Position numbers and translations under genes: made by a program
Part shown: positions 1 through 64,000 of the stretch, in pieces
Numbering within the stretch: the stretch's first letter is position 1
Layout of the letters: each line of letters opens with the position of its first letter
Virus record (IMG/VR): IMGVR_UViG_3300023179_006747
Location: 112 to 64,111 of that record
Source: a virus
Taxonomy: Duplodnaviria; Caudoviricetes
DNA length: 64,000 nucleotides
Direction: 5' to 3' (one strand)
Notes under the pieces: model-generated
The model's input: the letters and a program-made list of their open reading frames with translations, nothing else
What the model was told of the DNA's origin: nothing
The model's database searches: none

Positions 1-829
1 CAGTATGAACAACTTCACCATTCTTAATGGGAGAACCAATTGCTCTAATTTTACTTATATCAATACCAATCCCACATCTATTAGCAGTAGCCATACTAAC
101 AGCAGTAGCACTAGCTGTAATACTATCTTTTGTATCATCTACTCCAATTAAGCAACAACTGGCGTAATTTCTACTAGATGTTCTAACTCCTGCCATTACT
201 GGTGTTGGAAGATTAATTTTATGTTTACTAATAGCGTCATAAAATTTTCTAACATAAGAAAGCCTTGTCTCCGCTGGATATTTTGCAAAAGCATAAGCTG
301 AAATTAAGATATAAGCGAACTGAGGCGTTTCGTAAATTTGACCAGTAGTTCTATTCTTAATCAAATATTTGTCGCAAAGTTGTTTGATTCCAGCGTAAGT
401 AAAAATAAAGTCTCTATCGTGATCAATAAATTCTCCAATCTTATTTATCTCATCTTCTGAATAGTGATTCAAAATACTTAAGTCATAAACTTTATTTTTA
501 ATATTTTGGTTTAAAAATTCTAATAATCTAGGAGCGTGTTTACCTTTCCAAACATCTTTTCTAAGTTGATAGTTTAATAATCTTGCTGCAACATATTGAT
601 AATTTGGTTTTTCAATTGAAATTAAATTAGCTGCACTTTCAATTAAAAGATTATGAATTTCTTTCGTGTTAATTCCATCATGAATATTAATCTTAGCATT
701 AATTTCAATATCTGTTAAACTAACTCCACTATAACCATCAATTGCCCAATTGATTACTTTATTTATTTTTTCTATATTAAATTTTTCGGTCGAACCATTT
801 CTTTTTTTAACATTTGTATTTTTATTCAT
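1..829 (-). CDS. nrdA: Ribonucleotide reductase class Ia alpha subunit with N-terminal ATP cone (runs off the window)
   Basis: Not in the ORF track. Manual translation from ATG at 829 gives MNKNTNVKKRNGSTEKFNIEKINKV (ATP cone) ... YETPQF ... INLPTPVMAGVRT ... YASCCLI ... GIGID, open to the window edge. Confidence 0.95.
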   Translation of the reverse strand, partial: MNKNTNVKKRNGSTEKFNIEKINKVINWAIDGYSGVSLTDIEINAKINIHDGINTKEIHNLLIESAANLISIEKPNYQYVAARLLNYQLRKDVWKGKHAPRLLEFLNQNIKNKVYDLSILNHYSEDEINKIGEFIDHDRDFIFTYAGIKQLCDKYLIKNRTTGQIYETPQFAYILISAYAFAKYPAETRLSYVRKFYDAISKHKINLPTPVMAGVRTSSRNYASCCLIGVDDTKDSITASATAVSMATANRCGIGIDISKIRAIGSPIKNGEVVHT

Positions 830-911
830 AATGTAAATAGTGCAAAAACTATATTACATCATTTTTTAATTTAAAGAAAGAAAATTTTAAAAAGTTATAA
901 ACAATTAGCTT

Positions 912-1259
912 TTAGTCGTTTTTAGGGTGTACGCGACCTTTTCTTTTTTTGCTCCAATCAGCTTTGTATTTCTTTTTAACTGGATCTTCGCCACCATAAA
1001 CTTTTTTTCTTTTTTCTGAAAGCTCTGCGCTTTGATCCCAAAGATCTCCAAATGTGCCTTTGCGATTTTTTGTAAACTCTGAAAATTGTTTTTCGGTTGT
1101 TTCTGCTTTTAAAGTTCCATGAGTATTAACTTCTGGAGCAGTAAAAACTCTATTCCATTTTAATCCATTCTTATCTATGTAAGTATGTTCGTCATTTACT
1201 GATTGAACAATATCTATTGTTTCTTTTGTTTTAGGATTAATGTATGTATATAGTGGCAT
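912..1259 (-). CDS. Hypothetical protein with an FmdB-like N-terminus lacking the Cys ligands
   Basis: MPLYTY start resembles the MPxYxY of FmdB-family proteins; basic C-terminus; coupled to the upstream stop. Confidence 0.55.
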   Translation of the reverse strand: MPLYTYINPKTKETIDIVQSVNDEHTYIDKNGLKWNRVFTAPEVNTHGTLKAETTEKQFSEFTKNRKGTFGDLWDQSAELSEKRKKVYGGEDPVKKKYKADWSKKRKGRVHPKND

Positions 1260-2344
1260 TATTTTAAATAGCTTATTACATTTTCAATAAATTTTTCAGA
1301 AGTAAATTCTTGCTGGAGTTTAAATCCTTCTTTATTTACTTTATCATTTTCTACTTTTTTTATTGCTAATTCGCAACCATTAATAAATTCTTCTTCATTG
1401 AAATCATAAATATTGCCTTGATTATATGGCGCCCCTTTATTAAAGAACATACCATCATAAGCTTCAATTTTAGAATTAGGTTGTACTAGGACACTATTAT
1501 TTTCATTTGCCCAAGATTTATATCCATGAGCATCCATTATTACTGCGTGTTTACCCATAGCTACTGAATGAAATTCTGGTAGTCCCCATCCTTCTGCACC
1601 ACTCATTCCTAGTACGATATTAGCGCTATTTAAGAAATCGTTATAGATTTTATTCTGCCCCATGAATGGCAAGAAATTAATGTTAAAATAAGTTTTACCT
1701 TCTAAAGTTTGAGCGATAAGATTATTTTGATCTTCTGGCTTCATAAATGGATTAAAAATGCAGCATTGTAGAGCATATTTTTTATTATTGCCAAATTTTT
1801 TAGCCCAAAGTTTAATTAGCTTTAGGTGATGCTTTCTTTTTTCAAGTTTTCCAACTAAATTAAAAACGATCCTATCATCAACAAAATAAGACTTATCTAT
1901 TCTACTGAAATTATATTTATCAAACGCTAATGGAATATATTCAACATTCTTACATCCAAGGTTTTTAAATATTTCTACTGTTTCTTTTGAGGAAAAAAGT
2001 ACTTTATGATTATTTTTTACAGTATTTAATTCTACTTTTGTTGGTTGATCTAATTCATAGAAACTAAGTAGAACTTGTTCATTAGAATAACTTTCAAATG
2101 AACCATTAAGATGCCAGAGCTTAAATAATTTATTTTTTCTGTTATATGTCTCTAGCGATGAATTTATTGATTGCTGTAACCAATTTCCAAACTCTTGAGT
2201 TAAGTCTGATTGAGTAGATAGATCAACATTACCAATAGGTAAAATACCTACATTAACCTTAGAGGTATATAGTTCTCTAAGAATTAATGTAGATATCTGA
2301 CCAAAACTTACTGAATTTATTGGTAAGTTAAATGTTAAACTCAT
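1259..2344 (-). CDS. GT-B fold (GT4-like) glycosyltransferase
   Basis: GKLEKRKH and EGWGLPEFHSVAMGK motifs, matching GT4 E-G-F/W-G-L-P-x-x-E (second acidic residue replaced). Confidence 0.8.
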   Translation of the reverse strand: MSLTFNLPINSVSFGQISTLILRELYTSKVNVGILPIGNVDLSTQSDLTQEFGNWLQQSINSSLETYNRKNKLFKLWHLNGSFESYSNEQVLLSFYELDQPTKVELNTVKNNHKVLFSSKETVEIFKNLGCKNVEYIPLAFDKYNFSRIDKSYFVDDRIVFNLVGKLEKRKHHLKLIKLWAKKFGNNKKYALQCCIFNPFMKPEDQNNLIAQTLEGKTYFNINFLPFMGQNKIYNDFLNSANIVLGMSGAEGWGLPEFHSVAMGKHAVIMDAHGYKSWANENNSVLVQPNSKIEAYDGMFFNKGAPYNQGNIYDFNEEEFINGCELAIKKVENDKVNKEGFKLQQEFTSEKFIENVISYLK

Positions 2345-2646
2345 AGAATATCATCTTCATCCTCTTGAGGAACTGCTTTAACTTTACTATTTGAAGCAGT
2401 ATTTTCTACAGGTTTAGTTTCTGTAGATTTAGTTTGATTATCAAGAGGTTTAGATATATATAATCTATAATCTGGAGCTTTTTCATTTGTCTTCTTACTA
2501 TTAGCAAAAACTACAACATCAATTCTTTGACCATCATGATCATTTATATAACCAGATAGAAATGACATTCCTGTTTTACTCTTTTTTTTCCAAAGTGCAC
2601 CTAATTCATTTGGATTTTTATTTATATTTTGATTTGTATTATTCAT
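2341..2646 (-). CDS. DUF736-like small protein, putative ssDNA-binding protein
   Basis: GALWKK..GMSFLSG and KxxEKAPDY motifs; acidic tail EDEDDIL. Confidence 0.6.
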   Translation of the reverse strand: MNNTNQNINKNPNELGALWKKKSKTGMSFLSGYINDHDGQRIDVVVFANSKKTNEKAPDYRLYISKPLDNQTKSTETKPVENTASNSKVKAVPQEDEDDIL

Positions 2647-2652
2647 TTTTAT

Positions 2653-2681
2653 ATTGTATACCTTTTATTATATTTTGTCAA
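2653..2681 (-). promoter_or_regulatory. Sigma70-type promoter TTGACA-N17-TACAAT, 6 nt upstream of ATG 2646
   Basis: TGTCAA at 2676-2681 and ATTGTA at 2653-2658 on the + strand; 17-nt spacer. Confidence 0.8.
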
Positions 2682-3261
2682 AAGAATTTTTACTTTCAAC
2701 TTTAATTTTTAATAGTTTGATAGTTTTATTATGAATATTAATAGCAGTTTGTGTGCTTATTTTTAATTTTTTAGCTATTTTATTCCAAGGCATTTTTTTA
2801 TTAGAATCATTTAAATATCGCATTTTAAATATTTTTTCTATTCTATCATCAGAGCAAGCCTCAATAATATTCATAATATATTCATTAATATTTTTATATT
2901 CATTTTGAATTGGTGTATTCTTTTCTATTAAATAATTTAATTTATCCGTTTCTAGAGTTAAATAATGACTATTTTCATTCATACAATTAAGACATTGATA
3001 TCTAATCTGATTATATAACCAAGTTGAAAACTTAGAGTTTTTATTCTCGTCAAAACTTAGTGCCGATTTATATACTATATAATCTTTTTGATCTATTATA
3101 TCTTGAAGATGAACTCCAGATGCAATCATAGGGCTAGAGTATTTTTTATATAAAGAATTACAAAGAGCAGAATGTTTTTGAATTAAAGCCTTTAATGCTT
3201 CTTCGTCATTCTTTTCTTTTATATTCTTTACTAAAGTAATGTCGTCTGTTATTATATTCAT
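2668..3261 (-). CDS. Phage sigma70-family RNA polymerase sigma factor
   Basis: Region 2 FDENKNSKFSTWLYNQIRY and C-terminal HTH MPWNKIAKKLKISTQ. Start moved to the ATG at 3261, just after the upstream stop (track start 3297). Confidence 0.8.
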   Translation of the reverse strand: MNIITDDITLVKNIKEKNDEEALKALIQKHSALCNSLYKKYSSPMIASGVHLQDIIDQKDYIVYKSALSFDENKNSKFSTWLYNQIRYQCLNCMNENSHYLTLETDKLNYLIEKNTPIQNEYKNINEYIMNIIEACSDDRIEKIFKMRYLNDSNKKMPWNKIAKKLKISTQTAINIHNKTIKLLKIKVESKNSFDKI

Positions 3262-3262
3262 A

Positions 3263-3850
3263 TTATTTTTTATTCTGTAAATATTTTTCGTAAACATTTT
3301 TTAATTGCTTTTGCATCAACTCATATAAAAAGTTTACATCTTGACAAGTTTCCCAAGCTATACTTATATCAGATACAGCTTTAAGTTTATTGTCGTTTGA
3401 TTTTTCTTCTATATTAGCTGGTGGTATTAAAGAACCATCGTCTAGTTTTCTTGATATATGAACTAAAATACCATTATGAGATTTTAACCAAGAATACTCA
3501 TCATCTTTATATTCTATATATCTTACATCTGTTATTATTGGTACAATATTGCTGCCAATTAATTTATTTACTTCTGGTTCAATTGTAGAAGTCCAGTATT
3601 TTCCTTCTGTTTGGATTCTTCTACATTTTCCATAAGCGACCATAAGTGGTCGCACTACTTCTTTATTTTCTGCTGTGCAATTTAATAAATCTATATTGAA
3701 TTTATCTTTAGTAAAATCATATAGTTCATTTTTTAATGCATCAGCAAAAGCTAGTCTTTGGGATTTAATCCCCTTTTCTTCTAGATATCTTTTTAAGATA
3801 GAATAAAAAGTATCTTTTCCAGATCGAGCTACTCCAGTTAATCCAATCAT
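3263..3850 (-). CDS. Deoxynucleoside monophosphate kinase
   Basis: IGLTGVARSGKDT P-loop, FADALK and ITDVRY motifs of T4 gp1/T5-like dNMP kinases. Confidence 0.85.
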   Translation of the reverse strand: MIGLTGVARSGKDTFYSILKRYLEEKGIKSQRLAFADALKNELYDFTKDKFNIDLLNCTAENKEVVRPLMVAYGKCRRIQTEGKYWTSTIEPEVNKLIGSNIVPIITDVRYIEYKDDEYSWLKSHNGILVHISRKLDDGSLIPPANIEEKSNDNKLKAVSDISIAWETCQDVNFLYELMQKQLKNVYEKYLQNKK

Positions 3851-3853
3851 TCG

Positions 3854-4339
3854 TTATTCTCCATAAGATATATCTCCAGTTCCATCATACTTTGGATAAT
3901 TTTCTCCAGTACGAATTTCTTGGGTTCGTACTTGAGTTTGTATGTTTTGCTTTAAAGCTTTGGTATCTACATTAGGGTCAATATTTTTTGCTTCAAAAGG
4001 TTGAGTGAATATTGTACCATGAGATTGATTAGTTGATTTGTAATCAGTTTTATATGTCCTATACATTTTATTATTAATAATATAATATTCTGGAAAAGGT
4101 TTAGAGAATATAGTTCCATGAGACTGATTGGTTCCATTTCCGCCTCCAGTTTTGTAAGTTTGGTATACTTCTATTCCTCTAGCGGTTTTAATATAATTAA
4201 ATTCTTGAAATGGTTTATTGAAAATTGTTCCATGTGATTCATTTGTTCCACCACCTGTAGTTTTATAAGTTTCGTATACGACTCCAGATTGAGCTATTGC
4301 AAAATTAGCTATAAATGATAATAGTATTATATATTTCAT
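3854..4339 (-). CDS. Secreted hypothetical protein with three ~26-aa repeats
   Basis: Signal peptide MKYIILLSFIANFAIA; three copies of YxTYKT..TNxSHGTIFxxPF. Confidence 0.7.
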   Translation of the reverse strand: MKYIILLSFIANFAIAQSGVVYETYKTTGGGTNESHGTIFNKPFQEFNYIKTARGIEVYQTYKTGGGNGTNQSHGTIFSKPFPEYYIINNKMYRTYKTDYKSTNQSHGTIFTQPFEAKNIDPNVDTKALKQNIQTQVRTQEIRTGENYPKYDGTGDISYGE

Positions 4340-4749
4340 ATTTTAATTAATTCTATATTATAAAATTTGAATATCTCTTTAGCTATAGAGTCCTTTTCGT
4401 ATTCTTCTGAGTATATCACACTTTTAACTCCATATGCAACAATATTAGTAGCACAATTTGAGCAGGGTAATAAAGTAGAGGCTAATAAATATGGTTCATC
4501 TCCTCTTTTCACTAATGATAAAGCATTAATTTCTGCATGAATCATATATTTCCTTCTATTATCTCTATCATTAAAGAAATCTTCATTAATATTAAATTTA
4601 GGCAATAAACCATTATATCCTACAGATAATACTCTGCCATCTTTATTTAAGATACATACTCCAACTTTTTTATATGGATCTTCTGATCTGCTTGACCAAA
4701 TTTTAGCAGTTTCAATCGCGGCTTCAATAAATGATATTCTGTTATTCAT
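4336..4749 (-). CDS. dCMP deaminase
   Basis: HAEINAL and PCSNC zinc motifs; SEDPYKKVG and GYNG motifs. Confidence 0.92.
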   Translation of the reverse strand: MNNRISFIEAAIETAKIWSSRSEDPYKKVGVCILNKDGRVLSVGYNGLLPKFNINEDFFNDRDNRRKYMIHAEINALSLVKRGDEPYLLASTLLPCSNCATNIVAYGVKSVIYSEEYEKDSIAKEIFKFYNIELIKI

Positions 4750-4817
4750 TTTTTAGAAAAATACCAATTTACTGCTATACCAATTCCTATTACTATACAT
4801 ATAATTGTTTGTAGCAT
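4746..4817 (-). CDS. 23-aa single-TM micro-protein MLQTIICIVIGIGIAVNWYFSKK
   Basis: ATG lies 8 nt after the promoter TTGACT-N17-TAAGAT (4826-4854). Its TGA overlaps the dCMP deaminase ATG (ATGA). Confidence 0.6.
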   Translation of the reverse strand: MLQTIICIVIGIGIAVNWYFSKK

Positions 4818-4825
4818 AAGATTAT

Positions 4826-4891
4826 ATCTTAAATCTTTTTTATTTTTAAGTCAATTATTTTCTTGATTCTTTATAAAGAATAGTTTAACAT
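4826..4891. promoter_or_regulatory. Divergent sigma70 promoter pair
   Basis: Minus strand: TTGACT(4854-4849)-N17-TAAGAT(4831-4826). Plus strand: TTGATT(4863-4868)-N17-TAACAT(4886-4891), 6 nt before ATG 4898. Confidence 0.7.
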
Positions 4892-4897
4892 AATGAA

Positions 4898-6007
4898 ATG
4901 CAAAAACAAGAATTTAAAGAAGCTTTAAGTTACGATGATATTTCGTTACTTCCAAATTTTTCAAATATTACCTCAAGAAAAGAAGTAAATACTACTACTA
5001 AAATTTCGAGAAATTGTAGTATCAAGATTCCGATTATTCTTTCTCCAATGGATACAGTATCTTCTGTCAAGTCTTGTATTAAAATGAATAAACTTGGCGC
5101 AGCTGGAGTTTTGCATAGATTCATGCCTGTTGATGATCAAAGATCTAAAGCTAAAATTATTAAAGATGAAAGTGATTTTTGTGTTACTGCTATTGGTTTA
5201 AAAGATGCAGAAGAAAGAATTAGGGCTACTAGTACTTTTACTAATGTTTACTTTTTAGATACCGCAAATGGTTTAGCTAAAAATGTAGAAGATTTTCTAA
5301 GATGGTATAAAACTTCTGGATTTTCTCAAGATGTTATTGTAGGTAATACTTTAACGAAAGAAAGTGTTTATAGATTAGCTAATCTTAAAGCAGATGGTTT
5401 TAGGCATTTGATTGGTCCAGGTTCTATGTGTTTAACTCAAGTTAAAACTGGAATTGGATGCCCAAGTTTAACTGGTAATTATTACGCTTGGAAAGCTGTA
5501 AGAAATTGGGAGCTTTCTCAAGTTGATTTATTTAAACAAGATAAACCCAATCCATCTCATAGACCTAGTATTCTTGCTGATGGTGGAATTAGATATCCAA
5601 AAGATTTAGTTAAAGCTATTGCTAGTGGATGTGATGCTGTTATTTGTGGCAGAATTTTTGCTGGACTATCTGATATTGTTGATGATGAAAATATCATTGA
5701 AATAGATGGTAAAAGATTTGCCAAGTATAGAGGTATGGCTAGTCAAGATGTTGTTGAAGATTATGATCTATATGATGGAACAAAAAAGAATTTATTTGTA
5801 GAAGGAGATAATACTTTAATTCCTATTATTGAAAATAAATCTATTGAAGATATTGTTTATGATTTTACTAATGGCTTAAGAAGCGCTATGAGTTATCTTG
5901 GATTTAGGAATTTACAAGATATGCGTGGTGGTTTATGGAATAATACTATACAAGCTGTTAGAAATAGTCCAAATAGTATGTATGAGGGATTTGCTCATGG
6001 AAAATAA
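4898..6007 (+). CDS. guaB: IMP dehydrogenase / GMP reductase family protein without CBS domains
   Basis: LSYDDI, SPMDTV, catalytic IGPGSMCLT, ADGGIR, YRGMAS, VEG and GLRSAMSYLG motifs. GuaB versus GuaC cannot be settled by eye. Confidence 0.85.
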   Translation: MQKQEFKEALSYDDISLLPNFSNITSRKEVNTTTKISRNCSIKIPIILSPMDTVSSVKSCIKMNKLGAAGVLHRFMPVDDQRSKAKIIKDESDFCVTAIGLKDAEERIRATSTFTNVYFLDTANGLAKNVEDFLRWYKTSGFSQDVIVGNTLTKESVYRLANLKADGFRHLIGPGSMCLTQVKTGIGCPSLTGNYYAWKAVRNWELSQVDLFKQDKPNPSHRPSILADGGIRYPKDLVKAIASGCDAVICGRIFAGLSDIVDDENIIEIDGKRFAKYRGMASQDVVEDYDLYDGTKKNLFVEGDNTLIPIIENKSIEDIVYDFTNGLRSAMSYLGFRNLQDMRGGLWNNTIQAVRNSPNSMYEGFAHGK

Positions 6008-6042
6008 TTGATTTAAATTAACAAATACCTTATAATATAAAA

Positions 6043-6294
6043 ATGAATAAAGACAATATAGATAAATTAACTTCGATTGAATATGCTAGGGCAACTGAAT
6101 TTAGTCCAATAGTTAGAATATACCCTAAAATACCAAGAAATGCAGTTTGCCCTAGTACTGGAAAAAAATTTAAACATTGTTGTGGTCAATTAAATCAAGA
6201 TTTTTGTGAAAAAGCTAAAGATGCTCTAAAAGAACATCTTATGAAAATGGTAAATGAAAAAGAAGAACAAAACAAAAAAGACGAAACCAGCTAA
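6043..6294 (+). CDS. Small SEC-C-motif (zinc-binding) protein
   Basis: PRNAVCPSTGKKFKHCCG resembles SEC-C (RNxPCxCGSGKKYKxCC). Promoter TTGATT-N17-TATAAT at 6008-6036. Confidence 0.7.
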   Translation: MNKDNIDKLTSIEYARATEFSPIVRIYPKIPRNAVCPSTGKKFKHCCGQLNQDFCEKAKDALKEHLMKMVNEKEEQNKKDETS

Positions 6295-6433
6295 ATATTA
6301 CGCTGTATATAGCAAAAGTGACAATTTTCTTCATGGAGTATTTCCTCCATCTAAGGAAGGATTGCTTAAAGCTAAAGCTCATATTCTTAAGATAGATCCT
6401 TCTAACAAAAATTATAAAATTAAGAAATACTAA
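6254..6433 (+). CDS. 59-aa basic hypothetical protein
   Basis: Manual translation MKKKNKTKKTKPAKYYAVYSKSDNFLHGVFPPSKEGLLKAKAHILKIDPSNKNYKIKKY. It fills the gap and its stop overlaps the convergent gene's stop. Confidence 0.6.
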   Translation: MKKKNKTKKTKPAKYYAVYSKSDNFLHGVFPPSKEGLLKAKAHILKIDPSNKNYKIKKY

Positions 6434-7416
6434 TTCTTTATATTTGGATCTGCTAGATCTGGATTGTGTTGAGCTTTGGTTCCTCGTTTGAAATTCTTAT
6501 GTAAATTTTCATATATTACTTTAAATGTGCCTAATGGTTTTTTAGTGATATCTTGAATTTTTTGTTCTAATTTTATATCTTGTTGATTTTCTACTTTTTT
6601 AATAATTGAATTATAAGCTATAACTAAACATACTGCTAATGGATCAAAAACAATAACAATTAATATAATGAATATTCTAACTGCTGTTTCTATTTTTAAT
6701 CCAAATGCATCTGCTACAAATTTAAATGTGCCAATTTCACCTTTTGTATTATCACTTTCAAGTTTCATTATTTCTTGACTATTCTCTAGGCTTTGTTTTT
6801 CTAAATTTTGAAGATCAGAAGTTACTGTAGATATTTGAGAAAATAAATTATTAATATTACTTTGAGATCCTTCAACTATCTTATTTTTGCTTTCTACTAA
6901 TTTAATATCTGTTACTTTTTCAGTTTTAGCAGAACTAAAGAATCCTCCACCAGTAGTTTTAGTAGTAGTAACATCTTGTTTAACAGCATTATCTAAAGAT
7001 ATTTGATATGTTTTTTGTAATTCTACAAGATCTTTGAGTTTATTTTTATTGAAATCTATTTGTGAAATATAAAAATTTTGTTGAGATTTTAAACTTTGTA
7101 TTTTATTTAAATTTAAAGAATATTGAGAAAAATTACGTTGAAAAGCATCAGAGAGAAAACCAAAGATACCAAGGCTAGTTATGCACATAAGCAGTATAGT
7201 AGCAGACAGCATATATTTTTTAAGTAAATCATGTATTACTGACCAATATCTATAAAGATAACTTGCACTAACTAATTTAGCTATTTCTAGACTTCCAGCC
7301 ATTATTCCAACGCCCCAAAAACTAGCTGCAAAAAGCAGAGCTATTCCTTTAACTGAAAAAAATGCAGCGCAAGAAGCTAATAAGAAGGCTGATAATCCAA
7401 GTATATATTTAAACAT
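6430..7416 (-). CDS. Membrane protein with 3 N-terminal TMs, a coiled coil and a C-terminal TM
   Basis: Hydrophobic segments, LEIAKLV and IVIVFDPLAV motifs; GTGTAA motif upstream. Confidence 0.75.
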   Translation of the reverse strand: MFKYILGLSAFLLASCAAFFSVKGIALLFAASFWGVGIMAGSLEIAKLVSASYLYRYWSVIHDLLKKYMLSATILLMCITSLGIFGFLSDAFQRNFSQYSLNLNKIQSLKSQQNFYISQIDFNKNKLKDLVELQKTYQISLDNAVKQDVTTTKTTGGGFFSSAKTEKVTDIKLVESKNKIVEGSQSNINNLFSQISTVTSDLQNLEKQSLENSQEIMKLESDNTKGEIGTFKFVADAFGLKIETAVRIFIILIVIVFDPLAVCLVIAYNSIIKKVENQQDIKLEQKIQDITKKPLGTFKVIYENLHKNFKRGTKAQHNPDLADPNIKN

Positions 7417-7458
7417 AATATTTAATCTAAATTACACTTTTAAAATGTAATAATATTA

Positions 7459-7974
7459 GTGATAGTATCTGAAAGAGATATTGATTTCTTTGCTAAAAAA
7501 TTGGACTTATCTCCAGAAAAAGCATTTTTACTAATCCAAGATCCAGATTGTTTGCCAGAAATATTAAATAAAATTTCAGAAGAAGATATAGATGGGATTG
7601 TTGATATAAGTTTTCCAGTATTTGCAGAAATAACTATTATAAAATATAGTAAAGATTTAAAATATTCATTTGAAGAAAAAGAATATGTCTCAGAAGCAGT
7701 TGGTTTAAAATTCTATGATTTAATTGGAGAGCCTATTTTTAAAAAATCTATACTAGAATTCAAACATGACGAAGATACAGCTAAATCACTTTTAGTATTT
7801 TTAGGATTTTTTTATAAAAACTTACATAAAGCAAGAAGAGCTTATCCATCAGAAAATATATATTATAATATAGCAAAAAATGGATTTGAAAATTCAGACA
7901 AAATACATATATCAGAACATCTTAAAGACTGGATTAAAATATTAAGAATAATACATAATGAAGTTTGGTTTTAA
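7459..7974 (+). CDS. Hypothetical protein
   Basis: 171-aa ORF with phage-like composition; no motif recognised. Confidence 0.65.
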   Translation: MIVSERDIDFFAKKLDLSPEKAFLLIQDPDCLPEILNKISEEDIDGIVDISFPVFAEITIIKYSKDLKYSFEEKEYVSEAVGLKFYDLIGEPIFKKSILEFKHDEDTAKSLLVFLGFFYKNLHKARRAYPSENIYYNIAKNGFENSDKIHISEHLKDWIKILRIIHNEVWF

Positions 7975-7984
7975 TACGATATCC

Positions 7985-8303
7985 TAATTATTTAACTTTT
8001 CTTTGATATCCAAAAGGGCTTTACCTCCAGATTTTAAATATCTGAAGTTGGGTATTATCAATCCAACTTTTCTTTTGACTCCAAATTTCACCACGATCTC
8101 AGTGATGAATGGGCCATCGCACTTACGGATCAGAGGTAGCTTCGATCACTACATTCTGCGATGCCTATAGCTACATTCCCCTTATTAGCCATATAATGTA
8201 CATATAAAGGTTTTAATAGTCGTCAGCCCTTGGGACGTTGCTATCTCAAGGATTGATAGTTGATTTTTTGACATCAACAAACTGCTCTAATTGGGAACTA
8301 TGT
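7985..8303 (-). ncRNA. Candidate structured non-coding RNA of unknown family
   Basis: No long ORF, GC-enriched, at least seven stems. Several stems contain G-U pairs only on the minus strand. It sits directly downstream of TTGACA-N17-TATTAT. Boundaries are approximate. Confidence 0.55.
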
Positions 8304-8309
8304 TAATTT

Positions 8310-8352
8310 ATAATATATTAAGTTTGAGGTTTTGTCAAATTTTATTTATAAT
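8310..8352. promoter_or_regulatory. Overlapping divergent sigma70 promoters
   Basis: Minus strand: TTGACA(8338-8333)-N17-TATTAT(8315-8310). Plus strand: TTGAGG(8324-8329)-N17-TATAAT(8347-8352). Confidence 0.75.
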
Positions 8353-8360
8353 CAATATAA

Positions 8361-8570
8361 ATGGAAATTATAAAAAATAAAGCTAGATGGTCAGTTTATG
8401 CAAATAAATGTGTTAAGCATTATAATATCTCTAATGATAATATTTATGATGAACCAGAGCAATATCCATGTATCGCAATACCCCAGTTAATTTCTGATAT
8501 AAATGGATCAAGAGTTAAATTTAATTTTGTTTATAAAAAAGATTGTCAAAAATTATTAAAAGCTTTATAA
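8361..8570 (+). CDS. Hypothetical protein
   Basis: 69-aa ORF starting 8 nt after TATAAT. Confidence 0.65.
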   Translation: MEIIKNKARWSVYANKCVKHYNISNDNIYDEPEQYPCIAIPQLISDINGSRVKFNFVYKKDCQKLLKAL

Positions 8571-8599
8571 TGTGTAAGATTAGTTAGTTCTTTCACATT

Positions 8600-8987
8600 G
8601 GGCGCGTACTGGTTTCGATTTTAAGAAAATAAATTGAAATGCAAGTGGAGGTTGAATCGAGGACTCCTTAAAAAGTTTCAATTATATTAACTGCCAAAAC
8701 AGCTAAATATAAAGGTCATATCTCTGCTAGAGTTTCTCTAGTTGAGATGACCGCTTCTGTAGCCTAAGTTCTACAGCGTGACTACCTTGACACATCTATT
8801 GGATAGTTGCGTAATTAGATGTCTTATTATTTATAGTTTTTTTGTTCTATCAGTATTAAGTATTAAAAATAAAATCGCTAAGTATGTTTGTTCTTTATCT
8901 ATACAAAGCTAAAAATAAAAAGAACTAAACTTGTAGTATTTTAATTTAGATTTTTAAAAGACGAGGATTCAACTTCCTCCGCGTCCA
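8600..8987 (+). ncRNA. ssrA: tmRNA
   Basis: 5' end GGGCGCGTACTGGTTTCGA. Acceptor stem GGGCGCG/CGCGTCC with a G3-U pair and discriminator A8987. T-arm GAGGA-TTCAACT-TCCTC. Helix 2 GCAAGT/ACTTGT. pk1 GGAG/CTCC plus TTGAA/TTCAA. TAACT-GCC resume site and tag ORF 8693-8767 AKTAKYKGHISARVSLVEMTASVA*. Confidence 0.95.
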
Positions 8988-9055
8988 AGTAAACGAATCT
9001 CTTCGTCTCCATTTTAATATTAGAGATTTATCTTAGGATAAGATATAATCTTTAT

Positions 9056-9607
9056 ATGTCAATATCAACAGTAAAAGTAAAATGCGCGTATTGTGGAAAT
9101 GAATTTCAAAAATTAAAATCAGAATACAATAGAAGAATTAAAAAGAAAAATGCAGGTTTTTTCTGCAATTTAAAATGTTCTGGAAATTATTTTGATACTA
9201 AACATTTAGCTAAATATAGAAAAATCTATAGTAAAAATATTAAAAATTATTCATCAAATCGCTTAGATGAATATAGCTCATTAAAATACTATTTAAATAA
9301 ATCTTTATATAGAAGTAAAAAGAAAGGTGTGAAATCTGATTTAACTTTAGAATATTTAAAAGAACTTTGGAATAAACAAAATGGAATCTGCCCATATACA
9401 GGAATTAAAATGGAACTTCCGAGAACAACAGCTGACGAAGATATCAAAAAAACTCCAACAAAAGCAAGTTTAGATCAAATTGTACCATCAAAAGGTTATA
9501 TAAAAGGAAATGTAGAATTTGTTTGTTATAGTGTGAATGTAGCAAAAAATGATTTTACTAAAGATCAAATGATAGATTTTATAAATCAAATTAAAAATAA
9601 ACTATAG
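9056..9607 (+). CDS. HNH-like (beta-beta-alpha-Me) homing endonuclease with N-terminal zinc ribbon
   Basis: CAYC...FCNLKC, LWNKQNGICPYTG and ASLDQIVPSKGYIKGNVEFVC..VNVAK motifs. Confidence 0.8.
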   Translation: MSISTVKVKCAYCGNEFQKLKSEYNRRIKKKNAGFFCNLKCSGNYFDTKHLAKYRKIYSKNIKNYSSNRLDEYSSLKYYLNKSLYRSKKKGVKSDLTLEYLKELWNKQNGICPYTGIKMELPRTTADEDIKKTPTKASLDQIVPSKGYIKGNVEFVCYSVNVAKNDFTKDQMIDFINQIKNKL

Positions 9608-9657
9608 AATAGTTTTCTTAAATACATAATTATATATAAAAAGTGTATATATTATAT

Positions 9658-11139
9658 ATGAAGGAAATTACACTTTTTGGCAAAACTGTTTATATTCTTG
9701 AGCAAGGTGTTGATTTTTATTCTTATGAATTAGCAGGATCTCAACCAAGTCCATGTGTTGAAGCTGGTGAACCTCGTACATTGAAAAATAGACCAATTTC
9801 AATTTTACAAAATGTCGATGATGGACCATATGATACTAGTAATGGACAAGTTTTATGGGGAAAAACAATCTTTAATCCAGATGATGGTAGTGAAACCCAA
9901 ATAAAAATATCAGAAATGTGGACTTATGGAGAACCAGAATGGAGAACGAGATATTATGAAGAAGAACTACCAGAACTAGGAAGAGCGTCCGCAAGACAAT
10001 TGAGAGATTGGTGGCTATTCGAATTTACTGAAACAATGGATTATGATTGGTCTATACATTTAATTAATTATCTTTATTATGAGTATACAAGAATAAATGA
10101 AACATTTATGCATGATCATGTTCCAGGCGCTTCTACTGCTCCAATGGGAGCATCTTTATTAGCAGATATTAACGCCGCAGCAAAATATCAATTATTGTAT
10201 TCTGCAGATATGGATGATCCTTTGCAAAAAGGTCCACTTATGTTTAAATCCAGAGGATTTGCGATTCAAGCATTTAAACACTTAATGGGAATAGAAGGGC
10301 CAGGATATTTTGACTATTATTTTAGAAGTAGAATAAATCTTAAAGGACATTTAATTACAACAAAAGATGGAAAGACGACTATAGAGATTAAATATTCTAA
10401 TGATGATGGACGCAAAGGTGGTGCAAGAAATCAACGTCTTTGTGGACATGCATTTTTATTTATAAATTTAACTTCGAAAAATGAGGGTCAAGTACCTCCA
10501 TCTATTCAAGTCGAATTAGGCGATGTTCTGGAAGCTGGTGATGAAAGCTATGTAATACAAAATTTATTTAATGTAATGGGTCCAACTCCTTCAGCAGAAT
10601 TTTTAAGTTGGTGGAACAAATTATGTGATTATTACGAAAGTCTTCAAAACCAATACGAAGAAGATGCAGAATCTTCATATGATCCACCAGCAAATTATGA
10701 TGAAAATGGAGTTAAATTTGGTATAATTCCTGGTGTAGATCTAAAAATTGATACTGATGGACCAGGAGTATTTTATGTTGGAGGTAGATTTGGGTTTGGA
10801 ACAAATCCTTATACTAAAGGTTTATGGCTTGGAAATCTTCGTTTTGAAGTAGGAGTAAATCCAAGAAATTATGCTAATCAAATATGGGGACAAATGAGGG
10901 CGAGACAGCAAAATTATAGATCAACTGTTCAACAAAAAACCCAAACCAGAGTAAATAACGCCTCAGCTGGAGCTACTAATCCAACCGACTTAGATATAAG
11001 TCAAAATCGAACATCTACTCCAAATGGCACAAGGCCATCAAATACAGACGCTGTACATGATAGCAATAAATCTGGCGCAAGTAACGGAGGATCTGATACT
11101 AGAAATTCCCAAAATAATCCTCAAGCTCCAGGCATGTAA
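9658..11139 (+). CDS. Large orphan protein with disordered N/S/T/Q-rich C-terminus
   Basis: Long ORF, acidic and Lys-poor. The ATG at 9658 follows a GTGTAT variant of the late motif (track start 9643). Confidence 0.75.
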   Translation: MKEITLFGKTVYILEQGVDFYSYELAGSQPSPCVEAGEPRTLKNRPISILQNVDDGPYDTSNGQVLWGKTIFNPDDGSETQIKISEMWTYGEPEWRTRYYEEELPELGRASARQLRDWWLFEFTETMDYDWSIHLINYLYYEYTRINETFMHDHVPGASTAPMGASLLADINAAAKYQLLYSADMDDPLQKGPLMFKSRGFAIQAFKHLMGIEGPGYFDYYFRSRINLKGHLITTKDGKTTIEIKYSNDDGRKGGARNQRLCGHAFLFINLTSKNEGQVPPSIQVELGDVLEAGDESYVIQNLFNVMGPTPSAEFLSWWNKLCDYYESLQNQYEEDAESSYDPPANYDENGVKFGIIPGVDLKIDTDGPGVFYVGGRFGFGTNPYTKGLWLGNLRFEVGVNPRNYANQIWGQMRARQQNYRSTVQQKTQTRVNNASAGATNPTDLDISQNRTSTPNGTRPSNTDAVHDSNKSGASNGGSDTRNSQNNPQAPGM

Positions 11140-11178
11140 TTTTTTTGATTTTAAATTTTTTTCTTTTATAATATCTTA

Positions 11179-12144
11179 TTGAATATACTTTGGCCAGACA
11201 TACATTTAAATCTTACGAAAAATATAGCAAAAGCTTTTAATAAACTAGGCCATACATTAATACTTCCAAGTTCAGATTATATACCAACAAATTTACCACC
11301 AAAACAATTTAATCAATGGGCGTGGAATACAACTTGGACTCAACAAAAAGCTGATCTTGAATTTCAACATAAAAATGTAAAAGTATTAAATAAATATCAA
11401 ATATTAGACCTTAAACCAGAAATAGTATTTATTACGAGTTTTGAAAGTCAATTTGAGATATTAAATGAAATTTGGCCTCACTTAAAAGAAAAGGGCAAAT
11501 TAGCTTGTTATAGCGGTAATGATTATTGGGATGGTGCTTATCCATTTTATATTATTAAAAATTATCTATGCGCGGATTATGTTGGATATTTTCTTGCTAA
11601 TAAATATAAAGTAAATCACTTGTACTATAGACCTTGGGTTGATTACGATAGGTGTACTTTTGATGGACCAACAGATGGAAATATAGTTGGAATTTATATT
11701 TCAGAATATGAAAAAAATTTTAATCAAGAATACAAAATAAGCAAAAGTCTTCAAGAAGAAACTCCATATATAGATTATCACTATCATACAAATAGTTCTC
11801 AAGAAGAATTAACTAAAAGCTTAAAATCAAGTATTGCAACTCAACATATTAAACATCTCGAAGGATATGGAATATCAGTAATTGAAAGTATGGCTTGCGG
11901 AAGACCAGTTCTTATGCATCGTCAAATGGCTAAAAATAAAAGTTTAATGCAGTGGAGTATTGAAAATACAACAGCCTTATTCTTTGAAAACAATTATGAA
12001 TATATCGCAAAATTAAAAGCATTATACGAAAGCAAAGATTATAGATATTATTTACAAAATATGACAGCTAGTGTTATTCGCCAGATTATAGATAATGACA
12101 GAGAAACAGAAAAGCTTGGACATTTCCTTAATAATCTAGTATAA
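11179..12144 (+). CDS. GT-B (GT4-like) glycosyltransferase
   Basis: EGYGISVIESMACGRPV motif; promoter TTGATT-N16-TATAAT at 11145-11172. Confidence 0.8.
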   Translation: MNILWPDIHLNLTKNIAKAFNKLGHTLILPSSDYIPTNLPPKQFNQWAWNTTWTQQKADLEFQHKNVKVLNKYQILDLKPEIVFITSFESQFEILNEIWPHLKEKGKLACYSGNDYWDGAYPFYIIKNYLCADYVGYFLANKYKVNHLYYRPWVDYDRCTFDGPTDGNIVGIYISEYEKNFNQEYKISKSLQEETPYIDYHYHTNSSQEELTKSLKSSIATQHIKHLEGYGISVIESMACGRPVLMHRQMAKNKSLMQWSIENTTALFFENNYEYIAKLKALYESKDYRYYLQNMTASVIRQIIDNDRETEKLGHFLNNLV

Positions 12145-12153
12145 TTTTAAATA

Positions 12154-12990
12154 GTGAAAATCTGGCTCTGTGGTATTACCCAAAACGAGAAGCAGAATAT
12201 TGACGATATGACTAAAGACATATATCAATATTTTGATGGGTTAATTTTTGTAGATGGTGGATCAACAGATGGTACGCTAGAAGTATTAAATGCAAGAAAA
12301 GGCCAAGGAAAGATTATAAATCGAGAATGGTCAAATGACCATGATCTTCAAATGAACGGCTTCCTAAGAGCAAATGTAATGCAAAATGGCGATTGGTTCA
12401 TTATTCGCGATAGCTGTGAAAGATTAGATATAGATTGGGTGAAGAATTTGCGTAATTTTATAGAAAATTTCTTAGAAAAGAATAAATTAAATAGCTGCGT
12501 TGACAGACAAAAAGCTTTTCTTGTTAAATATTTTGATGATATGATATTTCAAGGAAGCCCACATTGGGGTTTAAGTGGTATGAGAGGCGGATATATTGAT
12601 CTTTATGAATACTATGCAAAAAATCAAAAGATGTTTGCATGGGAAGAAAGGCCATCTCAAAGAAAGCACTATATTGATAGTGATATGAAGTATTACTTTA
12701 TTTATGGAAGATCAAATCATTGCGTTCTTCATTATTATGATAATGGCAAAACTCCAGAAAAATATCAACAACAAGAAAGTATAAGGCAAGCATTTAGATC
12801 TTTTTGTGAGACTTTAGGGATAAAATTCAATTTAGAGTCATTAAAAGAATACTGGCGAAATAATACTATCAATGATAATATGAAATTCTTTATTAATAAT
12901 GAAAGACTCATAAGAAGATTTTATAGATTAAATATTTTAAATCATTCATTAGAGCAAATTGATTCATCAGAGGAATGGAGACTAGAATGA
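12154..12990 (+). CDS. GT2-like glycosyltransferase
   Basis: NE..NI, VDGGSTDGTLEVL and DSCE motifs. Confidence 0.8.
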   Translation: MKIWLCGITQNEKQNIDDMTKDIYQYFDGLIFVDGGSTDGTLEVLNARKGQGKIINREWSNDHDLQMNGFLRANVMQNGDWFIIRDSCERLDIDWVKNLRNFIENFLEKNKLNSCVDRQKAFLVKYFDDMIFQGSPHWGLSGMRGGYIDLYEYYAKNQKMFAWEERPSQRKHYIDSDMKYYFIYGRSNHCVLHYYDNGKTPEKYQQQESIRQAFRSFCETLGIKFNLESLKEYWRNNTINDNMKFFINNERLIRRFYRLNILNHSLEQIDSSEEWRLE

Positions 12991-13886
12991 AATTAATAGA
13001 TTGCTTCATGTATTTTAATGAAAAAGATATTGCATATCTTAGAATAAAAGAATTATATGATATTGTTGATTACTTTGTCATCAATGAAGCCACAAAGACT
13101 CATCAAGGCCAAGATAAAGAATTATCCTTTTGGAAAGATGATAGACTACAAGAATTCAAAGATAAGATCATCTACACACCAATAGAACTAGATGGAAGAT
13201 TTGACGTTTTAATGCCAAAGTTTTTTCCAGATGCAAAGATTGGCGCAAAAGAGCACGAACAAAGAATAAGACTTTTTGAACAAATTGAACCATTAAACTT
13301 AGACAATTTAGATACAATAATGATTTCAGATTGCGATGAAATTCCTAATAAAAATATATTTCAAGATATGATTAAGTATCCAATCGTTGCGCTTAATCAA
13401 ATGTTTTTTGTTCATTACATTAATGTTTATACAAATAAAAATGTTACTGGAACAGTAGCTTGTAAATACGAAGGATTAAAATATTTAAATACACTATGTT
13501 TTGGAATGGGTCTTCAAATTTTAAGAAGAGATAAAGATTTTATGCCAAGAATAGAAAATGGTGGATGGCACTATTCTTATATGGGTGGAGCAAAATCAGT
13601 TAGTCAAAAAGTAGTATCAACTTATGATGGCAATTTGAACTCTCAATGGAAAACAGAAGCAGCTGCCCAAAAATTAATTGATGAAAGTATTAAAAATAAA
13701 CAAAGCCCTTTTTCTCAAGAGCCAATTTCTATTTTAGATTTTAAATGTGCTACAATAGCTGACTTAAACTTCATAACAGCAAAAGAAGGTGGGTGGCAGA
13801 AATCATCAGCAAGATGCCAATTGCATCCAAAAATAATAGAATTAGACTTTAATAGAGATTTTGAAAATTTAAAATATAATAAATAA
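12987..13886 (+). CDS. GT17 (MGAT3-like beta-1,4-GlcNAc transferase) family glycosyltransferase
   Basis: IDCFMYFNE...VDYFVINEATKTHQG, ISDCDEIP and GGWHYSYMG motifs; ATGA coupling. Confidence 0.85.
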   Translation: MKLIDCFMYFNEKDIAYLRIKELYDIVDYFVINEATKTHQGQDKELSFWKDDRLQEFKDKIIYTPIELDGRFDVLMPKFFPDAKIGAKEHEQRIRLFEQIEPLNLDNLDTIMISDCDEIPNKNIFQDMIKYPIVALNQMFFVHYINVYTNKNVTGTVACKYEGLKYLNTLCFGMGLQILRRDKDFMPRIENGGWHYSYMGGAKSVSQKVVSTYDGNLNSQWKTEAAAQKLIDESIKNKQSPFSQEPISILDFKCATIADLNFITAKEGGWQKSSARCQLHPKIIELDFNRDFENLKYNK

Positions 13887-13887
13887 C

Positions 13888-14586
13888 ATGAATAATCCTT
13901 TTGATTTTTTTGATAGAATATATTGCATTAATCTTCTAGAAAGAGTAGATAAATGGCAACAATGTTTGGAAGAATTTAAAAAACTTGGAATAGAAAATAA
14001 AGTGATTAGATTTAATGCAATTAAATTTATTGGTGAATTGCCAGAACAACTTAGATGGATTAATATTAGAGCTTGTGGATGTACAGCATCTCATAGAGAA
14101 ATTATAAAAATTTGTCATAATGAAAATGTCAAAAATGTATTAGTTTTAGAAGATGATGTAGAATTCCATAATGATCCAATCAAAAATTTAAGTTTATCAA
14201 TAAATGAATTAAAAGATAAAAGTTGGGATATATTATATCTTGGAATGAATGTGACAGATGAAAAATTTAAACAACCTTTAGAAAGAATTAGCCCTAATTT
14301 ACTAAGAATTAAAAGTGCATTGACTACGCATGCTATAGCATATAATAATTCTTCTTTTAAACCAATTTTAGAATATATACCAGAAGGATTAGAAATAATT
14401 AATTGGCAAGCAAGAAATGAATCTTATGATGGATTTTTTATGAGGCATTTTTTAAGCCAAAATAAAGCATTTTGCACGAATGAATATTTGGCTACTCAAA
14501 GAGATAGTTTTTCAGACATTAATCTAGGGAATGCAACTTACGGGAAAGCTATTATGGAAAATTTTTATAAAATGAGACCATTATGA
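13888..14586 (+). CDS. GT25 family glycosyltransferase
   Basis: YCINL..R.DKW, GCTASH, LVLEDDV, WDILYLG and TTHAIAY motifs. Confidence 0.85.
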   Translation: MNNPFDFFDRIYCINLLERVDKWQQCLEEFKKLGIENKVIRFNAIKFIGELPEQLRWINIRACGCTASHREIIKICHNENVKNVLVLEDDVEFHNDPIKNLSLSINELKDKSWDILYLGMNVTDEKFKQPLERISPNLLRIKSALTTHAIAYNNSSFKPILEYIPEGLEIINWQARNESYDGFFMRHFLSQNKAFCTNEYLATQRDSFSDINLGNATYGKAIMENFYKMRPL

Positions 14587-15392
14587 TAACATTTTTTCAA
14601 TTAGGCAAATATGGAGCAATTGGTAATCAACTTTTTCAATATGCTACATTATATTCAATAGGTAAAATAAATAATTATACAATTAAAATTCCAAAAACTG
14701 AAGAACATTTTGATGAAGGAACAAACAGAATCCAACATTATTTTTTAAATTGTTTTGATAACATATTTGCAGAAATATTAACGGAAGAAGATAAAAAATT
14801 AATAAAATATAAAGCGCACGATGAAAATGCTATATCTTATAATCAAAATATGTTTAATATACCAGACTTTACAACATTAGAAGGATATTTTCAATCATAT
14901 AAATATTTTATTGGTTTTGAACAAGATTTAAAAAAGCAATTTCAATTTAAAAAATCTATAATAAACTCTATAAATGCAAAGTATAATATAAATTATAAAA
15001 ATTTTTCTTCTGTACATTTAAGATATGGAGATTACGCGCATAGGCAAAATTATCATCCAATTATGGATAAAGATTACTATAAAAAAGCCTTTGAATTGCT
15101 AGACTCCTCAAACTATCTCGTATTTTCAGACAGCATAGAATATGCGAAAGTAATCTTTAATGATTTTAAAAATATTAATTTTATATTTGTAGAAAATAAT
15201 CACGCATTTGAAGATATGTATCTTATGTCGGTATGTAAAGATAATATTTTAGCTAATAGCAGTTTTTCTTGGTGGGCGGCATGGCTTAATGAAAATAATA
15301 AAGTAATAGCTCCAAAAAATTGGCTTGGCCCTGCTTATTATGGAAGATGGAATATAGAAGACTTAATACCAAAAGAATGGATTATCATATGA
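14583..15392 (+). CDS. GT11 alpha-1,2-fucosyltransferase-like protein
   Basis: GAIGNQLFQYA, GYFQSYKYF, VHLRYGDY and ANSSFSWWAAWL motifs. Confidence 0.9.
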   Translation: MITFFQLGKYGAIGNQLFQYATLYSIGKINNYTIKIPKTEEHFDEGTNRIQHYFLNCFDNIFAEILTEEDKKLIKYKAHDENAISYNQNMFNIPDFTTLEGYFQSYKYFIGFEQDLKKQFQFKKSIINSINAKYNINYKNFSSVHLRYGDYAHRQNYHPIMDKDYYKKAFELLDSSNYLVFSDSIEYAKVIFNDFKNINFIFVENNHAFEDMYLMSVCKDNILANSSFSWWAAWLNENNKVIAPKNWLGPAYYGRWNIEDLIPKEWIII

Positions 15393-16246
15393 ATAAAAAA
15401 ATATTTAACTTATTAGACAATAACTTCGCGCACGACAAATATGTTGTAGCAGGGATAGATTCAAAATATATCGAATGGGACAGATCATTAAAAGATTTAG
15501 AAAATCCATTCTTTTATTCGCATATAAGAATGCGCGATATTATTAGTAAAAATACAGACAAAGAAAAATCTTACGGACTTATTGTTGAATCAAGAGCAAT
15601 AGAAGGACAAATGTATGATTTTATTGAACCAATACTTCATAGATTTAATAAAGTATTCACTCATAATTCTGCATTTTTAAAAAAATATGAAAATTGTAAG
15701 TGGATTCCAGGAGGAGGAATATGGGTCGAAGGTAGAGAAGGCGCGCCACATGGAGAAGGACAAATGAAGATTTTTGATAAAACTAAATTATGCTCAATGG
15801 TATCATCAAACAAACAAATGTGTTATTTACATCTAGTAAGATTACAAATTATGGATTATTTAAAAGACAACAATAAGATAGATAAATTTTTTGGTGGAGG
15901 TGGCCCAGGAGACGCGGGATGGCTTCCAATTTTTAGGACATTAAAAGATTATATGTTTTCTATAGTAATAGAAAATTTTGTAGACGATTTATATTTTACA
16001 GAAAAAATATTAAATTGTTTTGCTACAGGAGTTATACCAATATATCTCGGAGCAAAAAACATACATACAGTTTTTAATAAAGATGGAATAATGCAATTTG
16101 ATTCACTTGAAAAATTAAATGAAATTTTAAATAAAATCTCTCCAGAAGAATATTACTCTAGAATAAATGCAGTTAAAGAAAATTATGAAAAATGCTTACA
16201 ATTTAAATCAATTGAAGATTATATTTATCTAAATTATTTATCATGA
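15389..16246 (+). CDS. GT10 alpha-1,3/4-fucosyltransferase-like protein
   Basis: YMFSIVIEN...YFTEKILNCFATGVIPIYLGA fucosyltransferase motif. Confidence 0.85.
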   Translation: MNKKIFNLLDNNFAHDKYVVAGIDSKYIEWDRSLKDLENPFFYSHIRMRDIISKNTDKEKSYGLIVESRAIEGQMYDFIEPILHRFNKVFTHNSAFLKKYENCKWIPGGGIWVEGREGAPHGEGQMKIFDKTKLCSMVSSNKQMCYLHLVRLQIMDYLKDNNKIDKFFGGGGPGDAGWLPIFRTLKDYMFSIVIENFVDDLYFTEKILNCFATGVIPIYLGAKNIHTVFNKDGIMQFDSLEKLNEILNKISPEEYYSRINAVKENYEKCLQFKSIEDYIYLNYLS

Positions 16247-17109
16247 AAAACATTTTAATACTAGGAAAAGGTTATATAGGATCAGGTTTATTTGAGTATA
16301 TAAAAATAAAAGAAGATATTTCTGCAGAAATTAAATCAAAAAGTGAACTTAATTATCTAGATTATTCTATATTAGACAATTATATATTTAATGCAAAAGC
16401 GAAAGGGCTAGATTACATAATAAATTGCGTCGGATACACTGGGAGGCCTAATGTTGAAGGTTGTGAATATGACAAAGAGACATGCTGGAAATATAATGTA
16501 AATATTCCAATACTTTTTACTGAAATAGCTAATCATTACGATATACCAATTATTCACGTAAGCAGTGGATGTATATATACTGGATATGAGAAAGATTATA
16601 GCGAAGAAGATGAACCTAATTTTGGTTTATATAATAATAGTAGTTTTTATAGTAAAACAAAACATGCTTGCGAAATTTCTTTAAAAAATACTAATAGTTA
16701 TATATTTAGGATAAGAATGCCGTTCTCCTATAAATCTTCTAATAGAAATTATATTAATAAAATATTACAATATGATAATTTAATAAGTTATAAAAATAGC
16801 TTAACATGCGTTGAGGATTTAAATGAATTCGTATATAAATTTATAAATTTAAAAGATAAACCTAAATTTGGAATATTTAATGTTTTGAATTCTGGATCAG
16901 CCACGGCAAAAGATGTTGTTAATATTTTACAAAAATATAAATTAGAAAACAAAAACTGGAAATTTTTAGATCAAAAAGAAATGAATTTTAAAACGCCAAG
17001 AAGTAATTGTGTTTTGTCTGTACAGAAAATTGAAAAATTAAAATTAGAATTACCTAACGTAATAATTAGTTTAGAAAATAGTATTAAAAATTTTCATAAT
17101 AATTTATGA
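16243..17109 (+). CDS. NDP-4-keto-6-deoxysugar 3,5-epimerase/4-reductase (NRS/ER, RmlD-like SDR)
   Basis: GKGYIG, GYTGRPNVEGCE, SSGCIY, SFYSKTK and RIRMP motifs. Confidence 0.85.
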   Translation: MKNILILGKGYIGSGLFEYIKIKEDISAEIKSKSELNYLDYSILDNYIFNAKAKGLDYIINCVGYTGRPNVEGCEYDKETCWKYNVNIPILFTEIANHYDIPIIHVSSGCIYTGYEKDYSEEDEPNFGLYNNSSFYSKTKHACEISLKNTNSYIFRIRMPFSYKSSNRNYINKILQYDNLISYKNSLTCVEDLNEFVYKFINLKDKPKFGIFNVLNSGSATAKDVVNILQKYKLENKNWKFLDQKEMNFKTPRSNCVLSVQKIEKLKLELPNVIISLENSIKNFHNNL

Positions 17110-17867
17110 ATAATAAGATTATTTATCTTTTAAGAGATTCACCATTAGATTTAAAACTTTTTGATAAAAGTATAGAACTTTTAAAAATTAATTTTTTACC
17201 TACAAATAATTATCCAATAGTAATTTTTCATGAAAATATTCCAATAGATATTTTTGAAAATATCCAAAACAAACATCAAATTAAATTCAATATACAAAAA
17301 ATAAACTTTGAAATACCTAAATTTTTAGATGAACAAAAAGTTCCCGCAGAAGTCATGACGAAATCAATCGGATATAGACATATGTGCAGATTTTATGCTG
17401 GAGAAATGTATTTTCAAGAAATACTTAAAGATACAAATTATTATTTAAGACTAGATAATGACTCTTTTTTCACTGAACCCATGCAATATGATTTATTTAA
17501 GCATATGGAAGATAATAATTATATCTATGGATATAATGCTACTCTAGGAGATAATCCGCAAGTTACAGTAGGTCTTTTAGAAGCATGCCAAGTATATAGC
17601 CAAACAAGAAAAGTTATAAAAAATATTAACGATATACCATTTCCTCAAGTATATTATACAAATTTTGAAATTGCAAAATTTAATTGGTTTTTAACTCCAG
17701 AATATTTAGATTTCTATAATTTTATAGATATGTTAGGAGGAATTTACCAATACAGATGGGGAGACCATATAATTAAATTTTTAGGCTTATCAATGCTTTT
17801 AGAAGATAAATATAAGCATCATTTTAAAAATTTACCATATGTGCATGGCAATTTTTTTAACTATTAA
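17106..17867 (+). CDS. GT15 (Kre2/Mnt1-like alpha-1,2-mannosyltransferase) family protein
   Basis: GYRHMCRF, YYLRLDND, YYTNFEI and GGIYQYRWGD motifs. Confidence 0.85.
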   Translation: MNNKIIYLLRDSPLDLKLFDKSIELLKINFLPTNNYPIVIFHENIPIDIFENIQNKHQIKFNIQKINFEIPKFLDEQKVPAEVMTKSIGYRHMCRFYAGEMYFQEILKDTNYYLRLDNDSFFTEPMQYDLFKHMEDNNYIYGYNATLGDNPQVTVGLLEACQVYSQTRKVIKNINDIPFPQVYYTNFEIAKFNWFLTPEYLDFYNFIDMLGGIYQYRWGDHIIKFLGLSMLLEDKYKHHFKNLPYVHGNFFNY

Positions 17868-18736
17868 TGAATGTTATTTTATTTAATTTTGGTAAAAACC
17901 ATTTATATTTCCAAGATTGTATAAATCAGATTCTTAATTATAATCACGATATAAAAATATATTTTATTGGAAATGAAAATCAATTTATAAATGGCGCAAA
18001 TTTTATAAACATTAATGAATTCAATAATCAAGATCTTATAAAAGAATTTAAAAATATTTCATTTTATGAAGATGATGGAAATCCATTATGGAGAGCATCA
18101 ATGGCTAGATTTTTTTATATTGAATCTTTTATTAAACAAAATAATCTTGTAGATGTATTTCATTTTGATAATGACGTTATGATATATGAAAATTTTAATA
18201 AAATTTTAAATAGTAAAAATGCTACAGATGAAAATATTATTACTCCAACGAATGAATTTAATTTAACCTGTGGAATGATGTATATTAAAAATGATAATTC
18301 TATTTCAAAATTAAACGAAAAACTTTTCGAAAAATTAAAACTTGGCGTGGGCGGTATATACAACAACTATCCAAAAAGAGGTTCGAGTTTAGATCCATTT
18401 ATGGTTAATGAAATGACCATACTTAAAATTATTCAAGAAGAAAATAAAAACTTATTATCTTTATTTCCTATACTACCCACTGATTTAAATTTTAATCAAT
18501 ACGGAATTTGTTTTGATCCTTCTTCTTGGGGTCAATGTATTGGAGGAACAAATTGTGGACACGGGCCAGGTTGGGCTGGAGAACATCATTATATTGGTAG
18601 AGAAATATTAAAAAATAAATATAAAATATTATTTGAAAATAAAAAACCAGAAATATTAGATTTAAATATAAATATTAAATATCCTTTATTCAATCTGCAT
18701 ATACATTCTAAAAATTTAAATATATTTTTAAGTTAG
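17867..18736 (+). CDS. Putative GT-A glycosyltransferase
   Basis: RFFYIE, HFDNDV (DxD), NEM, FDP and NLHIHSK motifs; cluster context. Confidence 0.6.
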   Translation: MNVILFNFGKNHLYFQDCINQILNYNHDIKIYFIGNENQFINGANFININEFNNQDLIKEFKNISFYEDDGNPLWRASMARFFYIESFIKQNNLVDVFHFDNDVMIYENFNKILNSKNATDENIITPTNEFNLTCGMMYIKNDNSISKLNEKLFEKLKLGVGGIYNNYPKRGSSLDPFMVNEMTILKIIQEENKNLLSLFPILPTDLNFNQYGICFDPSSWGQCIGGTNCGHGPGWAGEHHYIGREILKNKYKILFENKKPEILDLNINIKYPLFNLHIHSKNLNIFLS

Positions 18737-18773
18737 AATTTAATTTTAAAATCTATATAATATTAAGATCAAA

Positions 18774-19370
18774 ATGAAAAATTTTCCTAAACCATATTCA
18801 AATGAAGGAGAAATGCTTCCGTATGAACGATTTAAACTATTTAATTGGATATATGACGCGAATCCTAAGGCTATAATAGAAATTGGATCTGGAGTTGGTC
18901 ATGGTTCTACTTACTATATGGCAGAAGCATTAAGGCAAAGAGGCGAAAAAGGCATAATTTATAGTTGCGATCCAAAAAGATCAATTTACCAAGATTTACT
19001 AAATGATTATCCAAGTATTAAATACTATCCAATCAAATCTTTTGAACTTATACAAAACTTAATATTAAATAAAATTGAAATAGATTATATATTTTTTGAT
19101 GGACCAGAGATTCCAGACCTTGCATTAGAAGATATTAAAACTCTTGAACAATATATTAAATCTGGTACATATTTTAGCATGCACGACTGGTGTACGGAAC
19201 CTAGAAAATATGATAATCATATATCAATTAAATCATTAAAAATAAAACCATATTTACAAAATTCAAATAAATGGGAAAAGATAGAGGAACTGTCAGGATT
19301 ACAAAAGAACAGTAATTTTGATGATATGCCGTATGATTCTGTTGGATTATGTTTATATAGATTTAAATAA
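18774..19370 (+). CDS. Class I SAM-dependent methyltransferase (probable sugar O-methyltransferase)
   Basis: IIEIGSGVG, IFFDG and MHD motifs. Confidence 0.8.
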   Translation: MKNFPKPYSNEGEMLPYERFKLFNWIYDANPKAIIEIGSGVGHGSTYYMAEALRQRGEKGIIYSCDPKRSIYQDLLNDYPSIKYYPIKSFELIQNLILNKIEIDYIFFDGPEIPDLALEDIKTLEQYIKSGTYFSMHDWCTEPRKYDNHISIKSLKIKPYLQNSNKWEKIEELSGLQKNSNFDDMPYDSVGLCLYRFK

Positions 19371-20251
19371 TGGAACTAATTTGCGGAGATAAATTTCAAC
19401 AGTTGGCAGATATATCAATATTGATTGATAATGAAGATAATTACAGATCAGGAATTATACAAAATCAATTAAAAAATATAAATACAAATCTACATATATT
19501 CAATAATGATAATAAAAATTATATTCCAGATAGCATAAAATATGCAAAAAAAATCTTTGTATATACAGATATTTTAAATTTTTTCTTTAAAAATATTCTT
19601 CCTTTTATACAAACAAAATTTATTTTAATAAGTCATAACAGCGATTTAGGGGTATCCTCTGAATATGAAAGATTTTTAAATTCAGATAAGATTATAAAAT
19701 GGTATTGTCAAAACGCCGCATTTAATCATGAAAAGCTTATTCCAATACCTATAGGAATCGCGAATAAGCAATGGGAACATGGAAATGAAGAAATTTTTAA
19801 AAAAAATTATAATGATTTTAAAGATAAAAATAAAGCGTTTGGATGTTTTAATATAACTACAAATAGTTCATTTAGAACGCGAATTTGGGAAATTTGTAGT
19901 CAAAGTAAAATATGTGATATGTACTCAAAATTAGATTTTCAAACTTTTGTCAAAATTATGTCTAAATATAAATATACGCTTTGCCCAATAGGAAATCCAG
20001 TCGCAGGATCAGCAGGAGATAATCATAAAGTATATGAATCATTATATGTAAATAGTATACCTATAGTTTTTGAGAATCAAAAAATAATTTATGATAATAT
20101 ATATAAATATTTGCCAGTAATATTTGCGCAAGATGTTAATATCCTGTCAGATGAAATTAAATTAGAAGAAGAATTCTTAAAAATAAAAGAAAAGTCTAAA
20201 GAAAAAATTGATTTCAATTATTGGAAAAATATAATAAATAATAACTTATAA
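19370..20251 (+). CDS. Exostosin/GT47-like glycosyltransferase
   Basis: ISHNSD, PIPIGI and YKYTLCPIGN...DNHKVYESLY..SIPIV motifs. Confidence 0.65.
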   Translation: MELICGDKFQQLADISILIDNEDNYRSGIIQNQLKNINTNLHIFNNDNKNYIPDSIKYAKKIFVYTDILNFFFKNILPFIQTKFILISHNSDLGVSSEYERFLNSDKIIKWYCQNAAFNHEKLIPIPIGIANKQWEHGNEEIFKKNYNDFKDKNKAFGCFNITTNSSFRTRIWEICSQSKICDMYSKLDFQTFVKIMSKYKYTLCPIGNPVAGSAGDNHKVYESLYVNSIPIVFENQKIIYDNIYKYLPVIFAQDVNILSDEIKLEEEFLKIKEKSKEKIDFNYWKNIINNNL

Positions 20252-20255
20252 ATTT

Positions 20256-20561
20256 ATGGTAACGATAAATTACAAAGGCAGGACCGCAAATCATTTTATA
20301 CAGCATATTGTTGGGCATTTTCTTGCTAGGAAATATAATTTAAAGTTGACACAAGAGTCTCCAATTAATAATCCAACTATAAAATTTAATGATATAAATA
20401 ATAGCCAAATAGGGCGAAATAGGATTATTGTTGATGATACCAACTGGCTGGATATAGTTTTTAATAATTTTAAATATGATTCACCATCTTTTTATTTAGA
20501 TGGATTTTTTAATAATAGAAAATTTTTTGAATTTTTTGAAGAAGATATCAAAAACATATGA
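20256..20561 (+). CDS. GT11-like fucosyltransferase, N-terminal fragment
   Basis: YKGRTANHFIQ resembles GRLGNQMFQ; LDGFF motif. Out of frame with the next ORF. Confidence 0.6.
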   Translation: MVTINYKGRTANHFIQHIVGHFLARKYNLKLTQESPINNPTIKFNDINNSQIGRNRIIVDDTNWLDIVFNNFKYDSPSFYLDGFFNNRKFFEFFEEDIKNI

Positions 20562-21025
20562 TTATACAATATGATCATTCAATAAATCAAAATGACGTTA
20601 TAGTTCATTATAGAATTGGAGATCTGACGCAAATACCTAGATGTATTCTTCCATTAGAATATTATTGTGAAGCTTTAGAGTCTATACAATTTAATCAAGG
20701 CTATATTACTTCAGACACACTAGAGCATGAATTATGTCAAAAATTAATAAAAAAATATAATTTAATTCCACTTGCTTTGAGTCCTTCGGATACAATTGCC
20801 TATTGCAAAAATTTTAATAAAATTATCCTTTCAGAAGGAGGCTTTTCTTGGTCGATTGGCTTTCTAAGTAAAGCTAAAGAAATTATCTGTAATCAAAGAG
20901 AGTTGATTTGGCATGGGGATATATTTTTTGAAAAATGGAAAAAATTAAGATGGGATTATTCACCAGATGCAATTTACGATAAAGTTCAATTAAAAGAATA
21001 TAAACCAATAAAATTAAATGACTAA
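20558..21025 (+). CDS. GT11-like fucosyltransferase, C-terminal fragment
   Basis: VHYRIGD, LPLEYY, ITSD and SEGGFSWSIGFL motifs. Confidence 0.65.
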   Translation: MIIQYDHSINQNDVIVHYRIGDLTQIPRCILPLEYYCEALESIQFNQGYITSDTLEHELCQKLIKKYNLIPLALSPSDTIAYCKNFNKIILSEGGFSWSIGFLSKAKEIICNQRELIWHGDIFFEKWKKLRWDYSPDAIYDKVQLKEYKPIKLND

Positions 21026-21431
21026 TGTAATACTAGGCAAAAATACAGTTATTTCAAACTATACAAATCTATATGGATGTAAGTTAGGAGATGAAGTATT
21101 TATTGGCCCATTTGTAGAAATTCAAAAAAATTCATTTATTGGCGATAAAACTAGAATTAGTAGTCATTCTTTTATTTGCGAAGGAGTTGAGATAGGAATA
21201 AATTGCTTTATTGGACATGGAGTAATGTTTACCAATGATAAATTTACTGAAAATAAAAATGATTGGATTTTAAGAAAAACTAAAATTGGCAATAACGTGA
21301 GGATAGGAAGTAATTCTACAATTTTACCTGTAAATATCGGAGATAATGTAGTCATTGGAGCAGGATCAGTAGTTACAAAAGATATTCCATCAAATACAAT
21401 TGTTTATGGTAATCCAGCGAGAATTAAATAA
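21018..21431 (+). CDS. Hexapeptide-repeat sugar N-acetyltransferase (WbpD/WlbB-like)
   Basis: Left-handed beta-helix repeats; FIGHGVMFTND, IGAGSVVTKD and GNPAR motifs. Confidence 0.88.
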   Translation: MTNVILGKNTVISNYTNLYGCKLGDEVFIGPFVEIQKNSFIGDKTRISSHSFICEGVEIGINCFIGHGVMFTNDKFTENKNDWILRKTKIGNNVRIGSNSTILPVNIGDNVVIGAGSVVTKDIPSNTIVYGNPARIK

Positions 21432-22303
21432 TGAAAAAAATAGGATTAATAGGATTTGGATATTGGGGTAAAATAATTTATAAGAATTTAAAAGAATTGG
21501 GTTATTCAATTACTATAACTGATAAATTTTCTATTGATAAAAGTTTAATAAAAAATGATGATAAGATAGTTGATTCATATATGGAAATTAAAGATGTAGA
21601 TAAAGTTTTTGTTGTTACTCCTTGTGAATCTCATGAAAAAATAGTGTCCTATTTCCTAAATAAGAAAATAGATGTATTTTGCGAAAAACCGCTAACTTTA
21701 AATTTTGATCAATCTAAGAATTTATTTAATATTGCTCGTAAAAATAATGCAAAATTATTTGTTGATTGGATATTTATATTTAATGATGCAATTAATTACA
21801 TTAAACACTTATTAGAAGCAAATACTCATGGTAAACTATTAAATATATCTATGAGGCGATTAAATAAAGGGCCAATTAGAAACGATGTAAATGCAAGATA
21901 TGATCTGACGTCGCATGATTTATCAATTTTAATTTATTTAATAGATATAGAGATTAAAAGAAATTTTTTTTATGACTATCGTAAATTATCAACTTCTTTT
22001 AAAGAAGATAGTTGCATAGGAGTTTTAGAATTTAAAAACAATATAACATGCACAATTGAATCCAGCTGGGAACATCCAATAAAAGACAGACAATGCATAT
22101 TTGAATTTGAAAATGGTATTTTAATTTGGGACGATATAAGTCAAACAATAAAAGTTAATAACATTGAAATAAACTTTCCGAAAACAGAATCTCCACTGAA
22201 AAAATCATTGAAAACTTTTATAAATTCTACTTTTGACACCAATCAGATAAAACGGATAACACTTGAAGTCGCTAAAATTTTAGAAAAAAAATATGAAAAT
22301 TAA
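21431..22303 (+). CDS. Gfo/Idh/MocA oxidoreductase (WbpB/GnnA-like)
   Basis: IGFGYWG, CEKP and DLTSHD motifs. Confidence 0.88.
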   Translation: MKKIGLIGFGYWGKIIYKNLKELGYSITITDKFSIDKSLIKNDDKIVDSYMEIKDVDKVFVVTPCESHEKIVSYFLNKKIDVFCEKPLTLNFDQSKNLFNIARKNNAKLFVDWIFIFNDAINYIKHLLEANTHGKLLNISMRRLNKGPIRNDVNARYDLTSHDLSILIYLIDIEIKRNFFYDYRKLSTSFKEDSCIGVLEFKNNITCTIESSWEHPIKDRQCIFEFENGILIWDDISQTIKVNNIEINFPKTESPLKKSLKTFINSTFDTNQIKRITLEVAKILEKKYEN

Positions 22304-23411
22304 ATTTAACGACTTAAATGCTCAATGGAAAATAATAAAAGAGTCTTGCGAAAAAGATATAAATCTATTATTTCAAAATTCAGATTTTATCTTAGGAGAA
22401 AAAGTATTAGACTTTGAAAGTAATTTTTCTAAATTTTGTAATGTAAAATATTCAATAGGAGTTTCTTCAGGCACAGATGCCATAAAATTAGCTGGGTTAT
22501 CATTAATCGAAGATACTTTATCAAAAAATATTTTGATATTTATTCCAGTTAATACATTTATTGCGACATATATTGGCTTAAAAGATGCTTTTCCAAATGC
22601 AAAATTTATTTTAATAGATTGCGACGATTTTTATCAAATAGATACAAATATTTTAGAAGAACAAGTCTTAAAAAATCGAAAAGATTTTAATCATTGCATC
22701 ATTGCTCCTGTTCATCTTTATGGATATACGGCGAATATGAGTAAAATAAAACAAATATCTAAAAAAAATAATTGTTTTATATTAGAAGATTCATCTCAAG
22801 CCCATGGCGCAATTGATGATGAAAATAATTTAGCTGGATCAACGGGAGATGTGTCAGCGTTTTCTTTATATCCTGGCAAAAATTTAGGCGCAGCAGGAGA
22901 CGCGGGCATAATCACTACAAATAATTTAAAAATTTTTGAAAAAATTAAATTACTTAGAAATTACGGATCAGTAAAAAAATATAGTCACGAAATCTTTGGA
23001 TTTAATTATAGATTAGATACAATGCAAGCCATTATTTTAAATCAAAAATTAAAGTTTTTAAATGAATGGAATTCAAAAAGAAGATTGATCATAAATGAGA
23101 TTTGTCTGAATGTAAGTAATCAAAAAATTATTATGCCGCAGACGCCAAATTATTGCAAAATACCAGCACATCATATTTTTCCAGTAAGAGTAAAAGACAG
23201 AGAAAATTTTATTAATTATTTAAATAATAATTTAATTGAGAACGGAATTCATTATCCTGTCCCACTAAATAAACTAGACTTTATAAAAGCAGATTTTATA
23301 TCCAATAATAAAAGCAATATTTTTTGCGATGAATTAGTCAGTTTACCAATACATCCATTTATTTCCCATCTAGAAATAGAAAAAATTATTAGTATTTTAC
23401 AAAAATATTAA
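22293..23411 (+). CDS. DegT/DnrJ/EryC1/StrS aminotransferase (WbpE/GnnB-like)
   Basis: SSGTDA, PVHLYG, EDSSQAHGA, SLYPGKNLGAAGDAG (PLP Lys) and IHYP motifs. Confidence 0.92.
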   Translation: MKIKFNDLNAQWKIIKESCEKDINLLFQNSDFILGEKVLDFESNFSKFCNVKYSIGVSSGTDAIKLAGLSLIEDTLSKNILIFIPVNTFIATYIGLKDAFPNAKFILIDCDDFYQIDTNILEEQVLKNRKDFNHCIIAPVHLYGYTANMSKIKQISKKNNCFILEDSSQAHGAIDDENNLAGSTGDVSAFSLYPGKNLGAAGDAGIITTNNLKIFEKIKLLRNYGSVKKYSHEIFGFNYRLDTMQAIILNQKLKFLNEWNSKRRLIINEICLNVSNQKIIMPQTPNYCKIPAHHIFPVRVKDRENFINYLNNNLIENGIHYPVPLNKLDFIKADFISNNKSNIFCDELVSLPIHPFISHLEIEKIISILQKY

Positions 23412-23422
23412 TAACATATATT

Positions 23423-23928
23423 ATGAGCGACTATTTTAGTCATCAACAATATCTTTTAAAAGAATTAAACTCTTTAAATAATAATTCTATTGTTTTAGAA
23501 TTAGGGATTGGCGAAGGAAGTTCTTCTTTAATGTATGATTTTTGCAAAAATAATCCATACTCAAAAGTATATGCTTTTGAATCCGATCAAATTTGGCTAG
23601 ATAAAATTAAACCTAAATATAGTTTAGACAATTATATTATAGAGTATATTGATGATTGGAATAATATAAATAAATATATTAATTATAAAAAAATTGATTT
23701 AGCCTTCATTGATCAAGCTCCATGGGAAGCAAGAGTAGCTACTATTAATTTATTAAAAAATAATACTAATATTTTTGTTGTTCATGATTATGATTATTAT
23801 AATATAGGCTATCCAAGCCTTAGAGTTAATAATCAAGAATCTTGGTGGGGCAAAATTATTCTAAAGAATTTATTCTTGAAGATAATTACGAACTGTTACC
23901 ACCAACTTTAGTTATGAGAAAAAAATAA
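23423..23928 (+). CDS. SAM-dependent methyltransferase, apparently frameshifted near 23847-23855
   Basis: VLELGIGEGSS, FIDQAP and VVHD motifs. The track ORF stops at 23911; a -1 frame continuation NYSKEFILEDNYELLPPTLVMRKK ends at 23928. Confidence 0.7.
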
Positions 23929-23940
23929 AATTATTCAATA

Positions 23941-24729
23941 ATGAAAAATGCAACAATTTTAGTCACAGACTTAAATCATCTAAAATATATAAAATATAAT
24001 ATCAACAATATTCGCCAGAATATAAAAAATACAGATATTGTAATACTTACAAATGAAAAAGATTTTCCATTAATAAATGAAGAATTAAAAGAAAAAAATG
24101 TATTTATATATTCCGTAGAAAATAAAAATAGTCCCTATTATTTAAAATATCATATTTTTGACAAATATTTTAAAAAATGGGATAATCTGTTATATTTAGA
24201 TTGCGACACAATGATTTTAGAAAACGCATCTAAGCTATTTGATTTATTGAACAACGAGAATGAAATGTTTGTAGACTTTGAAGAGCATAAGATATTTGAT
24301 TTTTTTAATTTATCTAACGAAGAAATAGAACAAAATCAAGACCAATTCAAAAGTTTATTAAATGAAAAAAATATTAATAAAATTGGATTTAATAGTGGTA
24401 TACTTTTGTATAAATCTTCACTTATATCGGAAGAGAATGCGGATAAACTAAAATCTTATCATTTAAAATATGCGGATATTAATAAACATGGCAAAGAACA
24501 AAATATATTATGGAATCTTAAGCCAGGAACAGACCAACCAATTATAAATTTAGTTTTTTTAGAAAAATGCAAAAAAGTACCAAATAACTATTTTAGTTAT
24601 TGGGGAAGATATAATTCAAATAGTCTAATTTTACATTTTTGTCGTTGGCATGCCCCATGGTTTAATGAAGAATTTAATGAAAAAATAAATAAAAGATACG
24701 TAGATTATTTCAATGAAAATAAGAATTGA
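23941..24729 (+). CDS. GT8 family glycosyltransferase
   Basis: LYLDCD, FNSGILL, DQPIIN and ILHF...PW motifs. Confidence 0.85.
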   Translation: MKNATILVTDLNHLKYIKYNINNIRQNIKNTDIVILTNEKDFPLINEELKEKNVFIYSVENKNSPYYLKYHIFDKYFKKWDNLLYLDCDTMILENASKLFDLLNNENEMFVDFEEHKIFDFFNLSNEEIEQNQDQFKSLLNEKNINKIGFNSGILLYKSSLISEENADKLKSYHLKYADINKHGKEQNILWNLKPGTDQPIINLVFLEKCKKVPNNYFSYWGRYNSNSLILHFCRWHAPWFNEEFNEKINKRYVDYFNENKN

Positions 24730-24767
24730 TTTTATTTATTAAAATGATATAATAAAAAAAGATAAAA

Positions 24768-25913
24768 ATGAACCAAAACATAAAAGAAACATATTATGGT
24801 AAAAAAATAGATACATCAAATATTTTAAATATTGAAGATGCAAGTAGGCTAATCAATGGTAAAAAAACTATAGTAGTTACTGGAGTTACTGGCCAAGATG
24901 GAAGTCATATGATTGATTTTTTGCTTAAAAACACAGATTATCTTATTTTTGGCGGAGTAAGAAGATTGAGCGTTTATAATCACGAAAATATTAGACATAT
25001 AAAATCTGATAGATTTTATCTCATTAATTTTGATTTAACTGATTCTCACGCTATAGCTAGAACAGTAGAGAAATTACAGCCAGATTATTTTATTAATTTT
25101 GCAGCACAAAGTTTTGTAGCTAGTAGTTGGGATTTTTCTAGACAGACTTGGCATACCAACTCAACGGCAGTTTTAGATATTCTAGAAGCAATTAGATTAT
25201 ACAAACCGTCTTGTAGACTTTATCAAGCTGGTTCTAGTGAAGAATTTGGAAATGTACAATACTCTCCGCAAGACGAAAATCATCCTTTAAAACCAAGAAG
25301 CCCCTACGGAGCAAGTAAAGCCGCGTCTAGACAATTAGTAAAAGTTTATAGAGAATCTTATGGAATATACGCAATTCAAGGTTGGCTATTTAATCATGAA
25401 GGCATAAGAAGAGGCGAAGAATTCGTTACCAGAAAAATTACTAAAAATGTAGCTCGTATTTTTAATGCTATTAAAAATAAAGAAGATTTTAGTCCTCTTG
25501 AGTTAGGCAATATCGAAGCTAAACGAGATTGGAGCGATGCAGAAGATTTTGTTGAAGGAGTCTGGATGATGTTGAATCAAGATAAATATAATCCTAATTA
25601 TTCTGGAGAACCAAAAGAATATATATTCTCCTCAAATGAAACTCATACAATTAAAGAATTTGCAGAAAAAGCATTTAAATATGCGGGAATTGAGGGAGAA
25701 TGGGTCGGAGAAGGTGAACATATTATGTTTATAAATAAAGATAAAAAAACATTAATTCAAATTAATCCTAAATTTTATAGGCCAGCAGAAGTAGAATTAT
25801 TACTTGGAAATTCAAATAAAGCAAGAGAAGAATTGAATTGGAAACCTAAAATTTCATTTGACAACCTTGTTGAAAAAATGGTAAAATGGGATATTGAAAA
25901 ATACAAATCATAA
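24768..25913 (+). CDS. gmd: GDP-mannose 4,6-dehydratase
   Basis: TGVTGQDGS, AAQSFV, QAGSSEEFG, PRSPYGASK, FNHE..RRGEEFVTRKIT, RDW and FYRPAEVELL motifs. Confidence 0.95.
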   Translation: MNQNIKETYYGKKIDTSNILNIEDASRLINGKKTIVVTGVTGQDGSHMIDFLLKNTDYLIFGGVRRLSVYNHENIRHIKSDRFYLINFDLTDSHAIARTVEKLQPDYFINFAAQSFVASSWDFSRQTWHTNSTAVLDILEAIRLYKPSCRLYQAGSSEEFGNVQYSPQDENHPLKPRSPYGASKAASRQLVKVYRESYGIYAIQGWLFNHEGIRRGEEFVTRKITKNVARIFNAIKNKEDFSPLELGNIEAKRDWSDAEDFVEGVWMMLNQDKYNPNYSGEPKEYIFSSNETHTIKEFAEKAFKYAGIEGEWVGEGEHIMFINKDKKTLIQINPKFYRPAEVELLLGNSNKAREELNWKPKISFDNLVEKMVKWDIEKYKS

Positions 25914-26229
25914 ACTTTGCCAATTTATAGTTAAAAAATATGTCAGAGGAAATATTAATTGGCCAAGAGAAATTAAAATAGCACAAAAATTAGTGAAAAG
26001 GTTTAATTCTTTTGATTTTTGGGATAATCTTAAAGACTTAGGAAGTCCACCTCCATCATTAGCTTGGTTTCTTAAAGCAGAAGGTAAAGCATTTATATTA
26101 AAAGAATATGAAAAATTTAACTTAGATTTTAATAAACAGGAAATAAAAATAGAAACTAATAAAATAGGTGAAGATAAAAATATTTGCTTAAAACCCAAAA
26201 GTTTAATAGAATTTATAAGAAAAAAATGA
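25894..26229 (+). CDS. Hypothetical protein
   Basis: 111-aa ORF coupled to both neighbours. Confidence 0.6.
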   Translation: MKNTNHKLCQFIVKKYVRGNINWPREIKIAQKLVKRFNSFDFWDNLKDLGSPPPSLAWFLKAEGKAFILKEYEKFNLDFNKQEIKIETNKIGEDKNICLKPKSLIEFIRKK

Positions 26230-26933
26230 AAAATATAGCACTTACATCAGCAATAAATTACAATGATTATTTAAAAATTTTTAAACAGCATAATTATAAT
26301 TATTTTGATGAAATACATGTTGTTACAGATACAAATGAAGATAAAGAATTAGAGGAAATATGCAAAGATTCTAAATTTAATTTAATAAAAACTGATAAAT
26401 TTTACACCTTTGAAGGTCAATCTGCAAAGTTTAATCGTGGAGCAGCGTATACATATGCTATGTCTTTATTTAAAAATCCAGAAATTATTACAATTATAGA
26501 TGCTGATACTTTATTGCCAGAAAGTTACAATAATATATTTACAGAATTAAAATCTAAAGATAAATTTGATCAAATGATAAGTGCCAGAAGATTTGTTTTA
26601 GAAACATATCAAGACTATTCAAAAGTATTTTTAGAAAAAGACCCAAACTATAAATTAGAAATGAGAAGTTTTGATTGGGGTTGGGGATATTTACAAATTT
26701 TTCATGCAAAAAGTAAATGGTTAAAAAATGGATTAATATATCCAGAAAATTATGATTGTGCAGTATCAGATTTTATGTTTAGAAGACAATTTGGATGGCA
26801 TATTTTTAGACAAGATACAGAAGAACATTATTGGGATCCAGAGGCGCAAGTATGCTTAAGGCAATTTCCAGTATATGGTCTAGGTCCAAATAATATTAAT
26901 TCGAGAGGTCGCCGTGCGCCAGCATTTAAATAA
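26226..26933 (+). CDS. GT-A fold glycosyltransferase
   Basis: FNRG, IIDADT (DxD), GYLQIF and SD..F motifs. Confidence 0.7.
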   Translation: MKNIALTSAINYNDYLKIFKQHNYNYFDEIHVVTDTNEDKELEEICKDSKFNLIKTDKFYTFEGQSAKFNRGAAYTYAMSLFKNPEIITIIDADTLLPESYNNIFTELKSKDKFDQMISARRFVLETYQDYSKVFLEKDPNYKLEMRSFDWGWGYLQIFHAKSKWLKNGLIYPENYDCAVSDFMFRRQFGWHIFRQDTEEHYWDPEAQVCLRQFPVYGLGPNNINSRGRRAPAFK

Positions 26934-26972
26934 TTTACTTGCATTTTTTTAAAAGAAAGATATAATAAAATT

Positions 26973-28115
26973 ATGGGAAGAAAACCTAAAGAAGAAATTG
27001 TTGAATCATCTGGACCAAGCGCATCAGATAGATTGTTGTCATTTTTAAAAGATAATAAAGAAGATCATTATAATTTTGAAGATGAGGTTTATTATAAGGT
27101 ATCTACTGGTAGTTTAAATTTAGATATTGCTACAGGTGGTGGTTTATGCCCAGGTTTACATAGATTTATTGGCATGAATGAAGGTGGTAAAACCTCAGAA
27201 GCACTTGAAGTAACCAAAAACTTTCTTAAATCAATAGAAAATTCTAGAGCTTTACTTTTCAAAGCAGAAGGAAGATTAAGTAAAGAAATCAAAGAGCGTT
27301 CTGGAATTAAGTTCGTAACCGATCCTAAAGAATGGGTTGATGGAACTTGTTTTGTATTTGAATGCAATATTTTTGAAACAGTTTCAGAATTAATGAAAGA
27401 TTTAATTCAATCTAATGATGAGAATAAAAAATATATGTTTATTCTCGATTCAGTTGATGGATTGATGACTAAAGGCGATGCTCAAAAAAGCATGACAGAA
27501 GCAACAAAAGTTGCAGGAGGAGCAGTAATCTCATCAATGTTAATGAAGAAAATTTCTCTTGCACTTTCTAAACGTGGACATATGGCGATTTTTATTAGTC
27601 AAGTTCGATCTGATATTAAACTTGATCCTTATGCAGCAAATAAAGATATTCGTCAAACTACTGCTACTGGTGGAAATGCATTATTACATTTTGCTAATTG
27701 GATTCTTGAATTTGAACCAAAGTTTAATAAAGATCTTATTCTTGAAAAACCAAATGATAAATATGATCCAGTTAAGAATAAAATTATCGGCCATAATGTT
27801 AAAATTGTTATTAAAAAATCCACAAATGAATCAACAAATTCTAAAGTTCAATACCCAATTAAATATGGCCGTAAGGATGGTTCTTCTGTTTGGAGAGAAT
27901 ATGAAGTTATTGATCAAATCCTTGCTTGGGAATTTGCAACAACAAAAGGTGCATGGGTAACATTCTCAGACGAGATTATTGATGAACTTAAAAAATCAAA
28001 TCTAGAACTTAAGAAGCAACATCAAGGAATAGACAATCTAAGATCTTATCTTGAAGAAAATAAACCAATCGTAGATTATTTTTATAATAAATTCATTAAT
28101 ACTCTTGCATCATGA
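26973..28115 (+). CDS. recA: RecA/UvsX-like recombinase
   Basis: STGSLNLDIATGGG, Walker A GMNEGGKT, ILDSV, FISQVR, TGGNALLH and GAW motifs. Confidence 0.9.
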   Translation: MGRKPKEEIVESSGPSASDRLLSFLKDNKEDHYNFEDEVYYKVSTGSLNLDIATGGGLCPGLHRFIGMNEGGKTSEALEVTKNFLKSIENSRALLFKAEGRLSKEIKERSGIKFVTDPKEWVDGTCFVFECNIFETVSELMKDLIQSNDENKKYMFILDSVDGLMTKGDAQKSMTEATKVAGGAVISSMLMKKISLALSKRGHMAIFISQVRSDIKLDPYAANKDIRQTTATGGNALLHFANWILEFEPKFNKDLILEKPNDKYDPVKNKIIGHNVKIVIKKSTNESTNSKVQYPIKYGRKDGSSVWREYEVIDQILAWEFATTKGAWVTFSDEIIDELKKSNLELKKQHQGIDNLRSYLEENKPIVDYFYNKFINTLAS

Positions 28116-28531
28116 GATTGTTGAATATTAACGGCAAGCTCGTTAATAAAAATGTAAGAAACTACGAAATAAATTGGAATGGAAAATCTAGAAGTAAATT
28201 ACAATTTAAATTCAAACAATTCTTCTACCCTTATTGGAAAAATCATATTGTTTATGAAGAATTTCCAGTTTACGGAAGTATGCTCAAAGTAGATTTATTA
28301 AATGCAACTAAAAAGATAGCAGTTGAGATACAAGGTAATCAACACGAAAGCTTTAATAAATTTTTTCATGATAATTCTAGATTAAAATACCTTCAAAGTA
28401 TAAAAAGAGATGTTAAAAAAGAAAAATGGCTAGAAATCAATGGATTTAAATTCTTAGAACTCTATGAAAATGACTTAAAAAATCTGTCACCACAATATAT
28501 AGAAGAAAAGTGTAGAATATTAATTATTTAA
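28112..28531 (+). CDS. Vsr/DUF559-like PD-(D/E)XK endonuclease
   Basis: EEFPV..LKVD, AVEIQGNQH, FFH and RDVKKEKW motifs. Confidence 0.75.
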   Translation: MRLLNINGKLVNKNVRNYEINWNGKSRSKLQFKFKQFFYPYWKNHIVYEEFPVYGSMLKVDLLNATKKIAVEIQGNQHESFNKFFHDNSRLKYLQSIKRDVKKEKWLEINGFKFLELYENDLKNLSPQYIEEKCRILII

Positions 28532-28543
28532 GTGTAAAATTTT

Positions 28544-28810
28544 GTGGTGACTAATAAAAAAAAATTCAACTTCCCAACATCTCTTTTAAAACAAATTGAT
28601 GAGTGCAGTTTTGGCGGATATATTCTTTTTAATTTTTCTAATAAAGGTGAACCTCAGGTATATACAAAATTCGATAATCAAATAAATGCTATGGCTTTAT
28701 TATATTATTTAAACACATGGGGACAAAGCATAGACCAACTTAATTTAGAAGCCACTACCGATTTAATAGCCAGAAAAAACGAAGACGAAGATTCAGAAGA
28801 AGAAGATTAA
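28544..28810 (+). CDS. Hypothetical protein with acidic tail
   Basis: 88-aa ORF preceded by GTGTAA at 28532-28537. Confidence 0.6.
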   Translation: MVTNKKKFNFPTSLLKQIDECSFGGYILFNFSNKGEPQVYTKFDNQINAMALLYYLNTWGQSIDQLNLEATTDLIARKNEDEDSEEED

Positions 28811-28851
28811 AACTTGACTTTTAATTTCTAGTTTGGTATCATATATAAAGG

Positions 28852-30336
28852 ATGATTTATTCTTTACAAGTAGAAAGACACGTATTAAGCGGTCTATTAA
28901 AACATCAAGATTTATTTGCAGATATTGATGTATTTTTAACAGAAAATGACTTCTATAATGATGTTCATTGTACTATTTATTCAATATTCAAAAATATCAA
29001 GCATAAGGGCGAAAATGTAGATAAAGTATTATTAGCCGAAAAGATTAAGAATCTTGGAATTTCATTTAAAGATGAAATTAATATATTTGATTACATTGAT
29101 AATTTAAGTTTTTCTCAAATTACCGAAGAAGCTACGATGACAGCTTGCAAAGAATTAATAAAATTAAGAGTCCGTAGAGAGATATCTCAAACAGCAGATA
29201 AATTAAAAGAATATGTAAATAAAAACTCAGAAGATTCTATGGATGAAATTATTGGTAAAATTGATCAAATTTATAATAAAAAAATATCATCATATTCAGA
29301 AAATGATGTTCCAATAAATATTTTTGAAGGAGTTGAGGATCTTATTGAAGAAATTGGCAATAGCCCTAAAGATGATACTGGATTAATAACTCCATATTCT
29401 GAATTTAATAGAATGTATGGTGGACTAAAAAATGGTAATATTTATGCAATTGCAAGTAGACCAGGTCAAGGTAAATCAACTTGGTTAAATGATATTTGTT
29501 TTAAAACTTCGATTAATCCAAAAAATAAAACCAAAACTCTTATTCTTGATACAGAAATGCAAACAGTAGATATTCAATTAAGAATGGTTGCGTCTTTAAG
29601 TGGAGTTCCAGTTTGGTATCTTGAAACTGGTAATTGGCGCAAAAATGAAGAAATGACAAAAAAAGTAAGAGAGGCTTGGAATAAAGTCAAGAAATATGAA
29701 TATTTTCATTATCATGTAGGAAATAAAAATATTGATCAAGTATGCTCTATTATTCGTAGATGGTATCTTTCTAAAGTCGGCAGAGGCAATCAAGCTATGA
29801 TTGCTTATGATTATATTAAACTAACTGGAGAAAAAGTAGGTCAAAATTGGGCAGAGCATCAAGCAATCGGAGACAAGATTGATAAATTGAAAAGAATCTC
29901 AGAAGAAATTCATTGTCCAATTATTACTGCTATGCAGTTAAATAGAACTGGCGAAAGTTTCAATCGAAAAGGTTCAGAAGTTGTTGATGATAGTTCTGTA
30001 ATTTCGCTTTCAGATAGATTACAATGGTTTGCATCATTTGTAGCAATTTTTAGAAGAAAAACACTAGATGAAATTACTCTTGATGGTCAAGCATTTGGAA
30101 CTCACAAGTTAATTCCTACCAAAACTAGATTCCAAGGAAAAGATGCAGCTGGTCACCAAGATTTAGTTAGAAGATTAGATTGTACTGGTAAAGAAATCTG
30201 GTCACAAAATTATTTAAATTATAATGTTCAAAACTTTAACATCGAAGAAAGAGGATCACTCGCAGATGTAGCAGAGCGTCAAAGAGAGCAATACGAACTT
30301 AATGATGCAAATGCAAATGATGGAGAACTATTATGA
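28852..30336 (+). CDS. dnaB: Replicative DnaB-like helicase
   Basis: ASRPGQGKST, LDTEM, YDYIKL and AMQLNR motifs; promoter TTGACT-N17-TATCAT at 28814-28842. Confidence 0.93.
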   Translation: MIYSLQVERHVLSGLLKHQDLFADIDVFLTENDFYNDVHCTIYSIFKNIKHKGENVDKVLLAEKIKNLGISFKDEINIFDYIDNLSFSQITEEATMTACKELIKLRVRREISQTADKLKEYVNKNSEDSMDEIIGKIDQIYNKKISSYSENDVPINIFEGVEDLIEEIGNSPKDDTGLITPYSEFNRMYGGLKNGNIYAIASRPGQGKSTWLNDICFKTSINPKNKTKTLILDTEMQTVDIQLRMVASLSGVPVWYLETGNWRKNEEMTKKVREAWNKVKKYEYFHYHVGNKNIDQVCSIIRRWYLSKVGRGNQAMIAYDYIKLTGEKVGQNWAEHQAIGDKIDKLKRISEEIHCPIITAMQLNRTGESFNRKGSEVVDDSSVISLSDRLQWFASFVAIFRRKTLDEITLDGQAFGTHKLIPTKTRFQGKDAAGHQDLVRRLDCTGKEIWSQNYLNYNVQNFNIEERGSLADVAERQREQYELNDANANDGELL

Positions 30337-30989
30337 ATGTAGACTTAGTATCAATTACAAAACCAGAAATCAAAGGAATTAAAAATCCAGAAGACTTAGT
30401 GGCATTTTGCGCTAGAGTTAGCAATCCATCTAATCAGATGAATGTTGAAACTGCACCAAAGTTATTAAAATTCTTAATTAAACATAAACATTGGAGTCCA
30501 TTTGAACTTGTTGATATGTGCGTTGAAATTAAAACAAGCAGAGGAATTGCAGCCCAAATTCTTAGACATAGATCATTTAGTTTTCAAGAATTTAGTCAAA
30601 GATATAGTGTCGCAAATGAGTTCGAAGATATTGAGCTTCGATTACAAGGAGATAAGAACAGACAAGTTGGTGAAATTCTTATGTCTACAAATACTGATGC
30701 ATATGATAAAGTAAATGAACTTCTAGTAGAATCACTATCGCTTTCTCAACATTGTTATGATACAATGATTGAAAATGGAGTTGCAAAAGAAGTTGCGAGA
30801 ATGATATTGCCTTTAACAACTCAAACTACAATGTATATGAAAGGCTCATTGAGAAGTTGGATTCACTACATTGAATTGAGAACAGAACAAAATACTCAAA
30901 AAGAACATAGAATGATTGCAGAAAGATGCAAGAAGATTTTTATTAAAGAATTTCCTACAATAAGTGAGGCTTTAGAATGGAAGAATTAA
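30333..30989 (+). CDS. thyX: Flavin-dependent thymidylate synthase
   Basis: HWSPFE, ThyX motif RHRSFSFQEFSQRY, EVARMILP and AQ/TQKEH motifs. Confidence 0.96.
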   Translation: MNVDLVSITKPEIKGIKNPEDLVAFCARVSNPSNQMNVETAPKLLKFLIKHKHWSPFELVDMCVEIKTSRGIAAQILRHRSFSFQEFSQRYSVANEFEDIELRLQGDKNRQVGEILMSTNTDAYDKVNELLVESLSLSQHCYDTMIENGVAKEVARMILPLTTQTTMYMKGSLRSWIHYIELRTEQNTQKEHRMIAERCKKIFIKEFPTISEALEWKN

Positions 30990-31882
30990 ATGTATACCAA
31001 ATCTTAACAGATCTTGGTTATCAATTAAAAGATTGTGGAAAAGAATTTAGAGCTAAACCTTTATATAGGGATAGCGATAATGATTCCGTATTAAGAATTT
31101 ATAAAGATACTGGTAAATGGGTAGATTTCAAGCAAAATATAAGTGGAGATATAAACTCATTAGTTAAATTAACACTAAAACTAGAACATTCAAGCGAAGC
31201 CCAAGAATGGCTTAAGAATAAAAATTTTGCATTTAAGAACCCTACTGAAGCCAAGAAACCACTTATAAAATCTTCTAAAAAATTTGATACAGAAATTCTT
31301 TCTAGATTAGATGATAATCATGCTTATTGGTTGAAAAGAGGAGTTGATATTGAGACATTAAAAGTTTTTAAAGGTGGAGTTGCAAAAATGGGCAAGATGA
31401 AGAATAGATATGTATTTCCTATTTTTAATGCCAAGAATAATATCATAGGATTTTCTGGAAGAGATATTACAAATTTATCCAAAATAAAGTGGAAACATAT
31501 TGGCGAAAAAACAGAGTTTGTTTATCCATTATTTATAAACTCAGAGATTATACAAAAGCAAAAAGAAATAATCCTAGTTGAAAGTATTGGAGATATGTTA
31601 AGTTTATGGCAATCTGGAGTTAAGAATACCCTTGTTACATTTGGAACTAGTTTAAGTTTAGCTATATTAAATTATTGTTTAAAACTTGATCCTAAAAAGA
31701 TATATATTAGTTTGAATAATGATTCAAACAAAAATAATGCTGGAAATATTGCAGCAGAAAAAACTCAAGTTAGATTGAGTAGATATTTTGATAAAAGTCA
31801 ATTAAAAATAGCCCTACCACCTAAAAAAGATTTTGGTGAGATGACAAAAGAAGAAATAATTCAATGGAAAAACAATCTTTAA
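30977..31882 (+). CDS. DnaG-like TOPRIM primase with a degenerate zinc domain
   Basis: RYVFPI, GFSGR, KWKH, LVESIGD and KDFGEM motifs. Confidence 0.8.
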   Translation: MEELNVYQILTDLGYQLKDCGKEFRAKPLYRDSDNDSVLRIYKDTGKWVDFKQNISGDINSLVKLTLKLEHSSEAQEWLKNKNFAFKNPTEAKKPLIKSSKKFDTEILSRLDDNHAYWLKRGVDIETLKVFKGGVAKMGKMKNRYVFPIFNAKNNIIGFSGRDITNLSKIKWKHIGEKTEFVYPLFINSEIIQKQKEIILVESIGDMLSLWQSGVKNTLVTFGTSLSLAILNYCLKLDPKKIYISLNNDSNKNNAGNIAAEKTQVRLSRYFDKSQLKIALPPKKDFGEMTKEEIIQWKNNL

Positions 31883-32829
31883 AAGTATTATCCGCCTCTA
31901 GAATTAAAACTCTTGAGACTTGTTCTTGGGTTTATTGGAACAACTATCATACCAAAATTCCACAATCTCAAAATGATGGAGCTTTAAGAGGAACAATTTG
32001 TCATACAATTTTTGAATTACTATTAAATAAAAGACATCTTAAAAATTATAAAAGAATAATAAAAAAGAATTCAATTGATGGTGATCAGGGAGTAAACAGA
32101 TTAGTTAAAAAGTTATCATCAAAAGTTAAACTAGACGAAAGTAATTATAAGTTATTAAACGATATGATTTTAGTTGGTCTTAAAAATGATTTCTTTGGAG
32201 AAGGTGGCGAAATAGTTAAGCCAGAGTATGATTTTGATATTAAAAATGATGAACCAAAATATCATATTCGTGGGTTTATAGATAAACCTATTAAAATCAA
32301 AAAAGAAATGCATATAATTGATTATAAAAGCTCTAAATATAAGTTTAGGGGAGATGACCTTGAAGCTAATATTCAAGCTATGATGTATAGTCTAGCAAGT
32401 AAAAAAATATGGCCTAAATTAAAACCAATAGTAAAATTCTTATTTCTTAGATTTCCAAAACAACCAATTCAAGAACTATCTTTTTCTGATGATGAAATTA
32501 AAGGATTTGAGCATTATCTTGAACATATTAATGATTATGTTAATAAATTTAATGAAGAATCTGCCAGATCAAACTTTGCAGTAGATAATGTTAAGAATAA
32601 ATGGATGTGCCAAGTTGGTGGATGGAAATGCCCATATAAAGATCCATATATATATTATGTTAAATTAAATGATAAGGGCGAAGTAATAGAAACTAGTCTA
32701 GAAGATAATTTTAAAGATATTAAAGGATTTAAAGTAGAAACTCGAAAATATGAAGGATGCCCTAAGTTTCAAACTACTTCGGCTAAAGATGATTTTCTAG
32801 ATGATTCAAAAGACGAATTTTTAGATTGA
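31864..32829 (+). CDS. PD-(D/E)XK exonuclease (Cas4/RecB/AddB-like)
   Basis: LSASRI..LETC, GTICH, RGFID, IIDYKS and Q..MY motifs; three C-terminal Cys (possible Fe-S staple). Confidence 0.85.
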   Translation: MEKQSLKVLSASRIKTLETCSWVYWNNYHTKIPQSQNDGALRGTICHTIFELLLNKRHLKNYKRIIKKNSIDGDQGVNRLVKKLSSKVKLDESNYKLLNDMILVGLKNDFFGEGGEIVKPEYDFDIKNDEPKYHIRGFIDKPIKIKKEMHIIDYKSSKYKFRGDDLEANIQAMMYSLASKKIWPKLKPIVKFLFLRFPKQPIQELSFSDDEIKGFEHYLEHINDYVNKFNEESARSNFAVDNVKNKWMCQVGGWKCPYKDPYIYYVKLNDKGEVIETSLEDNFKDIKGFKVETRKYEGCPKFQTTSAKDDFLDDSKDEFLD

Positions 32830-32861
32830 TATATTTATAAACTCTTGTTATATTGGTAAAA

Positions 32862-33608
32862 ATGATACCTTTATTTAAATCTCATTATTCTTTAGGAAGA
32901 TCAATTCTTACTTTAGAAGATAAGTCTGAAAGAGATGAGTATCCAGATTCTATCATTCAAATAGCTAAACAAAATAAATTAAAAGAGATATTCCTAGTAG
33001 AAGATAATATGTCTTCATTTCTTGAAGCTTATACAAACTGCAAGAATAATGATATTAAATTAAATTATGGATTAAGAATTTCAGTTACAGAGTCAATGAG
33101 TGATAAAACTGATGAATCAAGATCTAAAAACTCAAAATTTATACTTTTCTTTAAAAATAAAAAGGGTTACGAATCTTTAACAAAACTATTTAGTATTGGT
33201 GCAAAAGATGGCTTTTATTATGAACCTAGACTAGATTATACTACAATAAACAATAACTGGTCGGATGATTTAATTATGGGTATTCCATTCTATGATTCTT
33301 TTATATTTAATAATACTTTAAAAAACAGTATATGTGTTCCTCAAATAGATTTTACAAAACCAGTAGTGTTTATTGAACAAAATGAATTACCTTTTGATTT
33401 TATTATTAAAGATAAAATGTTATCATTTGCAGAAAAGAATAAACTAGAAGTTTTTAATGCAAAAAGTATTTACTATACTGATAAAAAAGATTTTAAAACA
33501 TACTTAACATTCAGATGTATCAACAACAGAAGCGTTTTGAATAAACCAGACATTGAGCATATGAGTAGCAATGAGTTTTGTTTTGAAAGTTGGAAAAATA
33601 ATAAATAA
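32862..33608 (+). CDS. Stand-alone PHP domain of DNA polymerase III alpha
   Basis: PLFKSHYSLGRSIL, YGLRI, KNKKGYESL and FYYEPRLD motifs. ATG at 32862 lies 7 nt after TTGATA-N17-TATATT. Confidence 0.85.
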   Translation: MIPLFKSHYSLGRSILTLEDKSERDEYPDSIIQIAKQNKLKEIFLVEDNMSSFLEAYTNCKNNDIKLNYGLRISVTESMSDKTDESRSKNSKFILFFKNKKGYESLTKLFSIGAKDGFYYEPRLDYTTINNNWSDDLIMGIPFYDSFIFNNTLKNSICVPQIDFTKPVVFIEQNELPFDFIIKDKMLSFAEKNKLEVFNAKSIYYTDKKDFKTYLTFRCINNRSVLNKPDIEHMSSNEFCFESWKNNK

Positions 33609-33609
33609 T

Positions 33610-34188
33610 ATGAAAACTCAAGATCCAGAAGTAATAGTTAATCAATACGGCAATAAAGCAAGACAAATACAAAGTAGAGAGGATAGGTCATATGATTATA
33701 AAAATATGCTTTATGATGAAGATAGTTTATATTCAATTGATGTAGATTTAATTTGCATAAAATATGAAAGACCTAAAATACCAACTATTGTAGCTGGACT
33801 TGAACTTACTTTAATAAATAATTATCAATCAAGATATGACATTGAAATTATAGATGACCAAGAATGGAAAACTACTGTTGAATGTAGACCGCATCCTAAT
33901 TTTTTTAAATCAATTATGACGCGATACAGAAATCAAGGACAAGGTAATTTAAGCGTATTTATCATAAGTAAGCATAATGCGCCATCTGTTATTGTCGCAT
34001 TTTCTAAAGATTTAATGCATTTTTATCTTTATAATTTGACTAAAGATAATAATAAATGGTTTTATCAAAACAAACCAGCCCACTTAATATGGCATTATAA
34101 AATAAGAAATCAAAAAATTCCAGATGATTTTTATAAAAGACATAAAATCTTGAATACCGAACAAGAATCGTTTATAATCAATACATAA
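33610..34188 (+). CDS. Hypothetical protein, possibly PD-(D/E)XK-like
   Basis: IDVDLI...VAGLELT pattern; inserted between the PHP and exonuclease genes. Confidence 0.55.
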   Translation: MKTQDPEVIVNQYGNKARQIQSREDRSYDYKNMLYDEDSLYSIDVDLICIKYERPKIPTIVAGLELTLINNYQSRYDIEIIDDQEWKTTVECRPHPNFFKSIMTRYRNQGQGNLSVFIISKHNAPSVIVAFSKDLMHFYLYNLTKDNNKWFYQNKPAHLIWHYKIRNQKIPDDFYKRHKILNTEQESFIINT

Positions 34189-34189
34189 T

Positions 34190-34828
34190 ATGGACGAGCA
34201 TCTTTTAAGATATGATAAGAATAAGACTTTGGTTTTTATAGATTGTGAAACATTCAATCTTTGTTTAAACTTTTGTCATAATCTTCCTTGGCAAATTGCT
34301 ATGCTTAAAGTTCAAGGCGACAAAAAAATTGATCAAAAGAATTTTTATTTAAAATGGCAAACAGATTTAAAAATCAGTCAAGACGCAGCCAGAATTACCA
34401 GATATGATCATAAGAAAGTTCAAAAAGAAGGTTATGACCCAAAAGAGATATTTCCAACTATTAAAGATTGGTTAGATCACGCAGATTACATCGTTGGTCA
34501 CAATACTCTTGGATTTGACATCTATCTCATAAAAGAGTATTATAAATACATGGGTTGTAATTGGCATCACCTTGTAAATAAATTTATTGACACAAACGCA
34601 ATTGCTAGAGGAATAAAATATGAAATGCCTTATTCTTCAAAAGATAATTTAATTGAATATCAATATAAAATTCTTCATACTAGAAAAAAGAATATTAAAA
34701 GTTCTTTAACTTTCTTAGGTAAAGAAAATGGAATAGAACATGACTACGAAAAACTTCATGATGCTATTAATGATCTTGACTTGAATTTAAAAGTATGGAA
34801 TAAATTAAAGTGGCAATTAGAGGTATAA
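34190..34828 (+). CDS. dnaQ: DEDDh 3'-5' proofreading exonuclease (DnaQ/epsilon-like)
   Basis: ExoI FIDCET, ExoII GHNTLGFD and ExoIII LHDAINDL motifs. Confidence 0.9.
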   Translation: MDEHLLRYDKNKTLVFIDCETFNLCLNFCHNLPWQIAMLKVQGDKKIDQKNFYLKWQTDLKISQDAARITRYDHKKVQKEGYDPKEIFPTIKDWLDHADYIVGHNTLGFDIYLIKEYYKYMGCNWHHLVNKFIDTNAIARGIKYEMPYSSKDNLIEYQYKILHTRKKNIKSSLTFLGKENGIEHDYEKLHDAINDLDLNLKVWNKLKWQLEV

Positions 34829-34829
34829 C

Positions 34830-35054
34830 ATGGCATCATTAGACGATATTTATGATATAATTCAAAAACTAGAAGATAGTGGAATAGAATATTTACTTAT
34901 AACTGTTCAAAAAGGCAAGAAACAAGGTAAAGCAGATGTATTTTTTAGTTTAAAAGATAAAGCATCTATGAAAATATTAGCAACTGGATTAGAAGCTTTT
35001 AATAAAGAAATAGATAATATTGATAGACTAGATGAAGATAAAGATTATGAGTAA
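34830..35054 (+). CDS. Hypothetical protein
   Basis: 74-aa ORF tightly packed within the operon. Confidence 0.6.
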   Translation: MASLDDIYDIIQKLEDSGIEYLLITVQKGKKQGKADVFFSLKDKASMKILATGLEAFNKEIDNIDRLDEDKDYE

Positions 35055-37629
35055 TATTTTAAAAGACGAAGTATTTTCTAGTAAGTTTACAACCACAGAC
35101 CTTGGACTACATGGAGTTAGACTTCCAGAATTTAATATTGACTTATCTTTAAAAAGACATCTTAATATTAGTGAAGATGTTTCTAATTATGATTTTCTCA
35201 GAGCATTAGCATTAAATGGTTTTAAAGATCTAAAAATAGAAAAAGATAATAAAGACTATAAGAAATATATTGATAGAGCAAAATACGAACTAGAAACATT
35301 AAAAGAATTAGGATTTATAGATTATATCTTATTAGTATGGGATGTTATTAATTTTTGTAAAACAAATAATATACCAGTTGGGTTAGGTAGAGGTTCAGCT
35401 GCTGGCTCACTTATTCTTTATCTAATTGGCGTAACTAGAATTGATCCAGTTAAATATGATCTTTATTTCGAAAGATTTATATCCAAGATTCGAGCCAAAA
35501 AGCAAGTTATTAATGGAATAACATATCTTGATGGGAGTTTGATGTGTGATGTTGATTTAGATATTTGTTATTATAATCGTCAAAAAGTATTACAATATTT
35601 AGAATCTAAATTTAAAGGTAAAACTAGTAAGATCTTAACTCTTAATACTTTGAGCGGAAAATTGTTAATTAAAGAATGCGGTAAAATTATTGGAGAAAAG
35701 ACAGAAGAAGAAATGACCAATATATCCTCTTTAATTCCAAAGGTATTTGGTCAAGTTAAAGATATTAATACTGCATACGAAGAAGTATCAAAATTTAAAG
35801 AATGGTGTGATGAAAACAAAGAAACATTTCAAATCGCTTTAAAGCTAAGGGATCTTATTAAAAATAAAGGAGTTCATCCATCTGGAGTTCTTCTTTCTTA
35901 TTATGATCTAGAAACAGTATGTCCGACAGAATTTTCTTCTGATAAAGAACCAGTTTCAAGTTTTGATATGAATTGGGTTAGTTTATTTAATATTAAACTT
36001 GATATCTTGGGATTAAGAAGCGTTTCAGTAGTAGATGATGTTTGTAAAAATATTGGAATCAAAGTTCAAGATATTGATTTAAATCATGAATCTATCTATA
36101 GAAATTTACAAGATTTAAAATGTCCTCATGGTTTGTTTCAAATCGAAGCAGAAACCAATTTTAGAGTTTGTCAAAAAGTAAAACCAAAAAATCTAGAAGA
36201 ACTTAGTGGAGTATTAGCTCTAGCAAGACCTGGAGCATTACAATTCGTAGATAAATACGCTGGTCATACAAATTATCAGCAATCAGAAAGTATTCATCCA
36301 TTTTTTGATGATATTCTGAAACAAACTGGTGGAGTAGCATTGTATCAAGAGCAATTGATGAAAATGGCTAATAAGATTGGATTTACTTTGGACGAAGCAG
36401 AAATCTTAAGAAGAATCGTAGGTAAAAAGAAAACCGAAGAGATCAAAACTTGGAAAAAAAAGATTGAATCAAAGATCAAAGAGAATAAAATACCAAAAGA
36501 GGTAGGAGAAATTCTATGGAAGATTCTAGAAGATTCTGCGAATTACTCATTTAATAAGAGTCATTCACTTGCTTATGCGGCTTTAGCAGCAGTTACAATT
36601 TATTTAAAATTTAATTATTCTCAACAATTCTTTTTATCTTTATTGAAAATGAGCAGAAATGAACCAGATCCAATTGGTGAAATTTCTAAGATTCAAAAAG
36701 AAATGCATGAGTTTGATATTAAACTTCTTCCCCCACATATTATTAAATCAGAAATGGATTTTTCTACAGAAGATAAGGACATTAGATTCGGATTATTATC
36801 AATCAAAGGTATAAGTGATAAATCTATTGAAAAACTAAATAGTTTTAGAAATAAGTATTCTAATAAGTTTGAGATTTTCCAAGCAGCAGAAGAAGCTGAT
36901 CTTAATATTGGAGTATTATCTTCTTTAATTCAAGCAGGAGCATTGAGTGGTTTTAATCAATCTAGAAGTAAAATTGTATTAGAAGCCCAATTATGGAATA
37001 TTCTAACTGCTAAAGAAAAGAAATATTCAATTTCATTTGCAGATAAGTTTGATTACGATTTAATTAAAATTATTAAACATCTTAATAAATTTACTGATGA
37101 AAAGAATCATTTAGTTATTAAAGATACAAGATTAAATACTATTAAAGCAAAATATGCGCCATATCTTGAAATCTATAATCAGAATAGTAAAAGTGAAAGT
37201 TTTGCTAATTGGTATTATGAAAAGAGACTTTTGGGATATACATATAATAAAAATCTAAGAGATATCTTCTCTGAGAAGAGAGAAAATCTTAAATATATTA
37301 GCGATATTATAGATGAACCAGTTAATAACAAAGTAGCATTTGTTGGTCAAATAGAAGAAGTATATACTGGCGTATCAAAAAATGAAAAGAAAACAAGATA
37401 TGTAAGATTAAAAATATCTGACGAAACCAGTTCAATAAGCGTACTAATATTCAATGATAATATTGAAAATAACAAATTATTAAATAATAAAGCTTTTGAA
37501 GAAGGAAATATTGTTATCGCCAAAGGATCAAAGAGAGATGATTGTATATTTGGAGACTTGATTGCCATTCAAGATCATCAAATTTATATGAAATTAAATG
37601 ACTTAAAAAAGATAGATAAAAATAATTGA
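35047..37629 (+). CDS. dnaE: DNA polymerase III alpha catalytic subunit lacking its PHP domain
   Basis: GLGRGSAAGS, FERF, CDVDLD, GVHPSG, KLDILGL, YQEQ, YSFNKSH, IRFGL..IKG motifs and a C-terminal OB fold. Confidence 0.95.
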   Translation: MSNILKDEVFSSKFTTTDLGLHGVRLPEFNIDLSLKRHLNISEDVSNYDFLRALALNGFKDLKIEKDNKDYKKYIDRAKYELETLKELGFIDYILLVWDVINFCKTNNIPVGLGRGSAAGSLILYLIGVTRIDPVKYDLYFERFISKIRAKKQVINGITYLDGSLMCDVDLDICYYNRQKVLQYLESKFKGKTSKILTLNTLSGKLLIKECGKIIGEKTEEEMTNISSLIPKVFGQVKDINTAYEEVSKFKEWCDENKETFQIALKLRDLIKNKGVHPSGVLLSYYDLETVCPTEFSSDKEPVSSFDMNWVSLFNIKLDILGLRSVSVVDDVCKNIGIKVQDIDLNHESIYRNLQDLKCPHGLFQIEAETNFRVCQKVKPKNLEELSGVLALARPGALQFVDKYAGHTNYQQSESIHPFFDDILKQTGGVALYQEQLMKMANKIGFTLDEAEILRRIVGKKKTEEIKTWKKKIESKIKENKIPKEVGEILWKILEDSANYSFNKSHSLAYAALAAVTIYLKFNYSQQFFLSLLKMSRNEPDPIGEISKIQKEMHEFDIKLLPPHIIKSEMDFSTEDKDIRFGLLSIKGISDKSIEKLNSFRNKYSNKFEIFQAAEEADLNIGVLSSLIQAGALSGFNQSRSKIVLEAQLWNILTAKEKKYSISFADKFDYDLIKIIKHLNKFTDEKNHLVIKDTRLNTIKAKYAPYLEIYNQNSKSESFANWYYEKRLLGYTYNKNLRDIFSEKRENLKYISDIIDEPVNNKVAFVGQIEEVYTGVSKNEKKTRYVRLKISDETSSISVLIFNDNIENNKLLNNKAFEEGNIVIAKGSKRDDCIFGDLIAIQDHQIYMKLNDLKKIDKNN

Positions 37630-37662
37630 CATTTTTAAATATAAGTAGTAACATATATTAAT

Positions 37663-38205
37663 ATGATATCATTTTATAAACCAAATAGTAAAAATACAGG
37701 AACAGCTTGTAGTTTCAGCGTAAATTCAAAAGATAATTCTGTCTGGGGATCATTAATCAAGCAAAGTTCTTGGAATGATGCAAAAAAGATTGGGTCTTTT
37801 TCAGAAAATCAAAATAATCCTAATAAAAGTGTTAAAGTCAAGTTTTCTCTCACAGAAGCAGCTGGACTTCTTGACGCTTTAGAAAGAAATGTAGAATTTT
37901 CAGCATATCATACTTCTGAAAAACAAATAACAAAAATTAAACTAGCCCCTTATATTAGAGATGAAAAGCAAGTTGGTTTTTCATATAGCGTTAATAAAGA
38001 AGATAAACAAAATTTGGAAAACAAACAATCATATTTGATTGGGTTTTATTTTAATGAAGCAAGACTATTAAAAGAATTTTTGACTTATTCTTTAAATTCT
38101 GTTTTTGAAGCCCAACGAATTGAAGCTATAAAGAAAGCGAAAAATTCGACAAAAGAAACCAAGGAAATTAGCGAAAGTAATCAAGAAGATAGCGAACTCT
38201 GGTAA
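37663..38205 (+). CDS. Putative ssDNA-binding protein (Whirly/PC4-like fold)
   Basis: FYK..., KFSLTEAAGLL and duplicated beta-beta-beta-alpha pattern; acidic tail ending EDSELW; follows the polymerase gene. Confidence 0.5.
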   Translation: MISFYKPNSKNTGTACSFSVNSKDNSVWGSLIKQSSWNDAKKIGSFSENQNNPNKSVKVKFSLTEAAGLLDALERNVEFSAYHTSEKQITKIKLAPYIRDEKQVGFSYSVNKEDKQNLENKQSYLIGFYFNEARLLKEFLTYSLNSVFEAQRIEAIKKAKNSTKETKEISESNQEDSELW

Positions 38206-40121
38206 TGGAACGAAAAAAGAAAGTTTTAATACAAACAGATTTTTCTTTAGCCAAAACTGGCTTTGGAAGAAACGCGAAAACTTTACTTAAATATTTATAT
38301 TCTACAAATAAATATGATTTAGTTCATTATTCATGTGGAATGACTTATGATCATCCAGATTTTAAGAAAACTCCATGGAAAACAGTAGGCTCTTTACCTA
38401 ATACTCAACAAGAATTAGATCAATTAAATAGAGATCCTAATTTGGCTAGAATGGCAAGTTATGGTGCACATCTTTTAGATAAAGTTATTAATGATGAAAA
38501 ACCAGATGTTTATATTGCTGTTCAAGATATTTGGGGAGTAGATTTTGCTATTGAAAAGCCTTGGTTTGATAAAATAGCATCTGTAATTTGGACCACATTA
38601 GATTCTCTTCCTATTCTTCAATCTGCTGTTACAAGTGCACCAAAAATTAAGAATTATTGGATTTGGAGTAATTTTGCTACAAAAGCTTTACATAAAATGG
38701 GATATGGCCACGTTAAGACCATGCATGGTTCGCTTGAGGATAAAGAGTTTTATCGCCTATCAGATTTTGATAGAAACCAACTTAGAAAAAAACACAATAT
38801 TCCACAAGATGCATTTATAATTGGATTCGTTTTCAGAAATCAATTAAGAAAAAGTGTTCCAAATTTATTACAAGGTTATGCTCTATGGAAAAAGAATAAT
38901 CCAGAAATTAAAAATACATATCTTCTTTTGCATACTCACTGGGGAGAAGGTTGGAATATTCATAAACTAGCTTCAGAATTTGGGGTAGATCATAATGAAA
39001 TATTAACAACTTATATTTGTAGAAATTGTGGAGAATACCAAATTAAAACATTTTCTGGTTTAGATGTAGATTGTAAATTTTGTGGAGTACAAAAAAGTCA
39101 GACTACAACAAATGTATCAGTTGGGGTAACAGAGCAACAATTAAATGAAATTTATAATTTTATGGATGTTTATTGTCATCCATTTACAAGTGGTGGACAA
39201 GAAATACCTATCCAAGAGGCCAAATTAACCGAATTAATTACTCTTGTAACAAATTACAGTTGTGGAGAAGAAATGTGCGAACCAGAAGCTAATTCACTAT
39301 CTTTAGAATGGAATGAATACAGAGAACATGGAACGGAATTTATCAAAGCCTCTACTTATCCAGAATCAATAGCTAAACAATTAAATATTGTATATAAAAT
39401 GCCACAGCATAAAAGACTTGAAATGGGTAGGAAAGCTAGAGAATGGACTATTAAAAATTTCGGTATTCAAAATGTAGGAAAATCTATAGAAGAGTTTATA
39501 GATAAACAACAATTAGTTGATTGGACTAAAGTATTAGAAAATTCTCAAGATAAGAAAGATCCATATTGTCAAATACCAAATATTGTAGATGATGGAGATT
39601 GGATATTATTTATGTATCATAATATTCTTAAAATGAAAAATATTGACAAAAATGACTCTGGATACTTATATTGGATGGGAGAACTTAGTAAGGGCGCAAA
39701 AAAACAAGACATAGAAAATTATTTTAGAAACGTAGCTTTAAAAGAAAATGAACAAGAAAAACAAATAAAATTTGAAGATCTTCTTGATAAAAAAGATAAA
39801 GGACGAGTAATCTATGTCATGCCAGAAAGTGCTGGAGATATTTTCTTAAGTACAGCCTTATTTAAATCTATTAAAAATAGATATCCAGATTATAGTTTGT
39901 ATGTTGCTACAAAACCACAGTACAAAGATATTTTAGAAGGTAATCCATATGTTCATAGATGGATTGAATATAACCCAATCATGGATAATCTAATTTGGCT
40001 AGAAGGAAATAGTCAACATGATGGATATTTTGATATCGCTTATTTACCATATACTTGCACTCAAAGAAACTTGAACTATCTCCACAATGGCTTAGATAAA
40101 GTAGAATTTCAATTAACTTAA
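38205..40121 (+). CDS. GT4-like glycosyltransferase with zinc-ribbon insert, fused to a GT9 N-terminal-like domain
   Basis: TGFG, FRNQLRK, CRNC..CKFC and SGGQEIPIQEAK motifs; C-terminal AGDIFLST..IK.RYP...ILEGNPYV. Confidence 0.8.
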   Translation: MERKKKVLIQTDFSLAKTGFGRNAKTLLKYLYSTNKYDLVHYSCGMTYDHPDFKKTPWKTVGSLPNTQQELDQLNRDPNLARMASYGAHLLDKVINDEKPDVYIAVQDIWGVDFAIEKPWFDKIASVIWTTLDSLPILQSAVTSAPKIKNYWIWSNFATKALHKMGYGHVKTMHGSLEDKEFYRLSDFDRNQLRKKHNIPQDAFIIGFVFRNQLRKSVPNLLQGYALWKKNNPEIKNTYLLLHTHWGEGWNIHKLASEFGVDHNEILTTYICRNCGEYQIKTFSGLDVDCKFCGVQKSQTTTNVSVGVTEQQLNEIYNFMDVYCHPFTSGGQEIPIQEAKLTELITLVTNYSCGEEMCEPEANSLSLEWNEYREHGTEFIKASTYPESIAKQLNIVYKMPQHKRLEMGRKAREWTIKNFGIQNVGKSIEEFIDKQQLVDWTKVLENSQDKKDPYCQIPNIVDDGDWILFMYHNILKMKNIDKNDSGYLYWMGELSKGAKKQDIENYFRNVALKENEQEKQIKFEDLLDKKDKGRVIYVMPESAGDIFLSTALFKSIKNRYPDYSLYVATKPQYKDILEGNPYVHRWIEYNPIMDNLIWLEGNSQHDGYFDIAYLPYTCTQRNLNYLHNGLDKVEFQLT

Positions 40122-40135
40122 TATATCATAAATAA

Positions 40136-41287
40136 ATGAGACTTTTAGATACATATGCTACAAATACAGGATCAAAAATAGATAAACCATTTATATATAC
40201 AAAATATTTTCCACTTCCATTAGAAAAATATATAACTATTCAAAACCAAACTCCTTATGATTCTAGAAATTATTCATACTGGCAAGAAGTTATAAATTTA
40301 ATACAACCTTTTTTATCAAAAGTTAATATTCATATTATTCAAGTTGGAACAAAAGATGAAAGAGCACTAGGTGGAGTAATTAACCTACTAGGTCAAACAA
40401 ATATAAATCAACTAGCTTATGTTATTCAGAATTCCAAATTGCATTTTGGCGCAGATAGTCTTTGTGTACATTTAGCTTCTAGTTTTGATATTCCTATTGT
40501 GTCATTGTATAGTATAAGTAATCCCAATGTTGCAGGACCACATTTTGGAAATAAAGACAAGCATATTCTATTAAAAGGATATGAAAGAATTGGAAATAAA
40601 AAACCATCCTATTCACAAGTAGAAAGCCCCAAATCTATTGATACTATTAAGCCAGAAGAAATTGCAGAAGGCATACTAAAACTATTAAATATTGAATTTC
40701 CAAAAATGCCAGAAACAGTATTTATTGGTCAAGATTTTAATGTTAAAAGTTTTGAAATTATACCAGATCAACCGCTAGATCTTGCTTCTATACCAGTTGA
40801 AAATCCAATTATTAGATTAGACTACTCTTTTAATGAAGAAGTTTTAGAGTCAATCTTATCACAAAGAAAGAGTATCATTTTTACCAATAAACCTATCAAA
40901 AAAGATATAATTGAAAAATATAAGCAAAATATTAACCAATTAATTTATATTATTGAAGAAAATAATAGCGTAAATTTTGTTAAACTATTGAAGAGTAATT
41001 CTATTAATTACGTTCTACTATCATTCCTACCAGAAGAAGTTTTAAATAAATTTAAAATTGATTATTTGGATTATAATTTAATAGTTAATAGAAAGCACAA
41101 GACTAAAGAAGAGACTAAAATATCAAATATTGATAATCTTTATTACAATTCCTCAAGAACACTATATTCTTCTAAAGGCAAAAGCGTTTCTAGGTATGAC
41201 TGGTTAAATGGAACTGGCAATAAAGTAGTAGATGATGTTGAATTTTGGAAAGAAGCTGATAATTTCTATATTTTTAAGTTGACTTAA
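40136..41287 (+). CDS. GT9 (heptosyltransferase-like) C-terminal-domain protein
   Basis: RNYSYWQEV, IIQVG, LHFGADSLCVHLASSFDIPIVSLY and IKPEEIA motifs. Confidence 0.75.
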   Translation: MRLLDTYATNTGSKIDKPFIYTKYFPLPLEKYITIQNQTPYDSRNYSYWQEVINLIQPFLSKVNIHIIQVGTKDERALGGVINLLGQTNINQLAYVIQNSKLHFGADSLCVHLASSFDIPIVSLYSISNPNVAGPHFGNKDKHILLKGYERIGNKKPSYSQVESPKSIDTIKPEEIAEGILKLLNIEFPKMPETVFIGQDFNVKSFEIIPDQPLDLASIPVENPIIRLDYSFNEEVLESILSQRKSIIFTNKPIKKDIIEKYKQNINQLIYIIEENNSVNFVKLLKSNSINYVLLSFLPEEVLNKFKIDYLDYNLIVNRKHKTKEETKISNIDNLYYNSSRTLYSSKGKSVSRYDWLNGTGNKVVDDVEFWKEADNFYIFKLT

Positions 41288-41313
41288 TATACAATCTGTA
41301 GTATCATTACTAA

Positions 41314-42138
41314 ATGAGCCCTAAAATCAAATCAGAAGAAAATACCATTTCAATTGGTAGTTCAGAGTTATTTAATGTTGTCAATAAAGGACTAGATATT
41401 CAAATCGAAAATACTGTCACTCCAACATCTCAAGTTACTCCTCCGAAACTAGTAACTAGAAATCAACATGGTCTTATTGAAGATCAAACTTTAAATTATG
41501 TATTTAATGATGATGGAACTATTAATTGGCGTAAAATGGTAAAAACTGAACATCTTGTACCAAATAGACAGAAGACTCAAGAAACAGATGTTTCAAAACT
41601 TCAAGATAAAGATTTGCTTATTCTTTTGGGTGGAATCAAGGAGCTTGCTCAAATCCGTGGATATACAAGTGTTGAGTATAAAGTAGTAGCAGCCTCTGAA
41701 AGTTATTTCGCAACAAGTTGTAAAATTACTTGGCTTCCAAATTATGAAACTGGTGGAAAAGAGATCGTGTTCGAGTCTCTTGCTGACGCAACTGTAAATA
41801 ATACAAAGAGTTTCGCTAGATTCTTTTTAGCTGCAATTGCAGAGAATAGAGCATTTGTTCGTTGTGTGCGTAATTTCTTAAAGATTAACATTGTTTCTCA
41901 AGAAGAACTTGGAGATGCAAAACTTCTTGATGATTCATCATCTGTAAATGAAAATCCAACATCTCCTCAATCGTTACTTGAAAAAGTCATGAAAGAGAAG
42001 GGTGTGAATTTTGATGCTCTTAAGAAAAGACTTATTAAAGAAAAATTTGAAAATGCAGAGAATCTAAATTCAATTACTGATATATCAAAAGTAAAAATAT
42101 TTGAATTAATTGATAGACTTAAAAAAGTAAAAGATTAA
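41314..42138 (+). CDS. Putative single-strand annealing protein (Rad52/Sak/ERF-like)
   Basis: GGIKELAQIRG and DA...N...AIAENRAFVRCVRNFL resemble the AETRA.xRAxR signature; replication context. Confidence 0.5.
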   Translation: MSPKIKSEENTISIGSSELFNVVNKGLDIQIENTVTPTSQVTPPKLVTRNQHGLIEDQTLNYVFNDDGTINWRKMVKTEHLVPNRQKTQETDVSKLQDKDLLILLGGIKELAQIRGYTSVEYKVVAASESYFATSCKITWLPNYETGGKEIVFESLADATVNNTKSFARFFLAAIAENRAFVRCVRNFLKINIVSQEELGDAKLLDDSSSVNENPTSPQSLLEKVMKEKGVNFDALKKRLIKEKFENAENLNSITDISKVKIFELIDRLKKVKD

Positions 42139-42431
42139 TAATCCTTATATTTGATTAGTTGATTTCTTACGAAATAAAGATTAATAAAAAATCCACAAAA
42201 AGCACTAAATAAGTTGCTAAAATAAGAATAAGTCAAAAAATCAAATGGATTAATAAAAAAACTAATAACTAAAGATATCCAAAAACTAGAACATTCATGG
42301 CAAAGTAAAGGCTTATGAATATATGGAATCTTAGCTATAAAATTACGAAAAGGTCTAGCTATTTCAGTATCGCTCCAAGCATAAGTTACTCCTAAACAAA
42401 GAAATAAATATATTAAAAATTGATAAAACAT
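42135..42431 (-). CDS. Small membrane protein (DUF1360-like)
   Basis: Three hydrophobic segments; LLCHECSSFW (CxxC.sfW). Confidence 0.6.
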   Translation of the reverse strand: MFYQFLIYLFLCLGVTYAWSDTEIARPFRNFIAKIPYIHKPLLCHECSSFWISLVISFFINPFDFLTYSYFSNLFSAFCGFFINLYFVRNQLIKYKDY

Positions 42432-42887
42432 TTAAATAAAATAAACAATGAGTTTATCTGATTTTTCTATAATCGAAAAAGATCTAAACATTACTCTTTC
42501 ATTTAAGAGTCTTTCTGCTAATCTTTTCCAATCTTCATCAGTTTTACCGATTTGAAAAACTCTTGCGGAATTCGCAGTAAATTGTTGAGCATTCATTGGA
42601 TTAGGTATAGGTTGTTGAGTAGATCTAATTTCTTGTTCTTTTTGAACTATTAAATTATTAATTTCTGGATTAGTTAATAATTCATTGAAGTAATTAGCAT
42701 CATTTTGTATTCTGCTTTGCAAAAATCCTCTTACTCTACCTTTACAAGAACAATTAGGGTTATCTCTAGAGCTAGTAAGATCACCTAAAATATCAGGAAA
42801 TTTATCTTTTATAGAATTGAAAAAAGTTTCATTTTTAAGAAAAGTACTAAAGAATACTGGTGAATTAAGTAGTTCTTGAAATGTCAT
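42432..42887 (-). CDS. Hypothetical protein
   Basis: NPNCSC motif; promoter TTGAAA-N17-TATAAT (42922-42894) 6 nt upstream. Confidence 0.65.
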   Translation of the reverse strand: MTFQELLNSPVFFSTFLKNETFFNSIKDKFPDILGDLTSSRDNPNCSCKGRVRGFLQSRIQNDANYFNELLTNPEINNLIVQKEQEIRSTQQPIPNPMNAQQFTANSARVFQIGKTDEDWKRLAERLLNERVMFRSFSIIEKSDKLIVYFI

Positions 42888-42928
42888 ATATTTATTATAA
42901 TTAATATAATAATATATTTCAATTAATT

Positions 42929-43735
42929 TTATACGCCACTTAAGATAAAAGTTTGTAAGGTAATATTTAATTTAGCGTCATCAGAAACACTATAATTCAA
43001 CTGAGTTTGATTAGTTATTAAATTGGATAGGTTAAATGATAGTAATGATTGGTTGGTATTATATTTCTTAAAAGAAAGATTTAAATTTTTTTGAGATATT
43101 CCTGTTAATATATTCGTCACTTTTTCTTGAGTATAATTACTTACAGAAAATGAAAAATTCAAAGATATAGAAATAGGATATTTTATAACAACACTTGTTG
43201 GCAAATAATTCCCAATAGTATAAACTCCTTCTCTTGGGACATCTATATTTATATTAAAAGAGTCTAATCTATTGTTATCTGCTTCTGTTAAATTTAAATC
43301 TACATAACAATTATCACCAATAGCAAAATCATTTAGTGTTTTTGGTTGATAAGTAAAAGTTCCATTTGTATTACCTAATTCTCCTAACACAAGACTTTTA
43401 ATGCTAACTTGAGGATAATCATTTAATTTATAATTTAAAGAATAATTTGTTAAATAACCACTAGAAAATGTAAAATAATTATTACCATACTCTATTCGGC
43501 CATTAAATGAACTAGAACCAGTATAGTTTATAAATTGATCGTTAGAACTTAATAAGTAATTTAAATCAATATTAGCTACAACTGGTTTTGCAACAAAGTA
43601 ATTTAAATTAGAATCATTGATTGCTATAGATGGATTTATATTATTATCATAGTTAATACCCAAACTTTGAACTCCATTAACCAAAGAATCATTTAGATAA
43701 AAGTTCTGATTTTCTATAGAATATACATTAAACAT
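42929..43735 (-). CDS. Tail-tube-like structural protein, paralog of the major tail protein
   Basis: SFNINIDVPREGVYTIG..YPISISLNF aligns by eye with SYNISFDLGRTPIQRLG..FPLTVNLSV of 60049-61212. Confidence 0.6.
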   Translation of the reverse strand: MFNVYSIENQNFYLNDSLVNGVQSLGINYDNNINPSIAINDSNLNYFVAKPVVANIDLNYLLSSNDQFINYTGSSSFNGRIEYGNNYFTFSSGYLTNYSLNYKLNDYPQVSIKSLVLGELGNTNGTFTYQPKTLNDFAIGDNCYVDLNLTEADNNRLDSFNINIDVPREGVYTIGNYLPTSVVIKYPISISLNFSFSVSNYTQEKVTNILTGISQKNLNLSFKKYNTNQSLLSFNLSNLITNQTQLNYSVSDDAKLNITLQTFILSGV

Positions 43736-43744
43736 TAACTATAA

Positions 43745-43765
43745 TTACACCACTTTTAAGTGTAA
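43745..43765. promoter_or_regulatory. Back-to-back GTGTAA putative late promoters
   Basis: TTACAC at 43745-43750 and GTGTAA at 43760-43765, each facing a structural gene. Confidence 0.65.
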
Positions 43766-43786
43766 AATATAGGAGGTAAAAGGTAT

Positions 43787-44335
43787 ATGGCTAGTATTTA
43801 TGACACCATTCCATCTTGGAGTTCTCTAAGTACTTATAATAAGTACGATATAGTGCTAGGTAGTGATAATAAATATTATTATTCAATTATAGATTCTAAT
43901 ATTGGTATAGGAAATAATCCCATAACGCCAGGGAATCTTCAAGTAGATTGGGATGGATATGTACTTTTAAATGGTAATTTAATACCTAATTTTTGGTGGA
44001 AACCATCATATAACGCAAGAATAGATTCTAAACCAAGAATTAAAACAATTCAATTTGGTAATGGATATCAACAAAGAATAAATGATGGATTAAATAGCAA
44101 TCTTGTAGAATTTACATTAAATTTTGACAATAGAAATGAAAAAGAAACTGTATCTATTTTGCACTTCTTGAGAACAAGAAATGGCCAAGAATCTTTTATC
44201 TATAATCTTCCAACAATATATTCTAAATCTGCAAATAATTTAAATACAGAATTTATTTGTCAAGAATGGGCGCCTTCTTATATATCTTATAATAATTACT
44301 CTATAGAAGCTAAGTTCATAGAAGTACCAGCTTAA
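43787..44335 (+). CDS. Minor tail protein (lambda gpM-like, distal tail)
   Basis: FGNGYQQRINDGLNSN, FL..RNGQESF and IEAKFIEV motifs. Confidence 0.85.
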   Translation: MASIYDTIPSWSSLSTYNKYDIVLGSDNKYYYSIIDSNIGIGNNPITPGNLQVDWDGYVLLNGNLIPNFWWKPSYNARIDSKPRIKTIQFGNGYQQRINDGLNSNLVEFTLNFDNRNEKETVSILHFLRTRNGQESFIYNLPTIYSKSANNLNTEFICQEWAPSYISYNNYSIEAKFIEVPA

Positions 44336-44339
44336 TATT

Positions 44340-45710
44340 ATGCCTACATCATCTGAAGTTTACAATTTAATAGTAAGCGGTACTCAGTCAATTAATACTG
44401 AATTAAGTTCTTTAACTCCATCAACACAAGTTATTTTATATGAAATTGATTTATCAGAAATTGCACCAACAATGATAAACTATAATTATAATGGTCAGCA
44501 ACCAATTAATAATGGAGTATTTAGAATTTATAATGATTACAATTTATTTAATAAAATTACTAATCAATATGGAACAATAAAATGGCAAAATAATTTTTAT
44601 TATCCATTTCCAATTTTTACCGAAGGATTTGAATATACATCAGCAGGCACTTTACCAACACCAAAATTTTCAATTTCAAATCTTTCCCCAGACTATTCAT
44701 CTAATTCATTTTATAGATATATTAGAATGCAGATGCAAAGTTTGGGAGATATAATTGGCGCAAAATTTACAAGAATAAAAACATTTTTAAAATATCTTGA
44801 TGGATCAAATTTTTCTCAGGGTTATAATCCATACAATTCAGTAACAGGATTATATGAAGTTGAACTTCCAAAAGATATTTATTATATAGATCGAAAAACA
44901 GTTGAAAATAAAAATATAATTGAATATCAATTAAATTCAATTTTAGATATAGAAAATTTAACTCTTCCAGGGAGAACAATTTTTGCTAAAAAATGCCCAT
45001 TTCAATATAGAGGAGAAGGATGTATTTATGAATATGATAGTAGATTAACATATTTACATAGTGGAATTTACGCAAATGTACCTAATTCTCCAATTAACGT
45101 GAGAGGACTTCAAACAGCACCGCCAGTTTCTACGGATAATGATCAATTATTTATTGGTGGAATTTTTTCTACTGGAGTAGTAGGAACGGCAGAAAATACA
45201 GCTATATTTAGAATTACTGGAGGGCTTGGAAATTCTGGAATATGGAGAGAAACTTCTGATTATGTTTCTGGAGATTTTGTTTATATTCAAAATAGAGGAT
45301 TAAAATTTTATTATGTATGTATAAATAATAATAATGCAAATCCATTTAATGCTCCGCCAAATACAACTTATTGGGCATCTGATTCATGCTCTAAAAGTTT
45401 AAATGCATGTAGATCAAGGTGGTTAAAAAATCCAGCATTTAGACCGATGATTTGGCCTACTGATCGAGGTGGAGAAACTTATACTCAAACAACAGGAAGA
45501 ATGTATTGGTTATATGCGACTGGAGAAAGAATAGGTTTATGGGTAACTGGAATAAATGGAGTACCTGCTTATTTTCCAAGAAGACCTGGAGCAGAAGATC
45601 CATCATCTACTAGAGCGCATGGTATTCCAAAAGATGCAAATGGAAATTATTTAAATGGATTCCTTCCATTTGGAGGATTTCCAGGAACGAGTCAACCAGG
45701 ACAATTATGA
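44340..45710 (+). CDS. Minor tail protein (lambda gpL-like)
   Basis: LYEID, GTLPTP, RIKTF.KYLD, YYIDRK, CPFQYRGEGC, DSCSKSLNAC..R and PFGGFPG motifs. Confidence 0.9.
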   Translation: MPTSSEVYNLIVSGTQSINTELSSLTPSTQVILYEIDLSEIAPTMINYNYNGQQPINNGVFRIYNDYNLFNKITNQYGTIKWQNNFYYPFPIFTEGFEYTSAGTLPTPKFSISNLSPDYSSNSFYRYIRMQMQSLGDIIGAKFTRIKTFLKYLDGSNFSQGYNPYNSVTGLYEVELPKDIYYIDRKTVENKNIIEYQLNSILDIENLTLPGRTIFAKKCPFQYRGEGCIYEYDSRLTYLHSGIYANVPNSPINVRGLQTAPPVSTDNDQLFIGGIFSTGVVGTAENTAIFRITGGLGNSGIWRETSDYVSGDFVYIQNRGLKFYYVCINNNNANPFNAPPNTTYWASDSCSKSLNACRSRWLKNPAFRPMIWPTDRGGETYTQTTGRMYWLYATGERIGLWVTGINGVPAYFPRRPGAEDPSSTRAHGIPKDANGNYLNGFLPFGGFPGTSQPGQL

Positions 45711-46426
45711 TAGATAAAAAAATAAAAAATTTTATCAAAAATCATTCTTTAAAAAATAATCCAAAAGAAAGTTGTGGCTTTATTGTTCAAGATAATGAAA
45801 TTTTTAAATGTATTCCTTGTGAAAATATAGCTGAAAATTCAATAGAAAATTTTAAAATTTCACCTAAAGAGTATTTAAATATTAAAAATAAATATAAAAA
45901 AATATTTTATATCTATCATAGTCATACAAATAATAATGAAAATTTTTCTCCAGCAGATATATCTTGTTCAGAAGGCCTTTGTTTGCCAATTATAATGTAT
46001 AGTTTAAATAGTAATATATTTAAAATTTATGAACCAATAAATATTAATAAATCTTATATTGGAAGATATTTTCAAATAGGAAAATATGATTGTTATACAT
46101 TAATTAAAGATTTTTTGAAAAATGAATTAAATATAGATATTTCAGCGATAATTACTGATTATACAGATTTTATTGATGCTCAAAATGTTTTTAATAAAAA
46201 TTTATCTTTAAATTTTTTAGAAAAAAAAGGATTTAAATTAATAGAAAATAAAGAATCTTTAGAAAAAAATGATATATTGATTTTACACAGTAATTTAGGT
46301 AAACATTTTGCTCTTTACCTTGGAAATGATAAAATATTACATCAACCAATGCTTAGTTTCTCAAAAATAGAAAATTATTGTAATTTTTATAAAAGGCATA
46401 CTGAATTAGTATACAGAAAGATTTAA
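45707..46426 (+). CDS. Tail assembly protein (lambda gpK-like, JAB plus NlpC/P60 domains)
   Basis: PKESCG, YHSH..S..D, DCYTL and HFALYLG..KILH motifs. Confidence 0.9.
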   Translation: MIDKKIKNFIKNHSLKNNPKESCGFIVQDNEIFKCIPCENIAENSIENFKISPKEYLNIKNKYKKIFYIYHSHTNNNENFSPADISCSEGLCLPIIMYSLNSNIFKIYEPININKSYIGRYFQIGKYDCYTLIKDFLKNELNIDISAIITDYTDFIDAQNVFNKNLSLNFLEKKGFKLIENKESLEKNDILILHSNLGKHFALYLGNDKILHQPMLSFSKIENYCNFYKRHTELVYRKI

Positions 46427-46427
46427 T

Positions 46428-47207
46428 ATGATAAGGGTAAATTTACATGGTAAATTGGGAGAGGATCTTGGCGAATCTTGGGAACTTGATGTCTCAACTG
46501 TATCTGAAGCGCTTCGAGCTATAGATATTAATACTAAACAATTAAGAAAATGGCTTATAGATTATAAAGATGAATATGAGTATGAAATTTTAGTTAATAA
46601 TAACAATCTTTTTACTGAAAATCCAAATTTTAAAACTATTCAAGATATTAAAAATTCAGAACTATTTTTAGACATAAAAGAAAAAATACAAACAATTGAT
46701 ATTGTTCCATCTATTATTGGATCTGGTGCTTTTTTAAAAATAGCTGTAGGTGCAGTTGCAGTTATAGGAGCAATCGCAGCAGTAGCTTTTACAGGTGGAT
46801 TAGCTTCTCCATTTGTTTTACCAGCACTTGCGGTTGCTGTAGCTGGTTTAGGATTAATCGCAGCAGGAACTAGTGAATTGCTGTCTAAACCACCACCAAG
46901 TGTTCCGTTTACAGCGCAACAAACTAATCCAATAGAAGGCCAAGGAGAAGCTGGAGGAGCAACATCCTATCTTTTTAATGGACCAGTAAATACAGTAGGC
47001 GAAGGTGGGCCAGTTCCAGTCGGATATGGACAACTTATTGTTGGAGGAAATAATGTTTTTAGTAGTTATGATATAATATATAGAGCTTATGTTTCTGATT
47101 TTACCACCGACACACTTCAAGCTTATTCTCAAGGCGATAGTCAATACATATTTAACAGCAGATGCTATTTAATAGATCAAAATCCATTAAATACTTTACC
47201 ATTTTAA
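46428..47207 (+). CDS. Tail assembly protein (lambda gpI-like)
   Basis: LHGKLG, EALRAI, hydrophobic Gly/Ala segment and SYLFNGPVNT..EGGPVPVGYG motif. Confidence 0.9.
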   Translation: MIRVNLHGKLGEDLGESWELDVSTVSEALRAIDINTKQLRKWLIDYKDEYEYEILVNNNNLFTENPNFKTIQDIKNSELFLDIKEKIQTIDIVPSIIGSGAFLKIAVGAVAVIGAIAAVAFTGGLASPFVLPALAVAVAGLGLIAAGTSELLSKPPPSVPFTAQQTNPIEGQGEAGGATSYLFNGPVNTVGEGGPVPVGYGQLIVGGNNVFSSYDIIYRAYVSDFTTDTLQAYSQGDSQYIFNSRCYLIDQNPLNTLPF

Positions 47208-47211
47208 TTTT

Positions 47212-50200
47212 ATGGGAAATCCTAATTTATACGCAGATGGTTTAAATTTTCTTTTGTTTCCTGGAAATATTGGACTTGGTACAGCTGGATATAATTTTCC
47301 AGAAAGCATAGCTCAAGATGATGGTGGTGGAGCAGGAAATATATCATTGAGTTTTAGTGGAAGTATAATTCCTTATCAAAATACAACTAAAGCTGTAGAT
47401 TGGTTTAGGGGTCCTAGTGGATTTCAATCCAGATTTACTCCATTAGCAGTATTAACTGGTACACTATATAGAAGATTTGACGATTTTACTTTACGTTTTG
47501 CAAATCCACCTGGAGCACCGAGTTTAAAAACAATATTTGGTGTTAGTAATGATTCTAATGTAGAAGCAGGAACAGCACCTCAAGAAAATGGAGTATATTT
47601 AACAGAAAGATTTAAAAATGGTAGAGCTTTTAATTCCATTTCTCAAGTTAATATATTAGATTTAATTTCAGAAGGACCGATTGAAGGTTTTGTATCTGGA
47701 TTATATATTTATAATATTAGTGGTAAAACTACTGGAGACATAGGATACACAAGCGTAACTTTTCAACCATTTGAACAAACCTACAGCAATCCAGAAACAA
47801 GATCAATATATTGGAATGATACACCAATTACAGATCTTGCAGGATATTATAATTTTCAATATGCAAATTATAAATATACATATGGCGAAAAAACAAATGA
47901 TCATACAGTATATAATCCATATTTAAATCTTTATGAAGACCGAAAAGATTACTTTGGTCAACAAGTTGATAAAAATAGAATTCCATTGCAAACATCTGTA
48001 ACAAAAAGTATTAATGAAACTTTATATGGCTTTTACGTAATAAGTGGAAATAATCAAATATTAACACCAAAAACTTATTATGTATATAATACAGATATTT
48101 CTTCTTTAAAGATAAATATTAAAATAAATAATTTATTTGAAACAATTTTAACTGGTTTAAATGCTGGTGATGTAATGCAACAAAAATTAACATTAAGATT
48201 TGTTATTTATAGAATTTTAAAAGATGGACAATTAGTTCAAGTTGATACTTCTAAATATTATCCTTATATATCATCTTATTATTCTCAAGACGATATTCTT
48301 CTACAAGGAAAAATTCAAAGTAATCCAACAATGATTACTTATGAAATAATGCTTAGACCTTATGCAGAAAATAGTCCTTGGTTTGAAATTTTTCCAAATC
48401 AAATTGGATGGGCAATAGATATAACTAAAAGAACAAGAGAAGCTATAGGTGCGGGATTAAACAATTCAACAAGCATAGATAGTATTACTGAAGTTTATTC
48501 TGATCGTTTTGTTTATCCAGATGCAGCGCTAGTTTATTCCAAATTTGATGCCAGATATTTTAATGACATTCCATCTAGAAGTTACGAACTTAAATTATTA
48601 AAAGTCAAAATTCCAATTAATTACGATCCAATTACAAGAAATTACTCTGGACCATGGAATGGACAATTTAAAGTAGCTTGGACTGATAATCCTGCTTGGT
48701 GTTTTTATGATTTAATTACAAATAATAGATTCGGATTAGGAAAATTTATTGATGCAAGTTTAACTGATAAATGGACTTTATATGAAGTTGGTCAATATTG
48801 CGATCAATTAGTATCAGATGGAGTTGGTGGTTTAGAGCCTAGATTTAGATGCAATTTATACATGAATACCAAAGAAGAAGCATACAAAGTTTTAAACGAC
48901 ATGGCAAGTGTTTTTAGAGCTATTATTTATTATTCAGCTGGTCAAATAACAGTAGCTCAAGACTCATTAAAAGAACCAATATATCTTTTCAATAATAGTA
49001 ATGTAATAGATGGAACATTTAATTATTCTGACGCCTCTAAAAAGGCAAGAAAAACTGTAGCGATTGTAAGATATAATGATGAAAATAATAATTACAAACC
49101 TGGAATAGAATATATCGAAGACAAAACTTCTATATTGAAATACGGAATACGAGAAACAGAAATTGCAGCATTTGGTTGCACAAGTCAAAATCAAGCAAGA
49201 AGAGTTGGAAAATGGTTGTTGCTTACTCAAAATACAGAAACAGAATTAGTTGATTTCCAAGTTGGTTTAGAAGGTCATTATTTAAGACCTGGAGATGTTA
49301 TTTCAGTTTATGATCAATACAGAAAAAATCAATCATATGCAGGAAGAACATTAGAACTAACTAGTGGATATGCAATACTAGATATACCTTATGATTATGC
49401 TAATACTTATGCAATTACTGGTGTTAATATTAATAATTCATTTGCATTTAATATATTAACTCCAACTTATAATTTAAATTTTGGAACACAACTTGGCGAT
49501 CTTTATGCTACTGGTTTTTCTGATATTACATCTTCTGGAATAACAGGATTAAATAGTTCATTTATTAGAAGAAGTCAATTACAATCAATCACAGTAAATA
49601 ATCCACAAAATTATATAACTAGTGGATCTGGAATATACTCTAACAATGTAAGACTTAATTTTCCAACTAGCTTAAAAATTAATAATTATAGTTTACCACA
49701 AAATACAGTTTGGAGTATAGATATAAATACTTCTGGCTATGCAATCGCAGGAATTAATACTAGATCTCAAATTAACAACCCAAGTAATACTCTATATCCA
49801 GGATATTATTTAGAGTCATATCTTAATAAACCTAAAAAATATAGAGTATTAAATATTAGCGAAAAAGAAACAGATACATTTAATATTAATGCTCTAGAAT
49901 ATAATGATCAAAAATATACAAATATTGATAATTTAGCAACTTTAGTAAATGTTCCAGTAAGACCACCTTCTCCAGTTGCTCCATCTGTATTTTTAAGTGG
50001 AATATTTAGAGATCCAAATAAAAGTTTTAGTGATGGTTATTGTGCAACAACTCCTTGTAATGGAACAATTTATACTACAAATCAAGGAGGAATCAATAGT
50101 ATCATGTATAATATTCAACCTCCACCAAATAATTCTGCAAATAGTTTATATTATATTTATGTTAAACCATTTAGTGATTTCACTAGCTCAACCCAAACTC

Positions 50201-50442
50201 CACAAGTATTTTTGGCTAATGTACTATCGCCAACAAATATAAGAACTGGTTTAACTCCTAATGATTGGATTAATGGAACAATTCCCCCTTTCTTAACTCC
50301 AACTGGTGCTGGAACTTATTATTTTAGAATTTTTGCAGAAAATAACGTTGGAGAAAGATCCAACCCAGTTAATATATCATATAATTTAACTAATCAAGCT
50401 TCTGTATTTAGCGTACAAGCTTCTGGATATAACGTATATTAA
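47212..50442 (+). CDS. Central tail fiber / tip attachment protein (lambda gpJ-like)
   Basis: DLISEGPIEG, KVKIP.NYDP, WNGQFK.AWTDNPAW, EPRF.CN, GCTS..QA.R and LRPGDVI motifs. Confidence 0.93.
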   Translation: MGNPNLYADGLNFLLFPGNIGLGTAGYNFPESIAQDDGGGAGNISLSFSGSIIPYQNTTKAVDWFRGPSGFQSRFTPLAVLTGTLYRRFDDFTLRFANPPGAPSLKTIFGVSNDSNVEAGTAPQENGVYLTERFKNGRAFNSISQVNILDLISEGPIEGFVSGLYIYNISGKTTGDIGYTSVTFQPFEQTYSNPETRSIYWNDTPITDLAGYYNFQYANYKYTYGEKTNDHTVYNPYLNLYEDRKDYFGQQVDKNRIPLQTSVTKSINETLYGFYVISGNNQILTPKTYYVYNTDISSLKINIKINNLFETILTGLNAGDVMQQKLTLRFVIYRILKDGQLVQVDTSKYYPYISSYYSQDDILLQGKIQSNPTMITYEIMLRPYAENSPWFEIFPNQIGWAIDITKRTREAIGAGLNNSTSIDSITEVYSDRFVYPDAALVYSKFDARYFNDIPSRSYELKLLKVKIPINYDPITRNYSGPWNGQFKVAWTDNPAWCFYDLITNNRFGLGKFIDASLTDKWTLYEVGQYCDQLVSDGVGGLEPRFRCNLYMNTKEEAYKVLNDMASVFRAIIYYSAGQITVAQDSLKEPIYLFNNSNVIDGTFNYSDASKKARKTVAIVRYNDENNNYKPGIEYIEDKTSILKYGIRETEIAAFGCTSQNQARRVGKWLLLTQNTETELVDFQVGLEGHYLRPGDVISVYDQYRKNQSYAGRTLELTSGYAILDIPYDYANTYAITGVNINNSFAFNILTPTYNLNFGTQLGDLYATGFSDITSSGITGLNSSFIRRSQLQSITVNNPQNYITSGSGIYSNNVRLNFPTSLKINNYSLPQNTVWSIDINTSGYAIAGINTRSQINNPSNTLYPGYYLESYLNKPKKYRVLNISEKETDTFNINALEYNDQKYTNIDNLATLVNVPVRPPSPVAPSVFLSGIFRDPNKSFSDGYCATTPCNGTIYTTNQGGINSIMYNIQPPPNNSANSLYYIYVKPFSDFTSSTQTPQVFLANVLSPTNIRTGLTPNDWINGTIPPFLTPTGAGTYYFRIFAENNVGERSNPVNISYNLTNQASVFSVQASGYNVY

Positions 50443-50445
50443 TTT

Positions 50446-51861
50446 ATGAAAGTAAAAAATTTAAATTTAACATTAGAGTGGGAAACTTTAAGAAGTATTC
50501 CTAATGAAGTAGAAGTAGACCAACAATTTCCTTCTTATAATGTAAAAGTAAAAAATAAAGATAACACTTTACTATATCAAGTTCTAGAATCAAAAGATTA
50601 TGAACCAATCACAGAATACTCTTGGGCGAATCATGAATTTGCAAAAAAACCAAAATTACAAGTTGAAATTCTTAAAAACAAGGCTAAAAATTTATTTAAA
50701 TATGATTTTGAAAACAATTACTTTAAATATAAAGAATTAAGTAATAAACTTGGTTTTTTTAAAGATTTAATATTTGAAGTAGATTACAACAATGATGGTA
50801 AAGGAGATTTTCAATTAAATGTAGAATATGCTGAAATTGAGAAGCTAGATAAAAATATTTTATTTAATAAGATTTACCGCAGTAGCGATTACCTTACTGT
50901 AAAACTACTTATAAATAAAGAATATTTTAAACAACAAGAAGTCTATTCGTTACTTATATTAAGTGAAGTTTCAAACAAATTAGTTAAAAATAAAAAACTA
51001 ACAAATTTATTTACTGAAAAAGTTGAAGAAAAATGGCTTGATGTAAATGATTCAACGGCACTATTAACAATACCTTTTATTGAAAGTGATATTGTTGAAA
51101 TATCTGAAAACTTAAATATCAAAGTTATTCCACTTAATTATCTTCAATCTGAATTATATAAGTTTTTGAGACCAAGAGAATCGCAAGAAGACATTAATAA
51201 TCTATACGAAGAATACTTTGCTAATCAAACATTTAATATTGGCAAAATATATAAACAATCTGTAAATAATGAAACTGTAGTATTTTATCAAAATTACTTA
51301 TATTTATTTAATAATGAAAGCTTAAATTCAAATAGTTTAAATTCAGATTTATCAATTAATGATATGGTATTTAATAGTTATTTCCCACTTTTAAATAAAG
51401 ATCAAACAGATAAAACTATATGCTTATCTAATGATTTAAATACAGATGATGTGCTTGATAATCATTATAACCTACAAAAGGGATATTTAGGCTTTTATGG
51501 TAAAGATTCAACTTCTTATGAAGATGTAGCTATTGACTTAGATTATCTTCAAAATCAAGGGGTACTTCAAGCCAAAATCACTGAAATCGAAGAAAATAGC
51601 AATACTTGCAATATTTATATTGAATATATAACCACTTTTTATAATAATGAGAAGTTCTATATAGAAACTAGTAATAATCTCAAATATATTGAAAAATATA
51701 AGACAAATATTGATAATAAGGATTATATCACTTTATTATTTAAATATTCTTATGATTTACAAGCTTTAAATGAATTTTTAAACGAAAATCCTTCTATCAA
51801 TAAATCCCAAATTATATCAGATAAAGATTTAATTAACTTTTCAGCTAAGTTAATATTATAA
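50446..51861 (+). CDS. Hypothetical protein
   Basis: 471-aa ORF directly after the gpJ-like gene. Confidence 0.7.
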   Translation: MKVKNLNLTLEWETLRSIPNEVEVDQQFPSYNVKVKNKDNTLLYQVLESKDYEPITEYSWANHEFAKKPKLQVEILKNKAKNLFKYDFENNYFKYKELSNKLGFFKDLIFEVDYNNDGKGDFQLNVEYAEIEKLDKNILFNKIYRSSDYLTVKLLINKEYFKQQEVYSLLILSEVSNKLVKNKKLTNLFTEKVEEKWLDVNDSTALLTIPFIESDIVEISENLNIKVIPLNYLQSELYKFLRPRESQEDINNLYEEYFANQTFNIGKIYKQSVNNETVVFYQNYLYLFNNESLNSNSLNSDLSINDMVFNSYFPLLNKDQTDKTICLSNDLNTDDVLDNHYNLQKGYLGFYGKDSTSYEDVAIDLDYLQNQGVLQAKITEIEENSNTCNIYIEYITTFYNNEKFYIETSNNLKYIEKYKTNIDNKDYITLLFKYSYDLQALNEFLNENPSINKSQIISDKDLINFSAKLIL

Positions 51862-51862
51862 C

Positions 51863-54800
51863 TTATCTTTGTTGTTTTTTGTAAATTGCTGAACTTAATA
51901 ATCCGCCAGGTCTTTGTTGTTCTGTTATAACTCTTATTACTTGAGTTTTGATTTTTTCTGCCAAGTCTCTATTATTGTTTGCTTGTGAGTTTTGATTTGT
52001 TTGATCAGATTGAGTGCTTTCGGTAGTGCTACCTTGCTGATTCATGTTAACAACAACACTAACGTTATTTGTTGGAGAATAGTTTCCAGAAGTCTCTCCT
52101 GTAGTGCTAGTACCAACTCCACCACCATCAGCAAATTTTTTAACTCTACCACTATTTAAATCATCAAAGAATTTTTTACCATATAAATTAACAGCTTCTT
52201 TTCTCATTACGAATTCACCACCCATAAGCATCGCAGGAATATTGTCTGCACTACTTCCACCAGAAGCAAATCTTCTAGGTTGTCCACCGTTAGCTAAAAA
52301 TGCTAATCCTGCTCCAGCTAAACCTAAGCCAAAAGACATATAAGCTCCTCTGCTCTTTGCGCTTTTTTGGGTATTATATTGATTTTGTATTTCTTGATTT
52401 AATCTAATATTTTCATCAAGTGCTTGTCTATTGGATTCATTAACTCCTTCAACATATTGAAGATAACTAATAAGAGTTTGTTCTCTTTCTTGTCTTATTC
52501 TATTTTGTGGATTGTTTGGATCAAGAATAGCTTGTAAACTTAAATTAGAACTAAAAACATTTCCTCCACCAGTTGGATATGATGCATCATTATATCTATA
52601 GGTGTTTGTTCCAAGATAAGAAGATTCACCACCATATGCAAATCCTTTGATTCTGCCACCATTGATCATATGTAATAAACCAGAACCATATTTATCTACA
52701 GCGCTTTTTCTAATAACATATTCTCCACCACTTAACATAGCTGGAATATCATCTCTTGTTCCTGATCCACCCATTACATTACCACCAGTAGAATAACCTT
52801 TAATTAATCCACCTTTTGATTTACCTCCAAATAATCCACCAAATAAGCCACCAAATAATCCTCCACCACCCCCTCCACCTCCAAATATATTACTTGTGCT
52901 ACCAAAAAGTTTACCAAAAATTAAATTAGTACTAAATTCAAGAGCCAATTGTTGTATTTTGTCGCTAATATTAAGTGCCATTTTTGTGAAAGCATCGCTA
53001 GCAGTAGCAGTTCCATTAGCAAAAGATAAGAAAGCATTATTAAATTCACTTTTAATTGTTCGCGCTGTATCTGCTGCGCCAAGTTGAGCTTCTCTATACG
53101 AATCTTCGGCACGATTATCAAATTGATCAAAAAATGCTAGACCAATGTCTCCAAGACTCCTTCTTCCACCTAATATTTGTTTTTCTCTGGTGGCTTGTTG
53201 ATCTGCTCTATATTGATCTGCAAAAACTAATCCTCTTTCTCTTTGGCTTCTACTTACCAAACGTTCTTGAGCTCCTTCGACTCCTATACTAAATTTATCT
53301 AAGTCTCCCGCTGCTTGAGCAAGAGCTTCATTTACTTGAGTAATATATTTTGCTTCAACTTTTTTTCTTTCTGTTTCATTTAATATTGATTTTCTAAGTC
53401 CTTCTTGAAGATCTAAAACTTTTGCAGTTGCAATTCTATTTGCATTTAAATCTTTGTTTGCATCTAATACTGCTTTACCATATTCTTTTAATGCTTGTGG
53501 ACTTAAATTATCTTTAAATCTTTTAAGTGCTTCAGCGCTAGATGAAACATCTCCTGCTTGTTCAGCTCTTCTTAAAATAGCATCTCTTGTATATCTTACT
53601 ATTTTTTCCATTTCCTTGGCAAGACCTTTTGTATCTATGCCTAATTCTTTTAATTTTTTACTTAATTCAGTTGTACCTTGGTCAAGATCATCAAAAGAAA
53701 GTTTTTCTAATTCAGTTAAAGTTTTATTTACAGTTTCTTTCTCTACTCCAGCTTTTAACAATAATCTTCCAATAGGATCTAAAATTGCTACAGTTTCTTT
53801 TATTAAATTTTGTTCTTCTGGTGGAATAATTGATCCTTGCGCGCCAGTAATAGTTGGAGCAAAAACTTGATCTTCTGACATGCCTCCAACACTTAATTTT
53901 GTTCCTATAATAGGAGTACCTTGACCATATTTTGCATTTCTGGCTTGAAGATTTGTTATTACAGTTCCTAATTCTTGTAAAAATTCATCTCGTAATTTTG
54001 GATTACTAATAACTTCTCCTCGAATAGATGTTCCCTTTGTAGTTCTAAAATTTAAAATTGCATCTGTGAATTTTTGGAGTTCATCTCCTTTTAATGATTT
54101 GTCTGCTGTAATTTGTAATATACTTGCTAAATTATCTGTATTTATCGCAGAAGTTTGTAGTGCGATTTGAATTTGCCCTAAAGTTTGAGTAATATTATCA
54201 AAATTTCCAGTAGAAACTGCGTCTCTTAAAGATTTTTGTAATGTAGATGGGGTATTAGCTAGTATTGTAGCTAAACTTTCATTACTATCAGATAGTATTT
54301 TTTGTTTTTCTTCGCTACTTAAAGTTTCATCTTTCAATTTTTCTAAAACTTGATTATAAGATTGTACTGCTGATGAAAATGTTTCTAATTTATCTTTATT
54401 ACTTTCAGAAACAATTATAGCATCTTTTGTTGTTTGATCTAAACCATTTAATGAGTTTACTAAACTTAATAAAACTCCAGTTAAAAATGCTCCACCAGCA
54501 ACTTTTTTTCCTCCACCAGATAATAGAGCTGATCCAGCATAACCTGCTCCTTGAACTACAGCTCCAACTCCTGCTCTTGCTTTTTCATCTGTTATACTAT
54601 CTTGAATTTTTGATCCTAATCTATCTATTGCTATAAATAATGCTGCACTTAAAACTTGTTGAAGAATAAATCTGACTGCAGTTGCTCCTCCTGCTTCAGC
54701 TGCTCCTGCTGCTAATAGTGGCAAAATAAAGTTTGGAACAAAACCTTTTGATGCGCCAGCGCTTTTTGCTCTATTTGAACCATATCTTCTTATACCTTGA

Positions 54801-57616
54801 CCCAATCCCATTGGTTCATCTTTTGTATTATAAACTCCTAAACCAAGAGGATTCGAGGAAGAAGTTAATCTAGAATCTCTGCCTATTCTTATTCTTGATA
54901 TTGGCGTTCCAGCACCAGCTTCTCTTCCAATTGCATCATTTAATGCGGTGAAATTAGGAATAAATCCACCAAAAGCTTTTCTAGTTTTAGCTGTGCTATA
55001 TTTTCCAAATTGCATCATACCCTGTTCTTTATAAATTTTATTTGCAAAACTTTGTAAATTACCTTCAGATAATCCACTTTTAAAATCTGCTAGAAGCGTT
55101 GTAAAACCAAAAAGTTTTTGTAAATGTCCTAAATTTCTTCCTCCTCTAACATCAAAATCTCCAAATCCCTTTGGTGTTTCTAATTCAGTATATTTTAATG
55201 CTGTTTTTATTCCAACTTCGAAAGCAGAACCAACTGCAGCGCGAACTGCTCCATATGCTCCTTTTTCTCCAGACCTTGTAAATTCTGCAGCTAAAGTTGA
55301 TCTATTTACGCTTCTTCCTAAAGGTTTTAATGTATCAATAAAACTACTTGTATTATCTAGAATACTATTAGTTATAGTTGTGCCTAATCTTATTTTATCG
55401 TCAGTTAAATCTCCTTCTAACTTATTTCTTTTCATTCCATAAACTGGAACATTTGTAATTGCAAATTCTGAAGATTTACCTTTTGGAGAAAATGGTCCAA
55501 CTAATTTTCTTGAAGATCCTATAAATGGTAATAATATACTAGCAATATTACTAACATCTAAGGGTTTAACTCCTGCAACTGGACCACGAGTAGTTCTACT
55601 CAATACTCCTTGTAATTGAGCTTCACTAACTGTTTCTCCATTTATTTTATATGATTTTGTTCCAGGAATTTGATATTTTTTAGCATCTGCTAAGGATTTA
55701 ATTCCTGCAGATCTAATTATTCCTGCTGGTCCAGTAGCAAAATTAGGAATGAATCCACTACTTACATATGGATTAAATCCATATACTGAATTAAATTGAC
55801 TTTGATAATTTTTTCCAGCAGTACTTCCCATAGGAGGCATAATTGCTGGTTGGCTCATTCCAGGAAATCTTTTAACTTTTTCTGCTGAATTATAGGTAAC
55901 AGAACCTTCTCCAGGAATATTCATTTTACGAACATATCCAGGAATATATCCACCAGCTAATGCTCCTAAAATTTCTGAACTAGCAAAATTAGGAATAAAT
56001 CCTCCACTTTTTGCCTTTAATGTTCCACCTTTAGCAGTAACTCCTCTACCAATTAATCCACCAGTTAATGAAGATGATAATGCAGCAGCTCTTTCTCTTT
56101 CTATTGTTTGCTGTCTAATAATATTTAATATTTTAGTTTCTACATCCAAAACGCTTATTTCTTTATTGTAAACTGATTGAACAAGAGCCGTCTCTTGAGA
56201 TAAGACTTGATTTATTTTTGCTTGAATTGCTGCTCTTTCTTCGGATTTTGTATTTAAATTTAAAATTGTTTGTAAAGATTGAGCTGCAAATTTTCCTAAA
56301 TTAAAAACTAATTTTGTAATAACAGCTGTTAATAAAATAACTCCAGGACCACTTATGAAACTTCCAATTCCTTCTAATATACCTTTTCCTATTTTACTTC
56401 CTATTCCTTTGCCATCAATATCAATACTTTCTAATCCTTTATTAAGTAGATTAAGTAAATTTTCTATTGTTGGACCAAAAGATATTCTACCAATATCTGA
56501 TCCTACTTTAGTTAAGTTAACGAATGTTTTATTAATTAATGAAGATAATGTTTGATTTAATGCTTCATTTCTTGTGATAGCTTCATTTGTGGCACTTGAT
56601 GCTACTTTTAATGCATTTCCATAAGTAGAATATTGTTTCTCTAAATCACCTAAAGCAGCTTTTAAAATATTAATTTGGAAAACACCACCAACTAATTCTC
56701 CTACTTGAGCTTTTTGTGAATCTGCTAAATTATTAAATGTATTAGAAAGATTAGATAAAACTTGTATAGCTGGTAATGTATCACCCTCTAAAGTTCTTAC
56801 TTGAATACCTAGTTCTTCTAATTGATCAAGAGTTTCTGTTCTTTGAATTCTAGTGAAAATAGTTTTTAAAGAGTTACCAATTACTGCACCACCTCTAGCA
56901 GTAGTTTGCTGAACACTTGTTACAATTGCTAATAATTGATCAAAATCAACTCCTGCGTCAGCTGCAGATGATCCTACTCGTTTAATAGCTTCTGCAAGAT
57001 CAGCGCTACTAACTGCAAATGCAGCATCAACATTTGCTAATTTATTAATAATAGTTGTAGAATCTAATCCAGCTTTATTAAAACTATTAATTGTGGCTGT
57101 TAAAGCTTCTACTGCACTTACTGTATCAAGTCCACTAAGACGAGTTAAGATAAGAGCATCTCTTGTTCTTTTTAATGTTTCTTCTAAACTCAAACCTTGA
57201 CGAGAAAGTTCTGTGGCGGCTTGAGCAACGACATCGAAACTTTGACCTGTATTTTTAGCAATATCAAATAAATTGCTACCAAATTGATTTAATGTCTTAG
57301 AGCTAACATTTAATATAACATTAATATCTGTTAGAGATTTTTGAACATCTATTGTGCTTTTAATTAAAGATGTAAAAGCTTTTTCTACAGTATATATTAA
57401 TCCAGCACTGGCACCGAATGCGATAACACGAGCATTAGATGCATCTAAAGATTTTTGAAACTCATTTGCAGCGCCAGTAATACGTCCAAGTGGCTGAGTA
57501 AAGGCTTTTTCATTTAATCCTTTAAATTTAAAATCACGCGCCAAGGCGCTCTGAATATCTCTTTCGAGTTGCCTTGTATCCGCTCCTACTGAAATTGAAG
57601 CTGAAGTCCTAGCCAT
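51863..57616 (-). CDS. Tape measure protein (TP901-type core) with internal modules
   Basis: 1917 aa; core A.ELSRQG...AVDAAFAVS..DLAEA...RGGAVIGNSLKTIFTRI; FAxGG / DxIPAMLxxGE modules; downstream of tube and chaperone genes. Confidence 0.92.
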   Translation of the reverse strand: MARTSASISVGADTRQLERDIQSALARDFKFKGLNEKAFTQPLGRITGAANEFQKSLDASNARVIAFGASAGLIYTVEKAFTSLIKSTIDVQKSLTDINVILNVSSKTLNQFGSNLFDIAKNTGQSFDVVAQAATELSRQGLSLEETLKRTRDALILTRLSGLDTVSAVEALTATINSFNKAGLDSTTIINKLANVDAAFAVSSADLAEAIKRVGSSAADAGVDFDQLLAIVTSVQQTTARGGAVIGNSLKTIFTRIQRTETLDQLEELGIQVRTLEGDTLPAIQVLSNLSNTFNNLADSQKAQVGELVGGVFQINILKAALGDLEKQYSTYGNALKVASSATNEAITRNEALNQTLSSLINKTFVNLTKVGSDIGRISFGPTIENLLNLLNKGLESIDIDGKGIGSKIGKGILEGIGSFISGPGVILLTAVITKLVFNLGKFAAQSLQTILNLNTKSEERAAIQAKINQVLSQETALVQSVYNKEISVLDVETKILNIIRQQTIERERAAALSSSLTGGLIGRGVTAKGGTLKAKSGGFIPNFASSEILGALAGGYIPGYVRKMNIPGEGSVTYNSAEKVKRFPGMSQPAIMPPMGSTAGKNYQSQFNSVYGFNPYVSSGFIPNFATGPAGIIRSAGIKSLADAKKYQIPGTKSYKINGETVSEAQLQGVLSRTTRGPVAGVKPLDVSNIASILLPFIGSSRKLVGPFSPKGKSSEFAITNVPVYGMKRNKLEGDLTDDKIRLGTTITNSILDNTSSFIDTLKPLGRSVNRSTLAAEFTRSGEKGAYGAVRAAVGSAFEVGIKTALKYTELETPKGFGDFDVRGGRNLGHLQKLFGFTTLLADFKSGLSEGNLQSFANKIYKEQGMMQFGKYSTAKTRKAFGGFIPNFTALNDAIGREAGAGTPISRIRIGRDSRLTSSSNPLGLGVYNTKDEPMGLGQGIRRYGSNRAKSAGASKGFVPNFILPLLAAGAAEAGGATAVRFILQQVLSAALFIAIDRLGSKIQDSITDEKARAGVGAVVQGAGYAGSALLSGGGKKVAGGAFLTGVLLSLVNSLNGLDQTTKDAIIVSESNKDKLETFSSAVQSYNQVLEKLKDETLSSEEKQKILSDSNESLATILANTPSTLQKSLRDAVSTGNFDNITQTLGQIQIALQTSAINTDNLASILQITADKSLKGDELQKFTDAILNFRTTKGTSIRGEVISNPKLRDEFLQELGTVITNLQARNAKYGQGTPIIGTKLSVGGMSEDQVFAPTITGAQGSIIPPEEQNLIKETVAILDPIGRLLLKAGVEKETVNKTLTELEKLSFDDLDQGTTELSKKLKELGIDTKGLAKEMEKIVRYTRDAILRRAEQAGDVSSSAEALKRFKDNLSPQALKEYGKAVLDANKDLNANRIATAKVLDLQEGLRKSILNETERKKVEAKYITQVNEALAQAAGDLDKFSIGVEGAQERLVSRSQRERGLVFADQYRADQQATREKQILGGRRSLGDIGLAFFDQFDNRAEDSYREAQLGAADTARTIKSEFNNAFLSFANGTATASDAFTKMALNISDKIQQLALEFSTNLIFGKLFGSTSNIFGGGGGGGGLFGGLFGGLFGGKSKGGLIKGYSTGGNVMGGSGTRDDIPAMLSGGEYVIRKSAVDKYGSGLLHMINGGRIKGFAYGGESSYLGTNTYRYNDASYPTGGGNVFSSNLSLQAILDPNNPQNRIRQEREQTLISYLQYVEGVNESNRQALDENIRLNQEIQNQYNTQKSAKSRGAYMSFGLGLAGAGLAFLANGGQPRRFASGGSSADNIPAMLMGGEFVMRKEAVNLYGKKFFDDLNSGRVKKFADGGGVGTSTTGETSGNYSPTNNVSVVVNMNQQGSTTESTQSDQTNQNSQANNNRDLAEKIKTQVIRVITEQQRPGGLLSSAIYKKQQR

Positions 57617-57640
57617 GCCTTATTCCTTTACTATAAGGAA

Positions 57641-57646
57641 TTACAC
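57641..57646 (-). promoter_or_regulatory. GTGTAA putative late promoter of the tape measure gene
   Basis: TTACAC on the + strand, 24 nt upstream of ATG 57616, with AAAGGA between them. Confidence 0.6.
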
Positions 57647-57677
57647 GAAATATTATTAATTATGATAGTATTAGAGA

Positions 57678-58688
57678 CTAAATGCCATGCATTTTCATTA
57701 AATCTTCCATAGTTAAGGTTCCACCTTTTTTCAATGCTTCTTTATGTAGACTTATGCCATTTTCATCTTTACCTATCTTGGCTAGATCTTCTTTTTTGGC
57801 TCCTACTATAGAAGTAGCAATTGCGCCTTCTGTTTTCTTTTGATTGTTTTCATTTTTACTTAATACTTCTTCTACATTTTTACTGCTTTCTAACCAATCT
57901 ATAAGTTTATCTGGATCTTCATAATATTCATCTGGTGGTTTATGTTTAGCTTCAGATAATGCATTTTTAAAATATCTAGCATAACCAAAAACTTCCATTT
58001 GATAAAAAGTTAAATAAACTATAGGCTTTCCATACATATAATATGGATTATCATCTGATAGATTAAATAAACTAAGATAATATGAGGATAATGCTATTTT
58101 TTTGAGATTTTTATCAACATAATTTTTATTCATGTTATTATAGATGTCTAGAATTTCAGATAAATCTCTATTTTCAAGCTCATCAAACTCTTGTTCTGAA
58201 AAGAATTTATTCTTTAAATCTTTATCTTTAAATAAAGAATTAAACATATAGTATTCATTTACTTTTTTATTAGCATAATCCTCAACAGTAAAACCTAGCA
58301 AATCTTTTCTTTCTGCAATCAATGTGAATAATTTAATATTTTCTTCATTAATTTGTTTATTGATCTGAGCGATATCATCATTTCTAAATAGTTTAGACTT
58401 AGTTTGTTTTAAACCAGAAATATAAGATTTTATCTTCTTTATCTCTTCGTTTTTTTCGTTTGACCATAGATTTTCTTTTATAATATATTCTTCTTTTTGC
58501 TGTTCTGTTGGAAGTCCATTTCTCTTGGCTTTTTGTATAAATTCTTGCTTGATATGATCAATATCGCCAGAATCAATACTAGTATTATGTTTAAAATATA
58601 ACTTATTATTTTTATAATAAGCTATTGTATAGCCTTTTAATATATCAACAAAAAGAATCCTAAGCTTGTTTTTATCTATTGTGTCCAA
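57678..58688 (-). CDS. Hypothetical protein, putative tail assembly chaperone (gpT position)
   Basis: Helical charged protein immediately upstream of the tape measure gene; TTG start. Confidence 0.55.
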   Translation of the reverse strand: MDTIDKNKLRILFVDILKGYTIAYYKNNKLYFKHNTSIDSGDIDHIKQEFIQKAKRNGLPTEQQKEEYIIKENLWSNEKNEEIKKIKSYISGLKQTKSKLFRNDDIAQINKQINEENIKLFTLIAERKDLLGFTVEDYANKKVNEYYMFNSLFKDKDLKNKFFSEQEFDELENRDLSEILDIYNNMNKNYVDKNLKKIALSSYYLSLFNLSDDNPYYMYGKPIVYLTFYQMEVFGYARYFKNALSEAKHKPPDEYYEDPDKLIDWLESSKNVEEVLSKNENNQKKTEGAIATSIVGAKKEDLAKIGKDENGISLHKEALKKGGTLTMEDLMKMHGI

Positions 58689-58691
58689 TCA

Positions 58692-59450
58692 TTATTCCTT
58701 AGTTTTATCTTCTTTTTGTGTCATTCCAAGAAGTTTTTCAAATTCATCTTGAGAAGCGGCTCTGCCAATATACCAGAAACTTATCAAATAAAGAAGTTTT
58801 TGTAAAGCTAATTTTTCTAAATTGCTATCACTTTCTTCAATCTCATCATATCTTTTAAGTTTTTCTTCATAAGAACCTTCATTGAATAGTTCTTTAAATT
58901 TTTTGTCATCACCTTGAATAAGGCTAAGTTGAAGAACCCACCACATGATTGTTTTATTTCTTGCTCTATTTTCTGCGGTTTGTTCAAAAAGATTAGCTTG
59001 AGCCATTTCATATTTTTGCAATCTATCGCGAGCATTATTCATTTTTTCTATAACGCTTTTAATGTTATCTTTCTCTTCTTCTGTGCGAATAGATTCTTCT
59101 TTTATAGATAACTTTTGAAATTCATTTTGAAGATTGAAAAATTCAATATAAAGTTCATTATACTCCTTTTGTTCTTCATCGCTTAGAACTCCACCATCAT
59201 TATTAAATCTTTTAGCTAATAGAGCGCGAGTTAATAGTCCAGCTTTAATTCCTTCTGATAGTTTGACTCCATAAAATAATTCTGCCTCATCAAATAAACT
59301 TCTTGTTGGTTTTTTAATAGCTAATTTAACTGGCACGGTAGTTTTAACCTTAGAAGTAATCTTTACTTCTTCGCCTTTTTCGTTAGTAGAAACATCTACT
59401 TTTTCAACTTCTTTTTCTTGAAAGATATCAAATTCAAACATTGTTTTCAT
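58692..59450 (-). CDS. Hypothetical protein, putative tail assembly chaperone (gpG position)
   Basis: Coiled-coil, acidic; lies between the tube and tape measure genes. Confidence 0.55.
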   Translation of the reverse strand: MKTMFEFDIFQEKEVEKVDVSTNEKGEEVKITSKVKTTVPVKLAIKKPTRSLFDEAELFYGVKLSEGIKAGLLTRALLAKRFNNDGGVLSDEEQKEYNELYIEFFNLQNEFQKLSIKEESIRTEEEKDNIKSVIEKMNNARDRLQKYEMAQANLFEQTAENRARNKTIMWWVLQLSLIQGDDKKFKELFNEGSYEEKLKRYDEIEESDSNLEKLALQKLLYLISFWYIGRAASQDEFEKLLGMTQKEDKTKE

Positions 59451-59722
59451 ATTTTTTCTCCATTATTATTAATCAAATCTTGTAAATAGCTTTTAATTTT
59501 ACCATAATAAACTACTCCACCAATTGTTTTAATGAATTGATGCTTTTTATTGTCATCCCAATTTTGATAGTTTCTAATAAAATTAGGATTTTTAAATGTT
59601 GTTAAACTTGGCCTTAAGATTCCAAAATTATCCTTTAAGCTTTTTTGTATGCTTTGAACAGAAAGATTTCCTTCAATTATTTCATCTATAGGAAAATTAT
59701 AATTTAATTTCTTTGATTTCAT
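59447..59722 (-). CDS. Hypothetical protein
   Basis: 91-aa ORF with ATGA coupling on both sides. Confidence 0.65.
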   Translation of the reverse strand: MKSKKLNYNFPIDEIIEGNLSVQSIQKSLKDNFGILRPSLTTFKNPNFIRNYQNWDDNKKHQFIKTIGGVVYYGKIKSYLQDLINNNGEKI

Positions 59723-59943
59723 TTGAGTGTTATATTGATTTTACTGAAACTTTCTTCTATCTCTCTTACAGCATCATTAGCATTATCGAGGACTCTTTTG
59801 CGTATTTTTTGATAAGTTTCATCATTTATATTATAGCCAGAATCGGATAAATCTTCAAGAATAAAAAAGAAATTTTTGTAGATGTTTGTAATTTTCCTCT
59901 TTATCTGAAAAAGAGTAATATCTTTTATAGGATCGTTTTCCAT
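59719..59943 (-). CDS. Hypothetical protein
   Basis: 74-aa ORF (RKRVLD motif); GTGTAA and AAAGG upstream. Confidence 0.65.
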   Translation of the reverse strand: MENDPIKDITLFQIKRKITNIYKNFFFILEDLSDSGYNINDETYQKIRKRVLDNANDAVREIEESFSKINITLK

Positions 59944-59988
59944 AATCTTTTACCTTTATCTAACCCTTTACCTTGACTTGAATTACAC

Positions 59989-60024
59989 AAAAAATAACCC
60001 CCACGAGAACGTGAGGGTTATTTT
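59989..60024 (-). terminator. Rho-independent terminator after the major tail gene
   Basis: Minus strand TAACCCTCACG-TTCT-CGTGGGGGTTA followed by T6, then immediately GTGTAA (59988-59983). Confidence 0.85.
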
Positions 60025-60048
60025 ATAACTTAATTTATGTATTATTTA

Positions 60049-61212
60049 TTAGAATTGTCCGTTGATAAATAATCCATTGTTGGTATCTTGAGGTCCACCA
60101 ATTTGACTTTGCCATGTTAGGGTAACTGTTTTATTGCTACCGATATCAGAACTATATTCTTGACTTACTAACTTAGCACCTTTGATTTTGAACTTAGCCA
60201 TTGTCAATGTGTTGTCACTTGGACTCTTGATTGTTACTGATGGGCTGTATGAGAAGCTGTCATCATTAACCAAGTTAGCTAGGTTACCAGTTACCATATC
60301 AGCTACTTGAGCATCAACACTTAGATTTACTGTTAATGGGAAGTCGATTGGTCTTGTGAAGGCGAATTTATTACCTAGTCTTTGAATTGGAGTACGACCT
60401 AAATCAAAGCTAATATTATAGCTTTGAATATTCATGGTTGTTGTATCTACTCCACCAACTCCAGTTTGAACTTGAATATCTAAAGTAATATCTCCTGGGC
60501 GAAGTGCGCTAATTGCATTTCCACTTCCAATACCAACATTTTGAACTGTTGCTGGTAATGCGTAAAAATTTGTTAAAACTGCGCCATTGGTAGGATTAAC
60601 TGCAGGAATATAATTTCCACTCAAACCTTTTTGGAAATTCATATTCAATCCTTCAACACTTATTGAAGCTGTTGGGAAGTTTCCTACAGATCCTTCAGTT
60701 GAATAAGATGAAATGAATGCGTTACCAATTCCGATAACTCCGTTATTTCCAGATGTTATATCTGTATAACCTACTGCATCATTACCTTCTGGTACTGTAC
60801 GAATAAAGTAATTTCTTTCATCTTGAGTACTATTTAAAATTCCAGAGATAGCTGAAATATTAGAATCTGCACTACCAGAAACTACTGTGAATCCTAGAAT
60901 ATTTTCATTTGAAAGATTTCCTAGAATATAGCTAAAATCTAATGAGACTGTTGGACTGGTTAAAATTACACGATCAATCGCTGCCAATTGTCCGAATTGA
61001 TTAACATCTGTACGATCAACGTTGAAACTGTAATTAGCAGTTTGAATTCTTTGAAGTTGTTTTACTAAATTTCCACTTGCTGCTGGCCATCCGCCTGCGG
61101 CATTTTCATCATTTGTTTTTGTACCATTTACTAGAGTGAAATGATATCCAGTTGCTGGAGATGGTCCAGCGTAAAGAGCTTCTGATTGATAAATTATACG
61201 ATTTCTTGGCAT
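60049..61212 (-). CDS. Major tail (tube) protein
   Basis: Beta-rich, S/T/G/N-rich composition; GGAG RBS, GTGTAA upstream and strong terminator downstream; canonical position. Confidence 0.75.
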   Translation of the reverse strand: MPRNRIIYQSEALYAGPSPATGYHFTLVNGTKTNDENAAGGWPAASGNLVKQLQRIQTANYSFNVDRTDVNQFGQLAAIDRVILTSPTVSLDFSYILGNLSNENILGFTVVSGSADSNISAISGILNSTQDERNYFIRTVPEGNDAVGYTDITSGNNGVIGIGNAFISSYSTEGSVGNFPTASISVEGLNMNFQKGLSGNYIPAVNPTNGAVLTNFYALPATVQNVGIGSGNAISALRPGDITLDIQVQTGVGGVDTTTMNIQSYNISFDLGRTPIQRLGNKFAFTRPIDFPLTVNLSVDAQVADMVTGNLANLVNDDSFSYSPSVTIKSPSDNTLTMAKFKIKGAKLVSQEYSSDIGSNKTVTLTWQSQIGGPQDTNNGLFINGQF

Positions 61213-61268
61213 ATTAGTTATTCTCCATTTATTGTTATTACACCGATTTTTTTATTTTTTCTACTTTT

Positions 61269-62138
61269 TTATTGCCTTGGATATCTATTTTTTGACACCT
61301 CAAAATCAACAAAAGCAGAGTATACATTTCTATTTAAGCTATTGGTAGCATTAAGTAGTCTTGTGTCAGTTTTAGTAACATTTACTTCATTAATATACAG
61401 ATAATCATCAGTATTAGCTTTATTTGCAGTATAATTAATATAATTAAAATTATTATTTGAAGTATTAACAGACCCTAATGAATTAAAAGGCATTTCATTT
61501 GGATATATTAATGGTATTAATTCGCGAGCAGTATCTCTCATTATACTTGTTACAGCATCTAGATTGAATACGCTATCAGCCAATATAATAGCTCTAACAT
61601 TACCTACCGTTTGGTCAAAACCACCAAAAGCAAGAGGTTTATTTTTACCGCCTTGATATTTCAAATATATAACAGGATACGTTTCAGAACCAATTGGCAA
61701 TCCAGTAGGATTTTGATATGTTTTAGGATTAACTTGATATTGAGTTTCAAATAATAAATTTTCTTCTGTTTTACTGGTTAAATATATATTAAAATCTTTA
61801 ACAGCATAATTTCCACTAAGTGCTTTTGTAGGATCCGATATTGGTTGGCTAAAATATAGTTGACCTTCTGCTGCGTTAATTCCACTTAAATTATTTTGCC
61901 CAGGAATTGTAAAAATTCCATTGATATAAACTCCACTTATAATATTTGCGCCAATTATAGAAGAATCTATAACCATTTGCTTTAATGGAGCGCCATATGT
62001 ATAATATCCATAATACATATTAGCAAGAGGATAAAACACACTTTGATAATTAGTATAACCTTGGCCTTTAGTTAAAATTTTATTATCCAACCAAAGTAGC
62101 ATACTAGTCATTAAAATATTATCAAATTGAGGGATCAT
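61269..62138 (-). CDS. Putative tail terminator / completion protein
   Basis: Directly upstream of the tube gene; YPVIY..., PLAFGG and FVDFEV..RYPR motifs. Confidence 0.55.
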   Translation of the reverse strand: MIPQFDNILMTSMLLWLDNKILTKGQGYTNYQSVFYPLANMYYGYYTYGAPLKQMVIDSSIIGANIISGVYINGIFTIPGQNNLSGINAAEGQLYFSQPISDPTKALSGNYAVKDFNIYLTSKTEENLLFETQYQVNPKTYQNPTGLPIGSETYPVIYLKYQGGKNKPLAFGGFDQTVGNVRAIILADSVFNLDAVTSIMRDTARELIPLIYPNEMPFNSLGSVNTSNNNFNYINYTANKANTDDYLYINEVNVTKTDTRLLNATNSLNRNVYSAFVDFEVSKNRYPRQ

Positions 62139-62139
62139 T

Positions 62140-62730
62140 TTATTTTAAATTCTTTATAAAATTATTATAAAGCTCCGTCATATATTTTACTGGTCTATAA
62201 GCTGTAGTTCTAACTTTATTTTTAGATTGAATTCCTCGTCCAGATCTACTAGTTGGAAATAATAATCCATAAACATAATAACCAAAACCAGAAATTCCAT
62301 CTTCTATTCCTTTAACCCAACTTCTACCTCTTTCAAAAGGTAGTGGTGTTGCAGTCTTTATTTCATCCAAAGAAGGAGTAAAAACATTAAATTTTAATTG
62401 AAGACTTTTTTTATCAAAAGTTGAATTTTTATCTAAAAATGTATTTTGTTTTATTAAATTAGTTAAGTCTTCGACTGGTTTATCTTCGCTATCAAATCCA
62501 ATAAATGCAAAAAGATTTTCTTTACCATTTAAAGTTGCGCTTATATTCTCGCCATCTGGTCCTTCATTTAATTCTTTTGATACTGGATGTTCTTCTATTT
62601 CAGTAATATATTGATCTAAATTTTCTTTTAAAATTTCTTGAGCAAAAATAATTGCTTCTTTTTTAAGAGTTTCTTGATATGAATTTGCAATTTCTTCTTT
62701 GATTTGCTTAAAATTAATTTTTGCAGCCAT
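62140..62730 (-). CDS. Putative neck / tail completion protein
   Basis: Position in the head-tail cluster; NLFAFIGF, SWVKGIE and SRSG.GIQ motifs. Start moved to ATG 62730 (track 62760). Confidence 0.55.
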   Translation of the reverse strand: MAAKINFKQIKEEIANSYQETLKKEAIIFAQEILKENLDQYITEIEEHPVSKELNEGPDGENISATLNGKENLFAFIGFDSEDKPVEDLTNLIKQNTFLDKNSTFDKKSLQLKFNVFTPSLDEIKTATPLPFERGRSWVKGIEDGISGFGYYVYGLLFPTSRSGRGIQSKNKVRTTAYRPVKYMTELYNNFIKNLK

Positions 62731-62731
62731 A

Positions 62732-63172
62732 TTATTTTGTTTGCTCCAATCCATATACATAATATGTATTATTTAAATATTTTTTAACAACATCTTCTGT
62801 GATAATATTCCATGTTTTTCCATCAAATTCAAGTTTTATAGTTCTTCCATTTGCAATAAAATCTCTAGCATCTTGTCTAACTTTTAAAGTAACATCTCCT
62901 CTTGCAAAAACTAATTTTAAATCACTATTAACAGCATCTGTGTCTCTTGCGTTATTATAATAAATTCTTCCATTAAAAATTCCAGTTACAGGAATATAAG
63001 TATAATTTACTGCATCCGAACTTGATCCATATCCATATAATGGAGCGCTTTGAACTTGTTCTACAATTCTTATTGGATCCTTATGAATAATAAATGGTCT
63101 AGAAAAATAAGTAAAAAAATCATCATAATCTTGCGAAAAATCTGCCGCAGTTGTTGAGTTTATAAAGCTCAT
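62732..63172 (-). CDS. Putative head closure / head-tail joining protein
   Basis: 146 aa, beta-rich, C-terminal FDGKTW; positional inference. Confidence 0.5.
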   Translation of the reverse strand: MSFINSTTAADFSQDYDDFFTYFSRPFIIHKDPIRIVEQVQSAPLYGYGSSSDAVNYTYIPVTGIFNGRIYYNNARDTDAVNSDLKLVFARGDVTLKVRQDARDFIANGRTIKLEFDGKTWNIITEDVVKKYLNNTYYVYGLEQTK

Positions 63173-63176
63173 AAAA

Positions 63177-63689
63177 TTAAGATGAATACCAAATTGTTCT
63201 TACATTATAAAAGGCATTCCTATAAAGTGGATCATAAATTCCTTGTACTGTATCATCACCAGCAACTTGAACTGGGAAGCTGTTATTGCTCTTGTATTGA
63301 GTAATCAAATCTTTTAATTCATCATACTCTTGCTTTCTAACTGATATATAACTTTTTAAAATTTCATTTTTATTAGCCTTTTGGACACTTCCAATATCAT
63401 CTTTAATTGTAATAAAGTCTGTTGTTGCTAGACTTCCTGTACTTTTAATTCTAATATCAAAAAAATATACAGAATACATTTTTTTAAATATATACTTTTC
63501 CATGTCCGACAGATTTGGAGCTATTTCAAATGTTGTACTATCTACTGAAAATTCAGTATTAAGTGCATTATTTAAACCACCAATATTTCTTCTTACCCAA
63601 GCGGCTATAGCTGCAATACTAAGATCACTAGGTTCGCCCAATTCTTCATATATTTCTTGGGCAATAGAGGCTACTGTATTTGTAATCAT
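63177..63689 (-). CDS. Putative head-tail adaptor protein
   Basis: Helical 170-aa ORF with PVQVAGDD; GTGTAA at 63703-63698; positional inference. Confidence 0.5.
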   Translation of the reverse strand: MITNTVASIAQEIYEELGEPSDLSIAAIAAWVRRNIGGLNNALNTEFSVDSTTFEIAPNLSDMEKYIFKKMYSVYFFDIRIKSTGSLATTDFITIKDDIGSVQKANKNEILKSYISVRKQEYDELKDLITQYKSNNSFPVQVAGDDTVQGIYDPLYRNAFYNVRTIWYSS

Positions 63690-63718
63690 ATAATAAATTA
63701 CACTATAAATTTAATAGA

Positions 63719-64000
63719 TTACCAAGATGCTATGGCTGTTCTTTTCCAACTATTTGTAGCTACACAAACATATAGATAATTAGAATCTGTAGCCAGATCA
63801 TATTGATTTCCTGCGCTAGTTGGCGTGGCTGGAGGAGATACAAAAGAACCACCACCTCCACCACCACCATTTATTGTAATTGTTGCTGTTGATCCACCAA
63901 CAGAAGCAGATACTCCCGCACCAACAAAATTTAATGTAGAAGCAGAGCCTTGAGAAGATCCTTCATCTTTAATTATTATAAATCCTTCTCCACTTAGTAA
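63719..64000 (-). CDS. C-terminal end of a fiber/decoration-type virion protein (partial)
   Basis: Manual translation ...KDEGSSQGSASTLNFVGAGVSA...PATPTSAG...DSNYLYVCVATNSWKRTAIASW*, a common phage fiber C-terminal motif. Confidence 0.7.
   Translation of the reverse strand, partial: LLSGEGFIIIKDEGSSQGSASTLNFVGAGVSASVGGSTATITINGGGGGGGSFVSPPATPTSAGNQYDLATDSNYLYVCVATNSWKRTAIASW

Follow-up and report, generated by a model that had tools for sequence, protein, structure and literature searches.

A minus-strand RNA gene divergent from the tmRNA gene

The window analyzed here is the whole 64,000-nt stretch of DNA from a tailed virus. It carries a tmRNA gene (RF00023) at 8600-8988, the sole match of ARAGORN and of the family model, with none falling in 7987-8307. 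On the minus strand, divergent from this gene, lie the following features:

7987-8303, minus strand: structured RNA gene of ~315 nt, predicted 5' end at the invariant ACAUAG (8303-8298)
8333-8338, minus strand: -35 box TTGACA, followed by AA (promoter scan and upstream alignment)
8316-8332, minus strand: promoter spacer of 17 nt, variable
8310-8315, minus strand: -10 box TATTAT (promoter scan and upstream alignment)

The predicted 3' end was set at the point where conservation stops, past the second copy of the motif described below. An earlier note on this DNA had proposed a structured RNA of ~320 nt transcribed from its own minus-strand promoter, divergently from tmRNA, and the comparison of homologs, which fall into four subgroups, bears this out: covariation is strong and sequence conservation starts at the predicted start, with ACAUAG as its first conserved block in 51 of 51 upstream regions seen and in subgroup 4. 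The promoter at 8338-8310, TTGACA-N17-TATTAT, scored 11/12, the top of 18 promoter-like sites in 7400-9100, and its boxes are conserved around a variable spacer. TTGACA(A/T)A was found in 51 of 51 upstream regions examined from subgroups 1-3 and likewise in subgroup 4; in the upstream regions of subgroups 1-3, TAnnAT is retained and both the spacer and the 7 nt past the -10 box vary. The G+C enrichment reported for the locus is also real (0.395-0.41 at 8000-8299 vs 0.21-0.27 in both flanks). Downstream of the RNA no intrinsic terminator was found. A terminator-like hairpin at 8044-8070 was rejected, being missing in loci L053, L064 and L127. We hold it to be very probable that 7987-8303 is a real stand-alone non-coding RNA gene of a new family.

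The region had been called ORF-free, which is true only of conserved ORFs: both strands hold short ORFs, of 31-55 aa, and none of them is conserved. The longest stop-free stretch changes frame and place across 79 unique copies, codon periodicity is absent at variable sites (21/18/25; 15/15/15), and a plus-strand ORF at 8003-8170 is open in 36 of 57 subgroup-1 copies. Judged from these comparisons, the region is non-coding, since it holds no conserved ORF. We place the RNA on the minus strand because of its promoter and of the G-U pairs in the conserved fold, an argument from the earlier note that gains force with homologs: G-U cells number 244 on the minus strand vs 49 on the plus strand, and the share of paired cells is 93.0% when read as minus vs 87.9% as plus. 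Single-sequence folding z-scores, which had been suggested as a check by strand, left the two strands indistinguishable (-1.93 minus, -2.36 plus).

Conserved fold

Thirteen predicted helices, including two long-range pseudoknots, are supported by covariation among homologs, one of the checks named in the earlier note. The main set comprised 53 sequences less than 97% identical, with 500 shuffles as control. Paired cells made up 93.0% vs 84.3% in shuffles and both sides were altered in 42 of 75 pairs vs 31.9, values reached by 0 of the 500 shuffles, and the covariation score was 0.294 vs 0.156 shuffled and at most 0.089 with partners slid. Across the four subgroups (24 sequences), 95.0% of cells were paired vs 75.1% shuffled, with a score of 0.590 vs 0.223. 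The helices are as follows:

8284-8298, minus strand: hairpin Pa (8295-8298 with 8284-8287), loop CCAAUUA; 100% paired, both sides changed in 3 of 4 pairs
8259-8278, minus strand: hairpin P2 (8273-8278 with 8259-8264); 82.6% paired, both sides changed in 2 pairs
8250-8258 (5' strand) with 8056-8064 (3' strand), minus strand: long-range helix LR; both sides changed in 7 of 9 pairs
8215-8245, minus strand: helix P3 (8241-8245 with 8215-8219) enclosing hairpin C (8234-8237 with 8221-8224)
8225-8231 (5' strand, in the loop of hairpin C) with 8014-8020 (3' strand), minus strand: pseudoknot PK1
8179-8210, minus strand: hairpin D (8204-8210 with 8179-8185); both sides changed in 6 of 7 pairs
8170-8174 (5' strand) with 8136-8140 (3' strand, in the loop of hairpin F), minus strand: pseudoknot PK2
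8112-8165, minus strand: helix E (8157-8165 paired to 8112-8121, with a single bulge) around hairpin F (8144-8147 with 8128-8131) and the 3' strand of PK2; two helices of the 53-sequence alignment and one of the four-subgroup alignment
8088-8108, minus strand: hairpin G (8102-8108 with 8088-8094); 95.3% paired, both sides changed in 7 of 7 pairs
8025-8047, minus strand: hairpin I (8040-8047 with 8025-8032); 83% and 91% paired, both sides changed in 3 pairs

Together these form a multi-branch core, closed by LR and locked by PK1 and PK2. LR is also visible by eye in subgroups 2, 3 and 4, and P3 is 100% paired across the four subgroups, with both sides changed in 3 of 4 pairs. PK1 is 99.5% paired in the 53 sequences and 98.2% in the 24 sequences from four subgroups, where both sides changed in 5 of 7 pairs; nine different complementary strand pairs were observed. 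The corresponding values for PK2 are 97.7% and 95.8%, with both sides changed in 2 of 5 pairs. The hairpin P2 region is misaligned in subgroup 2. Conservation of the 16-nt loop of hairpin D is limited to subgroups 1 and 2, and subgroup 4 has a plain hairpin there. An end-to-end helix proposed by RNAalifold was rejected, being without covariation and disrupted in subgroup 2.

The eight stems listed in the earlier note are all made of complementary segments, and half of them survive the comparison. Covariation backs 8259-64/8273-78, 8115-21/8157-63, 8087-94/8102-09 and 8025-32/8040-47; it does not back 8228-35/8244-51, 8172-77/8195-200, the inner GTAGT/GCTAC hairpin and 8045-51/8063-69, which together are 80.6% paired vs 80.3% when shuffled, with a covariation score of 0.118 vs 0.119. 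That list was also without LR and the two pseudoknots of the conserved fold.

A twin motif that changes in concert

Two near-identical 17-nt segments, both unpaired in the model, stand out within the RNA:

8066-8082, minus strand: twin motif copy 1, GGAGUCAAAAGAAAAGU, preceding the 3' strand of LR
7995-8011, minus strand: twin motif copy 2, GGAUAUCAAAGAAAAGU, at the 3' end of the RNA

The copies, 71 nt apart, are distinguished by a 1-nt indel and by their first 6 nt. They are the top-conserved stretches of the RNA (mean identity 0.99 vs 0.85 overall), with an invariance of the core that is imposed in part by the search patterns from locus L033 onward. The two copies change in concert at no fewer than four positions, so that they match at their variable positions in each of the four subgroups, and not one discordant or mixed case was found. 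The C/U position reads (C,C) in 63 of 79 unique copies and (U,U) in 16, and the base preceding GGA is (U,U) in 58, (G,G) in 12 and (A,A) in 9, with 0 discordant at either. In subgroup 4 the changes AA>UU and AA>GG are present in both copies, which retain the same 1-nt difference in length. Scans for mixed motif forms yielded 1 and 21 stretches, and none of these 22 is a family member. The 32 genomes reached independently of the motif, via the neighboring gene ORF171, gave 25 concordant copies from subgroups 1-2 and 3 from subgroup 4. The concerted changes trace to few events, namely three or four subgroup splits and the C/U site, and the latter could be a single linked haplotype. Such identity covariation between repeats is a signal left unscored by structure-based RNA discovery pipelines and by base-pair covariation scans.

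Possible pairing partners of the motif were sought within and beyond the RNA. The probability that the copies are unpaired in thermodynamic ensembles is only moderate (0.63 and 0.53 vs a mean of 0.44). CCAA in the Pa loop is able to pair with U(U/G/A)GG ahead of either copy (98.1% and 95.8% paired), with one covarying column, and the 5' strand of P2 is able to pair with copy 2; the RNAduplex partners of the motif within the RNA vary between subgroups. Matches to the motif complement are not enriched in the window (29 vs 27.7 expected), and a complete genome contains 0 reverse and 2 extra forward copies of the motif, with 2 and 3 for controls. Additional copies of ATTGGGAAG in subgroup 4 records are coding sequence, and phage tmRNAs hold no consistent motif-complementary site.

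Distribution and genomic neighborhood

The search for homologs added no fewer than 75 IMG/VR contigs and 50 metagenome stretches to the family. In the genomes of 185,579 prokaryote species, two motif scans returned 0 and 41 stretches, and none of the 41 is a family member; both scans required the type A twin motif, so that subgroup-4-like or motif-less relatives would escape them. A blastn search of the region against 50,697 phage records gave no match, and a looser core pattern returned at least 114 stretches, with no new family member among the new loci listed. As far as searched, all carriers of the family belong to a single clade of tailed phages, large and A+T-rich, that come from lake metagenomes. 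These carriers are abundant uncultured phages with their own tmRNA and nucleotide-synthesis genes. The DnaE-type polymerase of the phage has its closest relative among the 50,697 phage records at no more than 32% identity.

The linkage to tmRNA given in the earlier note holds in part of the family. In subgroups 1 and 2 the RNA is divergent from tmRNA and convergent with ORF171, as in all 25 ORF171-linked copies, whereas subgroups 3 and 4 have it upstream of nrdA-nrdB, 6-10 kb from the tmRNA gene. There it precedes nrdA-nrdB by ~110-170 nt and shares their strand, at 5 of 5 subgroup 3 loci and 3 of 3 subgroup 4 loci examined; this is the position where an nrdAB leader would sit. The neighbors differ between subgroups, which speaks for an RNA that acts in trans. 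In subgroups 1-2 the RNA is conserved at 88-98% vs 77-92% identity for the flanking protein, and nrdA is 90-91% identical among the closely related phages compared, including subgroup 4. The ORF171 family has no Pfam or PHROG match and no Atlas look-alike. Of its 168 homologs, the 120 listed are at least 74% identical and unnamed or hypothetical, and its AlphaFold model is poor (pLDDT 53). The divergence of ORF171 is independent of motif type.

RNA-library contigs

Contigs from RNA libraries cover parts of 7985-8343 in 3 of 4 runs (4 studies) at a depth of 4-29. In the same runs the flanking ORFs are uncovered and tmRNA reaches depths of hundreds to thousands. One contig extends into the promoter and two extend beyond the 3' end, and no cleaved or joined forms were seen. 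These contigs are weak evidence of transcription, as they carry neither strand nor ends and may stem from DNA carry-over; the flanks of relatives are too diverged for contigs to align there.

Comparison with known RNA families

The model of the RNA, built of a promoter, 13 covarying helices and four subgroups, belongs to no known class in Rfam, as the earlier note had supposed by eye. Rfam 15 at the gathering score gave no family match to the RNA in the whole window, and at E up to 10 the region and one member each of subgroups 2, 3 and 4 gave chance-level matches only, of 10-21 bits and well under the cut-offs; none of the four subgroups is matched by a known family. Our literature search found no description of this RNA. 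A catalogue published in 2023 (PMC10690425) contains 10,006 candidate structured RNAs, unnamed and drawn from IMG/VR, and may already include part of the present family.

Like tmRNA, the RNA is predicted to be a phage-encoded stable RNA of similar size, rich in pseudoknots and of raised G+C in an A+T-rich genome, and both genes have sigma-70-type promoters, that of tmRNA at 8543-8571. Unlike tmRNA, it has no tRNA-like end, no tag reading frame and no pairing of its 5' and 3' ends, and no conserved complementarity between the RNA and the phage tmRNA was found. It resembles bacterial RNase P RNA in being a housekeeping-type stable RNA of 300-400 nt with a multi-branch core and long-range pairings; it differs in its free ends, in having neither the terminal helix P1 nor the long-range P4 helix of conserved sequence, and in its helix order. 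RF00010 had 0 matches in the whole record, with 11 of 14 control genomes matched, and the Rfam RNase P models at E up to 10 matched none of the four subgroups.

With GOLLD and ROOL the RNA shares a phage-borne origin, a large, intricate fold and a place adjoining stable-RNA genes. No match was obtained to GOLLD, ROOL, HEARO, raiA or any other large RNA of bacteria or phages in Rfam 15, and the RNA is presumably half the size of GOLLD and ROOL or less. GOLLD, ROOL and OLE form RNA-only complexes, according to a preprint (10.1101/2024.12.08.627333), and self-assembly of the present RNA via the twin motif and the Pa loop is conceivable by analogy. The arrangement also differs from that of type III toxin-antitoxin RNA, in which repeats in tandem precede the gene of an endoribonuclease toxin: here just two motif copies, 71 nt apart, are separated by structured sequence unrelated to them, and the downstream gene is convergent.

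Proposed role and alternatives

To our knowledge, large multi-pseudoknot RNAs under tight sequence constraint are rare, and their known roles are those of ribozymes or of the cores of RNA-protein machines. We see about an even chance that the whole of our reading is right, namely a stable structured RNA gene of a new family that serves in trans as a scaffold or decoy. The functional proposal itself, a trans-acting scaffold RNA that displays two identical sites to one co-evolving partner, is tentative and somewhat short of even. The RNA would be produced early by the host polymerase and act in trans. Its folded core would fix the geometry of the two motif copies, these may bind two copies or subunits of one sequence-specific putative partner, and the RNA would be the scaffold or decoy of an RNA-protein particle. 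Because such a partner would co-evolve with the motif, it is more likely to be phage-encoded than to be a conserved host factor. Possible, and rather more doubtful, is that the RNA forms the core of a new phage ribonucleoprotein or ribozyme in which two strands co-evolve with a single partner; this partner might be a dimeric phage protein, or else the loop of the 5' hairpin of the RNA itself, guiding both sites in turn or between molecules.

A ribozyme or self-processing RNA, in which the motif copies are two sites read in turn by the Pa loop as a guide, or else a two-conformer switch, seems unlikely. In group I introns, one guide reads both splice sites, and the present RNA does have a large pseudoknotted fold whose unpaired joining segments are invariant. 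Ahead of both copies, U(U/A)GG is complementary to the Pa loop CCAA/CCUA (column AU 38, UG 8, UA 6), and in subgroup 4 the changed motif core, (A)AUUGGG, is the complement of the Pa loop CCCAAUU. However, this pairing is just 4 bp with a single covarying column that is altered at subgroup splits only, and nowhere in the RNA does a complementary position covary with the C/U site of the motif. No Rfam ribozyme model matches, group I intron models included, the gene carries a promoter of its own and is flanked by no exon reading frame, and the RNA-library contigs lack processed forms. A decoy for a conserved host RNA-binding protein, such as Hfq, ribosomal protein S1 or the 30S subunit, or CsrA, is quite unlikely. 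CrcZ and CsrB are bacterial decoy RNAs; the target of CsrA is GGA, and that of S1 or the 30S subunit is GGA plus an A-rich tail. In subgroups 1-3 each motif copy is GGA-bearing and ARN-rich, with an A-rich tract that contains three or more A-R-N triplets. A structured RNA that displays unpaired repeats of a purine-rich or GGA motif recalls CrcZ (Hfq) and CsrB/RsmZ (CsrA); the distal face of Hfq reads ARN repeats (PMC8121710), and Hfq is titrated by CrcZ (PMC4063720). Each copy in these subgroups also resembles the S1-dependent RegB target of phage T4, described in PMC1702504 as an unpaired GGA followed directly by an A-rich tract of ~11 nt. Unlike that site, which is an mRNA cleavage signal, the motif sits in a structured RNA, and unlike CrcZ, CsrB and RsmZ this RNA has only two copies and a pseudoknotted, constrained core that would be superfluous for a sponge. 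Moreover, subgroup 4 is not A-rich here but has UUGGG for the A-rich core in both copies, and some members have GGA changed to GAA or AGA. Because the phages are so closely related, such a change would be unexpected for one conserved host protein.

A cis-acting, riboswitch-like leader of the ribonucleotide reductase operon, later detached in some lineages, fits the position of the RNA in subgroups 3 and 4, yet we rate it as improbable. The constant position of a 5' leader at nrd is found in 0 of 25 copies of subgroups 1 and 2, all of which point into the 3' end of the convergent gene with no gene downstream, and in these subgroups the RNA is better conserved than the protein beside it. Its own promoter is present everywhere, and the riboswitches of nrd genes in Rfam (cobalamin, 2'-dG and others) gave no aptamer match. 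There is very little likelihood that the RNA is a template for a repeat-mediated polymerase jump, with rolling-circle reverse transcription as in DRT2 systems, or a source of RNase H-resistant purine tracts that prime replication. DRT2-type template RNAs are structured, ~300 nt long and carry two short identical sequences around a template segment; the need for identity between direct repeats 71 nt apart would account for concerted change without any sequence preference. Against this, reverse transcriptase PF00078 is absent from 3 of 3 phage records (100%, 87% and 87% complete, the first at 171,916 b) and from the window ORFs scanned, every frame of the 71-nt unit contains stop codons, and the copies are not fully identical, are only two and have no others nearby. 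Unlike DRT2, the RNA is phage-borne and not in a defense island, and its repeat unit has no open frame. The purine-rich twin motif, which in subgroups 1-3 is a polypurine tract, is all that speaks for the primer at a replication origin suggested in the earlier note, and relocation of the gene within the genome counts against both forms. Least probable of all is a DNA-level element devoid of RNA function, its repeats serving a phage DNA-binding protein as iterons or operators, or its stems forming cruciforms. Direct 17-bp repeats that co-vary would fit a co-evolving DNA-binding protein, but one strand has five times as many G-U pairs as the other, compensatory changes preserve 13 helices, pseudoknots are meaningless in duplex DNA, and the promoter is conserved. 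The concerted evolution of the motif copies provides a direct experimental handle, through copy swaps and through a factor that would discriminate type A from type B.

A conserved minus-strand RNA gene

The interval 7987-8303 (-), about 315 nt, is predicted from comparative sequence analysis to be a minus-strand RNA gene, very probably a real one belonging to a new family. The minus-strand promoter proposed in an earlier note scores highest among the sigma-70-like sites in 7400-9100 (11/12 matches). Its layout, TTGACA(A/T)A with a TAnnAT box 17 nt further, is kept in 51/51 upstream regions examined and in subgroup 4 of the family; in those 51 regions the spacer and the 7 nt after the TAnnAT box vary freely, and near-perfect conservation starts at ACAUAG. 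The reported G+C enrichment was confirmed (39.5-41% at 8000-8299 versus 21-27% alongside) and equals the contrast of the tmRNA gene. The region is non-coding, as had been claimed, with no conserved reading frame and no three-base periodicity at variable sites. Both RNA ends are predicted positions, and no terminator is evident after the RNA. Contigs from RNA libraries, which carry no strand, cover parts of 7985-8343 in 3 of 4 freshwater runs from four different studies, one extending into the promoter and two past the RNA 3' end; their depth is 4-29 versus hundreds to thousands for tmRNA contigs in lake metatranscriptome assemblies. These contigs hint that the RNA is expressed.

Nothing came near threshold in the Rfam 15 scan that the note had recommended, run on the window and on a single representative of each of subgroups 2, 3 and 4, and the RNase P model has no match anywhere in the record. 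The free ends and helix order of the RNA do not correspond to those of tmRNA, RNase P, SRP RNA, 6S RNA or group I introns. No published description was found in the literature; the RNA could be included among the 10,006 unnamed candidates of the IMG/VR catalogue (PMC10690425).

Family extent and genomic position

The neighboring ORF171 (7459-7974) led to 32 related viral loci, 25 of which carry the RNA region downstream of it as in the window, with DNA 88-98% identical where the ORF171 protein is merely 77-92% identical. A search pattern comprising two invariant blocks of the RNA matched 69 stretches in viral sequences (61 with the element) and at least 119 in metagenomes (at least 50 with the element), giving at least 128 full-length copies (at least 79 unique) that fall into three subgroups; the window copy belongs to subgroup 1. 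The more divergent subgroup 4 was recovered by synteny, independently of any pattern, from three ORF171 genomes lacking a blastn match, in which the element lies upstream of nrdA and has the same promoter layout, 5' start and helices as other subgroups. A pattern for its motif matched 95 stretches and yielded 14 further members. Two scans of prokaryote genomes (one genome per species, 185,579 species), which required the type A form of the motif, returned no member. Because the family was mostly collected with motif patterns, it may also include members whose motifs differ.

The claim that the RNA is transcribed divergently from the tmRNA locus holds for subgroups 1 and 2, where its gene is also convergent with ORF171 and 105-300 nt separate it from the tmRNA gene, sometimes with a small ORF between. 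It does not hold for subgroups 3 and 4: there the RNA gene precedes nrdA-nrdB, on their strand and at a distance of about 110-170 nt, and 6-10 kb separate it from the tmRNA gene. Since neighbors differ between subgroups, the RNA gene and its promoter move together, a mobility that favors action in trans over a fixed cis role and speaks against a strict functional link to tmRNA. Analysis of ORF171, the usual neighbor, gave no clue to the role of the RNA. In one relative, an insertion of about 1.3 kb separates ORF171 from the RNA gene (L014, 3514-4830). The sequence TACAC(T/C)T occurs immediately 5' of the -35 box and a second time 20-40 nt past the RNA, before nrdA, in loci of subgroup 3 (L036, L046, L045, L058) and subgroup 4 (L361, L363), and could be a phage-specific promoter or regulatory element.

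A pseudoknotted fold supported by covariation

Thirteen helices were derived from alignments of family members. The principal elements and the twin motif are as follows.

Helices and motif copies of the RNA
Near 5' end (-): hairpins Pa and P2
8250-8258 with 8056-8064 (-): LR, long-range helix closing the multi-branch core
Within core (-): P3 enclosing hairpin C
Within core (-): hairpin D
Within core (-): helix E enclosing hairpin F
Within core (-): hairpin G
3' of core (-): hairpin I
8225-8231 (loop of C) with 8014-8020, beyond LR (-): pseudoknot PK1
8170-8174 with 8136-8140 (loop of F) (-): pseudoknot PK2
8066-8082 (-): motif copy 1, immediately preceding the LR 3' strand
7995-8011 (-): motif copy 2, at the 3' end of the RNA

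Across 53 sequences less than 97% identical, with 500 shuffles as control, 93.0% of cells are paired versus 84.3% shuffled and 42/75 pairs changed on both sides versus 31.9, values reached by 0/500 shuffles; the covariation score is 0.294 versus 0.156 shuffled and at most 0.089 with partners slid. For five helices in 24 sequences of all four subgroups, pairing is 95.0% versus 75.1% and the score 0.590 versus 0.223. PK1 occurs as nine different strand pairs, all complementary save for an outermost-pair mismatch in two. All stems listed in the earlier note are present; four were borne out as P2, E, G and I, and the other four show no covariation. One of the latter, a terminator-like hairpin (8044-8070), is missing from some members, in which the overlapping LR is kept. 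Read on the plus strand, this hairpin with its T run lies 70 nt past the stop of ORF171 and may end the ORF171 transcript in subgroup 1, so that the convergent ORF171 and RNA gene could share sequence for separate purposes.

Two motif copies that evolve in concert

Conservation within the RNA peaks in the two unpaired 17-nt motif copies (mean identity 0.99 versus 0.85 overall), an invariance partly forced by the search patterns, with positions outside the patterns or degenerate in them free to differ. At these free positions the copies agree: among 79 unique sequences, a C/U position reads (C,C) in 63, (U,U) in 16 and discordant in 0, and the base preceding GGA is (U,U) in 58, (G,G) in 12, (A,A) in 9 and discordant in 0. 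Subgroup 4 shows two changes, AA to UU and AA to GG, each present in both copies, which retain their 1-nt length difference. Scans for mixed-form pairs gave 22 stretches, none in the family. Because free positions always agree and scans revealed no mixed forms, the two copies evolve in concert, through changes that trace to few evolutionary events. Being alike rather than complementary, they cannot pair with each other, and no complement was found in one complete phage genome, in subgroup 4 records, in phage tmRNAs or, consistently, inside the RNA itself. One exception is the Pa loop, which matches U(U/G/A)GG before either copy (4 bp, one covarying column); in subgroup 4 the changed motif core is itself complementary to this loop.

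Possible function

We tentatively propose, with confidence somewhat short of even, that host polymerase would transcribe the RNA early and that it would act in trans, its folded core presenting two identical motif sites to one sequence-specific partner. Since the motif changed between close phages (nrdA 90-91% identical), a partner that co-evolves with the phage, for instance a dimeric phage protein, is more likely than a fixed host factor, which weighs against a less likely rival reading in which the RNA would act as a decoy of the host proteins Hfq, S1 or CsrA. In another, less likely reading the Pa loop matches would guide the RNA in processing itself or in switching.

A detached nrdAB leader, likewise less likely, would suit the position in subgroups 3 and 4, and the mobility of the gene with its promoter argues against a fixed cis role. 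An unlikely alternative is that the RNA serves as a template or primer; against a template, three records, of which one is complete, contain no reverse transcriptase gene. The reading as a DNA-level element, also unlikely, runs against the note's argument from G-U pairs for a minus-strand RNA, which was upheld on the derived 13-helix fold (244 G-U cells versus 49 on the plus strand, fivefold). Single-sequence folding z-scores, a check proposed in the note, were uninformative (-1.93 on the minus strand versus -2.36 on the plus).

Phage genome and the tmRNA locus

The window is nearly the entire linear IMG/VR record (64,111 b; estimated completeness 42%), and its gene content is that of a large tailed phage, with structural genes (tape measure protein of 1,917 aa, tail fibre, minor tail proteins), replication genes (DnaE-type polymerase, DnaB helicase, primase, UvsX/RecA-like recombinase), nucleotide-metabolism genes (ThyX, ribonucleotide reductase, dCMP deaminase, an IMPDH/GMP-reductase-like enzyme) and a long series of glycosyltransferase and sugar-nucleotide genes. 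The glycosyltransferase run, at 11179-26000 and 38205-41287 (+), is unusually long for a phage, spans families 1, 8, 9, 10, 11, 15, 17 and 25, and is joined by sugar-nucleotide enzymes (GDP-mannose dehydratase, RmlD-like, DegT aminotransferase, hexapeptide transferase). No close cultured phage was found; the polymerase is less than 32% identical to any of 50,697 phage records.

Rfam finds a single family above threshold in the window, a one-piece tmRNA at 8600-8988 (+). tmRNAs are uncommon in phages (402 of 18,146 phage genomes in PMC9004378). The tmRNA here encodes an unusual tag of 24 residues with SVA at the end (AKTAKYKGHISARVSLVEMTASVA), and subgroup 2 phages have a different tag with LIAA at the end; the comparison took in L075, L037, L081 and other loci. 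Directly 3' of the tmRNA gene lies an HNH/endonuclease VII-like gene, 9056-9607 (+) (PHROG matches 1e-24 to 1e-13). Between the RNA and tmRNA promoters is an ORF of 69 aa, 8361-8570 (+), without family match; its counterparts in subgroups 1 and 2 have 69-83 aa, and it is missing from L081 and L063, where the gap between the RNA and tmRNA genes is only 105-118 nt. A complete 171,916-b relative has a second, weak tmRNA-model match under the cut-off (G004:C1:127684-127759, 12.8 bits), which is probably a tRNA or tRNA-like element.

Follow-up and report, generated by a model that had tools for sequence, protein, structure and literature searches.

Tape measure proteins (TMPs) are usually regarded as rulers and channel formers, occasionally with a cell-wall enzyme. 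In several described systems, the TMP or a related protein carries a further function. The TMP of mycobacteriophage TM4 contains an embedded peptidoglycan-hydrolase motif (Piuri and Hatfull 2006, PMC1796659), and pb2 of phage T5 is processed to pb2* and pb2C by a cut after R1127 (PMC10038345). In Thermus phage P23-45, gp96 is a TMP fused to a virion RNA polymerase, which the authors propose to act at the entry pore (PMC10770324), and the Sle1-type TMP-related effectors of actinobacterial contractile injection systems have an exchangeable, structurally diverse functional domain (PMC13277306).

The TMP described here, which is encoded in a 64-kb window (the whole stretch of viral DNA that was analysed), resembles each of these systems in part. 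The TP901-1-family TMPs (PF10145) are similar in their N-terminal domain, great length, hydrophobic segments, Gly-rich C-terminal motifs, and position among the tail genes, whereas the middle 440 aa of the present protein, with four peptides and three modules, have no counterpart in the isolated phage genomes searched. The TM4 protein likewise has a functional non-ruler motif within the TMP; however, as far as the accessible part of that report goes, this motif has recognisable cell-wall hydrolase relatives, whereas the module described here is fenced by peptides and is without relatives outside TMPs. The TMP pb2 of T5 is processed, with the cut separating a hydrophobic stretch from an enzyme domain, and the layout of the present protein is similar, but the accessible text on pb2 describes a single site with no repeated peptide, and the domain downstream is a metallopeptidase. 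The cut in pb2 (NSFVPR/AEGG) and the peptide GFVPNF-A have F-V-P and a following Ala in common and nothing further. P23-45 gp96 is also a TMP carrying a nucleic acid enzyme (a role that is putative for the present protein), although its enzyme, a two-barrel RNA polymerase, lies at the N terminus, and neither junction peptides nor cassette exchange are described in the accessible part of the source. Finally, the Sle1-type effectors share the combination of a TMP-like carrier and an exchangeable domain, but they are cargo of a cellular injection system with a C-terminal variable domain, and the available text describes no repeated fence peptide. No mention of GFIPNF was found in the literature searched, nothing relevant was among the papers listed for the TMP as a polyprotein, and nothing relevant was found for a tape measure combined with a restriction endonuclease-like domain. 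As far as searched, the peptide-fenced architecture is not in print.

Tape measure gene and its surroundings

The gene at 51863 to 57616 (minus strand; P0001) encodes 1917 aa, and its product can be assigned with confidence to the TP901-family TMPs from a match to PhageMin_Tail (PF10145) at aa 120 to 306 (56699 to 57259, minus strand; E value = 7.4e-29, 101.5 bits against a Pfam cut-off of 33.2) and from 16 PHROG tape-measure families. The product is a very long protein among tail genes, and its gene converges on the lambda-like tail-tip genes M, L, K, I, and J (phrog_14, 18, 30, 32, and 31, respectively) at 43787 to 50442. A chaperone pair was sought upstream of the TMP gene and none was identified, and the plus strand under 54728 to 56005 contains no open reading frame of at least 70 aa. 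The PF10145 region is the only part of the TMP with relatives in isolated phages; residues ~42 to 377 have 25 to 30% identity to SPbeta-like and other phages in tblastn, and residues 520 to 980 gave no match in 50,697 phage records. No embedded protease domain was found by Pfam, which gives PF10145 alone in the TMP and in 14 longer relatives. In the extra modules of these 14 relatives, Pfam recognises no known domain, except for TMP_3 below threshold in one relative.

Two hydrophobic segments flank the middle of the protein. The first (aa 413 to 445; 56282 to 56380, minus strand) lies upstream of the module array and has a Kyte-Doolittle mean of 1.92 over 19 residues; of 203 family members, 156 have a segment of at least 1.6 no more than 160 aa before the array. 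The second (aa 978 to 998; 54623 to 54685, minus strand; Kyte-Doolittle value of 1.74) directly follows motif 4 and is less general, a hydrophobic segment being present at most 100 aa downstream of the array in 73 of the 203 members. The array itself is net positive in all family members (207/207), and a hydrophobic stretch inside it is rare (11/203).

Module array and exchange of the cassette

Four G-F-[IV]-P-N-F motifs were located in the TMP by motif scan, all on the minus strand: motif 1 (GFIPNF, aa 539 to 544; 55985 to 56002), motif 2 (GFIPNF, aa 621 to 626; 55739 to 55756), motif 3 (GFIPNF, aa 884 to 889; 54950 to 54967), and motif 4 (GFVPNF, aa 958 to 963; 54728 to 54745). Motifs 2 and 3 are the 5' and 3' boundaries of a variable cassette, as also given by DNA breakpoints, and motif 4 coincides with the end of a block of DNA homology. 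An earlier note on this DNA had reported the same four repeats, each range with one flanking codon more. The small module m1 (aa 545 to 620; 55757 to 55984, minus strand) is Gly/Pro-rich and highly conserved, with many positions at least 90% conserved among 102 distinct sequences, and it contains a degenerate fifth copy, GYIPGY, at aa 556. The small module m3 (aa 890 to 957; 54746 to 54949, minus strand) is highly conserved (RE..AG and NPLGLGVYNTKDEP.GL.QG). The possibility that m1 and m3 are repeats of one unit was ruled out (hhalign probability of 0.3%). The cassette between motifs 2 and 3 (aa 627 to 883; 54968 to 55738, minus strand) is a basic α/β module, as judged from an AlphaFold2 model and sequence comparison, and its 257 aa have a pI of 9.97 (37 Lys and Arg against 21 Asp and Glu), in agreement with the basic segment noted previously.

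The TMPs P0031, P0034, P0033, and P0035 are 91 to 94% identical to the present protein over the 300 aa upstream of motif 1, 87 to 93% identity is retained in m1 and 87 to 91% in m3 of TMPs having another cassette, and the cassettes of these four proteins are only 17 to 24% identical to that of the present protein. Protein identity drops directly after motif 2 and returns at motif 3, and the DNA behaves in the same way. Homology ends at nt 1877 to 1885 of the coding sequence in 34 of 38 related loci (motif 2 is nt 1861 to 1878), resumes at nt 2646 to 2650 in 16 of the 38 (motif 3 starts at nt 2650), and ends again at nt 2884 to 2895 in 19 of the 38 (motif 4 ends at nt 2889). In one locus, L031, identity is 94% as far as nt 1880, no match follows, and the DNA stops ~160 nt later. 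The variable cargo between conserved repeats that the earlier note had anticipated is thus apparent, and on these comparisons, TMPs that are otherwise near-identical have exchanged the cassette, the breakpoints lying at junction peptides 2 and 3. Crossovers anywhere in the conserved m1 and m3 would give equally sharp breakpoints and would not have to fall within the motif itself.

The cassettes form a continuum of ~40 clusters at 40% identity. Matches to the cassette at an E value of at most 1e-3 were found in 313 representative clusters (50% identity), and nearly all of the 150 cluster representatives listed are long TMPs. No convincing stand-alone or split cassette was found outside TMPs, the short matches being fragments or having full-length cluster mates; one of the searches for stand-alone copies scored the 7,999 candidates with the most shared words. 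A scan of genome contigs with the motif pattern gave 13 stretches, of which 2 encode such a TMP, both in one binned MAG. The cassette is therefore best described, from its distribution, as one fast-diverging domain family that is restricted to TMPs and sits at a fixed place, rather than as cargo acquired from outside.

Conservation within the cassette is concentrated in a core (aa 786 to 860; 55037 to 55261, minus strand), for which counts were taken from an alignment of 146 rows comprising the present protein and family representatives. The conserved positions are G786, G789, A790, G796, F799, E800, F821, D822, F836, D844, K846, S856, and K860. D822, K846, G796, and F799 are found in all 146 rows; position 800 is Glu in 135 and Asp in 11, position 844 is Asp in 133, Glu in 12, and Met in 1, and F836, S856, and K860 are found in 144, 134, and 145 rows, respectively. 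The segments GSAFE (aa 796 to 800), GDFDV (aa 819 to 823), and LADFKS (aa 842 to 847) singled out in the earlier note are all present, and the pattern G-x-x-F-E / D-F / [DE]-x-K recurs in cassette types B and C, which have no BLAST link to the type found here.

On balance, we favor the explanation that the TMP carries a fenced module array that is injected and has a conserved, possibly catalytic site. Three modules that are not coiled coils are inserted in the middle of the TMP, between the hydrophobic segments at aa 413 to 445 and aa 978 to 998, with each module fenced by the junction peptide. T5 pb2, P23-45 gp96, and the Sle1-type effectors provide precedents for, respectively, processing of a TMP, an enzyme borne by a TMP, and an exchangeable effector domain of TMP type. 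At infection, the basic array would leave the tail together with the TMP and may refold at or across the cytoplasmic membrane, where the conserved cluster could form a metal- or phosphate-binding and possibly catalytic site that is active during genome delivery. Exchange of the cassette would alter a variable surface on which host partners or host defences exert pressure, and the junction peptide would be a module joint and perhaps, as in T5 pb2, a site of processing too. Against this explanation, invariant charged residues can also be structural, and the downstream hydrophobic segment is found in only 73 of 203 relatives.

The replacement of one module wholesale between near-identical phages is a signature of a host-facing, fast-evolving function inside the tail tube, and it would also suit a non-catalytic cassette serving in host interaction or defence evasion. 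Such a domain would contact a partner in the host envelope or inner membrane, or would be the target of a host sensor; its replacement would shift specificity, and the invariant charged residues would be structural. The restriction of divergence to the cassette, with flanks 87 to 94% identical, the continuum of clusters, and the lack of a known enzyme fold in our searches are consistent with this possibility, as are reports, according to the accessible part of the source, that TMP regions decide ManYZ dependence and that TMP mutations escape the SNIPE defence (bioRxiv 10.1101/2025.11.03.685801). On the other hand, the set of invariant positions (E, D, D/E, K, K, S, and three Gly) consists mainly of charged residues and Gly and does not resemble a hydrophobic core; a ligand or catalytic site would more typically look like this. 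In the binned genomes, only the two real loci, both in a single MAG, were found. We regard a purely non-catalytic role as conceivable but doubtful. If the cassette is an injected enzyme or a determinant of defence or receptor use, phage host range and counter-defence would gain an additional layer.

Junction peptides

The peptide has the fuller consensus [YF]-A-x-x-G-[FY]-[IV]-P-N-[FY]. Its chance expectation is 6.1e-5 per protein, and among 20,000 shuffled TMP sequences, one motif occurred in a single shuffle and two motifs in none. In a six-frame translation of the window, the motif is confined to the TMP reading frame. At least four motifs in register are present in 119 of the 120 homologs listed; one or more occur in 116 of 145 family representatives, the maximum being nine in one protein. 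The junction peptides can therefore be regarded as real, conserved module boundaries, as the earlier note had supposed, and a large, environmentally widespread TMP family carries a fenced array of autonomous modules.

Whether the peptide is a signal or simply a conserved module end or structural linker, where the apparent recombination reflects homologous crossover within m1 and m3, bears on its interpretation. The conserved flanks offer ample homology for crossover, the motif is only 18 nt long (the DNA of copies 1 to 3 is near-identical), and in 29 of the 145 representatives the module is present without any junction motif, so the peptide is not required for the module. Against a passive linker, the peptide recurs three to nine times per protein before unrelated modules, in distant relatives also (P0136, P0179, P0204, and P0261), and an extra module lies between two copies in P0023, P0046, and P0062. 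Moreover, across hundreds of copies, Gly and Pro are invariant (100% each) and Asn is retained in 97%, which is beyond the needs of such a linker, and we consider this interpretation unlikely. If the peptide is a signal, it would offer a natural portable "socket" to load proteins into phage tails.

Predicted structure of the cassette and the nuclease question

The AlphaFold2 model of the cassette has a mean pLDDT of 83.8 and a pTM of 0.65, 155 of its 279 residues reach 90 or more, and the cassette is thus predicted to fold autonomously as an α/β domain. A putative charged cluster of E800, D822, D/E844, and K846, together with S856 and K860, lies behind a Gly/Ala-rich helix. E800 (model residue 184) is in a helix (model residues 169 to 190), D822 (model residue 206) stands just before a strand (model residues 207 and 208), and D844 (model residue 228) is in a strand (model residues 226 to 229) that is followed by K846 (model residue 230) and a helix (model residues 235 to 253). 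A Foldseek search against the PDB gave no match at an E value of at most 0.001 (best E value = 0.65, TM = 0.17), and a BFVD search with the model gave no significant match. The cassette thus has a confidently predicted fold without a solved relative, and these searches did not recognise a restriction-endonuclease fold in its model. A model of the whole array (aa 525 to 981, from alignment A3 with mixed cassette types) was poor (mean pLDDT of 41.3) and gives no information on how the motifs sit; its only part of moderate confidence is m3, in which the means of 10-residue blocks are 63 to 77. Crude secondary-structure propensities calculated on the alignment were uninformative.

The residues of a PD-(D/E)xK core, which the earlier note had proposed for the cassette, are present in the expected order (Glu in a helix, Asp, and (D/E)-x-K followed by a helix) and are strongly conserved, including in types B and C. 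That proposal stands with respect to the residue pattern, but no fold or profile match was found for it. Between the D strand and the DxK strand, the model has a helix (residues 213 to 220) in place of the β-hairpin of the canonical fold. Pfam at an E value of at most 10 on 15 family members gave no nuclease family, PDB profile searches with alignments A1 and A2 gave no match at an E value of at most 10, and PADLOC gave no match to the cassette. Comparison by hhalign with an alignment of Mrr_cat (30 sequences from genomic matches), the only nuclease family compared profile to profile, gave a probability of 0.3%. In the ESM Atlas, the whole module gave only unnamed leads (<0.9) and the core gave no usable match to named clusters. 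A Pol-beta-type nucleotidyltransferase signature (G-[AS] ... D-x-D) involving the same residues has no fold or profile support. The cassette is accordingly described as nuclease-like in residue pattern only and is not classified here as a PD-(D/E)xK nuclease; since the fold is without a known relative, it is the residue pattern on which a reading as an enzyme depends. The converse outcome set out in the earlier note, a helical or disordered segment without an endonuclease fold and invariant across homologs, holds by half, as no endonuclease fold was found, yet the segment varies between homologs and is not helical or disordered.

A true PD-(D/E)xK nuclease that is too diverged for fold searches, cut at PNF/A and injected against host or competitor nucleic acid, would agree with the retention of E...D...(D/E)xK in the 146-row alignment and three cassette types, with the predicted local secondary structure, with the basic character of the module, and with the position of the cut in T5 pb2 (SFVPR/AEGG), as far as the accessible text on pb2 goes. 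Nevertheless, the Foldseek, BFVD, Pfam, PADLOC, PDB profile, and Mrr_cat results, the helix in place of the hairpin, and the limited likeness to the T5 site (F-V-P and the following Ala) make it improbable. We also give little credence to the alternative in which the TMP is a modular delivery polyprotein with the peptides as sites of cutting by a phage or host protease or otherwise as joints for release or translocation, the array enters the host, the cassette is an enzyme of new fold with an E/D/D/K-metal site that acts on nucleic acid or on some other substrate bearing phosphate, and alleles are traded at the peptides against defences.

C-terminal Gly-rich region

The C-terminal region (52097 to 52795, minus strand), defined by its motif positions, contains four [KR]x[FY][AS]xGG motifs at aa 1608, 1659, 1783, and 1828 and two D-[DN]-IPAML-x-GGE[YF]V repeats at aa 1624 and 1793. 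A conserved DNA island at nt ~4480 to 4957 of the coding sequence ends in this region. The C-terminal motifs and YAxxGFIPNF have a common aromatic-small-x-Gly start.

The junction peptide of the tape measure protein

The longest ORF in the window (51863-57616, minus strand) encodes 1917 aa and is the tape measure protein (TMP), with a PF10145 PhageMin_Tail match at aa 120-306 (E 7.4e-29) and matches to 16 PHROG tape-measure families. The GFIPNF repeats reported in the earlier note were recovered as four copies of a GF[IV]PNF junction peptide, all on the minus strand: motif 1 at aa 539 (window 55985-56002), motif 2 at aa 621 (55739-55756), motif 3 at aa 884 (54950-54967), and motif 4 at aa 958 (54728-54745). 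GYIPGY at aa 556 is a degenerate copy. When the TMP was shuffled, a single copy arose in 1 of 20,000 shuffles (expectation 6e-5), and outside the TMP ORF the motif is absent from all six frames of the window. The DNA of copies 1-3 is near-identical, with 20 of 21 nt common to copies 1 and 2. No plus-strand ORF of at least 70 aa lies beneath the motif and cassette region.

The motifs delimit an array of three modules, i.e., m1 (aa 545-620), the cassette (aa 627-883), and m3 (aa 890-957; window 54746-54949, minus strand). Both m1 and m3 are highly conserved, and no kinship was found between the two. Across the family, m3 is near-invariant, with the pattern RE..AG, NPLGLGVYNTKDEP.GL.QG.

A search with aa 520-980 gave 879 proteins at E <= 0.001 (7,996 candidates scored). 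Each of the 120 homologs among the matches listed is a metagenomic TMP, their lengths being 1375-2665 aa; 119 of them carry at least four motifs in register and one carries three, and 3 of the 120 have both a fifth motif and an additional module. When the family is widened to 145 representatives at 50% identity, 0 to 9 motifs are found per protein, with at least one in 116 representatives and none in 29. The extended consensus in this set is A-x-G-[FY]-[IV]-P-N-[FY]-A, in which G and P are conserved at 100% and N at 97%. In long relatives, the motif sits before unrelated modules. The motifs thereby mark conserved borders between modules. A tblastn search of 50,697 phage records found no counterpart of the aa 520-980 region in isolated phages.

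Four shorter TMPs (P0139, P0143, P0152, and P0163; about 1500-1650 aa) have the same cassette without GF[IV]PNF; upstream of it they show ...IPRFN.G... and, farther upstream, [RK]RY[AS]xGG. These sequences hint at a broader TMP punctuation motif, of which the junction peptide would be one variant.

Exchange of the cassette

In four homologs (P0031, P0034, P0033, and P0035), identity to the query is 91-94% over the 300 aa preceding motif 1, 87-93% in m1, and 87-91% in m3, whereas it is just 17-24% in the cassette. Measured over windows of 20 residues, identity drops from 90-100% to 10-25% directly past motif 2 and is back to 90% at motif 3. The variable cassette between conserved repeats that the earlier note anticipated is therefore present, with 87-94% identity in the flanks and breakpoints at motifs 2 and 3.

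The same boundaries were seen in the DNA of related IMG/VR loci, of which 43 were retrieved and 38 remained once 5 duplicates had been removed. In 34 of the 38, a block of homology stops at CDS nt 1877-1885, and three span this point; motif 2 occupies nt 1861-1878. Homology resumes at nt 2646-2650 in 16 loci, where motif 3 starts (nt 2650), and within the cassette, at nt 2030-2120, in 10. A further block end lies at nt 2884-2895 in 19 loci, with four spanning it (motif 4 ends at nt 2889). One locus, L031, is 94% identical to nt 1880 and has no match thereafter; its DNA stops about 160 nt later. Exchange of the cassette at the repeats is shown by these sequence comparisons, which do not separate crossover within the 18-nt motif from crossover in the conserved flanks.

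The cassette family and its conserved residues

From motif 2 to motif 3, the cassette is a basic segment of 257 aa (pI 9.97), in agreement with the earlier description, and GSAFE, GDFDV, and LADFKS are present at aa 796-800, 819-823, and 842-847, respectively. A family profile was built from 15 cassettes and compared with 1.84 billion representatives; 313 of these matched at E <= 1e-3, with 208 passing 1e-10 and 54 passing 1e-30. The best 150 of the 313 are nearly all long TMPs, in which the module occupies roughly aa 540-950; the short matches either are fragments or cluster with full-length proteins. Among proteins of 143-552 aa (7,999 candidates scored), the search for a stand-alone cassette gave a single match, a piece of 216 aa encoded on a contig of just 972 bases.

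By BLAST, 121 cassettes form three groups (A, B, and C) of 77, 38, and 6. Profile comparison gives weak links between them (A-B 66%, A-C 86%, B-C 41%), in which the G-x-x-F-E, D-F, and [DE]-x-K positions coincide. Under single linkage, 255 cassettes all join at >=30% identity and form 40 clusters at 40%. In 146 rows (the query and family representatives), G796, F799, D822, and K846 are found in all 146, E800 is E in 135 and D in 11, and D844 is D in 133, E in 12, and M in one; F836 is conserved in 144, K860 in 145, and S856 in 134. Judged by sequence, the cassette is one TMP-restricted family with invariant charged residues.

P0183 (586 aa, on a 52,672-base contig) starts just ahead of a junction peptide, and P0231 and P0273, which share a cluster, each lie on an 8,229-base contig, perhaps one and the same. 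In these cases, the TMP gene could be split near the array, either naturally or as an artefact. In binned genomes, just two real family members were found, L016 and L024; both are on short contigs (2.4 and 9.8 kb) of a single MAG with the label Proteobacteria. The two contigs are probably phage DNA that was binned with it and thus give no firm host.

Structure models and the nuclease question

The AlphaFold2 model of the cassette, from a 31-sequence alignment, is confident (mean pLDDT 83.8, pTM 0.65, >=90 at 155 of 279 residues). It contains strands at model residues 39-48, 76-89, 107-112, and 226-229 and helices at 124-145, 156-162, 169-190, 213-220, and 235-253. In the model, E800 is placed within helix 169-190, D822 directly ahead of a two-residue strand, and D844 within strand 226-229, followed by K846 and then a helix. 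The modelled surroundings of E800, D822, D844, and K846 fit a PD-(D/E)xK core locally; however, a helix lies between the two strands, in the place of the canonical hairpin. When the whole-cassette model was compared by Foldseek with 350,542 PDB chains, nothing reached E <= 0.001 (the top match had E 0.65 and TM 0.17), and BFVD gave no match either (best E 0.18), a weak or missing fold match not being proof of a new fold. Sequence-profile searches of the cassette gave no nuclease link. Of the PD-(D/E)XK nuclease fold put forward in the earlier note, only the residue pattern stands, and neither fold matches nor profiles support the rest. In a whole-array model, m3 is the sole part of moderate confidence (10-residue block means pLDDT 63-77), with the predicted order helix, two strands, helix.

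Layout and proposed role of the array

A hydrophobic segment precedes the array (aa 413-445) and another lies just after it (aa 978-998). Such a segment is found before the array in 156 of 203 family members and after it in 73, and inside it a hydrophobic stretch is rare (11 of 203). The arrays are net positive in all 207 members. TMPs are ejected and are thought to form the entry channel. Given what is known of TMPs, we infer that the basic array would be exposed at or across the cytoplasmic membrane while DNA enters. The conserved charged residues would bind a metal or phosphate ligand, and cassette exchange would change a host-facing surface.

According to the respective reports, the cut in T5 pb2 follows R1127 and separates a hydrophobic stretch from a muralytic domain (PMC10038345), P23-45 gp96 bears a virion RNA polymerase (PMC10770324), and both dependence on ManYZ and escape from SNIPE are influenced by regions of the TMP (10.1101/2025.11.03.685801). 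The pb2 cut site (...NSFVPR/AEGG, cut at the slash) has just F-V-P and the next Ala in common with the junction peptide. A TMP with embedded functional domains is of a known kind, to which the peptide-fenced, swappable cassette adds.

The TMP C terminus and genome setting

The TMP C terminus (aa 1608-1840; window 52097-52795, minus strand) has four [KR]x[FY][AS]xGG motifs and two D-[DN]-IPAML-x-GGE[YF]V-x-RK-x-AV repeats. Directly before them is a glycine run with an LFGG repeat (GGGGGGGLFGGLFGGLFGG; aa ~1583-1600, window ~52820-52870, minus strand). The C-terminal motifs and the junction peptide have an aromatic-small-x-Gly start in common. Since a conserved DNA island (CDS nt ~4480-4957) terminates at the C-terminal motifs in many relatives, these may be further module boundaries.

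The source record comprises 64,111 bases and is 42% complete by CheckV; the window covers nearly all of it, with a G+C content of ~27%. Its genes include a DNA polymerase, a DnaB-like helicase, and a UvsX-like recombinase. Lambda-like tail-tip proteins M, L, K, I, and J are encoded at 43787-50442 on the plus strand. Together with an unannotated 471-aa ORF, these plus-strand genes (43787-51861) convergently meet the 3' end of the TMP gene, and this split of the tail module over opposite strands is unusual. Chaperones and tube proteins are expected upstream of a TMP gene; the nine ORFs there (57678-63689, minus strand) have no Pfam or PHROG match, and a weak Phage_tube_2 match under the cut-off (E 0.0013) lies outside this region, at 42929-43735. 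Two glycosyltransferase-like genes, one heptosyltransferase-like gene, a nucleotide-sugar epimerase, and a dehydrogenase (1259-2344, 4898-6007, 24768-25913, and 38205-41287) may have a role in DNA or surface glycan modification.
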